Source: an uncultured Actinomycetes bacterium
GTDB taxonomy: Bacteria > Actinomycetota > UBA4738 > HRBIN12
DNA length: 64,000 nucleotides
Assembly (NCBI GenBank): GCA_963704885.1
Contig: CAVPIB010000007.1
Span: forward strand, 96,001-160,000
Direction of reading: 5' to 3'
The notes under the pieces are model-generated. The model saw only the letters and a program-made list of their open reading frames with translations, was not told the origin of the DNA and searched no databases. A program made the position numbers and the translations under genes. Positions 1 through 64,000 of this stretch are shown in pieces; position 1 is the stretch's first letter; the number at the start of each line of letters is the position of its first letter.

Positions 1-2471
1 GGGCGACTGCCCGAACTGCCTGATCACGGTCGACGGCGTGCCGGCCACCCGGTCGTGCCAGACGCCATGTCGCGACGGCCATGACGATCGAACGCGAGCA
101 CGGGTGGCCCTCGACCGAGCGAGACCTGCTGCACATCACGGACTACGCTCCACCGTTTGATGCCGGTCGGCTTCTACTACAAGACGTTCATCAGGCCTCG
201 GTTCGCGTGGGAGGTGGCCGAGAGGGTGATCCGCCGAGCCACCGGACTGGGCAAGCTCCCGGTCGTCGAGCGGTGCCTCGCGGATCGTCGTCCGACACGA
301 GCGGACGGATGTGCTGGTCGTGGGCGCCGGGGCGGCAGGACTCCAGGCCGCGCTGGATGCGGCCGGTGGGGGCCGGCGCGTGATCATCTGCGACGAGTCG
401 ACCATCGGCGCGGCGATCGCGCCTGGAGCGGCGCTCGACCGGGTACGCGCACTGGAGGCCGAGGTCCGCGCCAGGTCGGAGATCACCGTGCTCGAGGGCC
501 ACGCCGCCATCGGGATCTACGAAGGGCTCGAGGTGCCGCTCGTATCCGAGGGCGAGTTCGTGCGCGTGCATCCCGAACGCGTCGTGGTCGCCACCGGCGC
601 GGCGGAGATCCACCCGATCTTCCCGGGCAACGACCTCCCCGGCGTGTGGCTCGGCCGCGGCGCCGCGCGCATGGCGGGCGTCCACGGGGTTCCCCCGGGC
701 GAGGTGGCCGTCGTCGTGGCCGGAACCGATGAAGCCCTCGCGCACGTGGAGACGCTGCGGGCCGCCGGGGTCCGCATCGCCGCGGTCGCGGTTCCGGCAG
801 GCGCTCGCGGACCGCGTGCCCGCGGGGGTGGGCGAGATCGTCGTCGACGGTGTGGTGCACGAGGCGCGGGGTCGGAAGTCACTGGTCTCCGTGGTGCTCC
901 GCCGCGGGACGGACGCGAAGCGGTTCGACTGCGACGTGCTGGTGCTCTCGCTCGGGCTCGCCCCCCGCGATGGGCTCGCGCGGATGGCGCTCCCGGGCGA
1001 GGCCGTCGAGCTGGTCGGCGACGCCGCCGGTCCCGACGCCACTCCCGCGACCGGGCGTGCCGGCACCGTCTGCCTCTGCGAGGACGTGTCGGTGCACGAC
1101 CTGCGTCAGGCCTTCGACGAGGGCTACCGCAACGTGGAGATCCTGAAGCGTTACACGACGGCAACGATGGGGCCTTGTCAGGGCGCTATGTGCGGCCGGG
1201 CGCTCGCGTACTTCTCCCGGGAGCGGAGCGGGGAAGGTGGGTTGCCCGACGGAGGGCCGCGCTTGAGCGCCCAGCGGACCACCGCCACGCCCTCCGGCGC
1301 GCCCGGTCACGCTCGAGACCCTGGCCGCGGGAGTGCACGAGCTCTTCGACAAGCGAACGTCGTTGCACGAGCTGCACGTCGCCGCCGGCGCCCGCCTCGA
1401 TCGCTCCGGAGGCTGGCTCCGTCCGCTCGGGTACCGAGACTGGCGCGACGAGTACCGGGCCGTACGCGAGCGCGTGAGCCTGATGGACGTCGGAACGCTC
1501 GGCAAGTTCGCGATAGCCGGGTCCGATGCGGCGCTGCTCGTCGACCGCATGTTCCCGTGCCGCACCCAGGACCTCATGCCCGGCGGCACGCGGTACGTGC
1601 TGAGCCTGGACGAGGCCGGGTACGTGATGGACGACGGCCTGCTGTGCGCCATCGGCGACGGCATCGTTCTACCTGACTTCAACCTCGGGTGGAGCGGGCC
1701 GTATGGACGCCGGAATCCGCGACCTCGCCGACCGCATGACGCTCGACGTTCACGTGCTCGACCGGACCGCGCAGTGGGGCGCGATCAACGTGGCGGGCCC
1801 CCACGCACGGGAACTGCTCGAGGGACTCACCGATGACCCCGTCGACGCGGGGTCGCTGCCCTACCCGGGTCATGCGGCCATCGTCGTCGCCGGCGTCCCG
1901 TGTCGGGCGATCCGCACCGGCTTCGTCGGTGAGCTCGCGTTCGAGCTCCACCATCCGCGCTCGCGAGGGCCCGAGCTGTGGGGCGCGCTGATGGAGGTCG
2001 GCGCCGACTGGGATGTGCTGCCTCACGGCCTCGACGCCCTCGAGCTGCTCCGGCTGGAGAAGGGGCACGTGTACCTCGGCCAGGACACCATGCCCGACGA
2101 CACGCCCGCGAAGCTCGGCATGGCGTGGGCCGTCGCGATGGACAAGGAGTGGTTCATCGGCAAGCGAGCGCTCGAGCGGTTGGCCGAGCTCCCCATGGGC
2201 CGGAGGCTCGTCGGATTCGAGTTCGACGGGGCACCGACCGACGTGGCGGAGCTCCGAGGGGCGCCGCTCCTGGTGGGCGGCGCGATGGTCGGCCGGGTGA
2301 CGTCGGCGGAACGCTCGATCGTGCTCGACCGCGCGATCGGGCTCGGCTGGTTGCGCGCTCAGAGACGGTGTCTTCCCGTCGGAGCTCGACGTCGCGGGGC
2401 ACCGCGGAGCACGAGCGCGTGTCGTGTCCACGCCGTTCTACGATCCCACCGGAGCGCGTGTCCGTGGCTGA
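1..2471 (+). CDS. soxA: Sarcosine oxidase alpha-subunit-like protein (2Fe-2S, FAD/NAD-binding, BFD-like and GcvT folate domains); 5'-partial and multiply frameshifted
   Basis: Stitching frames gives GDCPNCLITVDG..RSC (from nt 2), MPVGFYYKTF, VVGAGAAGL, CLCEDV..GPCQGAMC, DVGTLGKF, RTGFVGELAFELH, LRLEKGH and a final YDPTGARVRG* (TGA 2469-2471). At least 7 frame changes are needed. Confidence 0.8.
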
Positions 2472-2883
2472 GCTCCGGCGCGGCCTCACCCACGGTCGTC
2501 GCGGTGCTCGCATCCGAGGCGGCCTGTGACCGCGTCGTCGCACCTTCGGGCGCGACCCTGTGCCGCGTGGCTCCGCGCGAGGTGCTCCTGATCGGCGACC
2601 TCGCGGTCGGGGACGTTCGCGTCCAGGAGGACTTCGCGATCGTGGAGGACGTCACCGACGGTTGGACCGCGTTCGAGCTCGTCCGGGGAGGACATCGCCG
2701 AGGTCTTCGCGCGCCTGTCCGAGCTCGCCGCTCCCCGAGGCGGGCTTCGCCCAGGGCGAGGTCGCGCGGATCGGCGCGAAGATCCTCGTCGAGCCCGGCC
2801 GCCTCACGATCCTGGTGCCGGCGATGCTCGGTGCGTTCATGGAGGAGCGCATCCGCGTGGACTGCGCGGAGGTGCTCGCGTGA
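2464..2883 (+). CDS. Sarcosine oxidase gamma-subunit-like protein, frameshifted
   Basis: GTG 2464 overlaps the alpha stop. Pieces CRVAPREVLLIG..VEDVTDGWTAFEL and FAQGEVARIGAK lie in different frames. The stop overlaps the soxB start (GTGA). Confidence 0.6.
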
Positions 2884-4091
2884 CCGGGCTGTTGCGTCGC
2901 CGCGAGTTCCTGAGCCGTCGCGAGTTGAAGCCACGGTACGACGTCGTGATCGTCGGCGGCGGCGTCAACGGCCTCTCTCTCGCGTTCCACCTGGCCGAGT
3001 ACCACGGGATCCGCGACGTCGCGGTGCTCGAGCGCAACTACATCGGCAGCGGGGGCAGCGGTCGCAACACCCAGGTCGTGAGGGCCACCTACAACACGAC
3101 CGAGACCGTGCCGCTGTATGCGACCAGCCTGGGGATGTACCGGACGCTCTCGCAGGAGCTCGACTACAACATCCTGTTCAGCACCCAGGGGAACCTCGAC
3201 CTCTGCCACTCGACGGACACCCTTCAGGTCGAGCGGGAGAAGGTCGCGATCCACCGCCAGTACGGCGTCCAGACCGAGATGCTCACGCCGGAGCAGGTGC
3301 TCGAGGTCTGCCCGCTCGTCGACCTCACCGCGGGCGGCGAGCTGCCGGTGATCGGCGCCTCCCATCATCCGCCCGGCGCCTTCGCGCGCCACGACTCGGT
3401 CGTCTGGGGCTATGCGGCCGCCGCCAACCGGCGCGGGGTGCATATCCACGAGGGCGTCGAGGTGATCGGCATCGACGTGGCCGACGGGGTGTGCACCGGT
3501 GTCAGGACCACGGCGGGATCGGTCTCCGCCGGGCGCGTGGTCTCGGCGGTGGCCGGGCATTCGTCGGAGCTGGCGCGGATGGCGGGCGTCCGACTCCCCA
3601 TCGAGACGATGGCGCTCCAGGCGTTCGTGACCGAGGCTTACAAGCCGGTGCTGTGGGGCCTGGTCTCGTCGATGGACCTGTACGTCTACACCCAGCAGAC
3701 CGCCCGCGGCGAGCTGGTGGTGGGCGGCGAGACCCTCCCGTACAACACGTACTCGACGCGCTCGACGTTCGACTTCGCGGCCGAGACGGCCAAGCGCACG
3801 ATCCAGCTTCTGCCTTTCATGGCGAAAGCGCGACTGATGCGGCAGTGGACCGGCCTGTGCGACATGACGCCCGATTCATCACCGCTGCTGGGGGAGTCGG
3901 AGGTGGGGAACTTCTTCCTGATGTCGGGGATGGGTACCTGGGGGTTCAAGGGCGCCCCTGTCTTCGGAAGGACGATCGCCGAGCTGCTGGCGACCGGAAG
4001 GGTCGACCCGTTGATCGCACCGTTCGCGCCCGACCGCTTCCGCAACGACCGGATGGTCCCCGACGCCGCGAGCGCCGGGACGCATCGCTAG
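2880..4091 (+). CDS. soxB: Sarcosine oxidase beta-subunit-like FAD-dependent oxidoreductase
   Basis: YDVVIVGGGVNG, GSGGSGRNT, RHDSVVWGYA, DMTPDSSP, GMGTWGFK; intact 403-aa ORF. Confidence 0.85.
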   Translation: MTGLLRRREFLSRRELKPRYDVVIVGGGVNGLSLAFHLAEYHGIRDVAVLERNYIGSGGSGRNTQVVRATYNTTETVPLYATSLGMYRTLSQELDYNILFSTQGNLDLCHSTDTLQVEREKVAIHRQYGVQTEMLTPEQVLEVCPLVDLTAGGELPVIGASHHPPGAFARHDSVVWGYAAAANRRGVHIHEGVEVIGIDVADGVCTGVRTTAGSVSAGRVVSAVAGHSSELARMAGVRLPIETMALQAFVTEAYKPVLWGLVSSMDLYVYTQQTARGELVVGGETLPYNTYSTRSTFDFAAETAKRTIQLLPFMAKARLMRQWTGLCDMTPDSSPLLGESEVGNFFLMSGMGTWGFKGAPVFGRTIAELLATGRVDPLIAPFAPDRFRNDRMVPDAASAGTHR

Positions 4092-4117
4092 TCTGGCTGC
4101 GAGCAGCCGATCCGCGC

Positions 4118-4147
4118 TTGACAGCCTCCGACGAGCGAGCCTACGGT
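4118..4147 (+). promoter_or_regulatory. Housekeeping-sigma promoter for the IclR gene
   Basis: TTGACA (4118-4123), 18-nt spacer, TACGGT (4142-4147). Confidence 0.55.
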
Positions 4148-4182
4148 CCGCGAGCGCTGCGCTGAGCGGAGAGGGTTGCGGT

Positions 4183-4971
4183 ATGCGAAACACCGAGGGT
4201 GCCAATCTCCAGTCCGTCGACCGGGCGATCCGGGCCCTCGAGTTGATCGCGGAGGCCGGGTCGCTCGGCGTCACCGAGCTGGGACGCCGTCTGGACGTCC
4301 ATAAGGCGACGGCCTCGCGGCTCGTGTCCACGCTCGCCGCGCGGGGTCTGGTCGAACGCGATCCGGTCACCGAGAGATACGGGTTGGGGTTCGGCTTGAT
4401 CCGACTGGCCGGCGCCGCTATGGCCGGCCTGGACCTGGTGCGGGCATCGCACCCCGTCCTGGAGGACCTCGCCGAGCGCACCCGCGAAACGGTGAACCTG
4501 GGCGTGCTCTCCGGCGACGCCGTGGTGTACGTCGATCAGGTCTCGGGGACCCGGGCGATCGTGAGCGTCAGCTGGGTTGGACGGCGCACGCCACTGCACT
4601 GCACGTCCAACGGGAAGGTGCTGTTGGCTCACCTGCCACCGGCGGAGCGCGACAGGTTGCTCGCACTGCCGTTGGAGCGGGCGACGCCGGCAACCATCGT
4701 TGATCCCGACGTCTTGAACTCGCAGCTACAGGAGATCAAGGTCCGCGGCTACGCGCAAACGCTGGAGGAGCTGGAGGAAGGGCTGAACGCGGTCGCGGCG
4801 CCGGTACGGCAGGCCGACGGGGAGGTCGTTTCGGCACTCTCGGTCTCGGGACCGGCGTTCCGCATGCGTCCGCTCGACCTGCCGCGCATCGCGCGACTGA
4901 CGGTGCAGGCGGCCGGTGTGGTGTCGCGAAGGCTTGGGTACGTGGATCGTGGACGGAGCGCCGCGGGGTGA
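4183..4971 (+). CDS. IclR-family transcriptional regulator
   Basis: QSVDRAIRALE..LGVTELGRRLDVHKATASRLVSTL HTH; PLHCTSNGKVLLA; AVAAPV..ALSVSGP. Confidence 0.93.
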   Translation: MRNTEGANLQSVDRAIRALELIAEAGSLGVTELGRRLDVHKATASRLVSTLAARGLVERDPVTERYGLGFGLIRLAGAAMAGLDLVRASHPVLEDLAERTRETVNLGVLSGDAVVYVDQVSGTRAIVSVSWVGRRTPLHCTSNGKVLLAHLPPAERDRLLALPLERATPATIVDPDVLNSQLQEIKVRGYAQTLEELEEGLNAVAAPVRQADGEVVSALSVSGPAFRMRPLDLPRIARLTVQAAGVVSRRLGYVDRGRSAAG

Positions 4972-5003
4972 TGGTCACCGCGCGACGAAGGAGGGGCTGA
5001 GGG

Positions 5004-6044
5004 ATGTCGATCGAGTGGGATGCTCATCGCCGCCGGGTCTCGACGCTGCTCGACGCCATCGGCCGGACGCCGCTCGTGGATCTGACCCGCGTCGCGCCGC
5101 CGGGTCTCGAGCTGCTCGCGAAGGTCGAGTGGTACGGCCCCACGGGTTCGGTGAAGGACCGCATCTACGCGCACATGCTGACCCGAGCCGAGGAGCGCGG
5201 GGAGCTGCGACCGGGCATGACGATCATCGAATGCACCACCGGCAACGCCGGTATCGCGTGCAGCGCCGTCGCCGCGATCAAGGGCTACCCATGCGTCATC
5301 GTGATGCCGGAAGGCATGAGCCAGGAGCGCAAGCGGATGATCGCGGCCTACGGCGCGGAGTTGATCCTCACCCCCGGCGCCGGCACGGACATCGACCTCG
5401 CGCTTGCGAAGATGCGGGAGATCGTGGCGTCGGATCCGTCGGCCTACTTCTTCCCGGGTGAGTTCGAGAATCCCGACAACCCCCAGGCGCAGCTCGCGTC
5501 CGGCGAGGAGATCTGGGAGCAGGCCGAGGGCCGTATCGACGCCGTGGTCGGCTCCCAGGGGACCGGCGGATGGATCACCGGCGTGACGCGGGCGCTGAAG
5601 GGGCACGACGCGCAGGTGCGCTCGTTCGCGGTGGAACCTTCGGAGTGCCCGTTGATCTCGGAGCGGCGGTGGGGGACCCACGGCGTCCCGGGCATCGGGG
5701 ACGGCATCATCCCGTCCAACCTGGACCTCGGCGTGCTGGATGGCGTCGTGACGGCCTCGACCTCCGAGGCGCTCGACATGGCGGGCCGGCTTGCCCGCGA
5801 GGAGGGATTGCTTTGCGGGCCGTCTTCGGGCATCAACGTGGTGGCCGCACTCAAGGTCCACGCGAGGCACCCGGAGCTCGCGCGGATAGTGACGCTCATC
5901 GCCGACACGGGGCAGCGCTATCTATCGGGGGAGCTGTTCGGGGACCGACCCGACGTGGAGGAACCTGAGCGTCCCCACGTGATCGACGCTCGAACCCTCG
6001 AGCAGCTCGACGCGAACCGCGACAGACTGGAGTTCATCGCCTGA
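5004..6044 (+). CDS. PLP-dependent cysteine synthase/CBS-family protein
   Basis: IGRTPLV, PTGSVKDR (PLP Lys), TTGNAG, GTGG, EEGLLCGPSSG. Confidence 0.85.
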   Translation: MSIEWDAHRRRVSTLLDAIGRTPLVDLTRVAPPGLELLAKVEWYGPTGSVKDRIYAHMLTRAEERGELRPGMTIIECTTGNAGIACSAVAAIKGYPCVIVMPEGMSQERKRMIAAYGAELILTPGAGTDIDLALAKMREIVASDPSAYFFPGEFENPDNPQAQLASGEEIWEQAEGRIDAVVGSQGTGGWITGVTRALKGHDAQVRSFAVEPSECPLISERRWGTHGVPGIGDGIIPSNLDLGVLDGVVTASTSEALDMAGRLAREEGLLCGPSSGINVVAALKVHARHPELARIVTLIADTGQRYLSGELFGDRPDVEEPERPHVIDARTLEQLDANRDRLEFIA

Positions 6045-6098
6045 GGTCCCGCTGAGGAGATTGAACCGTCGTTCAGTTCTCGCGATATGCTGCTCGCC

Positions 6099-7277
6099 GT
6101 GAGCACCTATCGCATGGGCGATGAGGACCGGGAGATCCAACAGCGTGCTCGGCGCTTCGCGGACGAGGAGTTGATCCCCTGGGAGCTCCACGCCGAGGAG
6201 CACGAGGGCCAGATCGCCGTCGAGATCGCCCAGCGCCATCACGACCTGGCGATCGAGCTCGGGCTGTTCGCCATGAACATGCCGGTCGAGCTCGGGGGGA
6301 CCGGCATGACCATGCTCCAACAGGTTCTCGTGTCCGAGCAGCTCGGCCGGGTCACCAACGCCCTCGGGTGGTGCGTGCACACGCCGCCCGCGTGGGCGCC
6401 GGCGGTGTGCACGCCTCACCAGATCGAGACCTGGATCCGCCCGACCGTGGCGGGTGATATCCACGAGTGCTACGCGATAACCGAGGCGGGGGCCGGCTCG
6501 GACGTGGACTCCATCGCCGCCACCGCACGGCGCGACGGCGACGACTACGTACTGCGTGGCGAGAAGATGCACGTGACCTCGTTCAACAAGGCCGCGTACT
6601 GCTTCTTCCAGGCCAAGGTCGTCGGCGGATCGAACGAGGGCGCGCACGCCATGTTCTTCGTGGACAAGAGCACCCCCGGCGTTCGCCTGATCCGTGAACC
6701 GAAGTACACGCACACGTATCCCGATTCACACGCGGTGGTGGCCTTCGAGGATGTGCGCGTGCCGGCGGCGAACCTCGTCGGAGACGAGGGTGACGGCATG
6801 GCCTTCACCTACGAGTGGTTCCGCTACGAGCGATTGATGATCGCCGCGCGCTGCTGCGGCGCCATGGAACGACTCATCGATGAGGCGACGGCGTTCGCGA
6901 AGGAGCGGGTTCAGTTCGGGCGGCCGATCATCCAGAACCAGGCGATCGGTCACATGCTCGCCGACTCGTTGACCGACTTGTGGGCGTCGCGGCTGATGAC
7001 CTACGAGCTGGCGCGCGGCATAGACAGTGGCCTGGACGTGAAGATCCAGCACGCGCGGTGCTCCATGGCCAAGCTGTTCGCCTCCGAGGCCGCGAACCGT
7101 GTTGCCGACCGGGCCGTGCAGATCTTCGGGGGGCGCGGCTACATGCGAGAGAACGTGGCCGAGCGCTTCTGGCGCGAGCTGCGCGTGGATCGGATCTGGG
7201 AGGGGACGTCCGAGATCCAGCGCTCGATCGTGGCCGATCAGCTCGCGAAGCGCGGGGCGCGAGGTCTGATCGGATAG
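6099..7277 (+). CDS. Acyl-CoA dehydrogenase family protein (start GTG 6099 or ATG 6087)
   Basis: YAITEAGAGSD, LRGEKMHVTS, RVQFGRPI, QIFGGRGYM, RIWEGTSEIQR. Confidence 0.92.
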   Translation: MSTYRMGDEDREIQQRARRFADEELIPWELHAEEHEGQIAVEIAQRHHDLAIELGLFAMNMPVELGGTGMTMLQQVLVSEQLGRVTNALGWCVHTPPAWAPAVCTPHQIETWIRPTVAGDIHECYAITEAGAGSDVDSIAATARRDGDDYVLRGEKMHVTSFNKAAYCFFQAKVVGGSNEGAHAMFFVDKSTPGVRLIREPKYTHTYPDSHAVVAFEDVRVPAANLVGDEGDGMAFTYEWFRYERLMIAARCCGAMERLIDEATAFAKERVQFGRPIIQNQAIGHMLADSLTDLWASRLMTYELARGIDSGLDVKIQHARCSMAKLFASEAANRVADRAVQIFGGRGYMRENVAERFWRELRVDRIWEGTSEIQRSIVADQLAKRGARGLIG

Positions 7278-7590
7278 GACTAGGCGCGAACGCCTGTAAC
7301 GCAACGTTCACTGGCCGTTCAGCCCGATCCGATCCGACCTGGTACGGTTGGCCCGACGGTTCCACGGAGATAGCGGTCGAAACGCGCGACTTTCGCGCGG
7401 CGTCGCCCATGCGGAACGAGGCTCGCGGGACTCCTGTGGGAAGCGGGTCGGCCGGGGACGCGAGGCTTCGCGTCGCAGGCGAACCGCCGGACCAGGACCG
7501 GATGGGCTGTCGTACCGGGGTCGGTTGGCTATCCGACCGTTCACGTGTGTGTGCGACCGTGGGCCTGAGGGAAGGACGAGGAGCCAGATC

Positions 7591-8709
7591 GTGGACCCGC
7601 TCGACATCTGCTTCGTCGGCACCTATCCGCCCACGCACTGCGGCCTGGCAACGTTCGGCGCTTCGCTGCGTGAGGCGATGGCCGCTCCGCGGAGCGGCGT
7701 CATCCGCGTGTTGGAGGAGCCCGACCCACCCCGCCAACCCGAGGTGACCGTGGAGTGGTTCATGGGGGATCGCGCCTCACGCAACGAGGCCCTCGCGGCT
7801 TTGCGCGCGTACGACGTGGCGATCGTCCAGCACGAATACGGGATCTACGGCGGTGCCGACGGCGAGGAGATCGTGGGATTCCTCCGCGCCTCCCCCATCC
7901 CGACGATCGTGGTGATGCACACCGTGCTGACGGATCCGATGCCGCACCAACGGCTGGTGCTGGAGGAGGTCATGGAGGCCGCCGACCTGCTGGTCACCAC
8001 CACCGACGCGGCGCGCCGCCGCTTGATCGCCGTTCACGGCATCGAGCAGGATCAGGTCGCCGTCGTGGCGCACGGGGCTCCTCCGAACATCGAGGGCGAG
8101 CGCGCCATCCAACGCTCGGAGCCCGTCGTCCTCACCTGGGGTCTGATCGGGCCAGGCAAGGGGCTGGAGTTCGGCATCGGAGCCATGCGGCATCTCGACG
8201 ATCTGCGTCCTGCCCCCGTATACGTGATCGCGGGCCAGACCCACCCCAAGGTCCTTACGCGCGAGGGAGAACGCTATCGCGAAGGTTTGCGCGAACTGGC
8301 GGCCGACGAGGGCGTGAGCGATCGGGTCGTCTTCGAGGATCGGTACCTGGACAAGGCTTCGCTCCGCTCGTTGATCCGCAGCGCCGACGTGGTGCTGCTG
8401 CCCTACGATTCCCGCGAACAGATCAGCTCCGGCGTGCTCGTGGAGGCGGTCGCCGCGGGTAAGCCGGTAGTGGCCACGGCCTTCCCTCATGCGATCGAGC
8501 AGCTCTCGAGCGCCTGCGGGATAGTGGTGCCCCACGAGGATCCCGGGGCCATCGCCCGTGCGCTCAGGCGGCTCCTGACCGATGAGGCGCTGGCCGGCTC
8601 GATGCGCGGCCAAGCGGAGCGTGAGTCAGAACTGTTGGCCTGGCCGGCGGTCGGTCGCGAGTACTTGCGGCTGGCCCACCGCGTCCTCGCTGGGCGAGAG
8701 GCGGCATGA
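7591..8709 (+). CDS. GT4 (GT-B) glycosyltransferase
   Basis: GTYPPTHCGLATF, QHEYGIYGG, WGLIGPGKGLE, GQTHP, SSGVL..GKPVVATAFPHA; RBS GAGGAG before GTG 7591. Confidence 0.88.
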   Translation: MDPLDICFVGTYPPTHCGLATFGASLREAMAAPRSGVIRVLEEPDPPRQPEVTVEWFMGDRASRNEALAALRAYDVAIVQHEYGIYGGADGEEIVGFLRASPIPTIVVMHTVLTDPMPHQRLVLEEVMEAADLLVTTTDAARRRLIAVHGIEQDQVAVVAHGAPPNIEGERAIQRSEPVVLTWGLIGPGKGLEFGIGAMRHLDDLRPAPVYVIAGQTHPKVLTREGERYREGLRELAADEGVSDRVVFEDRYLDKASLRSLIRSADVVLLPYDSREQISSGVLVEAVAAGKPVVATAFPHAIEQLSSACGIVVPHEDPGAIARALRRLLTDEALAGSMRGQAERESELLAWPAVGREYLRLAHRVLAGREAA

Positions 8710-9758
8710 CGACACCGGAGCCCTCGCTCCGGCACCTGATGCGCATGCTGGACGACACGGGGTTGTTCGAGCATGCGATAGGGGCACTGCCTCGACGCTC
8801 GCACGGGTACTGCACCGACGACGCCGGGCGCGCGCTCGCCGTGGCCGTTCGCTCCGGCGACGATGGGGACGCCATGCTGCTCGCGGAGCGCTGTTTAGCG
8901 TTCCTCGCCCATGCGCACGAAGGAGAGGGTCGGTTCCGCCTCCGTATGTCGTTCGATCGGCGTTGGACCGCCGATCCGGCGTCCGACGACGCGTGCGGCC
9001 GCGCGATCTTCGGCATCGGGGTCGCGGCCGCTGCCGCGCCCTGGGCCCACGTGCGCCGGGAAGCTGGGCGCCTCTTCCGGGAGGCGGCAGCGTTCCGTTC
9101 GACGTTCGTGCGCGCTACGGCGCCCGCGGTCATCGGCGCAGCCGAACTCCTTAGGACCGAACCGGGCGACGCTGCTGCGACATCCTTGATCGACGATGCG
9201 CTCGGGCGATTCCCGCGTCCGTCCGCGGACGAGCGGTGGCCGTGGCCCGAGGAGCGACTGGCTTACGCGAACGCCGTCCTTCCCGAGGCCATGATCGCGG
9301 GTGGCGCCGCGGTCGGTGACATGGCCACGATCGACGATGGCCTGCGGTTGCTGGGCTGGCTGGTCGAGGCCGAGCGCCTGGGTGATCACTTCAGTTTCAC
9401 GCCCACCGCCGGCCGGGGCCCCGACGACCCCCGCCCCGGGTTCGACCAGCAGCCGATCGAGGCGGGCGCCCTGGCCGACGCGTGTGGCCGCGCGTTCGGC
9501 GTTACAAGTGACCCAGTCTGGATCGAACCGGTAGTGCTGGCCGCAGGGTGGTTCCAAGGCCGCAACGACGTCGGCGTTCCGATGTTCGATCCGGACACCG
9601 GCGGCGGGTTCGACGGACTCCATCGCGACAGGGTGAATCAGAACCAAGGAGCCGAGTCGACGATCGAGTTGATCACGACGCTGCAGCAAGCTAAGAGGGT
9701 CGACGCGGTGGTCGCGAGGACGTCTCAGCCGGACTCGGCGAGCGCGTCCAGCAGCTGA
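8706..9758 (+). CDS. GT4-associated (alpha/alpha)-barrel glycoside-active protein
   Basis: DDTGLFEHA, GYCTDDAGRAL, WPWPEERLAYANA, FDQQPIE, GGFDGL..NQNQGAEST; ATGA overlap with the GT4 gene. Confidence 0.75.
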   Translation: MTTPEPSLRHLMRMLDDTGLFEHAIGALPRRSHGYCTDDAGRALAVAVRSGDDGDAMLLAERCLAFLAHAHEGEGRFRLRMSFDRRWTADPASDDACGRAIFGIGVAAAAAPWAHVRREAGRLFREAAAFRSTFVRATAPAVIGAAELLRTEPGDAAATSLIDDALGRFPRPSADERWPWPEERLAYANAVLPEAMIAGGAAVGDMATIDDGLRLLGWLVEAERLGDHFSFTPTAGRGPDDPRPGFDQQPIEAGALADACGRAFGVTSDPVWIEPVVLAAGWFQGRNDVGVPMFDPDTGGGFDGLHRDRVNQNQGAESTIELITTLQQAKRVDAVVARTSQPDSASASSS

Positions 9759-10738
9759 TCCTCCCGGACGGTCGCCGCGCCCACGCAGCGATCTCCCGCT
9801 CCATAGGTCATGTAGATCGTGCCGTCCTCGCGTCGGTGCGCGCCCTGCACGTAGACGACGTTGTCGGCATCACCCGCGCGTTCCCAGGCGAGCTCCGCCT
9901 CCAGCAGCGGATCGGGGAGCCGGGCGATCACCTGACCGGAGCCGGCGTCGAGGAGCGCCACGTTAAGCGTGTACGAGCCGTCGCCTCGCCGCTCGTGGAA
10001 GAACAGGACCAGGCCGTCGGTCGTAGGGATGGGTGGCGCCCCCGCGCCGACGTTGATGGCACCGGGCGATGGACGGATGATCGTGTGCCGGTCCAGGTTC
10101 GCCACGTGATCGTCCCAGTACGCGGCGTCCGCGTGCCACATAGCGTCGAGCGAATCGAAGACGGCCACCTGCACGCTCGGGTGGATCCGATGAAGGAGCG
10201 CCACGCGGTCGTCGGCCAGGTTGAACACCACCGCGTCCTTGTTGGCGATGCCGGCCGGGCCGATCAGGCGACCGCTGGCCTCGTTGACGTGGAATCGACC
10301 ATCCGTGAACGTCAGGCGCTGCACGCCGATGCGCCAGGGGTCCCCGTCGGGGATCGGGGGCAGATCCGTGTAGGTCATCACCACCTGCTTCTCGCCGCTG
10401 CTTCGCACGCGCTGGACGCGCGGATCTTCGAACGCGTGTGAGCCGTGCTCTCCGGGCGTGGCCAAGACGTAGCGGAACGTGTAGTCGATACCGTCAGCGG
10501 ACTCGAAGACCAGGATGTCGGATACGTAGTCCAGGAACCGGGGGCCTTCGCCCGTGTTCCGCCGGTACCCTGAGCGGACCCCTCGGGCGAACAGGTGATA
10601 GGTACCCTCGTGGTAAAGCAATCCGGCGTTGAAGATGGGCTCGTAGCCCGGCACCACCCCGGCTTGGACGATCGGGAGGTCCCGCACCCGTTGGGCGCGA
10701 AGGGCTCCTTCAGAGGCGTTTCCGGAGAGTCGTTCCAT
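9725..10738 (-). CDS. GH130-like five-bladed propeller glycosidase/phosphorylase
   Basis: IFNAG, FEDPRV, NKDAVVF, LLHRI, VGAGAPPI, NVVY, YGAGD. Confidence 0.75.
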   Translation of the reverse strand: MERLSGNASEGALRAQRVRDLPIVQAGVVPGYEPIFNAGLLYHEGTYHLFARGVRSGYRRNTGEGPRFLDYVSDILVFESADGIDYTFRYVLATPGEHGSHAFEDPRVQRVRSSGEKQVVMTYTDLPPIPDGDPWRIGVQRLTFTDGRFHVNEASGRLIGPAGIANKDAVVFNLADDRVALLHRIHPSVQVAVFDSLDAMWHADAAYWDDHVANLDRHTIIRPSPGAINVGAGAPPIPTTDGLVLFFHERRGDGSYTLNVALLDAGSGQVIARLPDPLLEAELAWERAGDADNVVYVQGAHRREDGTIYMTYGAGDRCVGAATVREDQLLDALAESG

Positions 10739-10848
10739 GGTCAGCGCGTGAGGATAGTGGACGGGAGCACCATATGGTGTATCTCAAGCATCGGAACGAG
10801 CCTCCCTCTACCTGAGGGGTGGCCGAAAGCCCCGCCGGAAGGATCAAC

Positions 10849-11808
10849 ATGAGTCACCAGCCCGACCCTCGGGAGTTGTTCACCAGATACGAAGCCAACC
10901 CCGTGATCACGGCGGCGCGCTTCCCGAGCATGGTGAATGCAGCCTTCAACGCGGGGGCCACCACGTTCGATGGCGAAACTCTGCTGCTCGTGCGCGTGGA
11001 GGATCGGACGGGTCGGTCGCGGCTGGTGGTGGCTCGTAGTCCCGACGGGCTCTCCGACTGGTCGATCGACCTTGACCGCGGCATGACTCCCGACCACAGC
11101 TCCTTCGAGGAGCGGTGGGGGATCGAGGATCCCCGGATCACGCCGACCGACGAGGGCTACCTCATCGCGTATACCGGGTACTCGCGAGGGGGTCCGCTGG
11201 TGTGCCTGGCCGTGACCCACGACTTCGTCACCTTCGAGCGTCGCGGCGTGATCCAGCCCCCCGACGACAAGGACGCGGCCCTGTTCCCAGTGATGTTCGA
11301 TGGACGATGGGCGTTGATCCATCGTCCGGCGCCGGCCACATCGGGGCTGGGCGCCCATATGTGGATCTCGTGGAGCCCCGACCTGCGTCACTGGGGTGAC
11401 TCGCGGATCCTGCTGTCGGCACGCGAGGGCGGGTGGTGGGACGCCAACAAGATCGGTCTGGGCCCACCGCCGTTGCTCACCGACCGCGGCTGGTTGCTCT
11501 GCTACCACGGCGTTCGTCAGACGGTATCCGGATCGATCTACCGATTGGGTCTGGCGCTCCTGGATCGCGACGATCCGTCCAGGGTGATCGCCCGCGGAAG
11601 GGAATGGGTGTTCGGACCGCAGACCATCTACGAGCGATCGGGAGACGTGCCCGACGTCGTCTTCCCGTGCGGTTGGGTCCTGGGGGATGATGGAGAAGAG
11701 GTCCGCCTGTACTACGGGGCGGCCGACAGCGTCGTGTGTGTCGCGACCGCCAGCTTGCGGGAGCTGCTCGACCACCTCACACGACACGAAGGAGAGGACG
11801 AGGTCTGA
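10849..11808 (+). CDS. GH130 beta-mannoside phosphorylase/glycosidase
   Basis: AAFNAGA, LLVRVED, WGIEDPRIT, DDKDAALFP, LIHRP, KIGLGPPP, GDVPDVVFPCG, YYGAAD. Confidence 0.88.
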   Translation: MSHQPDPRELFTRYEANPVITAARFPSMVNAAFNAGATTFDGETLLLVRVEDRTGRSRLVVARSPDGLSDWSIDLDRGMTPDHSSFEERWGIEDPRITPTDEGYLIAYTGYSRGGPLVCLAVTHDFVTFERRGVIQPPDDKDAALFPVMFDGRWALIHRPAPATSGLGAHMWISWSPDLRHWGDSRILLSAREGGWWDANKIGLGPPPLLTDRGWLLCYHGVRQTVSGSIYRLGLALLDRDDPSRVIARGREWVFGPQTIYERSGDVPDVVFPCGWVLGDDGEEVRLYYGAADSVVCVATASLRELLDHLTRHEGEDEV

Positions 11809-12263
11809 TGGAGCGCAACGAGGAGCTCTTGGCGAGCGAAGAGGCAGCATGGCGTCGCCTGTCCGAGCAGGTCGATCGCGTGGCTGAACCCGATCGGAAG
11901 CGCCCGGGGGTCGTGGGTGACTGGTCGGTGCAGGACCTGGTGTGGCATTGCGCCCACTGGGCAGACTTCTGCGGCGCGCACCTGGAGCGCGCACAGGAGG
12001 GTCCGGTCGGTGATCCGTTCGCCGGTGGGTCCGACGAACAGTTCGATCGCGAGAACGACGAGATAGCGGAGCGCTCCAAGGCGATGTCGTGGGAGGACGT
12101 GGTGACCGGGACCGACGCGGCGCGTGCCCGGGTCCGAACCGCCCTCTCCGCGCTCCCCCAAGTCGCCGACGACGCGGCCGGCTGGTTCGCCGACGAGACC
12201 TTCACCCACTACGACGAGCACGCGGAGCAGATCGCCGCGTTCGTGGATCAGACGAGGAGCTGA
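11808..12263 (+). CDS. DinB/maleylpyruvate-isomerase N-terminal-like helical protein
   Basis: GDWSVQDLVWHCAHW and HYDEHAEQI His motifs; start overlaps the upstream stop. Confidence 0.7.
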   Translation: MERNEELLASEEAAWRRLSEQVDRVAEPDRKRPGVVGDWSVQDLVWHCAHWADFCGAHLERAQEGPVGDPFAGGSDEQFDRENDEIAERSKAMSWEDVVTGTDAARARVRTALSALPQVADDAAGWFADETFTHYDEHAEQIAAFVDQTRS

Positions 12264-12268
12264 ACGAC

Positions 12269-13759
12269 ATGGAACCCATCAACCACTGGATCGGCGGGAA
12301 GACCGTAGCGGGCGAGTCCGGCCGGACGGGTCCGGTCTTCAACCCTGCGACGGGCGAGCAGACCCACCAGGTGGATCTGGCGGACGCGGAGGAGGTCGAC
12401 CTGGCGGTACAGGCTGCGGTAGATGCGTTCCCGGCGTGGCGCGCGACGTCGCTCGCGCGCCGGTCCGAGATCCTGTTCCGCCTCCGTGAGCTGGTGGATC
12501 AACATCGGATCGAGCTGGCCAGGATCCTAACGTCGCAGCATGGGAAGGTGCTGTCCGATGCGACCGGGGAGGTCTCTCGCGGGCTGGAGAACATCGAGTA
12601 CGCGTGTGGGATCCCCAACCTGCTCAAGGGCGGCTTCTCCGAGCAGGTGTCGACTGGCATCGACGTCTACTCGATCCGTCAGCCGCTGGGCGTAGTGGCA
12701 GGCATCACGCCGTTCAACTTCCCCGCCATGGTTCCCATGTGGATGTTCGCGAACGCGATCGCGTGCGGGAACACGTTCGTGCTGAAGCCTTCCGAGAAAG
12801 ACCCGAGCGCCTCGATGTTCGTGGCCGAGCTGCTGCGTGAGGCAGGCCTTCCCGACGGGGTCTTCAACGTCGTGCACGGTGACAAGGTCGCGGTGGATGC
12901 CATCTTGGAGCACGCGCGGATCGCGGCCGTGAGCTTCGTGGGTTCGACACCGATCGCCCGGTACATCTACGAGACCGGGACAAGGAACGGCAAGCGCGTG
13001 CAGGCGCTCGGCGGCGCCAAGAACCACATGGTGGTCCTGCCCGACGCCGACCTCGACATGGCGGCAGACGCGGCCGTCTCGGCGGGCTACGGGAGCGCCG
13101 GCGAGCGGTGCATGGCGATCTCAATGGTGGTGGCGGTTGGGGCCATCGGCGATGAGCTCGTCGGCAAGATCGCCGAGCGCCTGCCGAAGGTGAAGGTCGG
13201 CGACGGAGCCGATCCCGGATCGGAGATGGGCCCGCTCGTCACCCGCGAACACCGAGACAAGGTCGCGTCGTACCTGGACTCCGGGGTCGCCCAGGGCGCC
13301 ACGCTCGTTCGGGACGGAAGGCTGGATCCGGTGGCCGAGGGCCAGGGCTTCTTCCTCGGGGTCTCCTTGATCGACCACGTCACGACCCAGATGGACTGCT
13401 ACCGCGATGAGATCTTCGGTCCGGTGCTCGGCGTGACTCGTGTCGGAACCTACGATGATGCCCTTCGGATGGTGAACGACAACCCGTATGGGAACGGGGT
13501 CGCGATCTTCACCCGTGACGGCGGGGCCGCACGTCAGTTCCAGTTCGACGTGAACGTTGGGATGGTGGGTGTGAACGTTCCGATCCCCGTGCCGGTCGCT
13601 TACTACTCGTTCGGAGGCTGGAAGGCGTCCCTGTTCGGCGACAACCACATGTACGGGCCTGAAGGAGTGCAGTTCTACACGAAGGGCAAGGTCGTCACGG
13701 CTCGCTGGCCCGACCCCGCGACGTCTTCCGTGGATCTGGGATTCCCCAGGAACAGATAG
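12269..13759 (+). CDS. mmsA: CoA-acylating (methyl)malonate-semialdehyde dehydrogenase
   Basis: ITPFNFPAMVP, KPSEKDP, FVGSTPIA, GGAKNH, AGERCMA, EIFGPVL, GMVGVNVPIPVP. Confidence 0.92.
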   Translation: MEPINHWIGGKTVAGESGRTGPVFNPATGEQTHQVDLADAEEVDLAVQAAVDAFPAWRATSLARRSEILFRLRELVDQHRIELARILTSQHGKVLSDATGEVSRGLENIEYACGIPNLLKGGFSEQVSTGIDVYSIRQPLGVVAGITPFNFPAMVPMWMFANAIACGNTFVLKPSEKDPSASMFVAELLREAGLPDGVFNVVHGDKVAVDAILEHARIAAVSFVGSTPIARYIYETGTRNGKRVQALGGAKNHMVVLPDADLDMAADAAVSAGYGSAGERCMAISMVVAVGAIGDELVGKIAERLPKVKVGDGADPGSEMGPLVTREHRDKVASYLDSGVAQGATLVRDGRLDPVAEGQGFFLGVSLIDHVTTQMDCYRDEIFGPVLGVTRVGTYDDALRMVNDNPYGNGVAIFTRDGGAARQFQFDVNVGMVGVNVPIPVPVAYYSFGGWKASLFGDNHMYGPEGVQFYTKGKVVTARWPDPATSSVDLGFPRNR

Positions 13760-13780
13760 CGCGCCCGGTCGCGCCTTGCC

Positions 13781-14368
13781 TCATGGGTCCAGGCGCATGA
13801 ACCAGATGTGAGGGCCCCCCATCGGGGAGGCTCCTTCCTCGACCACTCGGAAGCCGAAGCGCTCGTAGTAGGCGACGTTGGCCGCCACCCCGGTCTCCAG
13901 GAAGGCCGGCGTCCGGTCCCGACGTGCGTGCTCCAGTCCGATCTCCATCAACGCCCGTCCGATCCCCTCGCCCCGTCGATCGGGGTCGACGCCGATCTGA
14001 TCCAGGAACCAGACAGGTTCGGCCGGGATCCACGACTCGACCCAGTTCCACATCGCATCGTGGCGCGCACCGCCGTCGGGCGAGAGCGTATGGAATCGGT
14101 CGCGCAACGCTTCATCCAGGTCGGCGAGTCCGCCCATCTGCTCGGGCGGGACCCAGGCCGCAGCGCCCGCCGCGTCTTCGGCCTCCCACAGGACCCCCAG
14201 GTCGGCCCACGCCTCATCCATCAGGGTGAAGTAGCTGGGCATCAGGTCGGCGGCTTCCTGGGGCGAGAACGTAACCAGGACCATCGGATCGTCCGCGAAG
14301 GCTCGTGCGAGCATCGCCGCGATCGCGGGAACGCGTTCGCGGGTAGCCCGTCGGATCTCGATCGTCAC
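13781..14368 (-). CDS. GNAT N-acetyltransferase
   Basis: AFADDP, WFLDQIGVDPDRRGEGIGRALM, AFLET..NVAYYERFGF. Confidence 0.88.
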   Translation of the reverse strand: MTIEIRRATRERVPAIAAMLARAFADDPMVLVTFSPQEAADLMPSYFTLMDEAWADLGVLWEAEDAAGAAAWVPPEQMGGLADLDEALRDRFHTLSPDGGARHDAMWNWVESWIPAEPVWFLDQIGVDPDRRGEGIGRALMEIGLEHARRDRTPAFLETGVAANVAYYERFGFRVVEEGASPMGGPHIWFMRLDP

Positions 14369-14448
14369 GGGCGGAAGCCTAAGTCGCAGCTACCGCCCGC
14401 GCACCCCTCGGCCGTATCCTGGGTCAACACACACGAGGAGACTTGGAT

Positions 14449-15612
14449 ATGCAGACCGACCGAAGCCCGCTGGATCACCTCCGCGAGGACCGCGGCCCAT
14501 GGCGTCCGCGCCCTACGCTCGAGGGCGCCGACTACACGAGTTGGGAGGTGTACGAGCAGGAGCGTGAGCGGATCTGGTGGGGCGATTGGATCTGCGCCGG
14601 CCGTACCGAGGAGATCCCGAACCCCGGTGACTACATCGTGCGCGATATCACCGGCGAGTCGATCTTCGTAGTGCGGACCGAGACCGGGGAGCTACGTGGC
14701 TTCTACAACGTCTGCAGCCACCGAGGAACCAAGTTCGTAGACGACATCGAGGGGACCGGTCACACCCGCAAGGCGTTCGTCTGCCCCTACCACGCCTGGA
14801 CGTACGACCTGAACGGTCAGCTGATCGGCTCGCCGAACGTCAAGGAGGACGAGCTCTTCGACCGGTCGGCCTACCCGCTCCACGGGGTCACGGTCGACAG
14901 CTACGCCGGCTTCCTGTTCGTGAACCTCTCCGGCGAGCCTCGGCCCCTGATGGAGGCCTTGACGGACGGCGCCGAATCCATCACGGCGTTCGAGCGATTC
15001 AAGATGGACGAACTCCGGATCGGGGTTCGTCTCGTGTACGAGGTCGAGGCGAACTGGAAGATCGTCGTGGAGAACTACAACGAGTGCCTGCACTGTCCGC
15101 AGGTCCATCCCGAGCTGGTGCAGGTCGTCCCGCTGTTCCGCTTCGGCGAGGTCTGGGACGAAGAGCTCCGCGACGACGGCAACCGGATGGTCGAGGGCGC
15201 GACGAGCTTCACGATGACCGGCTCGGTCGGAGCTGCCGAAGCTCCCCGGGTCTTGCTCCCGAGGACCACGACATGTACTACGGGACCTACGAGTTCCCGA
15301 ACCTGATGCTGAACCTGCACCCCGACTGCGCGATGTACTACATCGGCTACCCGAAGGGATCCGAACCACACGACGATCGTCTCCGAGTACCTGTTCCGCC
15401 CCGAGACGATCGCCGGACCGAACTTCAAGCCGGAGCCGGTCGTGGAGCTCTGGGACCTGATCTCCAAGCAGGACTGGGAGGTCTGCGTTCGGGCGCAGAC
15501 GGGGGTTGGTTCGCGGGCGTTCAAGACGGGCGTTTACCCGCGTCAGGATCGCTTCCTCTACTGGTTCAACGAGGAGTACCGCCTGGCCATGGGCCGCGAA
15601 GCTCAGGGCTGA
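14449..15612 (+). CDS. Rieske non-heme iron oxygenase alpha subunit (GbcA/Stc2-like N-demethylase group); frameshifted near 15225-15250 and 15360
   Basis: CSHRG..CPYHAWTY Rieske site; NWKIVVENYNECLHCPQVHPEL iron site; C-terminal half FPNLMLNLHPD..QDWEVCVRAQTG continues in other frames to TGA 15612. Confidence 0.85.
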
Positions 15613-15613
15613 C

Positions 15614-16495
15614 GTGGAGGACGGCTTCACGTTCATCGGCGTGCCGATCGACTCCGTCGGCCGGTCGGGGGGAACCGAGTTGGGGCCCGCCAAGCTCAGG
15701 GCTCTTGGTCTGGCCGAGCTGTGCGAAGGAGACGCGGGCGACCTGGACGTGCGGATCCGCGGCGAGGAGCGGGACACGGTTACGGGGATCATCGCGAGCG
15801 CCGACGTGTTGACCACGACGGCCGTGATCCGCGAGGCCGTGACGGCAGCGCTGTCCGCCGGCGAGCGCCCGTTCCTGGTCGGGGGCTGCTGCACGCTGCT
15901 GCCCGGAGCGCTGGCAGCGGCGCGCGACGTCCTGGGTCGCACCGGGGTGGCATACCTCGACGGACACCTCGACCTTTCCGACGGCGCCACCTCGCCGACG
16001 GGCGAGGCGGCGGACATGCCCCTGTCCGTGGTGCTGGGACGAGGGCCCGCGGCGTGGGTCGACGCGTGCGGCGGCGCGTCCGCGCGGATCGAGGACGTGG
16101 TGCCGATCGGCTACCGCGACCCCGACGAGGTGCCCACGTTCGATCAGATCGCCCCCGAGCTCGGTCCGGCGTTCCGCCCCGTTTCCAAGGACGACGTGAT
16201 GTCGGAGGGACCAGGCGAGATCGGACGGCGTGTCGCCTCGGAACTGGCCGGATCGGCGGGCCGGTTCTGGATGCACCTCGACGTGGACATCCTGGGCGAA
16301 GACGTGTTCCCGGCGACTGACTACCTGATGCCGGACGGCCTGGACATGGACGAGCTCGTCGACCTGATGCGACCTTTCGCCGCGTCGCCTGCGCTCATCG
16401 GACTCTCGATCGGCTGCTACAACCCCGAGAAGGACCCGCGAGACGTGTGCGGCGGCGCCCTGGTCGAGGCGTTCGCCTCCGTCCTGGCGGGCTAG
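15614..16495 (+). CDS. Arginase/ureohydrolase family protein
   Basis: YLDGHLD, SPTGEAADM, HLDVDIL, YNPEKD; GGCCT replaces the canonical GGDHS. Confidence 0.82.
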   Translation: MEDGFTFIGVPIDSVGRSGGTELGPAKLRALGLAELCEGDAGDLDVRIRGEERDTVTGIIASADVLTTTAVIREAVTAALSAGERPFLVGGCCTLLPGALAAARDVLGRTGVAYLDGHLDLSDGATSPTGEAADMPLSVVLGRGPAAWVDACGGASARIEDVVPIGYRDPDEVPTFDQIAPELGPAFRPVSKDDVMSEGPGEIGRRVASELAGSAGRFWMHLDVDILGEDVFPATDYLMPDGLDMDELVDLMRPFAASPALIGLSIGCYNPEKDPRDVCGGALVEAFASVLAG

Positions 16496-17397
16496 CCGGG
16501 GAGCCGGGCGAGAGCCTCTTCGATCGCATCCGCATCGGGCATGCCTTCTCGAGCCCCCGATACGGTGACGGATATCGAGGCCGCTGCCACCGCGGCGCGA
16601 ACGGCATCCTGCAGATCGCGTCCCAGAGCTAATGCGGAGGCCAATACCCCGTTGAAGCAGTCCCCGGCGCCCGTCGTATCGATGACGTCGACCCGTGGTG
16701 CGGCGACGCGCTCCCGCGCGTCGCCCCTATGCAGTAACGCGCCTTCGGCCCCTCGAGTCTCGATCACCACCACCTCGCCGGGGGTCGCGCCCAGGGCCTC
16801 GAGTTCGCGCTCGTTGGGAGTGACGTAGGTGGCCAGGGCGGCGAGCGCCCTTGCCCATGGCTGCGAGGGCGCGGGGTTCAGAACGGTGGGCACGTTCTGT
16901 TCGCGGCACCACTCGAGGGCGGCGGTGGCCACCACCTGCGGCACCTCCAGGCTGGCGAGCAACAGGCTGGGTTCGATCATCTCCAAGGCACCCACGACGG
17001 CGTTTGGCTCCAACCGGCCGTTCGCGCCGGCCGCCACCGAGATCTGGTTCTCGCCTCCTGCGTCCACGGCTATCAGAGCCACGCCGGTGCGAGCCTGCTG
17101 CGTGACCAGCACGTGCTCGACGTGAACGCCATCCGAACGCAGAGCCTCGATCGAACGGTGTCCGAACACGTCGTCACCGACCGCGCCCAGCATCCACACG
17201 TCTAGGTCCCGCGTCGTCGGTACGCCCGAGGACGAAGCCCGAGCGGCGGCTACGGCCTGATTGCCCCCTTTCCCGCCATGGTGCTCCGAGTACGTTCCCC
17301 CGGTGACGGTCTCGCCCGGTCTGGGCAGCGGCGCACCGGATACGACCAGGTCGACGTTGATCGCGCCGAGGACCGCGAGGACCGGCTCGCCGGTCAC
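16492..17397 (-). CDS. rbsK: Ribokinase (PfkB family)
   Basis: GAINVDLV, GGKGGNQAVAA, GENQISV..GAN, NPAP, DTTGAGDCF; GTG 17397 overlaps the hydrolase stop. Confidence 0.85.
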   Translation of the reverse strand: MTGEPVLAVLGAINVDLVVSGAPLPRPGETVTGGTYSEHHGGKGGNQAVAAARASSSGVPTTRDLDVWMLGAVGDDVFGHRSIEALRSDGVHVEHVLVTQQARTGVALIAVDAGGENQISVAAGANGRLEPNAVVGALEMIEPSLLLASLEVPQVVATAALEWCREQNVPTVLNPAPSQPWARALAALATYVTPNERELEALGATPGEVVVIETRGAEGALLHRGDARERVAAPRVDVIDTTGAGDCFNGVLASALALGRDLQDAVRAAVAAASISVTVSGAREGMPDADAIEEALARLPG

Positions 17398-18395
17398 CTC
17401 GCCGAAGCCTCGACCAGCGAGCGGAGCCGACCGATGAAACGGGTCATGAACGCGGGCGAATCGACGTCCAGCGCCACGCGAGCGTTGTCCTCTGGCATCC
17501 AGCCGGTCGGCCACGGGCTGCGGCGGATCCCTCGCAGGTCCGTCACGGTCGCGCCACGGGTCCACGTGCCATCGGTCTCCACCTCGACACGGGTCGTCTG
17601 CAGTGTGGCGAGCGAAGGGTCGATCGCGATCGCGAGCGCCAGCGGGTCGTGCATCGCCGCGCCCTCGTCCGAGCCGAACCGTTCGTAGAACTCGATGTAG
17701 AACGGCACCATGTCCTGCAGGAACCGGGCGATCGCCGAACCCCGCGCCGGTTCGCACATCTCAGCGAGCCCAACTCTGTCCAGCCTTACTCGCTCCGTGA
17801 CGTCTAGCCCCACCCCGATCGGCAGCCGCTCTTCCGACGCTCCCGCGAACCCGCGGAACACGATCTGCGCTGCATCGGGGTCCCACCAGATGTTCGCCTC
17901 GGCGGCGGGCGTGATGTTGCCCTGATGATCGAACGCGCCACCCATGATCACGACTCCGCGCAGCAGCGATGGAAGCTCCGGCTCCATCGTCAATGCGATC
18001 GCGACGTTCGTTAGCGGGCCGGTCGCCACCAGCATCATTTCGCCGGGGCGTTCGCGCGCGCACTCGACGATCAGCGTCGCGGCGTCGCGATCCGATGGTG
18101 CGCTCGACGCGGGCGGCAATTCCGCCCGTCCCAATCCACGCTCGCCGTGGACGACCGGGAAGGGCAGGTAGTCGCGCCGGAGCGGACGATCGGCGCCGCG
18201 GGCCACCTCTACCTCGCCGTATCCGCATAGCTCCAGGACGGCGAGCGTGTTCTCGGTCGTGTGCTCGATACCGACATTGCCCATCACCGTCGTGGCGGCA
18301 ACCAAGTTGACCTCGGGCGAGGCGAGCGCCAGGAGGATCGCCAGGGCGTCGTCGACCCCCGTGTCGACGTCCAGGATCAGGGGAACGGGTTCCAC
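17394..18395 (-). CDS. Nucleoside hydrolase (IUNH family)
   Basis: LDVDTGVDDA, GNV, VHGERGLG, TGPLTNVA, AEANIWWDP, MHDP. Confidence 0.92.
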   Translation of the reverse strand: MEPVPLILDVDTGVDDALAILLALASPEVNLVAATTVMGNVGIEHTTENTLAVLELCGYGEVEVARGADRPLRRDYLPFPVVHGERGLGRAELPPASSAPSDRDAATLIVECARERPGEMMLVATGPLTNVAIALTMEPELPSLLRGVVIMGGAFDHQGNITPAAEANIWWDPDAAQIVFRGFAGASEERLPIGVGLDVTERVRLDRVGLAEMCEPARGSAIARFLQDMVPFYIEFYERFGSDEGAAMHDPLALAIAIDPSLATLQTTRVEVETDGTWTRGATVTDLRGIRRSPWPTGWMPEDNARVALDVDSPAFMTRFIGRLRSLVEASAR

Positions 18396-18396
18396 G

Positions 18397-19029
18397 TCAC
18401 GCCGTGGCTGGTTCCAGCGCGAAGCCGATCAACTTCGCGCCCACGTCCATGCACATGCGCTTCATCGCCTCCGGCGTCACCTGGGGAGCGTTCATCAGGA
18501 CCTGGACCGCCATCCCGTCGATCAGGGCGCCGAGCTGCAGGCCCAGGTCCTCCGGATCGCCACCGTCGGGGAACTCCCCGGTCTCCCGGCCGCTGCGGAT
18601 GATGTCGGCGATCGACTGACGCCACCGCCGGTCCAAGACCTCCGCCTCCTTCGCCAGCGCCGGATCGCGCAGCGCCCTGACCCAGATCTCGATCCAAAGA
18701 GCCCATTCCTCCAGACGCTCGAATTCGGCCAGCAACCCCGGGACGGACAGATCGACCAGCCGTTCGAACCGTTCGCGCGCCGTAGACAAACGGCGCAGGT
18801 CGCGTGCCTGCGCCAGGTAGTACTTGTCGTTCGCGTAGGTGAGCGCCTCTACCAGCAGGCGATCCTTGGACTCGAAGTAGTACAGGATCAGCCCGGGGGA
18901 TACCCCGCACTGTTCGGCGATGTCTGAGATCCGGGTCTCGCCCAAGCCTCGGTCCGTGATCACGCGAGCGGCGGCCTCCAGGATCTCCTGGTGCCGGTCC
19001 TTCGACTGCTTCTGACGGGTTCTGCTCAT
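18397..19029 (-). CDS. TetR-family regulator, BetI-like
   Basis: ILEAAARVITDRG..ISDIAEQCGVSPGLILYYFESKDRL HTH; C-terminal W..LW..ALRDP and ALIDG. Confidence 0.9.
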   Translation of the reverse strand: MSRTRQKQSKDRHQEILEAAARVITDRGLGETRISDIAEQCGVSPGLILYYFESKDRLLVEALTYANDKYYLAQARDLRRLSTARERFERLVDLSVPGLLAEFERLEEWALWIEIWVRALRDPALAKEAEVLDRRWRQSIADIIRSGRETGEFPDGGDPEDLGLQLGALIDGMAVQVLMNAPQVTPEAMKRMCMDVGAKLIGFALEPATA

Positions 19030-19151
19030 CGAGGTCTCCTGTTGAACGCCGCACAGGTTGGAGGGTTACGGCCTCGCTCGACTGGCTGACGGTTCAGGGC
19101 ACTCTACCCCTCTGAACTGCGATGTCAAAGCCGCAGGTCCGGGGTGCGGAG

Positions 19152-19181
19152 TTGACTCATGATTCAAACTCAGGGCATAAT
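19152..19181 (+). promoter_or_regulatory. Promoter for the oxidoreductase operon overlapped by a palindromic operator
   Basis: TTGACT-N18-CATAAT; TTGACTCATGATTCAA (19152-19167) is a palindrome with one mismatched pair. Confidence 0.6.
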
Positions 19182-19236
19182 CCATCGGTTCGCGGTCGGG
19201 CCGGCCGGGCGCGACGGATGGAGGGAACGAGACGGC

Positions 19237-20853
19237 ATGGCGAACGTCTACGACGCGATCATCATCGGCGGGGGTCACAACGGGCTCACGAGCGGGGCGT
19301 ACTTCGCGCGCGGCGGCGCCCGCACTGTGGTCCTTGAGGCCAGGGGCAAGACCGGCGGCGCTGCCGACACGAGCGCCCCGTTCCCCGATCACCCGGAGAT
19401 CAATGTCACGACGTACTCCTACGTCATGTCGCTGATGCCGCCGACGATCATCCGAGAGCTGAACCTCAAGCAGCACGGCTACGACGTCACGCCTTTCGGC
19501 CCGTACTACCAGGCGTTCCCCGACGGCCGTTCGATCACCGTTTACGCCGACGATGCGAAGAAGAGCTACGACTCGATCGCACAGTTCAGCAAGAAGGACG
19601 CGAACACGCTGCCGAAGTGGGAGGCGTGGTTGAAGGGTGTGGCCGACGTGCTGGGTCCGCTCCTGCTGCAGTCGCCGCCGAAGGTCGGCTCCATGGCGTT
19701 CGGGGATCTGATCGCGAGCGCCCAGTCCGCCTGGAAGATGCGCAAGCTCGGGGTCCGCGGCGTGGCCGACGTGACCCGTCTGTTCACGATGAGCGTCACC
19801 GACCTGCTGGACGACTGGTTCGAGTCGGACGAGATCAAGGGCATGCTCGCGGTGAACGGGGTGATCGGGACGTGGGCCGGACCTGATGAGCCGGGCACCG
19901 CCTATGTGATGCTCCACCACTCGATCGGGGACGTCGGAGACGGTCACCTCGGATCGTGGGGTTTCCAGCAGGGCGGGATGGGCGCGGTCTCCGATTCGAT
20001 CCGCCGCTCGGCAGAGTCGTTCGGCGCCGAGATCCGCACCGACGCCAGGGTGAAGAAGATCCTGGTGCGCGGCGGCCGTGCGGTCGGCGTCACCCTGGAG
20101 AACGGCGACGAGCTCCGCGCCCCCGTCGTGGTGACGTGCATCCATCCGCAGATCGCGTTCCTGGATCTGATCGACCGCCACGAGCTGCCGGCGGACTTCG
20201 TCTGGGACATCGAACGGTGGAAGACCCGGAGCGGCGTGGTCAAGGTCAACGTCGCGCTCTCCGAGCTGCCCGACTTCATCGCCGACCCGGGCAAGAACCA
20301 GCAGGACCATCACACTGGCTCGGTGGAGCTCTGCTTCAGCCCGCAGTACGCGGAGCGTGCGTTCCAGGACGCCCACATCGAGCGGAAGGCCGCCGTGGCA
20401 CCGTTCGTCGACGGAACCATCCCGACCACGCTCGACAAGAAGCTCGCGCCCGAGGGGGTTCACGTCTTCTCGATGTTCAGCCAGTGGGTGCCCGATGACT
20501 GGAACACCGAGCCCCACCGCGACGAGCTGGAGCAGTACGCGGACCGGATCATCGACAAGTACACGGAGCTGGCGCCCAACTTCAAGTCCGCCGTGATCGA
20601 CCGCCAGGTCATAGGGCCCTACGACATGGAGCAGGACCTCGGACTGATGGGAGGCAACATCTTCCACGGCGAGCTCAGCGTGGATCAGCTCTTCCACATG
20701 CGGCCGGCGCCGGGCTACGCCGACTACCGCACGCCTATCAAGGGCCTCTACCACGGGTCGTGCGCCACGCACGGCGGCGGCGGGGTGAACGGCATCCCCG
20801 GCTGGCAGGCGTTCAACATGGCTAAGAAGGACAAGGCCGTCGGCAAGAAGTAG
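19237..20853 (+). CDS. Phytoene-dehydrogenase-like (PYROXD2-like) FAD oxidoreductase
   Basis: YDAIIIGGGHNGL, YSYVMSLM, PGTAYVMLHH, GGMGAVS, GGNIFHGELS, HGGGGVNGIPG. Confidence 0.85.
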   Translation: MANVYDAIIIGGGHNGLTSGAYFARGGARTVVLEARGKTGGAADTSAPFPDHPEINVTTYSYVMSLMPPTIIRELNLKQHGYDVTPFGPYYQAFPDGRSITVYADDAKKSYDSIAQFSKKDANTLPKWEAWLKGVADVLGPLLLQSPPKVGSMAFGDLIASAQSAWKMRKLGVRGVADVTRLFTMSVTDLLDDWFESDEIKGMLAVNGVIGTWAGPDEPGTAYVMLHHSIGDVGDGHLGSWGFQQGGMGAVSDSIRRSAESFGAEIRTDARVKKILVRGGRAVGVTLENGDELRAPVVVTCIHPQIAFLDLIDRHELPADFVWDIERWKTRSGVVKVNVALSELPDFIADPGKNQQDHHTGSVELCFSPQYAERAFQDAHIERKAAVAPFVDGTIPTTLDKKLAPEGVHVFSMFSQWVPDDWNTEPHRDELEQYADRIIDKYTELAPNFKSAVIDRQVIGPYDMEQDLGLMGGNIFHGELSVDQLFHMRPAPGYADYRTPIKGLYHGSCATHGGGGVNGIPGWQAFNMAKKDKAVGKK

Positions 20854-20856
20854 TCG

Positions 20857-22979
20857 GTGACTGAGGCGAGCGACGAACCCGAGGCCCGGATCACGCTCGA
20901 GCGCATGCTCGAGGCGCGCTCGGTCGCCGTCGTCGGCGCCAGCGTCAAGGAGGGCTCGCTCGGCCGCCAGATGATGGTCGAACTTCGCCGCGGAGGCTTC
21001 GACGGCGCCGTGTATCCCGTGAACCCCGGCTACGACGAGGTGCTCGGCGAGCGCTGCTATCCGTCGATCGCGGAGGTTCCCGAGGCTGTGGATCTGGCGA
21101 TCCTCGGCGTCGCGAACCAGCGCGTGGAGCAGGCGCTGCGCGATGCGATGGCGGCAGGCGCCCGGTCGGCGGTCACGTTCTCGTCGCTCTACGAGGAGGC
21201 GCCGCCGGAGCCCGGGATGCCCGGTCTGGCTCGAGCGGATCGCCTCGATCGCGCGTGAGGCGGGTATCCCGCTCTGCGGCGGCAACGGGATGGGGTTCCT
21301 CAACCTCGAGACCGACCTGCGAGCGACCGGGTTCCCCACGCCCGATCACATCCGCAGCGGTCCGGTCGCGTTCATCAGTCATTCGGGTTCCGCGTTCGCG
21401 GCGCTCGCGTTCAACGACCGCGGGATCGGGTTCAACCTCCTCGTGTCGTCGGGCCAGGAACTGGTGACGGATCTGACCGACTACATGGAGTACGCGCTCG
21501 ACCTCGCCTCGACCCGCGTCATCGCGCTCCTCATCGAGACGGTGCGGCGACCCCGAGCCTTCCGGGAGGCTCTTTCAGCGGGCGGTCGATCGAGACATCC
21601 CAGTGGTCGCTCTGAAGGTCGGGCGGACCGAACGTTCCAAGTCGATGGTGACCGCGCACTCGGGTGCACTCGCCGGCGAGGACGGAGCGTACGAGGCCCT
21701 GTTCGACGCGTATGGGGTGATGCGCGTGTCCTCGCTCGACGAGATGGCCGACGTCATGGAGCTGTTCTCGTCTCCGCGTCGCGTCACGACCGGACGTGGC
21801 ATCGCGTCGATCCACGACTCGGGCGGCGAACGTGCGCTCTTCGCAGACCTGGCTGCGGATCTCGCCGTCCCCTTCGCCGACATCTCCGAGGCCACGACGG
21901 CGCGCATCCAGGGAGCACTCGATCCTGGGCTCGAGGCTGCGAACCCCTTGGACGCCTGGGGGACCGGGATCGACGCCGATCGGATCTTCACCGAATGCTT
22001 CCGGGCGTTGCACGACGATCCCGACACCGCGGCGCTGGCCTTCGTCGTGGATCTGACTCGCCAGGGTGAACCGCACGACGAGGGCTACCTGAGGGTCGCG
22101 CGCGACGTTTCTTCTTCTACGACCAAGCCGTTCTGCGTGCTCTCCAACCTCGCGAGCGCCGTTGCGAACGACGAGGCAGGGCTCCTTCGTGACTCGGGCA
22201 TCCCGGTGCTCGAGGGGACCCAGTCCGGCCTCACCGCGCTCCGGCATCTGCTCGCATACCGGGACGCCCGCGCGCGAGCGCCGTTGGAGGCTCCTCCGCC
22301 GGTGCCAGACGATCTGCGCGAGCATTGGGTGAGGCGGTTGGACGCGAAGGACGAACTAAGCGAGCTGGAAGCGTTGGCCATGCTGACCGATTACGGCATC
22401 CTCACGACGACGGCGATGGGGGCTTCGTCCGAGATGGACGCCGTCGCGGCGGCGAACGAGATCGGGTGGCCGGTGGCGCTGAAGACCGCCGCTCCCGGCG
22501 TGCAGCACAAAACCGAAGTCGGAGGGGTCTCACTGGACCTGGCCGATCCCGATGCGGTGCGAGCCGCGTACACCGAGATCGCCGGGCGTCTGGGGCCGCA
22601 CGTCGTGGTCGCAGCGATGGCGCCGGCCGGGGTGGAGCTGGCCCTCGGCGTGGTGCGCGATCCGCAGTTCGGACCGCTAGTGCTTGTCGCGGCCGGGGGA
22701 GTGCTGGTCGAGGTGCTGCACGACCGACGACTGGCGTTCCCTCCCCTGGACGAGCCGCGTGCGCGAGCGTTGGTCGACGGACTAGGCGTCCGTCCGTTGC
22801 TCGAGGGCGTCCGGGGCGCGCCGCCCGCAGACGTCGACGCGCTCGCGCGGGCGATCGCCCGTCTCTCGGTGTTGGCCGCCGACCTGGGTGACCTCCTCGA
22901 GGCGCTTGACGTGAACCCCGTGATCGTCTCGGCCGGAGGATGCGTCGCGGTCGACGCTCTGGTCGTGCCTCGTCGATGA
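20857..22979 (+). CDS. ADP-forming acyl-CoA ligase (CoA-binding + ATP-grasp); frameshifted near 21225 and 21580-21600
   Basis: RSVAVVGAS..YPVNP; GGNGMG, ISHSGS; ALKVGRT..AHSGALAG, SGGE, NPLD, ALKT..HKTEVGGV, LDVNPVIV..AVDAL, spread over three frames. Confidence 0.85.
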
Positions 22980-23020
22980 CGGACGATAGTCTGCGAGCGT
23001 CGTCGTTGGAAGGAGAGCAC

Positions 23021-23326
23021 ATGATCGCCAGGGTGTGGCGCGGAGTTACACGCGCCGAGGACGGCGAGGCGTACGCCTCCTATATGGGCGGCACGGGCGG
23101 GAGAGCGCTCCTGGCCACTCCGGGCAATCGAGGCATCTACATGCTCCGACGCATCAAGGAGGAGAGAGCGGAGTTCGTGATGATCTCGCTGTGGGAGTCC
23201 GAGGAGGCGATCCGCGGCTTCGCGGGCGACGATATCGGTGTCGCGGTGTTCTACCCCGAGGATGAGCAGTACCTCGTGGAGCGCGAGCTCACCGTTTCCC
23301 ACTACGAGGTGATCGAAGACTTCTAG
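23021..23326 (+). CDS. ABM-like (dimeric alpha-beta barrel) small protein
   Basis: MIARVWRG..TPGNRG..SLWESEEAIRGFAGDD..AVFYPED..HYEV; RBS AGGAG. Confidence 0.75.
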   Translation: MIARVWRGVTRAEDGEAYASYMGGTGGRALLATPGNRGIYMLRRIKEERAEFVMISLWESEEAIRGFAGDDIGVAVFYPEDEQYLVERELTVSHYEVIEDF

Positions 23327-23344
23327 TCTGAGTCAGACTAGAAG
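23320..23344. repeat. Perfect 12-bp inverted repeat containing both stop codons of a convergent gene pair; copy 1 of CTAGTCTG-AGW-CAGACTAG
   Basis: cttctagtctga-g-tcagactagaag. Confidence 0.8.
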
Positions 23345-24747
23345 GGATCCTCTGCGGGCACGGTTCCCTCCGGCCAGCCTGGATACTCGTCGGGGTACTC
23401 GAAGGCGTCGCCGAACGTCTGGGCTCGGTCGGTGCTGACTACCGGCGCGCGTGGTCCGGCGGCGAAATCGAACACGTGCTCGAAGTTGTGGGTGTTCGCG
23501 ATCCGGGGCGTGAGGTAGTCCAGTCCCCAGTTGTCCGAGATGAACCGCAGCGGGGTCGAGAACTCGCCCACCTCGTCATCGATCAGGCCACGCCGGGCGT
23601 ACGGCGAGATAGTGAGCAGCGGGACCCGGAACCCCAGGCCGGTCTCGTCCAGCACGGGCGGCATGACGCTGTCGTAGAACCCGCCCCATTCGTCCCAGGT
23701 GATGAAGATCGCGGTGTGCTCCCACATGTCGCTCCTCATCACCGCGTTCACAACGTCCGTCAGCCAGTTGTGCGCGAACGCCGAGCTGGCCGGCGGGTGA
23801 TCGGAGAGCGCGAAGTGCGGCGTAACCCAAGTGACGGCCGGCAGCTCGTCCGCCTCGATGTCGTGCACCAGCCGGTCCACCGAGTTCGCGGCGTGCTCTT
23901 GCCACAGATCCGTGTGGAAGACGCCCTCGATCCCGTTGTACGCGTTCCAGAAGTACCCCACCTGACCGGGGACCGACGCGTAGTATCGCCAATCCACGCC
24001 GATCTCCGTGAGCTGTTCGCCCACCGTCTTGAACCGGAAGCACGTGTTGTGTTTCGTGAGGTTCCCCTGGTCGTCCTTGACCAGGACGAAGACGTCGTCG
24101 CCGATCGCGTCGCATCCCCAGCTCTTGAACCTGTAGTCGTTCGGTCCTAGCTCGACCTCGATGTTCTCGGGGTTGTCGATCACGCCGCCCGACTGCCCGG
24201 CGACGAAGAAGAAGTGGTTCGGGTAGGACGGTCCCAGTGCCGAGGCGAAGAAGTTGTCGGAGAGTGCGTACTCCTTGGCCCAGGACCAGTAGTTGGGGAG
24301 CTGTCCCTCCTGGAACTGCGAGTAGGACCACGGATCGCCGTACACACCCCCCGCGAATCCGTCCAGCTTGCCGTCGTTCAAGCAGTTCAGCGCCGCCGCT
24401 CGATCGTGGGGCAGGTCGCCTGGCAGCCAGTCGGGGCATCGGATGAGCTTCGTCTCCTCGCCCCATTTGACGCCCGTCGTGGTGCCGTTCACGCCTGGGA
24501 AGCGGCCGAAGAGATTGTCGAAGCTCCGGTTCTCCATCATCACGTAGAGCACGCGCTTGATCGGCCAGCGTGTGTCGATCCCGGTAGTTGCCGGTGACAC
24601 GCGGGGGATGACCTTCCCTCCGGTGCAGCTAAACAGCACGCCGCCGGCCACGGCCATAGCGGAGCCCTGCAGGAACTTCCGGCGGCTGACGGGGAGGGGG
24701 TGGGCGTCGCCACGCTCCTCGTGGTTGGGGTGGACTCGGTCGGGCAT
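23338..24747 (-). CDS. Phospholipase C/acid-phosphatase-type phosphoesterase, predicted Tat lipoprotein
   Basis: SRRKFL Tat motif, LFSC lipobox, ENRSFDN, DNFF..GPSYPNH, SDHP, TWDEWGGFYD, GFRVP..ISPYA. Confidence 0.87.
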   Translation of the reverse strand: MPDRVHPNHEERGDAHPLPVSRRKFLQGSAMAVAGGVLFSCTGGKVIPRVSPATTGIDTRWPIKRVLYVMMENRSFDNLFGRFPGVNGTTTGVKWGEETKLIRCPDWLPGDLPHDRAAALNCLNDGKLDGFAGGVYGDPWSYSQFQEGQLPNYWSWAKEYALSDNFFASALGPSYPNHFFFVAGQSGGVIDNPENIEVELGPNDYRFKSWGCDAIGDDVFVLVKDDQGNLTKHNTCFRFKTVGEQLTEIGVDWRYYASVPGQVGYFWNAYNGIEGVFHTDLWQEHAANSVDRLVHDIEADELPAVTWVTPHFALSDHPPASSAFAHNWLTDVVNAVMRSDMWEHTAIFITWDEWGGFYDSVMPPVLDETGLGFRVPLLTISPYARRGLIDDEVGEFSTPLRFISDNWGLDYLTPRIANTHNFEHVFDFAAGPRAPVVSTDRAQTFGDAFEYPDEYPGWPEGTVPAEDPF

Positions 24748-24819
24748 GCCCTCCAGTTCTATCAGGGAACCGGGCCATCGGTATCCTCGACGGGTCTAGG
24801 TCGGTTCGGAGGTCGTCGG

Positions 24820-25486
24820 TTGCGTAGGTTCTCGCGGTTCGTGCTGGCCTTGGCTGCGATCGGCGTGGCCCTGGCCGGCTGCGACTCGGATCGGCCTCCA
24901 GCGGAGAGCGCCACGCCCACGGTCTCGGCTCCGATAACACCCGCGTCCCCGACCGCATCTCCCACGCCGCCCGCTACACCGGCGAGCCCGCCGCCCACCA
25001 GAGGCGTCGCCTCGGCGGAGTGCGTAGAGGGGTGGGTCACCCCCCCGGCCGGAACCCCAAGATCAACCGAGCCTCTCGGCGTGATCCGTCGGACGACCGG
25101 TGTGAAGGGCCCGCTGGTGGTGGTCGACATGCGCTACTTCACCGGTCCGGATTCGCCCCCGTCGGATCAGCTCTACCTCCTCTTGGTCGAGCGCTGGTAC
25201 ATCAAGCTGCTACGCGCAGGAAGACCTCGCATTCCAGGGCCGGTTCCTGGTGGAGGCTCGCCGATTCGGTCGCGGCCTCGCGGCCGTTGCGCCCTACGAC
25301 TCGAGCGGGTTCGCCTCGCCCGACTGGATCGGGTTCCAGTTCGACAGTGCCAACACCGGTCGCAAGAGCTATCCGGGCATCCCGGGAGGCTGGTCCGGGA
25401 TCCCGTACGACTTCGTCCGGGGTGGTGAGGGACTCAAGATTCCGGGGCTGCCGGACGAAGTTAAAGGGTGCCTGGAGGGGACGTAG
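24820..25486 (+). CDS. Hypothetical lipoprotein with Pro/Thr linker; frameshifted near 25210
   Basis: GGAGG RBS, TTG start, RRFSRFVLALAAIGVALAGC lipobox; continues in another frame as RFLVEARRFG..KGCLEGT*. Confidence 0.6.
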
Positions 25487-25490
25487 CGCT

Positions 25491-25859
25491 ATGGGTATCT
25501 ACCAGAGTTCAGGCCACACTCGGAACCCGCTCGGCGTCGTTTCGGTGACCGTCGGTGCCGTCGGCGCGTTCATCTCCGCCGTGCTTTGGGCCTACCAGTA
25601 CGACCCGGGCGGTCCGTTCGTGCGCTCGATCGCGTCGAAGCTCGGGCCTGGCCTTGCGCTCGGCGACGGGATGGTGCTCCTGGCGGCGATCTGCGGAGGT
25701 CTGGCGATCGCGATGGCGATCGCGGGATCGGTGGGCGGCAGCACGAAAGGATCGTCCGCCATCGCGATCGTCTTCGGCGCCATCGCCCTCAGCTACCCGG
25801 TGCTCGGTTGGCTGAAGGTTCTCTCGCGACCCGTGCTACACCGGTTGCAGACGGGCTGA
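25491..25859 (+). CDS. Hypothetical membrane protein (about 3 TM)
   Basis: Hydrophobic segments with GxxxG; RBS GGAGG. Confidence 0.6.
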   Translation: MGIYQSSGHTRNPLGVVSVTVGAVGAFISAVLWAYQYDPGGPFVRSIASKLGPGLALGDGMVLLAAICGGLAIAMAIAGSVGGSTKGSSAIAIVFGAIALSYPVLGWLKVLSRPVLHRLQTG

Positions 25860-27041
25860 TCAAGGCTCGGACGGCCACGACGTGTAGGCGCCCACGCCGC
25901 GCTTCGATAGCTCGTTCGTGATGACCAGTCGCTGGATCTCTGACGTTCCCTCCCAGATCCGATCCACGCGGAGCTCCCGCCAGAGCCGCTCCACCGGCTG
26001 CTCACGCATGTAGCCGCGGCCGCCGTGGATCTGCACCGCCTCGTCGATAACACGCCCGGCCGTCTCGCTACAAACGAGCTTCACCGCGGAGGCTTGTGCA
26101 TGGAGCTCCTTCCGGCCGGTCCCGCCGCGGGCCGCCATCCAACACACCCGATAGAGCATGGATGTGGCGGCCATGAGCTCGGCGGCCATGTCGGCCAGCA
26201 TGAAGCCGATCGCCTGGAACCCGATGATCGGTTGGCCGAACTGCTCTCGTCCCTTCGCGAACGCGAGCGACAGCTCGAGCGCGCGCGCGGACGCGCCCAT
26301 CGTCCGCGCGCCGATCATCAGCCGCTCCTCCACGAACCAGTCTTTCGTCAGCTCGTACCCCTCACCGACCTCGCCCAGCACGGAGTCGCCGTCAAGTAGT
26401 ACGTCGTCGAACGCGAAGATCGGGTGTTCGAACACGAAGGTGTGCGTGTACTTGGGTGTGCGGACGAGGCGAACGCCCGGCAGGTCCTTGTCGACGAGGA
26501 ACACGGTGGGTTTCGCTGGATCGCCGTCGACGTGCGCGTGCACCAGGAAGAAGTCGGCGACGTCGCCGGAGGTTACGTGCCACTTCTCCCCGGTGAGCAC
26601 CCAACCGTCCCCGTCGCGCCGGGCGCTCGTTCGGACCATCGATGGGTCCGAGCCCGCCTCCTCCTCCGTGATGGCGTAGGCATCGCGCCGTTCGCCGCGC
26701 GCCGCGGGCCGGAGGTAGCGTTCCTTCTGGCCTTCGGTGCCCCGGGCGAGCGGTATAGATGGGCGCCACGGGATGTCCCACAACGCCCCCGTCGCCCGAC
26801 CCCACTGCTCCTCCACCAGCATCTGTTGGAAGGTGTCGAGGCCCTGGCCGCCGTCCTTCCGGGAGTGGTTGATCGCGTTGAACCGCTCGTCCAGCACGGC
26901 CTGCTTCGCGGCCGCGTGGCTCTGCGGCGAGAGTCCGTCGTTGGCCTCGCACTCGTCCTCGAGCGGGATCAGGACCAGTTCGGTGAACGCGCGGGCTCGT
27001 TCCTGTAGCTCGCGGTCCTCTAGGGAAAGGCGCATGTCCAC
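25860..27041 (-). CDS. Acyl-CoA dehydrogenase family protein
   Basis: YAITEEEAGSD, GEKWHVTS, REQFGQPI, QIHGGRGYM, RIWEGTSEIQR; start GTG 27041 or ATG 27035. Confidence 0.92.
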   Translation of the reverse strand: MDMRLSLEDRELQERARAFTELVLIPLEDECEANDGLSPQSHAAAKQAVLDERFNAINHSRKDGGQGLDTFQQMLVEEQWGRATGALWDIPWRPSIPLARGTEGQKERYLRPAARGERRDAYAITEEEAGSDPSMVRTSARRDGDGWVLTGEKWHVTSGDVADFFLVHAHVDGDPAKPTVFLVDKDLPGVRLVRTPKYTHTFVFEHPIFAFDDVLLDGDSVLGEVGEGYELTKDWFVEERLMIGARTMGASARALELSLAFAKGREQFGQPIIGFQAIGFMLADMAAELMAATSMLYRVCWMAARGGTGRKELHAQASAVKLVCSETAGRVIDEAVQIHGGRGYMREQPVERLWRELRVDRIWEGTSEIQRLVITNELSKRGVGAYTSWPSEP

Positions 27042-27137
27042 GGGTCGGCGCTCCTCGTCTTGGGGGTTGCCTCTGGAGTGTAGGAGGACGCCTCGGGTAG
27101 GCGTGAGTCGGGTCAACGTTAGGTAGGCTCCGCCGCG

Positions 27138-28529
27138 ATGACGCTCGAGGAGCTAGCCGGCGCGGTCCGGGAGGGCACGGTCTCGTCCGTGGAGTTGGTG
27201 ACCATGTCGCTCGAACGCATCGAGCGGCTGGATCCCTCGCTGAACGCTGTGATCTTGGTCTGCGCGGACGCGGCGCTCGCACAGGCGCGCGAGGTCGACG
27301 CCCGGGTCGCCCGAGGCGAAGACCCAGGTCCGCTCGCCGGCCTGCCGCTCCTGGTGAAGGACATGGAGGACGTGACCGGGCTTCCGTCGACCTTTGGCTC
27401 CGCGGTGTTCGCCGACGCGCCGCCGGCAACGAGAGACGCGCTCGTTCCACGCCGGCTCCGCGAGGCCGGCGCGATCGTCGTTGGCAAGACGAACCAGCCG
27501 GAGTTCGCCTTCGCCGGTTACACGACGAACATGCCCTACGGCACCACGGTGAACCCCTGGGGTACGGACTGGTCGCCGGGAGGGTCGAGCGGCGGATCCG
27601 GTGCGGCGCTCGCATCCGGCATGGCGGCGATCGCCACCGCTACCGACGGCGGCGGTTCGATCAGGATCCCGGCCGCGTTCTGCGGACTGGCCGGCTTGAA
27701 GCCGACCAACGGCGTGATCGGCCGCGACCCGATCCCCGATTGGATCGACCTGTCGACATGCGGACCGCTGGCCACGTCGATCGCCGATCTGCGTCTGCTG
27801 CTCTCGGTTGAGGCCGGACCCGTGGATGGTGATCCATCGGCCTTGCCGGTGGCTCTGGCGATGCGCGGCGGACTGCCCGTTCGTGCGCTCTCGGCGCCCC
27901 GCTTCGAGGACTTCGGGCCGCTGCCCGAAGACGTCGCCCGCCGCTTCGATGAGGCTCTGGTGAGTATCGAGCGGGATCTGGGCCTTCCGATCGAAACGCT
28001 TGACCCCGGCGAGATCTTCTCGGTCGACGAGGTCGGCAGGGATTGGTTCATCACGTGCGCGTTCGAGCATCTCCACGTGCTGGGGCGTGGGTTCGTCGAG
28101 GCCAACTTGGAACGGTTCTCGCCGGACTTCCGGGCGGTCATGACCGCGGCGCTCAAGATCTCGGCCGATGAGTACATGGCCGTGCGCCGCCGCCGGTTCG
28201 ACATGGTGCGCGACCTCGACCTGCTGCTCGGCGATGACGCCGTCTTCCTGATGCCCACCATGTGCGTGGCGGGACTGTTCCCGGACGGCCGCGCACCGGA
28301 CGGTGACCGCCCGTCAGACAGCTCGATCTACAACACCGATCCGCAGAACCAGACGGGTCACCCCGCGCTCTCCGTCCCTGCGGGCGTCTGTGACAACGGG
28401 ATCCCGTTCGGCCTGCAGATCACGGGGCCGCGGTTCCGCGACGACATGGTGTTGAACGTCGGCGCCGCCTGGGAGGCCGAGAACCCGTGGCCGCTCGTGG
28501 CGCCCGGCTACCAGCCGTTCGCCATCTAG
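27138..28529 (+). CDS. Amidase-signature family amidase
   Basis: GLPLLVKD, GKTNQPEF, PGGSSGGSGAA, TDGGGSIRIPA. Confidence 0.92.
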   Translation: MTLEELAGAVREGTVSSVELVTMSLERIERLDPSLNAVILVCADAALAQAREVDARVARGEDPGPLAGLPLLVKDMEDVTGLPSTFGSAVFADAPPATRDALVPRRLREAGAIVVGKTNQPEFAFAGYTTNMPYGTTVNPWGTDWSPGGSSGGSGAALASGMAAIATATDGGGSIRIPAAFCGLAGLKPTNGVIGRDPIPDWIDLSTCGPLATSIADLRLLLSVEAGPVDGDPSALPVALAMRGGLPVRALSAPRFEDFGPLPEDVARRFDEALVSIERDLGLPIETLDPGEIFSVDEVGRDWFITCAFEHLHVLGRGFVEANLERFSPDFRAVMTAALKISADEYMAVRRRRFDMVRDLDLLLGDDAVFLMPTMCVAGLFPDGRAPDGDRPSDSSIYNTDPQNQTGHPALSVPAGVCDNGIPFGLQITGPRFRDDMVLNVGAAWEAENPWPLVAPGYQPFAI

Positions 28530-29324
28530 TCAGGTCGTCAGATCGCGTCGCTCGAACGCGAAGAGCGCCAACCCAAGACCGCCCGCCGCGATCAGCACCA
28601 GGACGAGGACATGGACAGGGTCGAGTCCGTTCTTCAAGGGGTCATTCTCCATGTAGTAGTAGAAGGGCGAGAGCGTGCGCAGCGAGCGGATGGCATCGAC
28701 CGAGGGCGCGAACACGTTGAGCAGGTAGGTGGCGACCGCGACGGACGTCGCCACCCCTATGGCGAGACCACGCTTCCCGCGCCAGCAACCGATCGCCAGC
28801 GCGGCCGCCCCGAAGCCGACCGCCAGCAGGACCGCCGAGAGCACGGCTCCCGCCAACTTCGCCACGCTCACGTGTAAGCCGAAGACAGGTCCGAACGCGA
28901 TGATGGCCGTCCACAGCACCACGCCCACCCCGACGGTCGCCGCCACCATCGCCCAGAACTTCTCGAGCAGTACCCGTCGCCGCGCGATCGGGTTGGCCAG
29001 CAGGAGGTCGAGCGTGCCGGCCTCCTCCTCGCCCGCGATCGCACGCGCGCCTGCGCCGATCGCGAGGATCAGGAGCAGCAGCGGTCCCATGATGCTGAAG
29101 ACCTCGCCCTTGAGGTAGCCCGCCGGGGTTGAGAACTCGCCGGCACTCCCAACGATGTTGCGTAGGGCCTCAGGCAGCGTATCGAGGTACTCGGTCAGCT
29201 GGGAGGCGTTGGCCTTGATGCTCGGATAGAAGGACGCGTACAGCAGCACGAGGGCGGCCATCCCCACCGCCCATCCGATCAACGCCCTGCGTTGATCGCG
29301 GATCGTCTTGGTGAACACGATCAC
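28530..29324 (-). CDS. ABC-2 type exporter permease
   Basis: IAGEEEAGTLDLLLANPIAR, SPFYYY, six TM segments. Confidence 0.88.
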   Translation of the reverse strand: MIVFTKTIRDQRRALIGWAVGMAALVLLYASFYPSIKANASQLTEYLDTLPEALRNIVGSAGEFSTPAGYLKGEVFSIMGPLLLLILAIGAGARAIAGEEEAGTLDLLLANPIARRRVLLEKFWAMVAATVGVGVVLWTAIIAFGPVFGLHVSVAKLAGAVLSAVLLAVGFGAAALAIGCWRGKRGLAIGVATSVAVATYLLNVFAPSVDAIRSLRTLSPFYYYMENDPLKNGLDPVHVLVLVLIAAGGLGLALFAFERRDLTT

Positions 29325-30229
29325 GCGGGGTCGCCTCCGTCTCCGCCGTAGAACGTGAGGAAGATGTCCTCCAGGCTCGGCTCGTGGCTCTGCACATCCA
29401 AGACCTCGAAGCGGGCGGCGGCTTTCACCAAGGCGTCCATGGACCCAGCCACCGAGCAGCGGACCACGTCGCCATGCACCTCCAGGTCACGGACCCCCGA
29501 AAGGCTAGAGAACACCTCGGCAGGCACCGGGTGAGCGAAGTGCAGGTCGACCACGCGAACGGCCCGGGCCTTGAGTGCTCCAACGTCCTCGACGGTGATC
29601 AGGCGACCTTCGCGGATGATGCCGACCCGGTCGCACATGCGCTCGACCTCCGGGAGGACGTGGGAGGAGAGGAACACGGTCTGGTCCGACGCTCGCGCTT
29701 CAAGGACGAGCGCGTGGAACACCTGCTGCATGATCGGATCGAGCCCCTGCGTCGGTTCGTCCAATATCAGCAAGGGCGGCCGGTGCATGAACGCTTGTAT
29801 CAACCCCAGCTTCTGCTTGTTGCCGTGGGAGAGCGACTCGATCTTGAGCGACAGGTCGGCCTGGAGACGCTCGGCCAGCGATCCGATCCGTTCGTTCGCC
29901 ACGCCCCCCCGCAGCTCGGCTAGGAACTCGAGGTAGTCCCGGCCCGTCATCTGCTCGTACAACGAGAACTCTCCCGGGAGATAGCCGACCAGGCGGTGGA
30001 TCTGGACGACGTCCCTCTGGGGATCCAAGCCCATCACGGTCGCTTGGCCGGAAGTGGGTCGGATGAAGTCCAGCAGCGTACGTATCGTCGTCGTCTTCCC
30101 CGCGCCGTTGGGTCCCAGGAATCCGAACACCTCACCGGTCCCGATCGACATGGTCACGTCGATGATCCCTCGGCTGGATCCGTAGGACTTCGTCAGGCCC
30201 GTCGTCGAGATGACGGGGTCGGCTCTCAA
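29321..30229 (-). CDS. ABC transporter ATP-binding protein
   Basis: GPNGAGKTT, LSHGNKQK, ILDEPT, SSH; TTG 30229 overlaps the FNT stop. Confidence 0.92.
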   Translation of the reverse strand: MRADPVISTTGLTKSYGSSRGIIDVTMSIGTGEVFGFLGPNGAGKTTTIRTLLDFIRPTSGQATVMGLDPQRDVVQIHRLVGYLPGEFSLYEQMTGRDYLEFLAELRGGVANERIGSLAERLQADLSLKIESLSHGNKQKLGLIQAFMHRPPLLILDEPTQGLDPIMQQVFHALVLEARASDQTVFLSSHVLPEVERMCDRVGIIREGRLITVEDVGALKARAVRVVDLHFAHPVPAEVFSSLSGVRDLEVHGDVVRCSVAGSMDALVKAAARFEVLDVQSHEPSLEDIFLTFYGGDGGDPA

Positions 30230-31104
30230 CGATCCTGCCGCAGGTAGACGAACCAGTACACGAGCCCGACGAGGCAGGCGCCACCAACGATGTTGCCGAG
30301 CGTGGCGGCTGCAAGGTTGTTGGCCAGTCCCGCCAGATCGAGGCTCGACAGTTGATCGTTCGTCAGTCCGGCCGTCTGCGCCAGGCCGGGCTGGTCCTTG
30401 ATGAGCATCCCCATGGGGATGAAGTACATGTTCGCGATGCTGTGTTCGAACCCGGCGGCCACGAAAGCGCTGATGGGGAAGATGATCGCGATGATCTTGT
30501 CGAACACAGTGCGGCCGCCCACGGCGAGCCATACCGCGAGGCAGACCAGCGCGTTCGCCAGGATGCCGCGCACGAAGACGACGCCGAACGGCAGACCGGC
30601 CTTCGTTGCAGCCGTGGTGAGAGCCGTGGCCCCGACACCGCTTTCGGCCTGCTTCCACCACTCGGCCAACCAGACCATGACTGCGATGCTGAGCGCACCT
30701 ACGGCGTTCCCGGCGAAGACGATCGCCCAATTCCTGAGGAGCCGTCCGACGGTGATGTTCCGGCTCACCAGGCTCATGACGATCAGGTTGTTCCCGGTGA
30801 ACAGCTCGGCCCCCGCCACCACGACCAGGATCAGCCCGAGCGAGAATCCGATGCCCGCCAACCACCTGGTGGGCCCGAAGCCCAGGTTCGAGCCCGTCGA
30901 GATCGTGGTCGAAAGCACGGCGCCCAGTCCGATGAACGCGCCGGCCAAGACCCCGAGAACGAAGGTCGCTACGGTAGGCGCGTTGGCCTTGGCGACGCCG
31001 CGCGTTTGGACTAGCTGCGCGATCTCATTGGGCGCGAACGCGTCCATCCCGGTCATGGGGTGCTCGGGTCCGGGCATGCTCATGCTGTGATGTAACCGCA
31101 TCAT
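30226..31104 (-). CDS. Formate/nitrite transporter (FNT) family channel; true start may be 31056
   Basis: LAGAFIGLG, GAELFTGNN, GILANALVCLAVW, FVAAGFEHSIANM, TLGNIVGG. Confidence 0.92.
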   Translation of the reverse strand: MMRLHHSMSMPGPEHPMTGMDAFAPNEIAQLVQTRGVAKANAPTVATFVLGVLAGAFIGLGAVLSTTISTGSNLGFGPTRWLAGIGFSLGLILVVVAGAELFTGNNLIVMSLVSRNITVGRLLRNWAIVFAGNAVGALSIAVMVWLAEWWKQAESGVGATALTTAATKAGLPFGVVFVRGILANALVCLAVWLAVGGRTVFDKIIAIIFPISAFVAAGFEHSIANMYFIPMGMLIKDQPGLAQTAGLTNDQLSSLDLAGLANNLAAATLGNIVGGACLVGLVYWFVYLRQDR

Positions 31105-31146
31105 GAGGGTGAGCGCCAGGTGACGAACGGCCCCGCGACGGTGGGA

Positions 31147-32565
31147 CTACGGGCCGAGGTTGTATCCCATGCGCCGGGGCAGGTGCGCCACGAAGTCGAC
31201 GATCGGGCTCGGCTCCTCGTCACGATCCTCCAGCTCGTCCTTGCGCCAGATCGCCTTGTTGGCCACATAGGCTCCGGGCGACCGCACCGGCTCTGGCGGG
31301 AACTTCATCGGCTTTTCGGTGACGACGGGCAGCGACAACAGCTCACTCGACCGTCCGAGGGTGAGCGCGGCCAAGATCTGCCCGCCCAGATGTGATGGAC
31401 CCACCCCGTTGCCGGTGTAGCCGTGGCCGTAGTGAACGGTGCCGCCGTCGAGAGAACCGAAGAACGGGATGTGGTGCCCGGCCACGTCGATCGGACCGCC
31501 CCACGCCGCCTCGATCGGCACGTCCTTGAAGGACGGGAACATCCGGTGCAGATCCTCGGCCGCCACGCCAACCGCACGCTCGTCCCACGCGAACCGCGGC
31601 CCGATCGTGCGTGCCAGCCCGGGCTGCATCCCGCCGACCCCGAACGCGATCCGCCCATCCGGTGTGGTCCGCACGTAGTGCAGCGCGGCCCGGTGATCCC
31701 ACAGGCCCATGCCGTTGGTCCAGCCGAGCTCCTCGAGCTTCTCCGGCACGGGCGCGGTGAGCGCGATGTAGCTACCGCGAACCGTGAGCACCCGGCGGAA
31801 GCGCTTCCAGCGCGCGGCCCAGGCGTTGAGAGCCACGACGGCAGACCCGGCTCTCACCGTCCCCTTCGGTGTCTCCGCGATCGAAGGGGAGCCGGCGCCG
31901 AACCGCGACACCGTCGTTTGCTCGTAGATCCTCACCCCCCTTTCCAGCAGAACGCGGCGAACCCCCCGGGCCAGCCTGGCCGGCTGCACCGTGGCGCCCG
32001 TCGGTGTGAAGATCCCTCCGTGCAACCGCGGAGTGTCGATCAGCTCGCGAACCCCCTGGCGGTCCATCACTCGGAATAGGTCGGGGAGGCCCAGTCGGTC
32101 GGCGATCATCACGTTGTCCGCCCAGTAGCCGATCTGAGCCTCAGAGCTAGCGGCTCCCAGCTCCCCGTCGCGGCGGAACCAGGCGTCGATGGAGTTCGCT
32201 GCGCAGAACTCGCCGATCGAGTTCACGCTCTCCTCGCCCGCCCTGCAAAGAGCGAGGGTCGACGCTTCGCCGAACCGGCTGCACAGCCCTGCGAGAGCGC
32301 TCCACCAGCTGTTGACGAAGCCACCGTTGCGTCCGCTGGGGCCGCCGCCGCAGATGTCTTGTTCCAGCAGAACGATGTCGAGGTCGGGCTCCGCTTCCTT
32401 CAGGAAGAAGGCCGTCCACATCCCTGTGTAGCCGCCGCCCAGGATGACGACGTCGGCGGTCGTGTCACCGGTGAGCGGAGGGGCAGGCTCACCGGGGTCG
32501 GCCGCAAGCGCGTCATGGAGCCACCAGCTGCGTCCCGCATCGGGTGGAAGCTCGGTCGTCTTCAA
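31147..32565 (-). CDS. FAD-dependent oxidoreductase (DAO/PuuB-like)
   Basis: ADVVILGGGYTGMWTA, GPSGRNGGF, VQPARLARG, AWGGPID, GYTGNGVGPS; AGGAGG RBS before TTG 32565. Confidence 0.85.
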   Translation of the reverse strand: MKTTELPPDAGRSWWLHDALAADPGEPAPPLTGDTTADVVILGGGYTGMWTAFFLKEAEPDLDIVLLEQDICGGGPSGRNGGFVNSWWSALAGLCSRFGEASTLALCRAGEESVNSIGEFCAANSIDAWFRRDGELGAASSEAQIGYWADNVMIADRLGLPDLFRVMDRQGVRELIDTPRLHGGIFTPTGATVQPARLARGVRRVLLERGVRIYEQTTVSRFGAGSPSIAETPKGTVRAGSAVVALNAWAARWKRFRRVLTVRGSYIALTAPVPEKLEELGWTNGMGLWDHRAALHYVRTTPDGRIAFGVGGMQPGLARTIGPRFAWDERAVGVAAEDLHRMFPSFKDVPIEAAWGGPIDVAGHHIPFFGSLDGGTVHYGHGYTGNGVGPSHLGGQILAALTLGRSSELLSLPVVTEKPMKFPPEPVRSPGAYVANKAIWRKDELEDRDEEPSPIVDFVAHLPRRMGYNLGP

Positions 32566-32666
32566 GGTTCCCCTCCTGGGCTGCGCTGAGGATAGCAACG
32601 CCTGATCGGCCAACCGCCCCGGTTGGTACGGTGTGAGCCCCCCAAACACTCAGGAGGCCGTGGCAT

Positions 32667-34343
32667 ATGGCAGACGATCGTCCCCGGAGCTGGGAAGTCA
32701 CGGAGGGGCCACAACGCGCACCGGCACGCGCGATGCTCCGCGCCGTCGGGTTCTCCGAGGAAGACTTCGGCAAGCCGCAGATCGGGGTCGCGTCGTCCTG
32801 GAACGAGGTCACGCCCTGCAACTACCACTTGGACAAGTTGGCGGCGCTAGCCAAAGAAGGCGTGCGTCAGGGTGGCGCGGTCCCCGTCGAGTTCACGACG
32901 ATCGCCGTCTCCGACGGCATCGCGATGGGTCACGAAGGGATGAAGGCATCGCTCATCAGCCGCGAGGTGATCGCTGATTCGGTGGAGCTCATGATGCACG
33001 CGGAGCGATTCGACGGGCTCGTGGGGATCGCCGGATGCGACAAGTCCGAGCCGGCCATGTTGATGGCGATGGCCCGGTTGAACCTGGCCTCGGTGTACCT
33101 GTACGGAGGCACGATCCTCCCCGGCACGTATCGAGGTCGCGACATCACGATCCAGGACGTGTTCGAGGCGGTCGGCGCGCACAACAGCGGAACGGTGAGC
33201 GACGACGAGCTTCTGCAGATCGAGCGAGCGGCCTGCCCCACCACCGGTTCGTGCGCCGGCATGTATACGGCGAACACCATGGCGGCGGCGGCCGAGGCGC
33301 TCGGCATGTCTCTCCCCGGCGCGGCCTCACCTCCCGCCGTGGACTACCGCCGCGAGGTCCTGGCCCGTGAGTCGGGCATACGTGCCGCAGGGCTCCTCTC
33401 CCAGGACGGTCCGCGCCCTCGTGACATCCTGACCAAGGCAGCATTCGAGAATGCGATCGCGGTCGTGATGGCGCTCGCTGGATCTACCAACGCGGTGCTG
33501 CATCTGTTGGCGATCGCCCATGAGGTGGACGTTCCGCTGGAGCTCGACGATTTCGACCGGATCTCGCGGGCGGTTCCCCATCTCGTCGACGTGCGGCCCG
33601 CGGGGAAGTTCGTCATGTCGGACCTCGATCGCGTCGGGGGTGTTCCGGTGGTGATGAATGAGCTGCTCGACGCCGGTCTGCTCGACGGCGATGCGATCAC
33701 GGTCACCGGCAAGACCATCGCCCAGAACCTGAAGTCGATCGCCCCCCCCGCGCCCGACGGCACCGTCGTCCACGCGATCGCGGAGCCGATCCACCCCACG
33801 GGCGGCACGGCCATCCTCCGAGGTTCGATCGCCCCCGACGGCTCGGTCATGAAGATCGCGGGGGCCGAGGGCGCCGTGTTCCGCGGAACGGCGCGCCCGT
33901 TCGATTCGGAGCAGGACGCTTTCGCAGCGCTCACGGCTGGTCGCATAGGTCCCGGCGACGTGATCGTGATCCGCTACGAGGGACCCAAGGGTTCACCCGG
34001 CATGCCCGAGATGCTCGCCGTCACCGCGGCGGTGGCCGGCGCCGGGCTGGGCAAGGATGTCGCTCTCATCACGGACGGCCGGTTCAGCGGCGCCACCAAG
34101 GGGTTCTCGGTGGGCCATATCGCGCCGGAGGCGTTCGTAGGCGGCCCGATCGCGCTGGTGAACGACGGCGATCAGATAGTGATCGATGCCGATGCGCGCC
34201 GGATCGATGTGATGGTCGATCAGCCCACGCTGGCCGAGCGCCGAGCGGCGTGGACGGCGCCCCCACCTCGCTACACCACCGGTGCCCTTGCGAAGTACGC
34301 GAAGCTGGTCGGATCGGCCGAGCACGGGGCGGTGACGGGATGA
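32667..34343 (+). CDS. ilvD: Dihydroxy-acid dehydratase
   Basis: [59 protein letters not shown]. Confidence 0.96.
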
Positions 34344-34355
34344 CGACGGGATGAC
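34334..34355 (+). repeat. 11-bp tandem duplication at the ilvD/thrC junction
   Basis: gacgggatgac-gacgggatgac. Confidence 0.8.
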
Positions 34356-35598
34356 CTCCAAGATCACCTCCCCCCAGGCGTTGCAGTGCCGTGAGTGCGG
34401 CCAGCAGTACGCCGTCGAAGCCCTGACGATCTGCGAGGAATGCTTCGGGCCACTCGAGCCCGCCTACGACCTGCAATCGATCGACGGCGAGGTCTTCCGC
34501 AAACAGGCTGAGTCCGGTCCGCGAACGCTCTGGCGCTACGAGTCGCTGCTGCCGGGCGGGCCGACCATCGAGCGCGTCGACTTGGGTGCCGGGTTCACAC
34601 CGTTGCGCCGGGCCGACAACCTGGCTGCGCGCATGGGCCTGGAGACGCTCTGGATCAAGGACGACTCCGTCAACCCGTCGAACTCGTTCAAGGACCGCGT
34701 GGTGTCGATCGCCGTGACGATGGCACGCGAGTTCGGCTTCGAGGCGGTCTCGTGCGCGTCCACCGGCAATCTGGCGAACGCCACCGCGGCCCATGCCGCG
34801 AAGGCGGGCATGGACTGCTACGTCTTCGTCCCCGATGACCTGGAGCGCGCGAAGATCCTTTCGACCGAGGCGTACGGCGCGAAGGTCGTGGCCGTCAAGG
34901 GCAACTACGACGAGGTGAACCGACTCTGCAGCGAGGTCGCGGACGCCCTCCCGTGGGCGTTCGTGAACGTGAACATGCGTCCGTACTACGCCGAGGGATC
35001 GAAGAGCCTTGGGTTCGAGACTGCTGAGCAGCTCGGCTGGCGGCTGCCGGATCACGTGGTGGTTCCGATCGCGAGCGGCGCGCTGCTGACCAAGATCCAC
35101 AGGGCGTTCAGCGAGCTGATCGCCGTGGGTGCCGTGGACGAGAAGCCCTACCGGGTGAGCGGTGCTCAGGCCGAGGGGTGCTCACCGGTCGCTCGCGCGT
35201 TCATCGACGGAGCCGACGACGTGCGGCCCATGAAGCCCGATACGATCGCCCGGTCGCTCGCGATCGGCGCTCCCGCCGACGGTTTCTACGCTCTGCAAGT
35301 GAGCCGCAAGACCGGCGGCTCGATCGGCCTGTGTCCCGAGGAGGAGATCGTCGACGGCATCCGGCTGTTGGCCGAAACCGAGGGTGTGTTCACCGAGACC
35401 GCAGGCGGCGTGACCATCGCGGTTCTGAAACGCATGGTCGACGAGGGTGTGATCCGCCCGGAGGAAGAGGTCGTCGCCTACATCACCGGCAACGGCTACA
35501 AGACGATCGACGCGCTGGAGGGGCGGATCGAGCCTAGCTTCCACGTCTCGCCCGACCTGGACGAGTTCCTCGACGCCCTGGAGCATCGGTCGGCCTGA
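34351..35598 (+). CDS. thrC: Threonine synthase(-like), with N-terminal CxxC..CxxC
   Basis: CRECG..CEECFG, NPSNSFKDR, CASTGNLA, YYAEGSK, TETAGG, ITGNGYKT. Confidence 0.85.
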   Translation: MTSKITSPQALQCRECGQQYAVEALTICEECFGPLEPAYDLQSIDGEVFRKQAESGPRTLWRYESLLPGGPTIERVDLGAGFTPLRRADNLAARMGLETLWIKDDSVNPSNSFKDRVVSIAVTMAREFGFEAVSCASTGNLANATAAHAAKAGMDCYVFVPDDLERAKILSTEAYGAKVVAVKGNYDEVNRLCSEVADALPWAFVNVNMRPYYAEGSKSLGFETAEQLGWRLPDHVVVPIASGALLTKIHRAFSELIAVGAVDEKPYRVSGAQAEGCSPVARAFIDGADDVRPMKPDTIARSLAIGAPADGFYALQVSRKTGGSIGLCPEEEIVDGIRLLAETEGVFTETAGGVTIAVLKRMVDEGVIRPEEEVVAYITGNGYKTIDALEGRIEPSFHVSPDLDEFLDALEHRSA

Positions 35599-35705
35599 CG
35601 GGTATCACGGAACCGTCGCGTAGATCCGGCAGTGCGCTGCCTCGACGCCGGACAGGGACACGAACGGGGCGAAGAGTGTGAACCGATCCGCGCCTATCGC
35701 TCCCA

Positions 35706-35867
35706 TCCGGCCACCTGTCGGTGGACCTTGCCGGCGAGCATGCGGAGCTGGGACCCGGGATGGCCTTCCACGCATTGCCGAACCAGAAGCACAAGGTGCA
35801 GGCGGTGGAGGACACGCAGGTCATCAGCTGCAAGCACGTCATCGAGGGGGTCGGGCACAAGATCTGA
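35706..35867 (+). pseudogene. 5'-truncated cupin-domain gene remnant
   Basis: Reads SGHLSVDLAGEHAELGPGMAFHALPNQKHKVQAVEDTQVISCKHVIEGVGHKI* (cupin motif 2). In-frame stop at 35679-35681 and no N-terminal HxH motif. Confidence 0.55.
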
Positions 35868-36030
35868 CGGCGGATCCGCCAGGATCGTGGTCGGGTCCTC
35901 CCGCTCCTACGGGCCCCGTCGCCGGACGTCGTCAGGGGGCGGGCTGGCGGCTTCGCGCAGGAGGTAACGACCCGCCCTGGCCGATCACGGCCCGGACGAG
36001 CCATCCACGCACCTTCGTGATCTCCAGCGC

Positions 36031-36150
36031 CTACGTGGTGTTGAAGATGAAGTCGTACTCCGTCCCGCTTGTCATGCCAGGTGAGCTGATCGCCCGTGGG
36101 CTCCGCGCCTGCGCCACCATCCCGATGACGAGCACGACCACGGCAGCCGG
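36031..36150 (-). pseudogene. Internally deleted paralog remnant of the adjacent allene-oxide-cyclase-like gene
   Basis: AAVVVLVIGMVAQA resembles the neighbour's AVAIVAVLVAGYVAQA and is joined to SGTEYDFIFNTT*, resembling its DGSGYEFIFRVLA*. Confidence 0.5.
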
Positions 36151-36253
36151 TACGGTTGACCGCGAGCCGTCTCCAGACCCTCCCTCGAACGATGCATGGA
36201 GCGGAGCTTGCCACGAAGGGTTGATCGCGCGCCGACGGATCGATCTGAGGCGG

Positions 36254-36718
36254 CTACGCGAGCACCCGGAAGATGAATTCGTACCCGGAGCCGTCCGGGA
36301 GGGCCTTGATCTGCATGCTGCCCCCCGCTCCCTTGTACTTGCCCCGACCACCTGTGATCACCATGACGCTGTCGTGGCTGTCGAAGAACGGTCCCTCGAT
36401 AGTGATGGCGCCGCCCTTGAGGAAGTTGATCCAGCGGCACTCCCAGGAACCGTCGGTCGGGTTGATGCGGATGCAGTCTCCCTGGTCGCGTCCCACCTTT
36501 TCGACGTTCGCCTCGTCGTAGAGCTCGTTGGCGAACGTGAGCAGATCGCCGGTGGAGTCGCCCGTAGCACCCAGATCGATCACGATGTCGGTGGTGGCGC
36601 GCTCGATCACGTGGATAACCGTGGCCTTACGGCGGTGGCCGGTTCCGGCCTGCGCGACATAGCCGGCCACGAGCACGGCGACGATGGCGACGGCCGCGAT
36701 CATGGAGTTCTTCCGCAT
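36254..36718 (-). CDS. Secreted allene-oxide-cyclase/dirigent-like beta-barrel protein
   Basis: Signal peptide; GDSTGDLLTFANELYD, VGRDQGDCIR, WEC.W, ITGGRGKYKGAGG; RBS AAGGAG. Confidence 0.75.
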   Translation of the reverse strand: MRKNSMIAAVAIVAVLVAGYVAQAGTGHRRKATVIHVIERATTDIVIDLGATGDSTGDLLTFANELYDEANVEKVGRDQGDCIRINPTDGSWECRWINFLKGGAITIEGPFFDSHDSVMVITGGRGKYKGAGGSMQIKALPDGSGYEFIFRVLA

Positions 36719-36843
36719 GGCGTGTCTCCTTCCGGATGGGTGGCCCAGCTTGACAGCCGGACCCGGTTCCCGTCTAGCGCCTCATCTTGCATTCCTGATC
36801 GGAACAGAACAAACTCGCTCCCGTTCGGTCACGGGCGTCAGCC

Positions 36844-37677
36844 GTGTCGGAAGGGGGCAGGAAGCCGTTGGAGCAGCCGTTGCCGGCGGAACGGCATCGC
36901 AGGATCCTCGAGGTCGTGCGTGAGCGCCATGCCGTAAGGGTGTCCACGCTGTCCGAGCTCCTGGGCGTCTCGGAGGTGACCGTCCGCCGAGACCTCGAAG
37001 ATCTCGAGCATCGAGGACTGTTGGAGCGGACCCACGGAGGAGCTATCTCCACCCAGCGGCTCGGGGCAGAGCCGGCCTACCTCGAGGCCTCCCACAGGTG
37101 CGCTCCGGAGAAGATCTCGATCGGTCGAACCGCGGCGGAGTTCGTTCACGCCGGGGACACGGTCTTCCTGAACGGCGGAACGACCACGCTGCAGGTATTC
37201 CGGCATCTTGAAGGGGTCGATGTCCGCGTCGTCACGAATCATGTCGGGATCGCCTCCGAGGCGGCCGATCGCGATATCGATCTGATCGTCATCGGTGGGG
37301 AGTATCGAGCTCCGTCCAACTCCTGCGTGGGGAGCTTCGCCACCCAGATGTTGAGGGGCGTCTTCGCCTCTCGCTCGCTCATCGGCGTCGAAGGGCTCAG
37401 CATCCGCTCCGGGCTGACCACGCCCGCGGCACCCGAAGCCGAGGTCGCCCGCGTGATGATCGAACAGACGCAGGGCCCGGTGATCGTGGTCGCCGATTCA
37501 AGCAAGATCGGGACGATCGCAGACTTCTCGATCGCCCCGCTCGATGTCATAACCATGCTAGTGACCGATGCAGGTTTGGACGACGCGTACCGCGACGAGC
37601 TCGACGCCGTCGGTGTCGAAGTCGTGATCGCCGGCCGTGCGCCGATCCGAGCAGGAGCGGGCCGTGGAGAAGGCTGA
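36844..37677 (+). CDS. DeoR/GlpR-family transcriptional regulator
   Basis: ERHRRILE..LGVSEVTVRRDLEDL..RTHGGA; LNGGTTT; VVTN; VADSSKIG. Confidence 0.93.
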   Translation: MSEGGRKPLEQPLPAERHRRILEVVRERHAVRVSTLSELLGVSEVTVRRDLEDLEHRGLLERTHGGAISTQRLGAEPAYLEASHRCAPEKISIGRTAAEFVHAGDTVFLNGGTTTLQVFRHLEGVDVRVVTNHVGIASEAADRDIDLIVIGGEYRAPSNSCVGSFATQMLRGVFASRSLIGVEGLSIRSGLTTPAAPEAEVARVMIEQTQGPVIVVADSSKIGTIADFSIAPLDVITMLVTDAGLDDAYRDELDAVGVEVVIAGRAPIRAGAGRGEG

Positions 37678-38428
37678 GTTCGAAGCCGAGGCCGTCCGGC
37701 TCGTGGACGCCGCGAATGCGCAAGGGATCACGCTGCGGCTCCTCGGCGCGCTCGCGTTCGCGACACGGTGTCCCGATCACGCCTATCTGCAGGATCAACT
37801 CGGGCGGGTCTACACCGATATCGACTTCGGCGGATACGGGAAGCAGGTGCGCCAGATCCAGGAACTGCTCGCGAGTCTCGGCTACGTCGAGGACACCGGG
37901 GTCTACGTCGAGTCTCAGGGCACGCGCCTGATCCTGGAGCACCCCGAGACGAAGCTTCACCTGGACGTGTTCCTGGATCGGCTCGACTTCTGTCACACCG
38001 TCTCGTGGAACGGCAGGCTGGAGATCAACGACCGGACCATCCCGCTCGCCGAGATGCTGTTGCAGAAGATGCAGATCGTAGAGATCAACGAGAAGGACCT
38101 GATCGACACGATCATGCTCTTGCTCGAATACCCGCTCGGGGAGGACGACGACGGCCGGGTCAACATGGCGCTCGTGGCCGACATCTGCGCCAAGGATTGG
38201 GGATGGTGGCGCACGCTCACGATGAACCTGGACAAGGTGCGGCAGATGGCAGCGAGCTATCCCCAGCTCACCGACGAGCAGAAGGACCGCGTGGCCGATC
38301 AGGTGACCGCGGCGCTCGACCGGATCGAGGCCACGCCCAAGAGCTTGGGATGGAAGCTGAGGAGCCGCGTGGGCGACCGCAAGAAGTGGTACCAGGACGT
38401 CGGTGAGCTGGCGCCGGAGGTGGGCTGA
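37664..38428 (+). CDS. Pol-beta-superfamily nucleotidyltransferase-like protein of unknown function
   Basis: RLLGALAF...YTDIDF...LDVFLD catalytic-triad pattern; KMQIVEINEKD; overlaps neighbours on both sides. Confidence 0.6.
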   Translation: MEKAEFEAEAVRLVDAANAQGITLRLLGALAFATRCPDHAYLQDQLGRVYTDIDFGGYGKQVRQIQELLASLGYVEDTGVYVESQGTRLILEHPETKLHLDVFLDRLDFCHTVSWNGRLEINDRTIPLAEMLLQKMQIVEINEKDLIDTIMLLLEYPLGEDDDGRVNMALVADICAKDWGWWRTLTMNLDKVRQMAASYPQLTDEQKDRVADQVTAALDRIEATPKSLGWKLRSRVGDRKKWYQDVGELAPEVG

Positions 38429-39429
38429 TGCCGGTCTTCAAGAGGCGCGGGACGTCTAAGGGCACTCCGACCCGCCTGTTCTACGCGTGCGACATCCACG
38501 GCTCCGAGCCCACGTACCGGAAGTTCCTGAACGCAGCGAAGTTCTACGAGGTCGACGCGCTGATCTTCGGCGGAGACCTGATGGGCAAGCTGCTGGTCCC
38601 GATCGTGCGCGACAGCGGCGGGACCTACCGTGCCAGGCTCCAGGGGCAGAACCATCACATCACGTCGGACGAGGAGATGGCGCAGCTCAAGAAGGTGCTC
38701 CAGACGCTCGGGTTCTATTGGCAGGAGATGGATCCCGAGGAGTACGAGAGTTACGCAGGGAACCAGGATCGCATCGATCAGCTGTTCGACGTCCTGGCCA
38801 AGGAGCGACTGGCGGAGTGGGTCGTGCTCGCCGAGGAGCGGCTGAAGGATTCGCACGTGCGCGTGTTGCTATGCGGCGGGAACGACGACACGGACGAGGT
38901 CCTGACGGCCTTGGATGAGACGGCACAGGATCGCGTGATGAACGCGGAGAACCGCGTGGTGCCCGTCGACGACGAACACGTCGTCGTCACGATCGGCTAC
39001 TCCACACCGACGCCGTGGGATACACCGCGCGAGCGGAGCGAGGACGAGATCGCCGAGGTGATCAAGACGATCATGGCCGAGGTGCCGGATCCGTCGCGGG
39101 CGGTCTTCAACTTCCACTGCCCACCGCTCGACTCGGGGCTGGATACCTGTTTGAAGTTGGACGCGTCCGTGTGGCCTCCGACGCCCGCGCTGCAGAACGG
39201 CCAGGCGATCTACTACGGAGCCGGGTCCCAGGCCGTGACCGACGCGCTCACCGAGTACCAACCGACCGTCGGCATGCACGGCCACATCCACGAATCCCGC
39301 GGGGTCACGAACTACGGGCGGACCCTTGCGCTCAATCCGGGGAGCGAGTACGGAGAGGGGGTGTTGAGGGGACTCATCGTCACCATCCGAGGAGGAGACG
39401 TCGTCGGGCATCAATTCACGTCCGGGTAG
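38428..39429 (+). CDS. Calcineurin-like metallophosphoesterase (Icc-related)
   Basis: ACDIHGS, GGDLMGK, GGNDD, FHCPP, HGHIHES, NPGSEY. Confidence 0.85.
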   Translation: MPVFKRRGTSKGTPTRLFYACDIHGSEPTYRKFLNAAKFYEVDALIFGGDLMGKLLVPIVRDSGGTYRARLQGQNHHITSDEEMAQLKKVLQTLGFYWQEMDPEEYESYAGNQDRIDQLFDVLAKERLAEWVVLAEERLKDSHVRVLLCGGNDDTDEVLTALDETAQDRVMNAENRVVPVDDEHVVVTIGYSTPTPWDTPRERSEDEIAEVIKTIMAEVPDPSRAVFNFHCPPLDSGLDTCLKLDASVWPPTPALQNGQAIYYGAGSQAVTDALTEYQPTVGMHGHIHESRGVTNYGRTLALNPGSEYGEGVLRGLIVTIRGGDVVGHQFTSG

Positions 39430-39470
39430 GCCCGGCCCGGAGCAGCGCGCGAGACACGAAGGGAGGGGGA

Positions 39471-41105
39471 ATGGCAGAGGCAGTCGCTCCACAGGTCTTC
39501 ACCAGGCGCGCATCCGGACTCGTCCGGGTGATGTCGCCGTACTCCGCGTTCATCTACAACATCCTGACGATGGGGGTGATCTTCCCCTGGACCTACCTGT
39601 GGGCGCCCACCGCGTTCCAAGGGTCGAACCTCGTCCTCGGGATCGGGTTCGCCTTCCTGTTCGAGTTGCCGATCGCGCTGGCCTATGTGTGGCTCGCGAC
39701 CGCGCTTCCTCGGTCGGGGGGTGACTACGTGTTCCAGAGCCGCGTATTCGGCGGCGGCTTCGGGTTCACCGTGGTGTTCGCTTTCTTCGTCGTGTGGATC
39801 CTGCAATGGGTCGCGCTCTCGGGCTGGTTGCTCGCGACGCTCGGCCTGGCGCCGACGTTCATCGGCCTCGGGGTCACGACCGGCATCGATGCGTTCACCG
39901 ACTTCGGGACCTGGGCCGCGTCGACCAACGGCATCATCATCATCAGCGTCGTGAACGCGCTGGTTGCGATGGTCTTGCTGGTCACGGGGTTCAAGAACTA
40001 CGTCCGGTTCCAGTTCGTGATGTGGTACGCGATCCTGATCTCGTTCGGGATCGTCTTGCTGCTGTTCCTGTTCACGGATCCGGGGGCGGCCCAAGGGAAG
40101 CTGGACGGGTTCGCCGCGAGCGTCGACGGCGTGTCGGGATTCTTCGCCTCGGCGAAAGCGGCCGCCGCGGAAGCCGGGGTGAACTTCAGCCCACCGTTCT
40201 GGCTGTTCGGCACCTTGATGGTGGCGCCGATCGCGTGGACGAGCCTTCAGTGGGCCACGTACTCGGTGGAACAGGGTGGGGAGATCAAGAACGCCCACGT
40301 GTTCCGGAACCAGCTGTTCATCATCGTGGGCTCGCTGGCCACGGTGGCCGGGCTGCTCATCATCCTGGCGCTCGCCATGCGGAGTGGGTTCGGGCAGGAC
40401 GGGATCCTGGTTGCCTCATCCGGCTACTGGTACGGCGTCGGGGGTGCGACGATCGGCGGGAACTACCTCTTCCCGAACTTCATCGCCATGGGCCTGACCG
40501 GGAGCTGGGTGATCGTCTTATTGATCGGGTTCGGGTTCATCTTGAACTCGTTCCAGATCGTCTGTAACTGCTACATCGGGACGACGCGGATCATGGTGGC
40601 GCAGGGCTTGGACGGCCTGCTGCCAGACTGGTTCGCGCGCGTGCACCCGAAGTGGAAGACCCCGATGAACGCGCACATCGCGTACTTCCTCGCGGCACTG
40701 CCGGTGATCTATGGGTTCAACAAGATCGGCAGCTGGACGCGATGGACCCTGGGTGTGACGTTCGCGAACGGGGCGGTGATGGTGCTGTCCGCGTTGGCGG
40801 CGGCCCTCTTGCCGTATCGGGCGAAGCAGTTGTATGAGGCGTCGCCCGGCGCCCGGTACAAGATCGGGAACGTCCCGATGGTCACGGTGTTCGGGATCTT
40901 GGGGTTCCTGCTGGGCGGCTTCATGGTGGTGTCCTTCCTGTTCGTGAAGGACCTGGGACTCGCGTTCTCGAACGATGCGCTGCCGTACTGGATCGTGCTC
41001 GGTACGGCCGCGTTCGGCCTGATCGTGTATCTGGTCATGAAGTCGGTCCAGTCACGCAAGGGCATCAAGGTCGAGTACGCCTTCCAGGAGATCCCGCCCG
41101 AATAG
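39471..41105 (+). CDS. APC-superfamily amino acid/amine permease
   Basis: FTRRASGLVR, ALPRSGGDYVFQSR, GGEIK, RIMVAQGLDGLLP, about 12 TM, terminal FQEIPPE; RBS GGAGG. Confidence 0.88.
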   Translation: MAEAVAPQVFTRRASGLVRVMSPYSAFIYNILTMGVIFPWTYLWAPTAFQGSNLVLGIGFAFLFELPIALAYVWLATALPRSGGDYVFQSRVFGGGFGFTVVFAFFVVWILQWVALSGWLLATLGLAPTFIGLGVTTGIDAFTDFGTWAASTNGIIIISVVNALVAMVLLVTGFKNYVRFQFVMWYAILISFGIVLLLFLFTDPGAAQGKLDGFAASVDGVSGFFASAKAAAAEAGVNFSPPFWLFGTLMVAPIAWTSLQWATYSVEQGGEIKNAHVFRNQLFIIVGSLATVAGLLIILALAMRSGFGQDGILVASSGYWYGVGGATIGGNYLFPNFIAMGLTGSWVIVLLIGFGFILNSFQIVCNCYIGTTRIMVAQGLDGLLPDWFARVHPKWKTPMNAHIAYFLAALPVIYGFNKIGSWTRWTLGVTFANGAVMVLSALAAALLPYRAKQLYEASPGARYKIGNVPMVTVFGILGFLLGGFMVVSFLFVKDLGLAFSNDALPYWIVLGTAAFGLIVYLVMKSVQSRKGIKVEYAFQEIPPE

Positions 41106-41123
41106 GACGGGAGGCGCAACGCA

Positions 41124-41155
41124 CGATGGGGCGGGGCTTGGGCCCCGCCCCATCG
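41124..41155 (+). terminator. Perfect 14-bp GC-rich hairpin after the permease (terminator or mRNA-stability element)
   Basis: cgatggggcggggc-ttgg-gccccgccccatcg; no U-tract. Confidence 0.65.
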
Positions 41156-41173
41156 CTCATCCGAAAGGTAGAT

Positions 41174-43594
41174 GTGGATCGCGCTCGGGCCGTCGTGATC
41201 GGTGGCGGGGTCACCGGTTGCAGCATCCTTCTGCACCTGGCAGAGGCGGGATGGACGGATGTCCTGCTCCTGGACAAGGGTGAGCTGACGAGCGGCTCCA
41301 CGTGTCACGCGGCCGGGCTCGTCACGATGTTCAACCCGTCGCCCACGATGATGCGGTTCCGGCGCTACTCGATCGAGCGATACCGGGAGCTCGGCGTATT
41401 CGAGACGGTCGGCGGATTGAGGTTCGCTTCGAGCCGCGACCAGTTCATGGAGCTGCAACGCGGGGTGTCTCGGGCGAAGGGCATCGGACTCGATGTCGAG
41501 CTCTTGTCGGCGGATGAGGCGCGCGCGTTGATGCCGGCCGCGTCGCCCGAAGAGCTACACGGCGCCGTCTACGTCCCCGGCGACGGATACCTGGATCCAC
41601 ACGGCGCCACCCATGCCCTGGCGGCGGCGGCGCGCTCGCTCGGAGCCACGATCGAGACGGGTGTCCGCGTGACGGGCATCGAGCTGTCGGAACGACGCGA
41701 GGTGACGGCCGTCCTCACCGACCGCGGTCGGATCGAGACCGAGGTCGTCGTCAACGCGGCGGGGATCTGGGCGCCGCGTGTCGCGGCCATGGTCGGCGCG
41801 TTCGTTCCCTCTACACCGGTCGACCACCAGCACGTCGCGCTGAAGGCGGTCCCCGGATCCGAGTTGCCGAACGACATGCCGTGCTTCCGCGACCCGGACA
41901 ACCTGGTTTACGGCAAGGCCGAGTCGGGCGGGATCCTATTCGGTGGGTACGAGCCCGATCCCGTCGCGCGCTGGGTCGACGGTGTTCCATGGGAGCACGG
42001 AGGCCGCGCGCTTCCCGCCGACATGGGACGGTTCGAGCAACTGATGCAGGGTGCGGCGCGAAGGTTCCCGTTCGTCGCCGATGCTGAGATCGTGAAGCTC
42101 GTCTGCCATCCCGACGCGATGACGCCCGATGCCAACCCTCTGCTGGGACCGATGCCCGGTGTGCGTGGCTTCTTCATGGCGGCGGGGCTCTCACTGAACG
42201 GGTTCGGGGGCGCCGGCGGCATCGGCAAGACCGTGGCCGAATGGGTGACCGCCGACGAAACGGAGCTCGACGTCTTGTCCTACCGGGCGTGGCGCTTCGG
42301 GCATGTCTATCGCGACCCTTCTTGGGCCGCCGAGGTTGCCCGCGAGACCTACCGCTACTACTACGAGTTGCGCTATCCGTTCGATCAGGACGAGTTCGGA
42401 CGACCCAGACGCGAGAGCCCCTTGATGTCCCGGCTCCAGGACGCCGGTGCGGTCTTCGGCGCGAAGAACGGATGGGAGCGGACCGAATACGTGGCGCCGG
42501 GGGAGCCGTGGCGGCGTGCGGGAGCCGACCAGCGAGCCTGGGGATGGACCGAGCCGCCGTTCTACATGCGCGTGGCGCAGGAGCACCGGGCCGTCCGCGA
42601 GCGCGTCGGGTTGTTCGACATGACGTCGTTCGGGAAGATCGACGTCTCTGGCCGGGACGCGCTTGCGGTGCTCGAGCGCGTGTCGGACAACCGGATCGAT
42701 CGTCCGATCGGAAGCGTCGTCTACACGCAGTTCCTTGAGCGACGCGGCGGGATCGTCGCCGATGTGACGGTGACCCGGCTCGGGAAGGATCGGTTCCGAG
42801 TGATCACAGGCTCTGGGACGATCGACGCCGACCTCGGGTGGATCCGGGCGAACTTGCGGGATGGTGAAGACGTTGAGCTCCTCGACGCGACGGAGGGTCT
42901 TGCGGTGATCGGTCTTTGGGGACCTGCGGCTCGCGCCGTGCTGGAGGCCGTCAGTGACGACGATGTCTCCGGCGGCGGGTTCCCATTCATGCAAGCTCGC
43001 AAGATCGTGGTCGGGGGCGCGCGAGCTTTCGCGCAACGCGTGACCTACGTGGGGGAGCTGGGGTGGGAGCTGTACGTGGAGCCTGAGTGGGCGACCCAGG
43101 TATGGGACCGACTGAGGCAGGCAGGAGCGCCGCACGGTATCGCCATCGCCGGGTATCGCGCGCTCGACTCGCTCCGGATCGAGAAGGGCTACCGGTACTT
43201 CGGGACGGACCTAACGATGCTGGACGATCCCTTCCAGGCGGGACTTGCGGCGTGCGTGCGTCTGGAGAAGGAGTCATTCGTGGGTCGCGACGCCCTCGTG
43301 GCGAAGCTCGAAGCCGGAGCGCCGACGCGTCGCCTCCGGACGCTCCTCGTCGGAGCGGAGGCCTACGTCCCGATCTACGGCGGAGAGGCGGTTCTGGTCG
43401 ATAGGGGCGTTGTCGGGCGGCTCCGCAGCTGTGCCTACGGGTTCACGGTCGGGCGGAACATCGCATACGCCTACCTCCCGACGGAGCTCGGGCCGGGTGA
43501 CCGGGTCGATGTGGAAGCCTTCGGAGAGCCGATCCCCGCGGAGGTGGCCGACGATGTGTCCGTCGATCCCGCGGGTGAGCGGATCCGTGCCTAG
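41174..43594 (+). CDS. GcvT-family FAD/folate amine dehydrogenase (dimethylglycine-dehydrogenase-like), copy A
   Basis: VIGGGVTG, LTSGSTCHAAG, FRDPD, GWER, DMTSFGKI, RVTYVGELGWELY, LRIEKGY. Confidence 0.88.
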   Translation: MDRARAVVIGGGVTGCSILLHLAEAGWTDVLLLDKGELTSGSTCHAAGLVTMFNPSPTMMRFRRYSIERYRELGVFETVGGLRFASSRDQFMELQRGVSRAKGIGLDVELLSADEARALMPAASPEELHGAVYVPGDGYLDPHGATHALAAAARSLGATIETGVRVTGIELSERREVTAVLTDRGRIETEVVVNAAGIWAPRVAAMVGAFVPSTPVDHQHVALKAVPGSELPNDMPCFRDPDNLVYGKAESGGILFGGYEPDPVARWVDGVPWEHGGRALPADMGRFEQLMQGAARRFPFVADAEIVKLVCHPDAMTPDANPLLGPMPGVRGFFMAAGLSLNGFGGAGGIGKTVAEWVTADETELDVLSYRAWRFGHVYRDPSWAAEVARETYRYYYELRYPFDQDEFGRPRRESPLMSRLQDAGAVFGAKNGWERTEYVAPGEPWRRAGADQRAWGWTEPPFYMRVAQEHRAVRERVGLFDMTSFGKIDVSGRDALAVLERVSDNRIDRPIGSVVYTQFLERRGGIVADVTVTRLGKDRFRVITGSGTIDADLGWIRANLRDGEDVELLDATEGLAVIGLWGPAARAVLEAVSDDDVSGGGFPFMQARKIVVGGARAFAQRVTYVGELGWELYVEPEWATQVWDRLRQAGAPHGIAIAGYRALDSLRIEKGYRYFGTDLTMLDDPFQAGLAACVRLEKESFVGRDALVAKLEAGAPTRRLRTLLVGAEAYVPIYGGEAVLVDRGVVGRLRSCAYGFTVGRNIAYAYLPTELGPGDRVDVEAFGEPIPAEVADDVSVDPAGERIRA

Positions 43595-43604
43595 GAGCTG
43601 ATGG

Positions 43605-44507
43605 ATGGGTCCGAGCATCGAGCAGGTGGTCGAGCGGGTCTCGCTCTGGAGCCCAGACGAGGTCTCTGTCTCGGAGCTTTCGGGCGGTCTCACCAACCAG
43701 AACTTCCTCGTCACGCGCGGGGACCAACGGTTCGTCGTCCGGATCCCGGGCGCATCCACCGAGCTTCTGGCCGTCGACCGCCGCAACGAGCGCCACAATG
43801 CCGAGGCGGCTGCGACCACCGGCGTGTCGCCACGGGTGCTCGAGTACCTGCAGGAGTGGTCGGTGATGGTGCTCGAGTTCATCGACGGGGAGACCATGTC
43901 GCCCGGGCGCCTGCGGGAGCCCTCGATGCCGGCCCGCATCGCTGCGTCACTCCATCGTCTGCACGCCGGCCCGCCGTTCTTGCATGACTTCGACATGTTC
44001 CGGATCACCGACTACTACCTCGGGATCATCGCGGGGCGCGACGTGCGGATCCCCGGTGGCTTCCGCGATCGGATGGACACCGTCGCCGACATCGAACGCG
44101 TCCTCGCCGTCAACGCCCGACCTCCCGTGCCGTGTCACAACGATCTTCTCGCCGAGAACTACATCGACGACGGGCGGCAGCTCTGGATCATCGACTTCGA
44201 ATACAGCGGGAACGACGATCCGTGCTTCGAGCTGGGCGACACCGCACAGGAGTGCGGCTACGACCGTGACCAGAAGGCGGCCCTCTGCGCCGCTTACTTC
44301 GGCCGTGAGGATCCGGTACAACTCGCGCGGATGGAGCTATACGCGATGATGGCCGACGTCGGCTGGACGCTCTGGGCGGCTATCCAGGCGCAGATCTCCA
44401 CGATCGACTTCGACTTCTGGGGTTGGGCCGTCGAACGGTGGGACAGGGCCACCGCGGTGATGGATGGCGGTGGGTTCGATCAGCTCCGCAACGCCGCGAC
44501 GTCGTGA
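43605..44507 (+). CDS. Choline/ethanolamine-kinase-like phosphotransferase, copy A
   Basis: LSGGLTNQNF, CHNDLLAENY (Brenner motif), IIDFEYSG. Confidence 0.85.
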   Translation: MGPSIEQVVERVSLWSPDEVSVSELSGGLTNQNFLVTRGDQRFVVRIPGASTELLAVDRRNERHNAEAAATTGVSPRVLEYLQEWSVMVLEFIDGETMSPGRLREPSMPARIAASLHRLHAGPPFLHDFDMFRITDYYLGIIAGRDVRIPGGFRDRMDTVADIERVLAVNARPPVPCHNDLLAENYIDDGRQLWIIDFEYSGNDDPCFELGDTAQECGYDRDQKAALCAAYFGREDPVQLARMELYAMMADVGWTLWAAIQAQISTIDFDFWGWAVERWDRATAVMDGGGFDQLRNAATS

Positions 44508-44557
44508 CGACGCCGATGTTGACGGGACGCGTGCCTCGGGGGACCCTGGCTTCGTTC

Positions 44558-44857
44558 ATGAAGGTCGTTGCCACCCCTGAGGTCGTCGAGTTCATCCGCC
44601 AGCGCGGCGGGGAGATCTTCGTGTGGTCCGTGACCATGGAGTACGGCTACGCGCGAGGGAGCGTCTTCGTGCTTGAGGCATCGGTGGAGTCACCCGGCGC
44701 CGAACGGGGATTCGTGCGGTTCGAGGGCGAGGGCATCACGGTCTTCTACGAGCCTGGGGAGCGTGGGACGCCCGACTCGCTACACCTGACGCTTCGCGGG
44801 CGCGCTCGCAAGCGGGTCGCCGCCTACTGGAACGGCCACAGCTACGGGACCGAGTGA
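44558..44857 (+). CDS. Hypothetical protein (about 99 aa)
   Basis: Good codon bias; MKVVATPEVVEFIRQRGG..AAYWNG. Confidence 0.6.
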   Translation: MKVVATPEVVEFIRQRGGEIFVWSVTMEYGYARGSVFVLEASVESPGAERGFVRFEGEGITVFYEPGERGTPDSLHLTLRGRARKRVAAYWNGHSYGTE

Positions 44858-44869
44858 GTCGAGCGTCCG

Positions 44870-46153
44870 TCAGGGCTCGAGCGCCAAGGCGTCGACGAGC
44901 CGGTCGGTCCCGCCGGTTCGCAGGAGCGCCTTCGCCCGGTCGGCCGGCCCCTCCCGGCGCTCGAGCCGGTCGCGGATCGGGTCGAGCATCGGCTCCTCGC
45001 CGAGCCCTCGGCTGCCCAGGCCCGCGGCGGCCAGATCGGCCAGCGTCGACAAGAAGCCCGGCGACGGTTCCTCGGCCTTGATGCCGTGGCCGACCGCCCG
45101 TCGCCGATAGGCGAGGAGCGCACGCCACCCTTCGACGCCCGGGAACGTCTCGTCGAGGTACGAAGCGACCTCGGCGTTCGCTTCGACCAAGCCGACCGAC
45201 AGGGCCGCCGCCGCGAACGAGGCCTCGGGCTGTTGGCAGGCCGGCCGGATCTCGAGCGTGCCGAGGCGGGCACGCGGGCGTGCGCTCGGCCATAGGTAAT
45301 GCTCGTGGTAGAGCCATTCCTCGAGGTCGGGGCCCCGCCGGGCGAGTCGCTTGGCGAAAGGCATCGCCGGCTCCACGAATCCCCCTCGACCGTCGGGCAG
45401 GACGAGTGCCCGGAAGCCCACCGTCCAGCGCACGTAGTCCTCGGCGTCGACGAACCGCCTGGGCACCGCCCCGTTGCGGAAGGGCTCTCCGGACACGCGC
45501 GCGGACAGGGCCTCACGTCCCGACGCCGCGCCGGGCCGGCCGCCGTAGATCGACGAGTTCGCACACAGGGCGATCAGCGCGCCGGAGCAACCGTTCATGG
45601 CGTTCATAGCGCGCACCAGCTCGTCGCGTCCGACGTCCACGTGCACCTGGTCGCTCGCTGTCACCGTCCACCGGAGCCATCCGAGGCCTATCGCGCGCAC
45701 GAGCGCCTCGTAGCGGACCTTCGGCGTCAGTAGGTCGTTGGCCGGTGGCGTCCGGGGCTGGATGCCGTAGCCGAGCAGGCGGTATCCCGCTTCCCGGGCA
45801 ACGCCGCCGACCAAGCGCAGCGCGGGGACGAGGTCCTCCGCGAGCTCTGTCAGCGATCGGCGCGGTCCGACCCCGATCTCAACCGTGCCTTTGCCGACCT
45901 CAGCCAGGCAGAACCACCGGCGCGCCTCGACGCCGATCAACAGACCCGATGGGTCGTGCATGGCGGGCGCGTCCGTCGCATACAGCAGTGGGTTCCACAG
46001 GTCCGACGAGTCGCCGGCGCGGCCGTTCGCGTCGACGAGCGGAAGTTCGGCCTCGCGTCCCACCGATCGTGCGCCACTCCGTCGCGCGGGGAACCGTGAG
46101 ACGAAGCCTTCCGCGAGAGCCGCGATCCCCGCGTCAAGTCGCGATGTCGGCAT
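44870..46153 (-). CDS. Glutamate-cysteine ligase (GCS2)-family carboxylate-amine ligase
   Basis: VGREAE, EVGKGTVE, GYGIQP, TASDQVHVD, ALCANS, RPR..TLEIRPACQQ. Confidence 0.75.
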   Translation of the reverse strand: MPTSRLDAGIAALAEGFVSRFPARRSGARSVGREAELPLVDANGRAGDSSDLWNPLLYATDAPAMHDPSGLLIGVEARRWFCLAEVGKGTVEIGVGPRRSLTELAEDLVPALRLVGGVAREAGYRLLGYGIQPRTPPANDLLTPKVRYEALVRAIGLGWLRWTVTASDQVHVDVGRDELVRAMNAMNGCSGALIALCANSSIYGGRPGAASGREALSARVSGEPFRNGAVPRRFVDAEDYVRWTVGFRALVLPDGRGGFVEPAMPFAKRLARRGPDLEEWLYHEHYLWPSARPRARLGTLEIRPACQQPEASFAAAALSVGLVEANAEVASYLDETFPGVEGWRALLAYRRRAVGHGIKAEEPSPGFLSTLADLAAAGLGSRGLGEEPMLDPIRDRLERREGPADRAKALLRTGGTDRLVDALALEP

Positions 46154-46158
46154 CGTCG

Positions 46159-46824
46159 TCAGAACGAGGCGTGGTCGCCGGCGGAGGTGACCAGCTGCAC
46201 CGTGGCCTCCTCCAGCAGCGCGGCATCCGGCCCCAATCGGAACGCGTTCAGCTCGCAGTTCAGGATGTCGAACTCGAGGGCGTGGTACGGGTCCTGCCCG
46301 CGGACGGCAGCGTGGAGCTGCTGCAGGAAGTTCTGATGCGAGAAGACCGCCACGTGCCTCCCGCCGTGTCGCTCGAGCAGGGCGTCCAGGGACTTATGCG
46401 CACGATCGTGGAGCGCGTCGAAGCTCTCGCCACCCGGTGGGTTCAGCGAGTACCGCATGTGCTCGATCTGGAGGTACTTCACGTGTGGGAAACGCTCGGG
46501 CACCTCGCTCGGATCGATCCCTTCCATCTGCCCGAACGACCGCTCCGTGCACCCTTCGTCGATCTCCAGGCGCTCGTACGGCCATCCGGTCACGAGCTCG
46601 GCCGTCTCGACGGCCCGCACGAGCGGGGAGGTGACGACCACGTCGAGCGGCGTACCGGCGAACCGGGAGCCTGCCTCCCGCGCCTGCGCGCGACCCTCGT
46701 CGATCAAAGGGACGTCGATCCTGCCGCCCACCCGCTTATCGCGGTTCAGCTCGGTTAGACCGTGACGGACCGTCATCACGACCGTCTGGCCTGCCTCGGC
46801 CTCGAAAGGGAGCATGCCGCTCAC
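46159..46824 (-). CDS. Histidine phosphatase family protein
   Basis: VRHG, TSPLVRAVETA, ERSFG, PGGES, VFSH. Confidence 0.88.
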   Translation of the reverse strand: MSGMLPFEAEAGQTVVMTVRHGLTELNRDKRVGGRIDVPLIDEGRAQAREAGSRFAGTPLDVVVTSPLVRAVETAELVTGWPYERLEIDEGCTERSFGQMEGIDPSEVPERFPHVKYLQIEHMRYSLNPPGGESFDALHDRAHKSLDALLERHGGRHVAVFSHQNFLQQLHAAVRGQDPYHALEFDILNCELNAFRLGPDAALLEEATVQLVTSAGDHASF

Positions 46825-49259
46825 GCGCGGATCCGCTCGCCCCTCGGGTCCCAGAGCGGATCGTTCGCGACGACCGATGGGACGAGCTCACCGAACACTT
46901 CGATCTCGCACGCGGTTCCGGCGACCGCCATCTCGATCGGGAGGTACGCGTAGGCGATCGACGCGCCGACCGTGTAGCCGAGGCCGCCGCTCGTGACCCT
47001 CGATACGACGCGACCGCCGTGGGACACGGGTTCGTTGCCCAGGGTCATGGCTCTCCCGTCGGCCAATGTTAGGCACGAGAGCTTGCGCGTGAGGCCACCG
47101 GCCATGGCGCGCTCGAGCGCTTCGTTCCCGATGAATCCCGGCACGTCCATGCGGACCGCGAAACCCAATCCCGCCTCGAACGGGTGCTCCTCTGGCGTGA
47201 TGTCCGCGCTCCATGCGCGATAGCCCTTCTCAAGGCGGAGCGTGTCGATCGCCCGGTAGCCAGCAGGGATCACCCCGTGCGGTTCGCCTGCGGCCATCAG
47301 CGTGTCCCAGAGCGCGCCGGCGAACTCGACCTTGGGATATAGCTCCCATCCCAGCTCGCCGACGTATGTGACGCGCAGCGCCAGACAGGGCACGTTACCC
47401 ACCACGATCTCGCGCGCCGTCATATAGGGGAAGCCGTCGTTCGACACGTCGTCGGTCGTCGCGGACGAGAGGATGTCGCGTGCCCTCGGACCCCACAGGC
47501 CGAAGCAACCCATCGTGCCTGTCACGTCGCGGACCTCCACGCCGTTGAACCCACCTTCGCCGATCTGTTTGCGGATCCACCCCAGATCGTGGTTCCCGAA
47601 CGCCGTGCCGGTGACGAGGAGGTAGCGGTCCTCGTCGAGGCGCGTGGCCGTCAGGTCGCACTCGACACCGCCGCGCGAGTTCAGTAGCTGCGTGTAGACC
47701 ACCGAGCCGGGTTCGCGGTCGACGTCGTTCGCGCAGAGCCGCTGCAGGAACGGGGTCGCCCCGTCACCGCTGATCTCGATCTTCGCGAAGCTCGACTCGT
47801 CGAAGAGGCCCGCGCGCTCCCGTGTGGCGATGTGCTCCGCCGGGATCGCGCTCGACCAGTGCTCGCCGGCCCATCCGCGCGGCCGCGATCCTTCGAGCGA
47901 TGGATCCTCGTTCGAGCTGAACCAGTTGGCGCGTTCCCAGCCCGATTTCTCGCCGAACTCCGCTCCGAGCTCCTGCAGTCGACCGTACGTCGGAGCCGTC
48001 TTGAGCGGTCTTCCCGCCTGCCGCTCCTCGCCCGGGTAGTGGATGTCGTAGTAAGTGGCGTACACCTCGTAGGCGCGCTCACGCGCGTAGTTCCGCGATC
48101 GGTACTGCGGGCCGAACCTCCGGATGTCCATCTTCCATAGGTCGAACTCCGGCTCGCCGTGCACGATCCAATCGGCCATGACCTTGCCGATCCCACCGGC
48201 GCCCGCGATCCCGTGGGCGCAGAAGCCGGCTGCCACGAAGAACCCGCGCACGTCGGACTCGCCCAAGATGAACTCGCCGTCGGGCGTGAACGCCTCGGGT
48301 CCGTTGATCATGGTCACGACCTCGGCCGTTTGCAGGACGGGGACGAGGCCGAACGCGTTCTCGGCCAGCTGCTCGAAGCGTTCCCAGTCTTCGGGCAGCA
48401 GCTGGTGGTTGAAGTCCGCGGGCGGGCCTTCCTGCACCGCCCACGTGGCCGGGTTCCGTTCGTACCCACCCATCACCAGGCCGCCGCCCGCCTCGCCGCG
48501 GAAGTACACGAGCCTGTCGGGGTCTCGCATGGTCGGCAGGTCGACGCTTCCACCCTCTACCGGTTTCGTCAGCAGGTACTGATGCGCGAACGGCACCACG
48601 GGCACCTCGACGCCGGCCAGATGCCCGATCTGGTTGGCGTACATCCCTCCGGCGTTCACCACGATGTCGGCGGTGATCGAGCCGTGTTCCCGAGTGATGA
48701 CGCCGCGAACACGACCGTCCCGGACGTCGATGCCGGTCACCCGCGTGCTGGGCCGGACATCGGCGCCTCGTCGCCGGGCGCCCTCCGCTAACGCGAGCGT
48801 GAGGTTGCTGGGGTCGAGATGGCCGTCGGTCGGGATGAAGGCGGCTCCCTGCACCCCCGCCGGATCGAACAGTGGGAACCGCTGGTGCGCGTCCTCGGTG
48901 GAGATGACCTCGAGGGGCAGTCCGAACGTGTGTGCCCAGCCCTCCTGGCGGCGGAGCTCCTGCATGCGTTCGTCGGTCGAGGCGAGCCGGAGCGACCCCA
49001 CCTCGTGCCATCCCGGATCCACGCCTGTCTCATGCGCCAATCGCCGGTAGAGCTCGGCCGAGTACATCATCATCCGCGTCAGTGAGACGCTCGATCGTAG
49101 CTGTCCGACCAGCCCCGCCGAATGGAAGGTGGATCCCGAGGTGAGCTCGTTCCGGTCCACGAGCAGTATGTCTTGCCAGCCGAGCTCGGCGAGGTGATAG
49201 GCGATGCTCGCGCCGGCGACGCCGCCGCCGACCACGATCGCCCGGAACGACTCGGTCAT
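46821..49259 (-). CDS. GcvT-family FAD/folate amine dehydrogenase, copy B
   Basis: VVGGGVAG, LTSGSTFHSAG, MRDPD, GPEAFTPDG, GWERANWF, RVTYVGELGWELY, LRLEKGY; ATGA overlap with the kinase. Confidence 0.9.
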   Translation of the reverse strand: MTESFRAIVVGGGVAGASIAYHLAELGWQDILLVDRNELTSGSTFHSAGLVGQLRSSVSLTRMMMYSAELYRRLAHETGVDPGWHEVGSLRLASTDERMQELRRQEGWAHTFGLPLEVISTEDAHQRFPLFDPAGVQGAAFIPTDGHLDPSNLTLALAEGARRRGADVRPSTRVTGIDVRDGRVRGVITREHGSITADIVVNAGGMYANQIGHLAGVEVPVVPFAHQYLLTKPVEGGSVDLPTMRDPDRLVYFRGEAGGGLVMGGYERNPATWAVQEGPPADFNHQLLPEDWERFEQLAENAFGLVPVLQTAEVVTMINGPEAFTPDGEFILGESDVRGFFVAAGFCAHGIAGAGGIGKVMADWIVHGEPEFDLWKMDIRRFGPQYRSRNYARERAYEVYATYYDIHYPGEERQAGRPLKTAPTYGRLQELGAEFGEKSGWERANWFSSNEDPSLEGSRPRGWAGEHWSSAIPAEHIATRERAGLFDESSFAKIEISGDGATPFLQRLCANDVDREPGSVVYTQLLNSRGGVECDLTATRLDEDRYLLVTGTAFGNHDLGWIRKQIGEGGFNGVEVRDVTGTMGCFGLWGPRARDILSSATTDDVSNDGFPYMTAREIVVGNVPCLALRVTYVGELGWELYPKVEFAGALWDTLMAAGEPHGVIPAGYRAIDTLRLEKGYRAWSADITPEEHPFEAGLGFAVRMDVPGFIGNEALERAMAGGLTRKLSCLTLADGRAMTLGNEPVSHGGRVVSRVTSGGLGYTVGASIAYAYLPIEMAVAGTACEIEVFGELVPSVVANDPLWDPRGERIRA

Positions 49260-50194
49260 TCGACCGCCTCCTCGGCGGCCGCGCGCAACCACTCGCCGAA
49301 CCGCTCGTCCGATGCGCTCGCCAGACATCGCGCGAAGTGCCGCTCGGCGTAGTCCACGTAGTCGAACTCCAGGGTGGAGATGGCCTGCTGAACCACGCCC
49401 CACATCGCCTCGCGGAAGTCCGACATGATGCGCATCAACTGCAGCCGCGCCCGATGCGCGTCGTTGACTTGGACGAAGTACAGCTTCAACAATAGCTCCT
49501 GGGCGTCCTCACTCAATCCGTTGTTGATCGACAGGTTCCCCAGATCGAAGAAGGGATCGCCCATCCCGCCGTACTCGTAGTCCACGATCCACACGTGATC
49601 GCCATCGAGCAGGAAGTTCGCGTTCAGTAGGTCGTTGTGGCACGGGCGGTCCGCGAGCGGTTGCTTCGTGAGCGCCGCCTCGATGGCATCCGCCTTGGCG
49701 TGAGTCTCATCGAAGGCCGGGGGCGCCGAGATGCCGCGCTCGGCCGCGATCACGCGATAGTCCTCCACGATCCTGAAGACCGGGAACGTGGATGGGAGCG
49801 GGGGTCCCGCGTGTATCGCTCGAACTGACCGAACCACGGCCGCGAGCACGTCCGCTCGTTGCAGGTCCGCCTCTGGTATGTGCGTCCCCCTTACGAACCG
49901 GGTGATCAGAGCTCCGAAGCCGGGGAGGTAGGCGAAGACATCGGGGGCCACGCCCGCCCGGGCCGCCGCGCTCGCGGCCTCGTTCTCGGCGGCACGATCG
50001 ATCCCGAGCAACTCCGTGTCCTTGCCCGATAGTCGGACCACGAACGACTCGCCACCGATGTCGAGCTTGAAGTTGCGGTTCGTGATGCCGATCGTGATCG
50101 GCGTGACTTCCGGTTCCAGACCCTGCCACTCGGGGATGGCCTCCACGACCGAGGCGAGCGCCGGATCGAGCTCCGAATCCTGGCTCGCGTTCAC
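49256..50194 (-). CDS. Choline/ethanolamine-kinase-like phosphotransferase, copy B
   Basis: GITNRNF, CHNDLLNANF, IVDYEYGG, SDFREAMW. Confidence 0.85.
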   Translation of the reverse strand: MNASQDSELDPALASVVEAIPEWQGLEPEVTPITIGITNRNFKLDIGGESFVVRLSGKDTELLGIDRAAENEAASAAARAGVAPDVFAYLPGFGALITRFVRGTHIPEADLQRADVLAAVVRSVRAIHAGPPLPSTFPVFRIVEDYRVIAAERGISAPPAFDETHAKADAIEAALTKQPLADRPCHNDLLNANFLLDGDHVWIVDYEYGGMGDPFFDLGNLSINNGLSEDAQELLLKLYFVQVNDAHRARLQLMRIMSDFREAMWGVVQQAISTLEFDYVDYAERHFARCLASASDERFGEWLRAAAEEAVE

Positions 50195-50287
50195 GCCTGG
50201 AAGCTACGCCCGATGTTCGTTCCTGGTCAAGACTGAACGAACCTGAGCGTTAGCGGTCCGTAATGCCCCGAGGAGTACCTTTGGAGG

Positions 50288-51895
50288 GTGAAGGTGCAGA
50301 AGAAGGAGGTCCCGAGCCCCGGAGCGGCCCAGGGCCGCCCTCATCGGGTCGCGGGCGCCGCTCTGGGAGTGCTGTCGGGCGCCGCCGCCATCGGGGCTTC
50401 GCAGATCGCGGCGGGCATCGTCGGGGGCACCTCTTCGCCGGTGATCGCGGTCGGGAGCACGGCCATCGACGCCACGCCCGAATGGCTGAAGAGCTTCGCG
50501 ATCCGAACGTTCGGGTCGAAGGACAAGGTCGCTCTGCTGATAGGGATCGGCGTGGTGCTGGTGATCGCGGCCGTGCTCTTGGGGATCGCTTCGATCCGAC
50601 GCCCCCGCGTAGGAGCGATCGGCCTGATCGCCTTCGGGGCCATCGGAGTTCTCGCATCGGTGACACGTCCCTCCGCCGGCCTCGCCGACGCTATCCCCGC
50701 GATCGTGGGAACGGCGGCGGGCCTCTTGGCGTTCCGCTACCTCCTTGGCGCAACCGGTCTTCCTGAGCCAACACCCTCACCGGCTTCCGACGCTGAACCC
50801 GGGGATCGTGTACGCGAACCGGCACCCGACCTCGATCGCCGGCGGTTCCTGCGGGCGGGGATCGTGGTCGCCGGTGCAGCCGCCGTGTCCGGGGCGGTCG
50901 GGCAGTACCTGGTGCGGCGCATGAGCGCGACCGCGTCCCGAGCCGCCGTCCGGATGCCGCATCCGTTCAGCAGCGCGGCGCCGGTACCTCCGGGCGCGGA
51001 TCTGAACATCCGGGGCCTCAGCCCTTTCATCACGCCCAACGACCGCTTCTATCGCGTCGATACCGCGCTCATCGTTCCCGCGGTCGACACCGATGGCTGG
51101 CAGTTGCGGATCCACGGGATGGTCGAGCACGAGATGACCGTGAACTACGAGCAGCTCACCGCGCGGCCCACGATCGAGCGCGACGTCACGCTCGCCTGTG
51201 TCTCCAACGAGGTCGGTGGGGAGTACATCGGCAACGCCCGCTGGGTCGGCGTGCCCCTCGGGCCGCTGCTTGAAGAGGCCGGCGTCCTGCCGGGAGCCGA
51301 TCAGTTGGTCTCGCGTTCGTCCGACGGCTGGACCGCCGGAACGCCGACCGCTGTGGTGATGGACGGGCGGGACGCCATGCTCGCCATCTCCATGAACGGC
51401 GAGCCGCTGCCTCTCGAGCACGGCTTCCCCGTCCGGATGGTCGTCCCCGGCCTGTACGGATACGTGTCGGCCACCAAGTGGCTGGTCGAGCTTGAGCTGA
51501 CCACGTTCGATGCGTTCGATCCCTATTGGATCGGACGAGGCTGGGCGAAGCAGGCGCCGATCAAGACCCAGTCACGGATCGATACCCCGCGATCCTCGGC
51601 GAGGATCCAGCCGGGGGAGGTGGTCGTCGCTGGAGTGGCATGGGCGCAGCACCGCGGGATCGAGGGCGTGGAGGTGAGCCTGGACGACGGTCCGTGGATG
51701 CCCGCGGAGCTAGCCGCGGAGGACACCGTCGATACGTGGCGTCAGTGGATGTATCGGTGGAACGCCACCGTCGGCAACCACCGGTTGTCCGTTCGGGCCA
51801 CCGACGGGACGGGCGTCACTCAACCATCGCGCGAAGTGCCGCCGTTCCCGGACGGAGCGACCGGCAACCACACGATCGTGGTCAACGTCGGCTGA
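50288..51895 (+). CDS. Membrane-anchored molybdopterin oxidoreductase (sulfite oxidase family)
   Basis: N-terminal TMs, DRRRFL, FYRVDT, TLACVSN, GNARWVG, HGFPVR.VVPGLYG..ATKW, Mo-co dimer domain. Confidence 0.88.
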   Translation: MKVQKKEVPSPGAAQGRPHRVAGAALGVLSGAAAIGASQIAAGIVGGTSSPVIAVGSTAIDATPEWLKSFAIRTFGSKDKVALLIGIGVVLVIAAVLLGIASIRRPRVGAIGLIAFGAIGVLASVTRPSAGLADAIPAIVGTAAGLLAFRYLLGATGLPEPTPSPASDAEPGDRVREPAPDLDRRRFLRAGIVVAGAAAVSGAVGQYLVRRMSATASRAAVRMPHPFSSAAPVPPGADLNIRGLSPFITPNDRFYRVDTALIVPAVDTDGWQLRIHGMVEHEMTVNYEQLTARPTIERDVTLACVSNEVGGEYIGNARWVGVPLGPLLEEAGVLPGADQLVSRSSDGWTAGTPTAVVMDGRDAMLAISMNGEPLPLEHGFPVRMVVPGLYGYVSATKWLVELELTTFDAFDPYWIGRGWAKQAPIKTQSRIDTPRSSARIQPGEVVVAGVAWAQHRGIEGVEVSLDDGPWMPAELAAEDTVDTWRQWMYRWNATVGNHRLSVRATDGTGVTQPSREVPPFPDGATGNHTIVVNVG

Positions 51896-51929
51896 GCGAT
51901 CGGCGGTCTGACGACCCCTTGAGCTCCAC

Positions 51930-52135
51930 TCAGTGTTCCTCCCACCCATCGCGGTTCCACCAGTGACGATGCTCCCCGTCGACGTAGCGACGTGATCGCC
52001 GTGCGGCACAGCTTCGTGTCCGCGATCGGGGCCGTGCTCGTGGATCTCCTCTTCGGTTAGTTCCTCTTCCCGCTCGGTCTGGAACTCCTCGGAGAAGTCC
52101 TCGGGGTTCGTCCACATCCCTGGTGGGATCGTCAT
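51930..52135 (-). CDS. Small acidic, His-rich putative metal-binding protein; one-base deletion near 51988
   Basis: Repaired: MTIPPGMWTNPEDFSEEFQTEREEELTEEEIHEHGPDRGHEAVPHGDHV[D]YVDGEHRHWWNRDGWEEH*; RBS GGAAGGA. Confidence 0.6.
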
Positions 52136-52266
52136 CGCAGTTCCTTCCGCTCGAACACTGTCGCTCAGCCTTGAACGTCCCCGCCGCGCACCGCCCGCCC
52201 CGGGGATCGACACTTGGAGCCTGCCTGCCAAGCTCCATCTACATGACGCGGTCCTCGGGAACCAAC

Positions 52267-52432
52267 ATGCGTGGCTACGAATGGGTGATCGATCCTCGCC
52301 GTGGCCCTTGGCGGCCTGGGCTTGTTCACTGTGTGGTGGGTGCTGCTCGGCGTCATGGTGTGGAGGGTCGCGGTGCTGGGTCTACGCCTTGGCGAACGGA
52401 TGCGAGAGGCTCGTCGAGGCCATCCTCAGTAA
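52267..52432 (+). CDS. Small membrane protein; frameshifted at a doubled GATC (52287-52294)
   Basis: MRGYEWV/ILAVALGGLGLFTVWWVLLGVMVWRVAVLGLRLGERMREARRGHPQ*. Confidence 0.45.
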
Positions 52433-52522
52433 CCGACAGCATCCGCGGTAACTAGGGAACGCCGGCTCGATCGGGGAGTGCGCGTACGCCGGATGGACTC
52501 GGCGGCTCCCCCGTTCGGTGGG

Positions 52523-52550
52523 TTGACACCCTCCATCTCGCCCGTAGACT
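52523..52550 (+). promoter_or_regulatory. Promoter of the ilv-leu operon
   Basis: TTGACA-N16-TAGACT, 9 nt upstream of the leader ATG. Confidence 0.7.
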
Positions 52551-52559
52551 GACTGGACC

Positions 52560-52610
52560 ATGTCGACAAGCAGGCTGTTCGAGCGCAGCGTCCTCGTACT
52601 TATTAGGTAG
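52560..52610 (+). CDS. ilv operon leader peptide (16 aa)
   Basis: MSTSRLFERSVLVLIR*: a V-L-V-L-I run including the rare codons GTA CTT ATT, directly before a terminator. Confidence 0.85.
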   Translation: MSTSRLFERSVLVLIR

Positions 52611-52648
52611 GCGCGGGTGGGCCCAAGCGGCCCGCGACCGCGCCGATG

Positions 52649-52673
52649 CCCCTCGCCACGCGAGGGGTTTTTT
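52649..52673 (+). terminator. Attenuator Rho-independent terminator
   Basis: cccctcgc-cac-gcgagggg followed by TTTTTT. Confidence 0.88.
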
Positions 52674-52740
52674 CTACCCCAGATCCATGGAGAAGCACCA
52701 GGTGAACGGATCGGGAACGGTCCGAGGAGAGGAGGCCACC

Positions 52741-53064
52741 ATGAGGTACGAGTTCGAGCGAGACGGCACCGTGGTCGCGAGCGTCCTGTGGGAAGGCCCC
52801 GGCCAGGTTTCGGTAGAGGCCGCTGAGCCGTCCGTTCGCGCGGTGGTCGACCGCTACCTTTCGTCCGAGGTGGTCTACCTGGGGTCTGGGTTCGACTTCG
52901 GCGAGGAGCAGGAGGACGACGTGTTACAGATGCGCAGGCGCGACTGGACGCCCTGGGAGTTCGAGCGTGCTTGCCGCAACCTGTCGCATCGATTGTCGGC
53001 CACCGTCAAGCGGGTCGAGACTGGTCCGGTCGAGGCGCGCACCGAAGAGGTAGGCACTCGATGA
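52741..53064 (+). CDS. Hypothetical protein (orfX), first gene of the ilv operon
   Basis: RBS GAGGAGG; 107 aa; ATGA overlap with ilvB. Confidence 0.75.
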
Positions 53065-54809
53065 AGGTCACCGGCGCCCAAGCGCTGTTCAAGTCCCTGG
53101 AAGGGGAGGGCGTCGACATCGTGTTCGGCATCCCTGGCGGCGCCATCCTGCCTGCGTATGACCCTCTCCTCGACTCGAGCGTGCGTCACGTGCTCTGCCG
53201 CCATGAACAGGGCGCCGGCCACGCGGCCGAGGGCTACGCCTGGGCCACGGGCAAGGTCGGCGTGGCCATGGCGACCTCGGGCCCGGGAGGCTGCAACCTG
53301 GTGACCGCGCTCGCCGATGCCAAGATGGATTCGGTGCCGATGGTGGCCATCACCGGGCAGGTCCCCACGCCGGTCGTCGGCAACGACGCTTTCCAGGAGG
53401 CCGATATCACCGGCATCACCATGCCGATCACGAAGCACAACATCCTGGTGACCGACCCCGGCGACGTGGCCGAGTCCATCCGCGAGGCGTTCCACATCGC
53501 GCGCACCGGTCGTCCGGGCCCGGTCCTCGTGGACCTGCCCAAAGACGTCCTGGTGAACGAGACGACCTGGGCTTGGCCCGACTCGGTCAACCTGCCCGGC
53601 TACAAGCCCACCACGAAGGGCAGCCTTAGACAGGTAGCCGCGGCTTCCCGGCTGATCATGAAGGCGAAACGCCCGGTGCTGTACGTGGGCGGCGGCGTGA
53701 TCAAAGCCGAGGCGACCGAGGAGCTGATGAAGCTCGCCACCCTCGCGCAGCTGCCGGTGGTCACGACACTTATGGCCCGCGGTGCGTTCCCCGATTCGCA
53801 CGAGCTCTGCCTGGGGATGCCCGGGATGCACGGCAACTACACGGCCGTGACTGCCATGCAGAAGTCGGACCTGCTGATCGCACTCGGCGCTCGCTTCGAC
53901 GATCGGGTCACCGGCAAGCTGGATGGGTTCGCGCCCGACGCCGCCGTGATCCACGTGGACGTCGACCCCGCCGAGATCGGTAAGAACCGTGCGGTCGACG
54001 TGCCGATCGTGGGTGACTGCAGGGACGTGATCGCCAAGCTCTCGGCGGACCTGACCAAGCGACAGGACGAGGCGGGCGGGGTGCCCGACCGTAGGGCGTG
54101 GTTGGCGCAGCTGGATGAGTGGAAGACCGCGTTCCCGTACCGCTACGACCAGCAGCCGGACGGGCCGTTGAAGCCGCAGTTCTGCATCGAGCGTCTGTAC
54201 GAGGCGGCTGGGAGCGACGCGATCGTCGTTTCCGGCGTCGGTCAACACCAGATGTGGGCATCGCAGTTCTGGCGCTTCGAGCAACCTCGACACTGGATCA
54301 ACTCTGGCGGCCTGGGCACCATGGGGTTCGCGGTGCCTGCCGCCCTAGGCGCGGCGGCCGGCCGGCCGGACAAGCGCGTTATCGCGATCGATGGAGACGG
54401 CTGCTTCCAGATGACGGCTCAAGAGCTCGCGACGTCCACGACCGAGAGCATCCCGTTCGTGACGGCGATCATCAACAACGCGTACCTGGGGATGGTGCGG
54501 CAGTGGCAGGAGCTCTTCTACAAGGAGCGCTACAGCCAGGTCTATCTCTCCTACGACACACCCGACTACGTGAAGCTCGCCGAGGCCTACGGCTGTGTTG
54601 GCCTTCGGGCCGAGCATCCCGACGAGGTCGATACGGTGATCGAGAAGGCGCTGTCGATCACTGACCGCAGCGTGGTGATCGATTTCCGGGTGGATTCGGG
54701 CGAGATGTGTTTCCCTATGGTTCCGGCGGGTGCGTCGAACGACGACATCATCGTTGGTCCCGAGGGTTTGAAGCCGGCTCAAGACCCGGCGGAGGCACCG
54801 ATCGCATGA
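53061..54809 (+). CDS. ilvB: Acetolactate synthase large subunit
   Basis: [61 protein letters not shown]. Confidence 0.96.
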
Positions 54810-55366
54810 GTCTCCACACGCTCTCGGTGCTGGTGGAGGACAAGCCGGGCGTCCTGACGCGTGTGGCGGGGCTGTTCGCCGCTCGCGGCTTCAACATCGA
54901 CTCCCTGGCGGTCGGTCCCACGGAACGGCTCGGCCTCTCGCGCATGACGATCGTGGTGAACGTCGAGAACAAGACGCTCGAGCAGATCACCAAGCAGCTG
55001 AACAAGCTGATCCACGTGATCAAGATCCTGGAGCACGAACCGTCCGAGACGGTCGAGCGTGAGCTGATGCTGGTGAAGGTCCGCGCCGAGGGAGAAGCGC
55101 GCGCTCGCGTGCTGGAGTTCTGTCAGGTGTTCCGGGTGCGGGTCTCCGACGCCACGCATCAGACGCTCACGATCGAGGCGACCGGATCGCCCGAAAAGTT
55201 GACGGCGCTGCTCGAACTACTCGGGGACTTCGGGATCGTGGAGTTGGCTCGGACGGGTCGGATCGCCCTCACGCGCGGGGATCGCGGGATCCGAGAGCGC
55301 ACGCTGAAGTCCACGCGCGCGGCCGGCGCCGAGGATCAGCCGGACTGGACCGGCGGCGGGGTGTGA
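54806..55366 (+). CDS. ilvN: Acetolactate synthase small subunit
   Basis: [37 protein letters not shown]. Confidence 0.95.
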
Positions 55367-55371
55367 TTCAT

Positions 55372-55390
55372 CTAGTCTGAGACAGACTAG
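55372..55390. repeat. Copy 2 of the palindrome CTAGTCTG-AGW-CAGACTAG, in the ilvN-ilvC spacer
   Basis: ctagtctg-aga-cagactag; 18/19 identical to 23323-23341. Confidence 0.8.
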
Positions 55391-55426
55391 TTCCGGACGG
55401 AGCGGATACGGAAGGACGAATAGACG

Positions 55427-56435
<1,009 letters not shown>

Positions 56436-56443
<8 letters not shown>

Positions 56444-57998
56444 CGGCAACGTAGGTGGCGTAGGCACAGGCAACGACATCCGGATCTTCGACACGACACT
56501 TCGCGATGGGGAACAGGCGCCCGGGATCGCGCTGACGCGCGCCGAGAAGGTCGAGATCGCCGAACAGCTCGCCCGGCTGAACGTGGACATCCTGGAGGCC
56601 GGGTTCCCGGTCTCCTCGGAGGGCGAGTTCGACGCGGTCTCAGAGATCGCGTCCAGCGTGAAGGGACCGGTGATCGCGGCGCTCGCTCGCACGACCACCG
56701 GCGACATCGAGCGGGCGGCGCAGGCGCTCAAAGGAGCAGAACGCTGGCGGATCCACACGTTCATCTCCACCTCGCAGATCCATATGGAGGACATGCTCCG
56801 CATGTCGCACCGGCAGGTGCTGGATGCCATCCGAGACAACGTCAAGCTCGCGGTCAGCTACACGGACGATGTCGAATTCAGCGCGCAGGATGCCACGCGG
56901 ACCGAGCTCGACTTCCTGCTGGAGTGCTTCAAGGTCGCCGTGGAGTGCGGGGCGACCACCATCAACGTTCCGGACACGGTGGGCTACGCCACGCCGACCG
57001 AGTTCGGCGAGCTGGTTCGGGTCGTCCGTGAGGCGACCCCCGACCACGTCGTGATCTCGACGCACTGCCACAACGACCTGGGGTTAGCCGTGGCGAATTC
57101 GCTGGCTGGGATCGAGAACGGCGCCCGCCAGGTGGAGGTCGCCGTGAACGGGATCGGCGAGCGCGCCGGCAACTGCTCGCTCGAGGAGATCGCGATGATC
57201 GTCCGCACGCGGGGGCAAGCGCTCGGCGTGCAGCACGATCTGAACATCAAGGAGATCGTCCGGACCTCTCGGTTGGTCTCGATGACGACCGGCTATAGCG
57301 TTCAGCCGAACAAGGCTGTCGTCGGCGCCAGCGCTTTCGCGCACGAGAGCGGCATCCACCAGCACGGCGTGCTGAGCAACGCGGCGACCTACGAGATCAT
57401 GGATCCGCTCGAGATCGGGTTGGAGGGGAACCGCCTGGTCCTGGGTAAGCACAGCGGGCGGCACGCTTTCGTCGACGCGTTGGGCAAGATCGGTCTCACG
57501 GTCGACGCGGAACTCGTGGATCGAGCGTTCGCGCGCTTCAAGGACCTGGCCGACCGGAAGATCCAGATCACGGATCAGGACCTGGAGGCCATCGTCGGCG
57601 AGGAGCGAGGCGCCGCAGAGGAGGGCGTTCTCGTGCTCGAGTCGCTCCAGGTGGGCGGGGGGACCCATCTCTCGCCCAGCGCGACCGTCCGGCTCCGGCG
57701 CGGCGAGGAGCTGATCGAGGAGTCCGCGTTCGGCGACGGCATGATCGACGCCGCGTGCGGTGCGATCCAGCGTGCCGCGGGTGTGGAGGCGCGCCTCATC
57801 ATGTTCAACGTGTCGTCGGTGACCGGTGGCTCGGACGCGCTGGGCGACGTGGTCGTCCAGCTCGACGTCGACGGGCGCCGGGTGACGGGTCGCGGCGTGT
57901 CGGTCGACGTGGTAGAGGCGAGCGCCCGCGCGTACCTCGCCGCGATCAACCGGGCGCTCCAGGTGTCCAAGGCGCGGGACGACGAGGTCAGGCCGTGA
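56436..57998 (+). CDS. leuA: 2-isopropylmalate synthase
   Basis: [46 protein letters not shown]-terminal regulatory domain. Confidence 0.95.
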
Positions 57999-59050
57999 CC
58001 TACACGATCGGGGTGATCCCCGGCGATGGGACCGGTCCCGAGGTCGTGCGCGAAGGCCTCAAGATCCTGGAGGCCGTCCGGAGCCTGGAGGGATTCGACG
58101 TCGATCTGGTCGAGTTCGACCTGGGCGGCGAGCGGTACCTGCGTACGGGCGACACGCTTCCCGACGACGAGCTCGCCCGGCTACGCCAGATGGACGCCGT
58201 GTTCCTGGGCGCCGTCGGACACCCGGACGTGAAGCCCGGGATCTTGGAGCGCGACCTGTTGCTGCGGGCGCGGTTCGAACTGGACCAGTACGTCAATCTC
58301 CGGCCGGTGATCCGCTACCCCGGTGTGCCGACGCTGGTGCCCTCGCACACAGAGGACGACGTGAACATGGTGGTCGTCCGCGAGAACAGCGAGGGACTGT
58401 ACAGCGGGGCCGGCGGCTTCCATCGCAAGGGCACGCCGCACGAGGTCGCGGTGCAGGAGTCGATCAACACCAGGCACGGAGTGGAGCGGATCGTACGTTA
58501 CGCGTTCGAGCTGGCTATGCGCCCCGACCGACGCCGCGGGCTCACGCTCGTGCACAAGACCAACGTGCTCACCTTCGCCGGCGACCTGTACCAGCGCGTG
58601 GTGGACGAGGTGTCGGTCGAGTACCCGGACGTAACGACCGACTACGCGCACGTCGATGCGGCGTGTATCTACTTCCTGGATCAGCCGAGCCGCTTCGACG
58701 TGATCGTCACCGACAACATGTTCGGCGACATCATCACCGACCTAGGCGCCATGATCCAAGGAGGCATGGGGATCGCGGCCGGCGGGAACATCAACCCTCA
58801 AGGCGTGAGTATGTTCGAGCCGATCGGCGGGACGGCGCCCGACCACGCAGGGATGGCCACGATCAATCCGCTGGCGGCGATCGGGGCGGTGCGGCTGCTC
58901 CTGGCTCAGCTGGGAGAGGCAGGCGCCGCGGAGCGTGTCGATACCGGGATCCGGTTCGCCACGTCGAAGATGTCCTCGATGCGGGCCGGGGAGATGGGTT
59001 ACTCCACGCCGGAGGTCGGCGACCTGGTGGCTGAGGGGGCGACCGCGTGA
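57995..59050 (+). CDS. leuB: 3-isopropylmalate dehydrogenase (short type)
   Basis: [47 protein letters not shown]. Confidence 0.9.
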
Positions 59051-60622
59051 AGGTCGAGCTCTACGACACCACATTGCGGGACGGCGCCCAAGGGACCGGG
59101 CTCTCGTTCTCGATCGAGGATCGGTTGCGGATCCTCCACAAGATCGATCAACTCGGCGTGCCGTACATCGAGGGCGGCTGGCCAGGTGCCAACCCGAGGG
59201 ACACCGAGTTCTTCAAGCTGGCGACGAAGGAGACGCTGCAACACTGCGGCGTTGACCTCGTTCGGGATGACCCGCAAGGCGGGGGAACGCGCCGAGGACA
59301 GCGCCGTGCTCCGTGAGCTGCTCGACACCGGCACCGAGGTCGTGTGCCTGGTCGGCAAGTCATGGGACCTTCACGTGATCGAGGCGCTCCGCACGAACCT
59401 CGACGAAGGCGTGGCGATGGTGCGCGACTCGGTGGCCTTCCTGCGCGCGCAGGGGAGGCGTGTGTTCTTCGATGCGGAGCATTTCTTCGATGGATACCGC
59501 AGCGATCCGGTGTTCGCGATGCGGGTGATCGACGCCGCGCAGGAGGCAGGTGCCGAACGGTTGGTGCTCTGCGATACGAACGGGGGGATGCTTCCGTTCG
59601 ACGTGGCTCGGATCGTCGAGGACGTCCGTTCGCAGGTGGAGACACCGCTCGGGATCCACGTCCACAACGACGCCGGGTGCGCGGTAGCCAACTCATTGAT
59701 CGCCGTGGAGCACGGCGTCTTCCAGGTGCAGGGCGTGGTCAACGGGTACGGCGAGCGGACCGGCAACGCCGACCTGATCCCGATCGCCGCCAACCTGGTG
59801 CTGAAGATGGGCGCCGATTGCCTCCCCGAGGGTGCTGTCGAACGGCTGACGGAGGTGGCCCACTACGTCGCCGAGGTCGCGAACGTGACGCCCGATTCGC
59901 ACCAGCCCTACGCAGGCCGCTATGCGTTCACGCACAAGGCCGGGCTGCACGCGAGCGGACTCGCCCGTCTGGAGGAGGCGTACGAGCACGTCCCGCCCGG
60001 GGCGGTCGGTAACCATCGTGGCGTGGTGGCGAGCGACCTCGGCGGCGCAGCCACGCTCCACATGAAGGCCCAGGAGTTCGGTATCGATGTCGCGGACGCC
60101 ACGATCCCTTCCATCCTGAGCGAGCTGAAAGAGCGCGAAGCTCGGGGATATACGTTCGAGGTGGCCGACGCCTCGCTCGAGCTCCTGATGCGCCACGCGA
60201 GCGGCTGGGAGCAGCCGTTCTTCCGGGTCGAGAGCTTCCGGGTGCACGTTGAGCAGCGCATGGATGACGAAGAGCCGGCGCTCGCCGAGGCGACCGTGAA
60301 GGTTGTGACGAACGGGACCCGTCACGTGGAGAGCGCGGAGGGCCAGGGGCCCGTGGGCGCGTTGGACAATGCTTTGCGCAAGGCCCTGTCGAACGAGTAT
60401 CCGCCGCTCGACGACATGACGCTCGAGGACTTCCGGGTCCGTGTGCTGGACGAGACCGTCGGGACGGGCGCCACTGTCCGCGTTCTGATCGACACGTCGA
60501 ACGGCGAGCGCGAATGGACGACTGTTGGAGTCTCCGAGAACATCATCGAGGCCTCCTGGGAGGCTCTCGTGGAGGCCTACCTGTACGGGCTGCTCCATCC
60601 GCGGGAGGATCGCGAGGCGTGA
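59047..60622 (+). CDS. cimA: Citramalate synthase; frameshift near 59243
   Basis: YDTTLRDGAQ, EGGWPGANPRD, FGMTR, GKSWDLHV, FDAEHFFDG, CDTNGG, FTHKAGLH, WTTVGVSENIIEASW. Confidence 0.9.
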
Positions 60623-61134
60623 GCGTCACGATCCGCGCAGCTGCCCCGAATGATGCGCGCGCGATCGCCGAGGTTCACGTGGCGTCTTGGCAGTGGGCCT
60701 ACAAGGACGACCTCCCTGCCTCTGCTCTCCAAGGTCGAACCGTCGATGACCGTGAGCGTCTGTGGATCGAGTGGTTCTCCTCGTGCGAGACGGCCGCGGA
60801 CGTGCTGGTGGCTGAGGAGGAGGGCCGCATCCTCGGCTTCAGCGGGTTCGGCGTCAGCCGCGACTACGGCGCGACCGAGGCGACCGGCGAGATCCGCACC
60901 ATCTACCTCCTAGAGGAGGCGGCGGGAAGGGGTATCGGCCGCGATCTGTTCGCCCGCGCCAACGAGCGACTGCGCGAACTGGGTTATGAGCGCGCGACCC
61001 TTTGGGTGCTTGAGACGAACGAACGAAGTCGTCGCTTCTACGAGAAGGCCGGCTGGATCTGGGACGGGACCACGAGCGCGCATCAGTTCGATTGCGCCAA
61101 CATGCCGATCGTTCGGTACGCGACCGATCTCTAG
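60619..61134 (+). CDS. GNAT N-acetyltransferase
   Basis: IAEVHVASWQWAY, GEIRTIY..GRGIGR, LWVLETNERSRRFYEKAGW. Confidence 0.88.
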   Translation: MSVTIRAAAPNDARAIAEVHVASWQWAYKDDLPASALQGRTVDDRERLWIEWFSSCETAADVLVAEEEGRILGFSGFGVSRDYGATEATGEIRTIYLLEEAAGRGIGRDLFARANERLRELGYERATLWVLETNERSRRFYEKAGWIWDGTTSAHQFDCANMPIVRYATDL

Positions 61135-61136
61135 GA

Positions 61137-62372
61137 TCAGCCGGGGGGCCGGGCGCGCTGGCTCACGAGCGTCACGATGGCGTCCTCGATCTGGACGGCC
61201 TCGTCCTTGCTCAGGCCGGAGGACACGATCGAGAACGACACCCAGTCATCCATCCTGGTGGACCAGACCCATCCCGAGAGGGCGGAGATCTCGGAGAGCG
61301 TGCCCGTCTTCGCGCGAAGGCGGAGGTGTCCGAGCCGTCCCTCGAGCGTTCCCTGTCCGCCCGTGGGCAGCGCGAACCGGAGCTTCGGGGCCCAAGGCCG
61401 CTCCTCGACGGCCCACAGGAGCCGGACCATCCCCTTCGTGGTTATCCGGTTGGCGTAGGAGAGACCCGAGCTGTCATGGTGCTCGAAGCCGGGGGCGCCG
61501 TTCGCCGAGGTGAAGGCATCGATCGCCTCGGCGGCCGCGGCTATGGACCCGGTCCCGGACGCCTCGAATCCCAGGAGCTTGCCCAACACTTCGGCGTCGA
61601 AGTTGATCGAGTCGACGTTCATGCGTCTCGTGATCTGGATGAGTTCGGCCGACGACACGGTCGCGATCTTCAGTAGAGGCGCCTTGGGAGTGCCCATCGA
61701 CGGATCGGCGGTCACTTCGATCCCGCGCCGGCGGAGGGCCTTCGTCAGGTACGAGGCAGCGCGCAGCTCGGGGTCGTCGACGTGTCCACCCAGCGGACCG
61801 ACGTTCCCCCGGTATGTGAGCGCGGTGGGGAACGGGACCTCATCGGCCGTGAAGTAGTTCTTCCAGCCCTTGGCCCACCAATCGCGGGCGAAGGGCCCCG
61901 TGTCGCCGACGACCGAGCCGCCTACCTTCGAGATCCCGGCGTTCTCGACCTCCTCCGCCAAGAGGTCGAGCGTCGTGCGGGTCACCTCTGGATCGCCATG
62001 GCCGACCAACCACAGGTCCGCATCCAAGACGCCGTCCACAGGCTCGATGACCGCCATCGCTCGCGTTGCGATCCGTCGATCTGGATCGAGGGCCGCCAGG
62101 AGGGCCATGGAGAGCAGGAGCTTCTCGTTCGAAGCGGGGATCCGAGGCGCCGTTGCTAGATGCCGGTACCAGAACACTCCGTCGTCGCCGATCGAGACGG
62201 AGACCCGCGCGCTACCTACCAGCGCGTCGATCCGGCGCTGCCACCAGGGCTGCACGGTTCGAGCGGCATCCTGGTCGACGCCATGGACCGCGACCTGGGC
62301 ATCAGCGGGCACTCCGGTCAGGGCCAGCGCGAGGAGGATCGAGCAGGCGGTAACCAGGCGTCGGGCACGCAT
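61137..62372 (-). CDS. dacB: D-alanyl-D-alanine carboxypeptidase/endopeptidase (PBP4, peptidase S13)
   Basis: Signal peptide; PASNEK (SxxK), GHGDP, SIN (SxN), DSSGLS..NR, AKTGTL. Confidence 0.88.
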   Translation of the reverse strand: MRARRLVTACSILLALALTGVPADAQVAVHGVDQDAARTVQPWWQRRIDALVGSARVSVSIGDDGVFWYRHLATAPRIPASNEKLLLSMALLAALDPDRRIATRAMAVIEPVDGVLDADLWLVGHGDPEVTRTTLDLLAEEVENAGISKVGGSVVGDTGPFARDWWAKGWKNYFTADEVPFPTALTYRGNVGPLGGHVDDPELRAASYLTKALRRRGIEVTADPSMGTPKAPLLKIATVSSAELIQITRRMNVDSINFDAEVLGKLLGFEASGTGSIAAAAEAIDAFTSANGAPGFEHHDSSGLSYANRITTKGMVRLLWAVEERPWAPKLRFALPTGGQGTLEGRLGHLRLRAKTGTLSEISALSGWVWSTRMDDWVSFSIVSSGLSKDEAVQIEDAIVTLVSQRARPPG

Positions 62373-62410
62373 GACCGGACGATGGTACGTGGTCGGGAGG
62401 GGCGACACTC

Positions 62411-64000
62411 CTACTGGCCGTGAGCCAGCGCTTCGACTTCGCTCTGCATCTCGAGGCGCTCGGTCAAGAGCGACCTCAGCGCCTCCGCTGTGAGGGGCCG
62501 GGCGAACAGGAACCCTTGTCCCAGGTCGCACTTAAGCTCGATCAATCGCTCGAGCTGGTCCGGACGCTCGATACCTTCGGCTATCGGCTTCAGGTTGAGG
62601 ATGGCCGCGAGCTCGATCATCGCAGCGGTGAGGGCCGAAGATTCTCCGCCGTCACCCACCTCGTCGATGAACGACTTGTCTACCTTCAGGATGTCCACCG
62701 GGAACCGACGCACGTAGTTGAGCGATGAGTAGCCTGTCCCGAAGTCGTCGATCGCGAGCAGAACGCCCAGTTCCTTCAACTGCCGCAGCCGTTCTATCGA
62801 GAGCTCCATATCCTGCATGACCATGCTCTCGGTGATCTCGAGTACGAGCCCTTGCGGCGCTAGACCCGTTTCCTCGAGGCTGGCTCGGACCTCATCGATT
62901 ATCTCCGGCCGCGCCAGCTGGCGGGCCGACAGGTTCACCGCCATGTGGAACGGCGGATCTGCTGGGAACGACCCCTGCAACTCGACCGCGAACCGTGTCG
63001 CCTCCTTCAGCACCCAATGGCCGATGGGCACGATCAGGCCGGTCTCCTCGGCGAGCGGGATGAAATCGAGGGGCTGGACGAGCCCACGTTGGGGATGGTT
63101 CCACCTGATGAGCGCCTCCACTCCGGTGATCCGCCCCGTCTCCAGCTCGATCACGGGTTGGTAGTGAAGGATGAACTCTCGACGCTCCAAGGCGCGCTGC
63201 AGGTCGGCCTTCAGCTCGAGGCGACGCAACGCCGTGTCGTGCATCTCCGGCTCGAAGACCTGATATCGAGCTTTGCCCTTCTCCTTGGCCATGTACATCG
63301 CTACGTCGGCGTTGCGGAGCAGAGTCTCCGCTGCATGTTCGCCGTCGCCGTCGCTCGCGCCCGCCACGGCGATGCCGACGCTCGCGCGCACGAATACCTC
63401 CTTGCCGTCGAGCAGGAACGGTTCGTCGAGCATCTGCATGATCCTGTCCGCCACGTCTGCCGCCTGCACCCCTTCACCGCCGTCCTCCAGCAGGATCGCG
63501 AACTCGTCCCCGCCCAAGCGCGCGGCGGTGTCAGCCGCCCTCAGCGTGTTCCGCAGTCTGTCGCCTACCTGGGCCAGCAGGCCGTCACCGGCGGCATGCC
63601 CCAGCGAATCGTTGATCGTCTTGAAGTCGTCCAGGTCCATGAAGAGCACCGAGAGGGTGTTCTGGCCGCGACCCTGACGCTCGATCGCGTGCAGAACCCG
63701 ATCGTGGAACAGGGCGCGGTTCGCCAGGTTGGTGACCGAGTCGTGGAACGCTTGGCGTTCCAGTTCCGCCTCGAACTGCTTGCGCTCGCTGATGTCTCGG
63801 GTGTTGAGCACGATCCCGTTCACGTTCGGATCGTGTAGGAGATTGGTCCGCAAGGTCTCGGCGAACAAGAAGTTGCCCGCCCGATGCTGGATGCGGAACT
63901 CCATCAGGCCGGTCTTTCCTTCGCCCTCGTCGATCGATGTCAGGAAGGACAGCACGCGAGTCTTGTCGTCCGGGTGGACGAGATCGATGAAACGCGAGCC
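62411..64000 (-). CDS. PAS-GGDEF-EAL c-di-GMP signalling protein; 5'-partial
   Basis: VHPDD PAS, DLDDFK.IND.LGH, RLGGDEF, YQP..VEALIRW, IDDFGTGYSSL, LKVDKSF. Confidence 0.93.
   Translation of the reverse strand, partial: GSRFIDLVHPDDKTRVLSFLTSIDEGEGKTGLMEFRIQHRAGNFLFAETLRTNLLHDPNVNGIVLNTRDISERKQFEAELERQAFHDSVTNLANRALFHDRVLHAIERQGRGQNTLSVLFMDLDDFKTINDSLGHAAGDGLLAQVGDRLRNTLRAADTAARLGGDEFAILLEDGGEGVQAADVADRIMQMLDEPFLLDGKEVFVRASVGIAVAGASDGDGEHAAETLLRNADVAMYMAKEKGKARYQVFEPEMHDTALRRLELKADLQRALERREFILHYQPVIELETGRITGVEALIRWNHPQRGLVQPLDFIPLAEETGLIVPIGHWVLKEATRFAVELQGSFPADPPFHMAVNLSARQLARPEIIDEVRASLEETGLAPQGLVLEITESMVMQDMELSIERLRQLKELGVLLAIDDFGTGYSSLNYVRRFPVDILKVDKSFIDEVGDGGESSALTAAMIELAAILNLKPIAEGIERPDQLERLIELKCDLGQGFLFARPLTAEALRSLLTERLEMQSEVEALAHGQ

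Follow-up and report, generated by a model that had tools for sequence, protein, structure and literature searches.

In the amtB-glnK-glnD system, an ammonium channel is accompanied by a PII protein and by a Pol-beta-type uridylyl/adenylyl-transferase that also has a removing activity. Calcineurin-like metallophosphoesterases carry five motifs (DxH, GD, GNH[DE], H and GHxH), and regulators of the DeoR/GlpR type have phosphorylated sugars or polyols as their known effectors. MntA, a minimal nucleotidyltransferase, is reported to adenylylate a protein (PMC7641770, PMC11586414), and PptH, a metallophosphoesterase, to hydrolyse a Ser-O-phosphodiester on carrier proteins (PMC8557913). Neither enzyme is known to be linked to a transporter, and the two are not known to form a pair. 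Here, a unit of three genes encoding a nucleotidyltransferase (ORF A), a metallophosphoesterase and an APC-superfamily permease was analysed in a 64,000-nucleotide stretch of DNA (the window) from an uncultured Actinomycetes bacterium. The role of this three-gene unit has not previously been described, and a search of the open-access literature found no paper on an operon or gene neighborhood combining a metallophosphoesterase, a nucleotidyltransferase and an amino acid permease, nor anything relevant on TT1561/aq_1956, the nearest structural relatives of the phosphoesterase. The amtB-glnK-glnD system resembles the unit in that a transporter is encoded with nucleotidyl-adding and nucleotidyl-removing activities controlling the uptake of a nitrogen compound, and it serves as a working analogy of logic only. 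The triad has neither PII nor the GlnD architecture (no PII or GlnD-type gene was found between 36254 and 44507), removal would fall to a separate metallophosphoesterase instead of an HD domain, the modification is proposed to target the permease itself, and every permease paralogue has an enzyme pair of its own.

The triad lies in a co-directional cluster on the forward strand that opens with a DeoR/GlpR-family repressor gene at 36844..37677 (PF00455, E 8.9e-41; PF08220, E 4.3e-17), for which GlpR is the top NCBIfam match, under its cut-off, and which many close relatives also have upstream of ORF A. ORF A (37664..38428), assigned by predicted fold and conserved residues as a 254-aa minimal Pol-beta-fold nucleotidyltransferase, runs from a GTG at 37664, with AGGAG 9 nt upstream, to a TGA at 38426-38428; the closest relatives have the same length of 254 aa, and a longer reading from a GTG at 37637 is possible. 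The metallophosphoesterase gene (38428..39429; 333 aa, of the aq_1956/TT1561 type by predicted fold and invariant motifs) starts with an ATG at 38428-38430. The coordinates confirm the arrangement reported in the initial annotation, in which the ORF with LGALAF..TDIDF..DVFLD has a 14-nt overlap with the 3' end of the DeoR gene and shares a single base, the A at 38428, with the phosphoesterase start (TGATG); both ORF A and the phosphoesterase are real genes. The permease gene (39471..41105; 544 aa) begins with an ATG at 39471 preceded by GGAGGGGG, and a longer ORF from 39015 was rejected as upstream read-through of the frame. Following a 20-nt gap, a gene for a dimethylglycine/sarcosine-dehydrogenase-like enzyme (41126..43594; DAO, FAO_M, GCV_T and GCV_T_C domain matches) belongs to the same cluster, is kept at this place in close relatives and is present in Chloroflexota islands. 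The cluster ends, after a further 10 nt, with a gene for a choline/ethanolamine-kinase-like small-molecule kinase (43605..44507; PF01633, E 7.8e-26; closest NCBIfam model GntI, under its cut-off) that is also conserved in relatives. Promoter and terminator scans returned no sites and are uninformative for such a GC-rich organism.

At E<=0.01, ORF A matched neither a Pfam nor an NCBIfam family. Its Pol-beta fold, initially proposed from short motifs, was borne out by a structural model (pLDDT 96, pTM 0.92) and by structure searches, which agree on the alpha-beta-alpha-beta-alpha-beta core of solved nucleotidyltransferases. VIA-align returned eight chains at Z>=8, all of them nucleotidyltransferases, headed by ANT(2'')-Ia (Z 12.4), MenT1 (Z 11.9), LnuA (Z 10.5) and JHP933 (Z 10.5); all matches listed by Foldseek were likewise nucleotidyltransferases, with a best E of just 1.4e-3. 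A solved-structure sequence search gave nothing usable and a profile search weak rows only. Catalysis is putatively assigned to G28, to D52 and D54 (nt 37817-37825) and to D101 (nt 37964-37966). In the model, G28 follows strand 24-27, D52 and D54 lie on strand 52-57 and D101 lies on strand 99-104; each occurs in at least 90% of 87 sequences, and the Asp triad suggested earlier is thus conserved. The hG[GS] motif reads GA (G28 followed by Ala) instead of GS or GG, and [DE]x[DE] and the third carboxylate are present. The C-terminal helical domain is also strongly conserved (W179, T184, N188, K226, W230, R233, W242, Y243). The predicted fold places ORF A among the minimal Pol-beta-type nucleotidyltransferases; its family is uncurated and comprises 4079 relatives at E<=0.001 among 5307 candidates and 2090 cluster representatives at 50% identity.

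The nearest solved folds, ANT(2'')-Ia (AadB; 4xje, Z 12.4, rmsd 3.4 over 154 residues) and LnuA (4wh5, Z 10.5), resemble ORF A in having a minimal catalytic domain at the N-terminus, a helical domain after it and the same Gly...DxD...D pattern. However, identity is only 14-20%, the profile E value against the 4xje sequence is just 0.35, ORF A exceeds them by 70-100 residues and has a conserved C-terminal helical domain of its own, and it is accompanied by a permease and a phosphoesterase in a context other than antibiotic resistance. MenT and AbiEii (DUF1814) proteins belong to the same fold class (8an4, Z 11.9; 6j7n, Z 9.0; 6y56, Z 8.3), whereas ORF A lacks a cognate antitoxin or a toxin-antitoxin context, and PF08843 (AbiEii) is matched weakly by 5 of the 87 relatives. 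The only sequence family reached is PF14907 (NTP_transf_5, "uncharacterised nucleotidyltransferase"), which has no known function and is reportedly mentioned in a study on phosphonate biosynthesis; 58 of the 87 relatives match it weakly (E<=1, best E 9.2e-8), and the ORF A of the window stays below its gathering cut-off (13.2 bits, E 0.066, against 31.2). MntA was not among the best 50 VIA-align matches.

The partner is a real metallophosphoesterase that keeps all metal-binding motifs: CDIHGS (D22, H24; DxH at nt 38491-38499), GGDLMGK at aa 48-54 (GDLMGK at nt 38572-38589), GGNDD at aa 150-154 (GNDD at nt 38878-38889), FHCPP (H230) and HGHIHE at aa 283-289 (up to nt 39294). The variant motifs GDLMGK and GNDD, already pointed out in the initial annotation, are confirmed in the sequence and are no local oddity, as G48, G49, D50, G53, K54, N152, D153 and D154 are invariant in 41 family members of 35-90% identity. 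The calcineurin-like set as a whole (D22-x-H24, G49-D50, G151-N152-D153-D154, H230 and G285-H286-x-H288) is invariant in the same number of sequences, with the His of GNH[DE] replaced by Asp. The family comprises 6442 relatives among 8000 candidates. The Pfam scores of the window's protein lie below the cut-offs (PF00149, 17.2 against 21.5 bits; PF12850, 24.8 against 27 bits; PF14582 Metallophos_3, 18.8 against 28.2 bits), with PF00149 matched by 37 of 41 relatives at E<=0.01 and PF14582 by 13 of 41 (best E 7.1e-8); the fold membership is nevertheless clear from the VIA-align Z score of 23.9 to 2yvt. A sequence search of solved structures was again of no use, and profile rows were weak. The model (pLDDT 91.4) contains an inserted alpha/beta subdomain at about aa 55-145 and is closest to aq_1956 (2yvt; Z 23.9 over 235 residues; Foldseek E 3.3e-10) and TT1561 (1uf3; Z 22.4 over 218 residues), two functionally uncharacterised proteins of 16-17% identity from which it differs in this extra subdomain of some 90 residues and in the invariant GDxxGK and GNDD. 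After these two, the closest solved structures are phosphodiesterases and nucleases, namely MPPED2 (Z 19.1), Mre11/SbcD, Rv0805 (Z 17.9) and GpdQ (2dxl; Z 16.9, rank 10, tied with Mre11, Rv0805 and Lmo2642); PptH (6unc) matches at Z 14.9. Complex prediction of ORF A with the phosphoesterase, using both alignments, scored 0.00 in both runs and is neutral on binding.

The two enzyme genes had been annotated as a coupled pair, and their linkage elsewhere is borne out, with the phosphoesterase gene at most 300 nt from ORF A and on the same strand at 54 of 67 ORF A places; by phyletic pattern and adjacency, however, the conserved unit consists of three genes and includes the APC permease. Of 401 Actinomycetota genomes, 52 carry ORF A, 50 the phosphoesterase and 53 the permease type; all three are present in 50, and the phosphoesterase was never found without ORF A. 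The permease gene lies within 3 kb of the phosphoesterase gene at 61 of 70 permease places, and these two form the tightest pair (51 of 70 within 300 nt), in a gene order that varies between loci. The triad extends to a second phylum, Chloroflexota, and was found in about one-eighth of the Actinomycetota genomes and one-fifth of the Chloroflexota genomes sampled. Chloroflexota often have ORF A at the end of an operon for choline-type catabolism, several kb away from the permease gene, yet in five genomes in which it stands apart the copy numbers of ORF A, phosphoesterase and permease are still 1/1/1 (in four of them) or 3/3/3. Across families of the two phyla, the genes are conserved vertically. 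As a separate lead from a protein atlas, archaea possibly also carry these three genes.

The permease belongs to the APC superfamily (PF13520, 56.1 bits against a cut-off of 27), reaches no NCBIfam equivalog and has no solved relative by sequence at E<=0.01; it represents a divergent subfamily found only alongside ORF A and the phosphoesterase. Triad permeases share a mere 22-30% identity with one another, yet they keep two terminal motifs, represented here by FTRRASGLVR in the N-terminal tail (aa 10-19; 39498..39527) and by EIPPE at the extreme C-terminus, followed by the stop (41088..41102). The family patterns, both written after viewing the same permease alignment, match 39 of 39 triad permeases for F-x-R-x-[AS]-[ST]-G-[LF]-x-[RK] and 38 of 39 for [ILV]-P-[PVI]-[EDV] at the very end after G-[IL]-[DK], the exception being the aberrant end of the permease in locus L010. 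The N-terminal pattern occurs at just two places when the complete genome is translated in six frames (6.03 million residues). Both motifs are absent from the genome's other APC-like ORF, and the C-terminal one also from the non-triad AA_permease of locus L073. The G-L-x-R part of the N-terminal motif is presumably a generic pre-TM1 segment of APC transporters. By analogy with the APC fold both termini are assumed to be cytoplasmic, and the alignment suggests the Ser/Thr at position 15 as a candidate modification site. In all 15 distant triads compared, the permease is less similar to that of the window (23-30%) than are ORF A (33-44%) and the phosphoesterase (36-43%).

The context, initially judged metabolic as opposed to defensive, has proved to be so across loci. 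Triads neighbour catabolic genes, including those for glutamine-synthetase-like, formamidase, arginase-family, nitrilase-type, amine oxidase, GMC oxidoreductase, FGGY kinase/SDR and choline-kinase/DMGDH proteins, and PADLOC found no match for ORF A and, for the phosphoesterase, a single 40-residue match to a generic motif. Up to three or four paralogous triads per genome stand beside different nitrogen-compound pathways under differing regulators (DeoR here; AsnC, LacI or PucR elsewhere), and the conserved residues of the enzymes are unchanged across these surroundings.

From the two folds, the intact catalytic motifs, the co-inheritance of the three genes and the subfamily-specific permease termini computed here, it is suggested, with a probability of roughly 0.35, that the metallophosphoesterase and ORF A serve the adjacent permease as dedicated partners, acting as eraser and writer on the permease and not as enzymes of its cargo. 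The initial annotation had named a metabolite, the permease or a signalling nucleotide as targets, and among these the permease gives, on indirect evidence, what we tentatively regard as the best reading. The permease would import an amine, which in this island is probably choline or a related methylated amine to judge from the neighbouring genes. ORF A would use an NTP to attach a nucleotide monophosphate to a hydroxyl on the cytoplasmic face of the permease, the best candidate being the invariant Ser/Thr of the N-tail motif, and the attachment would switch transport on or off; the phosphoesterase would then cleave this phosphodiester and reset the permease, with the C-terminal IPPE tail docking one or both enzymes. 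MntA and PptH provide precedents for both chemical steps. It is possible, if doubtful, that the permease is switched directly by such reversible nucleotidylylation of its own cytoplasmic tail and that the triad forms a portable, self-regulating uptake cassette for many nitrogen-compound pathways.

The permease as target is supported by the fold of ORF A and its near-invariant G28, D52, D54 and D101, by an intact and diesterase-like eraser candidate, by the matching distribution, adjacency and copy numbers of the three families, and by enzyme residues that remain constant while gene order and surroundings change. It is further supported by terminal motifs that are kept despite permease divergence and are missing from the other APC permeases checked, and by the greater divergence of the permease relative to the enzymes, an argument weakened by the generally faster divergence of membrane proteins. 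Several points speak against it. The enzymes structurally closest to ORF A modify small molecules (ANT(2''), LnuA) or tRNA (MenT) and not proteins; it is not obvious why every permease paralogue would require a regulatory pair of its own; a sensor domain that could set the balance of writing and erasing is missing from both enzymes; the motif patterns were drawn from the very sequences they match, and the G-L-x-R part of the N-terminal one is probably generic; and ORF A in Chloroflexota is often distant from the permease. Hints of phosphate esters in some contexts (DeoR/GlpR regulators, FGGY kinase, GlpA-like dehydrogenase, PlsY, histidine phosphatase) also disfavour it.

These hints lead to the processing of cargo, a possible alternative that is nearly as likely as the cycle on the permease. 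Here the permease would import zwitterionic, phosphoester-linked amines (glycerophosphocholine, phosphocholine or ethanolamine analogues), the phosphoesterase would split the ester in the cytoplasm, ORF A would act on the shared phosphate or polyol moiety, for example as a LicD/FKRP-like phosphotransferase or a maker of NDP-alcohols, and the neighbouring enzymes would degrade the freed amine. The phosphoesterase does resemble the small-substrate diesterases GpdQ, Rv0805 and MPPED2, as well as an ADP-ribose/CDP-alcohol-diphosphatase-like fish protein (2nxf, Z 15.1), it forms the tightest pair with the permease, and the CDP-alcohol phosphotransferase FKRP matches ORF A at Z 5.9. The regulator of the operon is of the DeoR/GlpR type, and the triad of the Anaerolineales locus L025 lies between an FGGY kinase gene and GlpA-like, Pyr_redox_2 and PlsY genes; PlsY recurs in L075, and L074 has an FGGY kinase together with DeoR. 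Most triad contexts, however, are without glycerol-phosphate genes, and those with arginase-family and nitrilase-type or amine oxidase genes point to amines with no obvious phosphoester form. A choline-kinase-like gene beside a phosphocholine-splitting enzyme would make a futile pair, as would a nucleotidyltransferase and a hydrolase acting on one small molecule unless different bonds are cut, and the permease alignment shows no conserved cargo-site residues beyond generic APC motifs.

It is unlikely that ORF A instead makes a messenger (a linear or cyclic oligonucleotide, or one of the NpnN type) when the permease, as a sensor-transporter, is occupied, and that the phosphoesterase degrades it. 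A synthase of nucleotidyltransferase fold with a phosphodiesterase is a common signalling design, Rv0805 and MPPED2, which the phosphoesterase resembles, are cyclic-nucleotide phosphodiesterases, and proteins with CBS pairs, which often bind adenosyl ligands, adjoin ORF A in L079 and L111. The structural likeness to known messenger synthases is nevertheless weak (CD-NTase 7ljo low in the Foldseek list, E 0.028, probability 0.41; Rel/SpoT synthetase domains at Z 4.1-4.9), the triad is not accompanied by any conserved receptor or effector gene, the regulators vary by locus, and several parallel copies in one genome would cross-talk. A MenT/AbiEii-like toxin with the phosphoesterase as antidote, merely located near a permease, is very improbable and was rejected, since the closeness of MenT1, TglT/MenT3 and MenT4 (Z 11.9, 9.0 and 8.3) and the few weak AbiEii matches are set against constant linkage to one permease subfamily inside catabolic operons, neighbours (DeoR, phosphoesterase, permease) that include no antitoxin-type gene, the PADLOC outcome, and vertical conservation in two phyla as opposed to the patchy pattern of mobile elements.

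Both enzyme families are large, with thousands of proteins, and lack a curated model; the closest structures to the phosphoesterase are of proteins without known function. Numerous soil and sediment bacteria carry the triad, which is embedded in operons for choline-type and other nitrogen compounds. Enzymes acting on the permease would represent a new mode of transport control and the first physiological role for this branch of phosphoesterases, whereas enzymes acting on the cargo would make the triad a marker of a class of imported phosphoester nutrients so far unrecognised in soil and sediment. The genome tables also hold long open frames, which were rejected as fusions, being chance read-through in other frames of GC-rich DNA. 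Only three longer proteins were found, including P0393, which has no phosphoesterase part, and P0392 (447 aa), which joins ORF A to the first half of a phosphoesterase (41% identity over residues 3-176) and could be a genuine fusion or an artefact of gene calling.

The window (G+C about 67%) comes from a 3.0-Mb genome that is 97% complete. Six genes between 36844 and 44507 run in a single direction with intergenic gaps of at most 41 nt, namely a DeoR-family regulator (36844-37677, +), ORF A (37664-38428, +), a metallophosphoesterase (38428-39429, +), an APC permease (39471-41105, +), a dimethylglycine-dehydrogenase-like (DMGDH-like) enzyme (41126-43594, +) and a choline-kinase-like (ChoK-like) kinase (43605-44507, +), and from this spacing we infer one operon. 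Consensus scans of the window for promoters and terminators, which are uninformative for a GC-rich organism, returned no sites. The initial annotation had described a 14-nt overlap of ORF A with the DeoR gene, a single base common to the ORF A stop and the phosphoesterase start (TGATG), and the motifs LGALAF, TDIDF, DVFLD, GDLMGK and GNDD; all of these were confirmed in the sequence.

The coupling of the two enzymes proposed there extends well beyond the window, and the permease belongs to it. A search with ORF A gave 30 loci in public genomes; a phosphoesterase homologue adjoins it in 28, the contig stops at or just after ORF A in the other two, and the permease is next in order in at least 23. 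Of 401 Actinomycetota genomes, including two flagged as unpublished (G018 and G120, one triad each), 52 carry ORF A, 50 the phosphoesterase and 53 the permease type, counted at E≤1e-30. Comparison of the tables showed that both enzymes occur in 50 genomes, all of which also carry the permease type, and that no phosphoesterase occurs in any of the 401 unless ORF A is present too. Two genomes have ORF A only: G271, where a broken fragment lies beside a permease fragment, and G310, a 210-contig assembly. The phosphoesterase is on the same strand and at most 300 nt away at 54 of 67 Actinomycetota ORF A places, at 0.3-6 kb in 7, and is not on the contig in 6; from the 70 permease places it lies within 300 nt in 51, at 0.3-3 kb in 10, and is not on the contig in 9. 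Three permease candidates were scored per genome, and permease copy numbers are lower bounds. Gene order within the triad is variable (A-P-permease, P-A, P-permease-A and permease-A-P, P being the phosphoesterase).

ORF A was also present in 64 of 301 Chloroflexota genomes, and among the best 30 loci the phosphoesterase lies within 1.5 kb in 11, within 8 kb in a further 11, and is not seen in 8, two of which are short contigs. Five Chloroflexota genomes with an apparently 'orphan' ORF A have matching counts for the three families (1/1/1 in four genomes, 3/3/3 in one) and carry the phosphoesterase and permease side by side, in two cases on the contig of ORF A at a distance of 7.6-10 kb. Several individual loci are irregular: a decayed ORF A with an internal stop abuts the permease fragment in G271 (G271:C1:1069031-1069785), ORF A is in three pieces beside an intact phosphoesterase and permease in another genome (G376:C3:555323-556072), and a 447-aa metagenome protein, P0392, joins an ORF A homologue and the first half of a phosphoesterase homologue in one ORF, which may be a natural fusion or an artefact of gene calling or assembly. 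In the protein atlas there is a look-alike cluster whose 817 members are 59% archaeal and come mostly from Candidatus Bathyarchaeota.

At E≤0.01 neither Pfam nor NCBIfam has a model that ORF A matches, and a sequence search of solved structures gave no match. There is no curated model for its family, which comprises 4079 proteins at E≤0.001 out of 5307 candidates, with 2090 representatives of 50%-identity clusters, 457 of them at E≤1e-30. PF14907, on whose function no report was found in open-access full text, is matched weakly by 58 of 87 relatives scanned singly, and by the window's protein at 13.2 bits, below the cut-off of 31.2. In an alignment of 87 members (32-85% identity to the window's protein), H111, Q137, D148, W179, T184, W230, R233, G237 and W242 are invariant, and G28, D52, D54, D101 and several Arg/Lys are at least 90% conserved. 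The AlphaFold model (pLDDT 96, pTM 0.92) returned nucleotidyltransferases as all matches listed by Foldseek, with a best E-value of only 1.4e-3. A second, independent structure search placed ANT(2'')-Ia at the top (Z 12.4, rmsd 3.4, 154 residues), followed by MenT1 (Z 11.9), a fungal nucleotidyltransferase-like protein (Z 11.2), LnuA and JHP933 (both Z 10.5), TglT (Z 9.0), and MenT4 and TM1012 (both Z 8.3). The nucleotidyltransferase fold predicted in the initial annotation is thus correct.

The window's phosphoesterase scores under every Pfam cut-off, and PF00149 is matched by 37 of 41 relatives. Its metal-binding motifs are all invariant in these 41 members, and the motifs first read as variants are present as family hallmarks, GGDxxGK and GNDD being invariant. 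The closest structures to its model (pLDDT 91.4) are the uncharacterised aq_1956 (Z 23.9) and TT1561 (Z 22.4), followed by MPPED2 (Z 19.1), Mre11/SbcD (Z 17.6-18.4), Rv0805 (Z 17.9) and GpdQ (Z 16.9). A subdomain is inserted at about residues 55-145, within which G95, Y97 and W131 are invariant. The structural neighbours listed are phosphodiesterases and nucleases, and the best 50 matches listed include no PPP-type protein phosphatase.

The permease is the most divergent member of the triad, being less similar than either enzyme in 15 of 15 distant triads (22-30% identity to the window's protein, vs 33-44% for ORF A and 36-43% for the phosphoesterase). In the alignment, two motifs that lie outside the membrane core are common to all triad permeases: F-x-R-x-[AS]-[ST]-G-[LF]-x-[RK] near the N-terminus (FTRRASGLVR, aa 10-19 in the window) and [ILV]-P-[PVI]-[EDV] at the extreme C-terminus (EIPPE in the window). 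Both patterns were composed after viewing the alignment of the same sequences, in which they match 39/39 and 38/39 triad permeases, respectively, including one from Chloroflexota. The N-terminal pattern occurs only twice in a six-frame translation of the whole genome, both motifs are absent from the genome's other APC-like ORF, and the C-terminal motif is absent from the C-terminal end of an ordinary AA_permease at locus L073. From the known APC fold, both termini are presumed to face the cytoplasm, and the N-terminal motif probably coincides in part with the pre-TM1 segment that is generic to APC transporters.

The genes around the triad differ between lineages and between paralogues. In the window's clade the triad is followed by the dehydrogenase and kinase genes. 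The same set, with DeoR, ChoK-like and DMGDH-like genes, is found again in Chloroflexota, where Fe-ADH, aldehyde dehydrogenase and MttB-family methyltransferase genes accompany it and ORF A often comes last in a long choline-type operon. In G419 (L125:206-8546 with G419:C2:8582-11236), one strand carries the phosphoesterase, permease, DMGDH, ChoK-like kinase, an unidentified gene, MttB-family methyltransferase, aldehyde dehydrogenase and ORF A; another Chloroflexota locus (L128:380-8747) has the order ChoK-like, Fe-ADH, DMGDH, aldehyde dehydrogenase and ORF A. At L025, from an Anaerolineales MAG belonging to Chloroflexota, the triad is flanked by an FGGY kinase and by GlpA-like, Pyr_redox_2 and PlsY genes. 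A genome can hold up to 3-4 triads, and the genes beside the other paralogues include glutamine-synthetase-like enzymes, formamidase/acetamidase, aminotransferases, arginase-family enzymes, a nitrilase-type hydrolase, amine oxidase, GMC oxidoreductases, aldehyde dehydrogenases, FGGY kinase with SDR and DeoR, BtpA, creatinase/M24 peptidase and deacetylase. The triad is the constant part, and nitrogen-compound catabolism the variable part. A CBS-domain protein adjoins ORF A at two unrelated loci (L111:4368-5180 and L079:5529-5981).

The pathways nearby vary, and so does the permease sequence, but the conserved enzyme residues stay the same. Because of the matching distributions, these constant residues and the terminal permease motifs, the simplest reading is that the permease itself, and not the cargo that changes with it, is the target of both enzymes, ORF A as a putative nucleotidylylating and the phosphoesterase as a putative de-nucleotidylylating enzyme, and to this switch, proposed wholly from comparative evidence, we assign a probability of roughly one in three. 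The terminal motifs bear hydroxyl and acidic residues, and Ser15, within the N-terminal motif of the window's permease, is the candidate target residue. The adenylylation of HepT by MntA (PMC7641770, PMC11586414) is a precedent for the first chemical step and the removal of a Ser-linked phosphodiester group by the metallophosphoesterase PptH (PMC8557913) for the second. The proposed switch would resemble amtB-glnK-glnD in its logic; no report of the three-gene combination was found in open-access full text.

Several of the observations fit nearly as well a phosphoester as the transported cargo, a reading only slightly less probable than the switch, which draws on the DeoR/GlpR regulators and glycerol-phosphate genes among the surroundings, the diesterase-like structural neighbours of the phosphoesterase and the tight phosphoesterase-permease pairing. 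A signalling nucleotide made and degraded by the pair, as also raised in the initial annotation, is improbable beside either the permease switch or a phosphoester cargo, and a toxin-antitoxin role is far more so. The remaining probability falls to some explanation not considered here.

The triad in the window borders a methylated-amine island (41126-50194) with two DMGDH/sarcosine-dehydrogenase-like genes (41126-43594, +; 46821-49403, -), each adjoining a choline-kinase-like kinase (43605-44507, +; 49256-50194, -) whose nearest NCBIfam model, below cut-off, is the guanitoxin N-oxide kinase GntI. The minus-strand operon goes on with a histidine phosphatase (46159-46824) and a GCS2 carboxylate-amine ligase (44870-46153), and this combination of kinase, demethylase, phosphatase and ligase suggests phosphorylated intermediates. 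Divergent from the DeoR gene and upstream of it lies a small allene-oxide-cyclase/dirigent-like protein (36254-36718, -; PF06351, E 1e-8), whose position is kept in many relatives. Directly upstream (32667-35598) are the genes for dihydroxy-acid dehydratase (ilvD) and a threonine-synthase-like (PALP) protein, a pair that many Actinomycetota MAGs show in synteny with the triad. At the island edge, 50288-51895 encodes a molybdopterin oxidoreductase of the sulfite-dehydrogenase (SorA/SoxC) type, assigned below cut-offs, a homologue of which adjoins the DeoR gene at locus L019.
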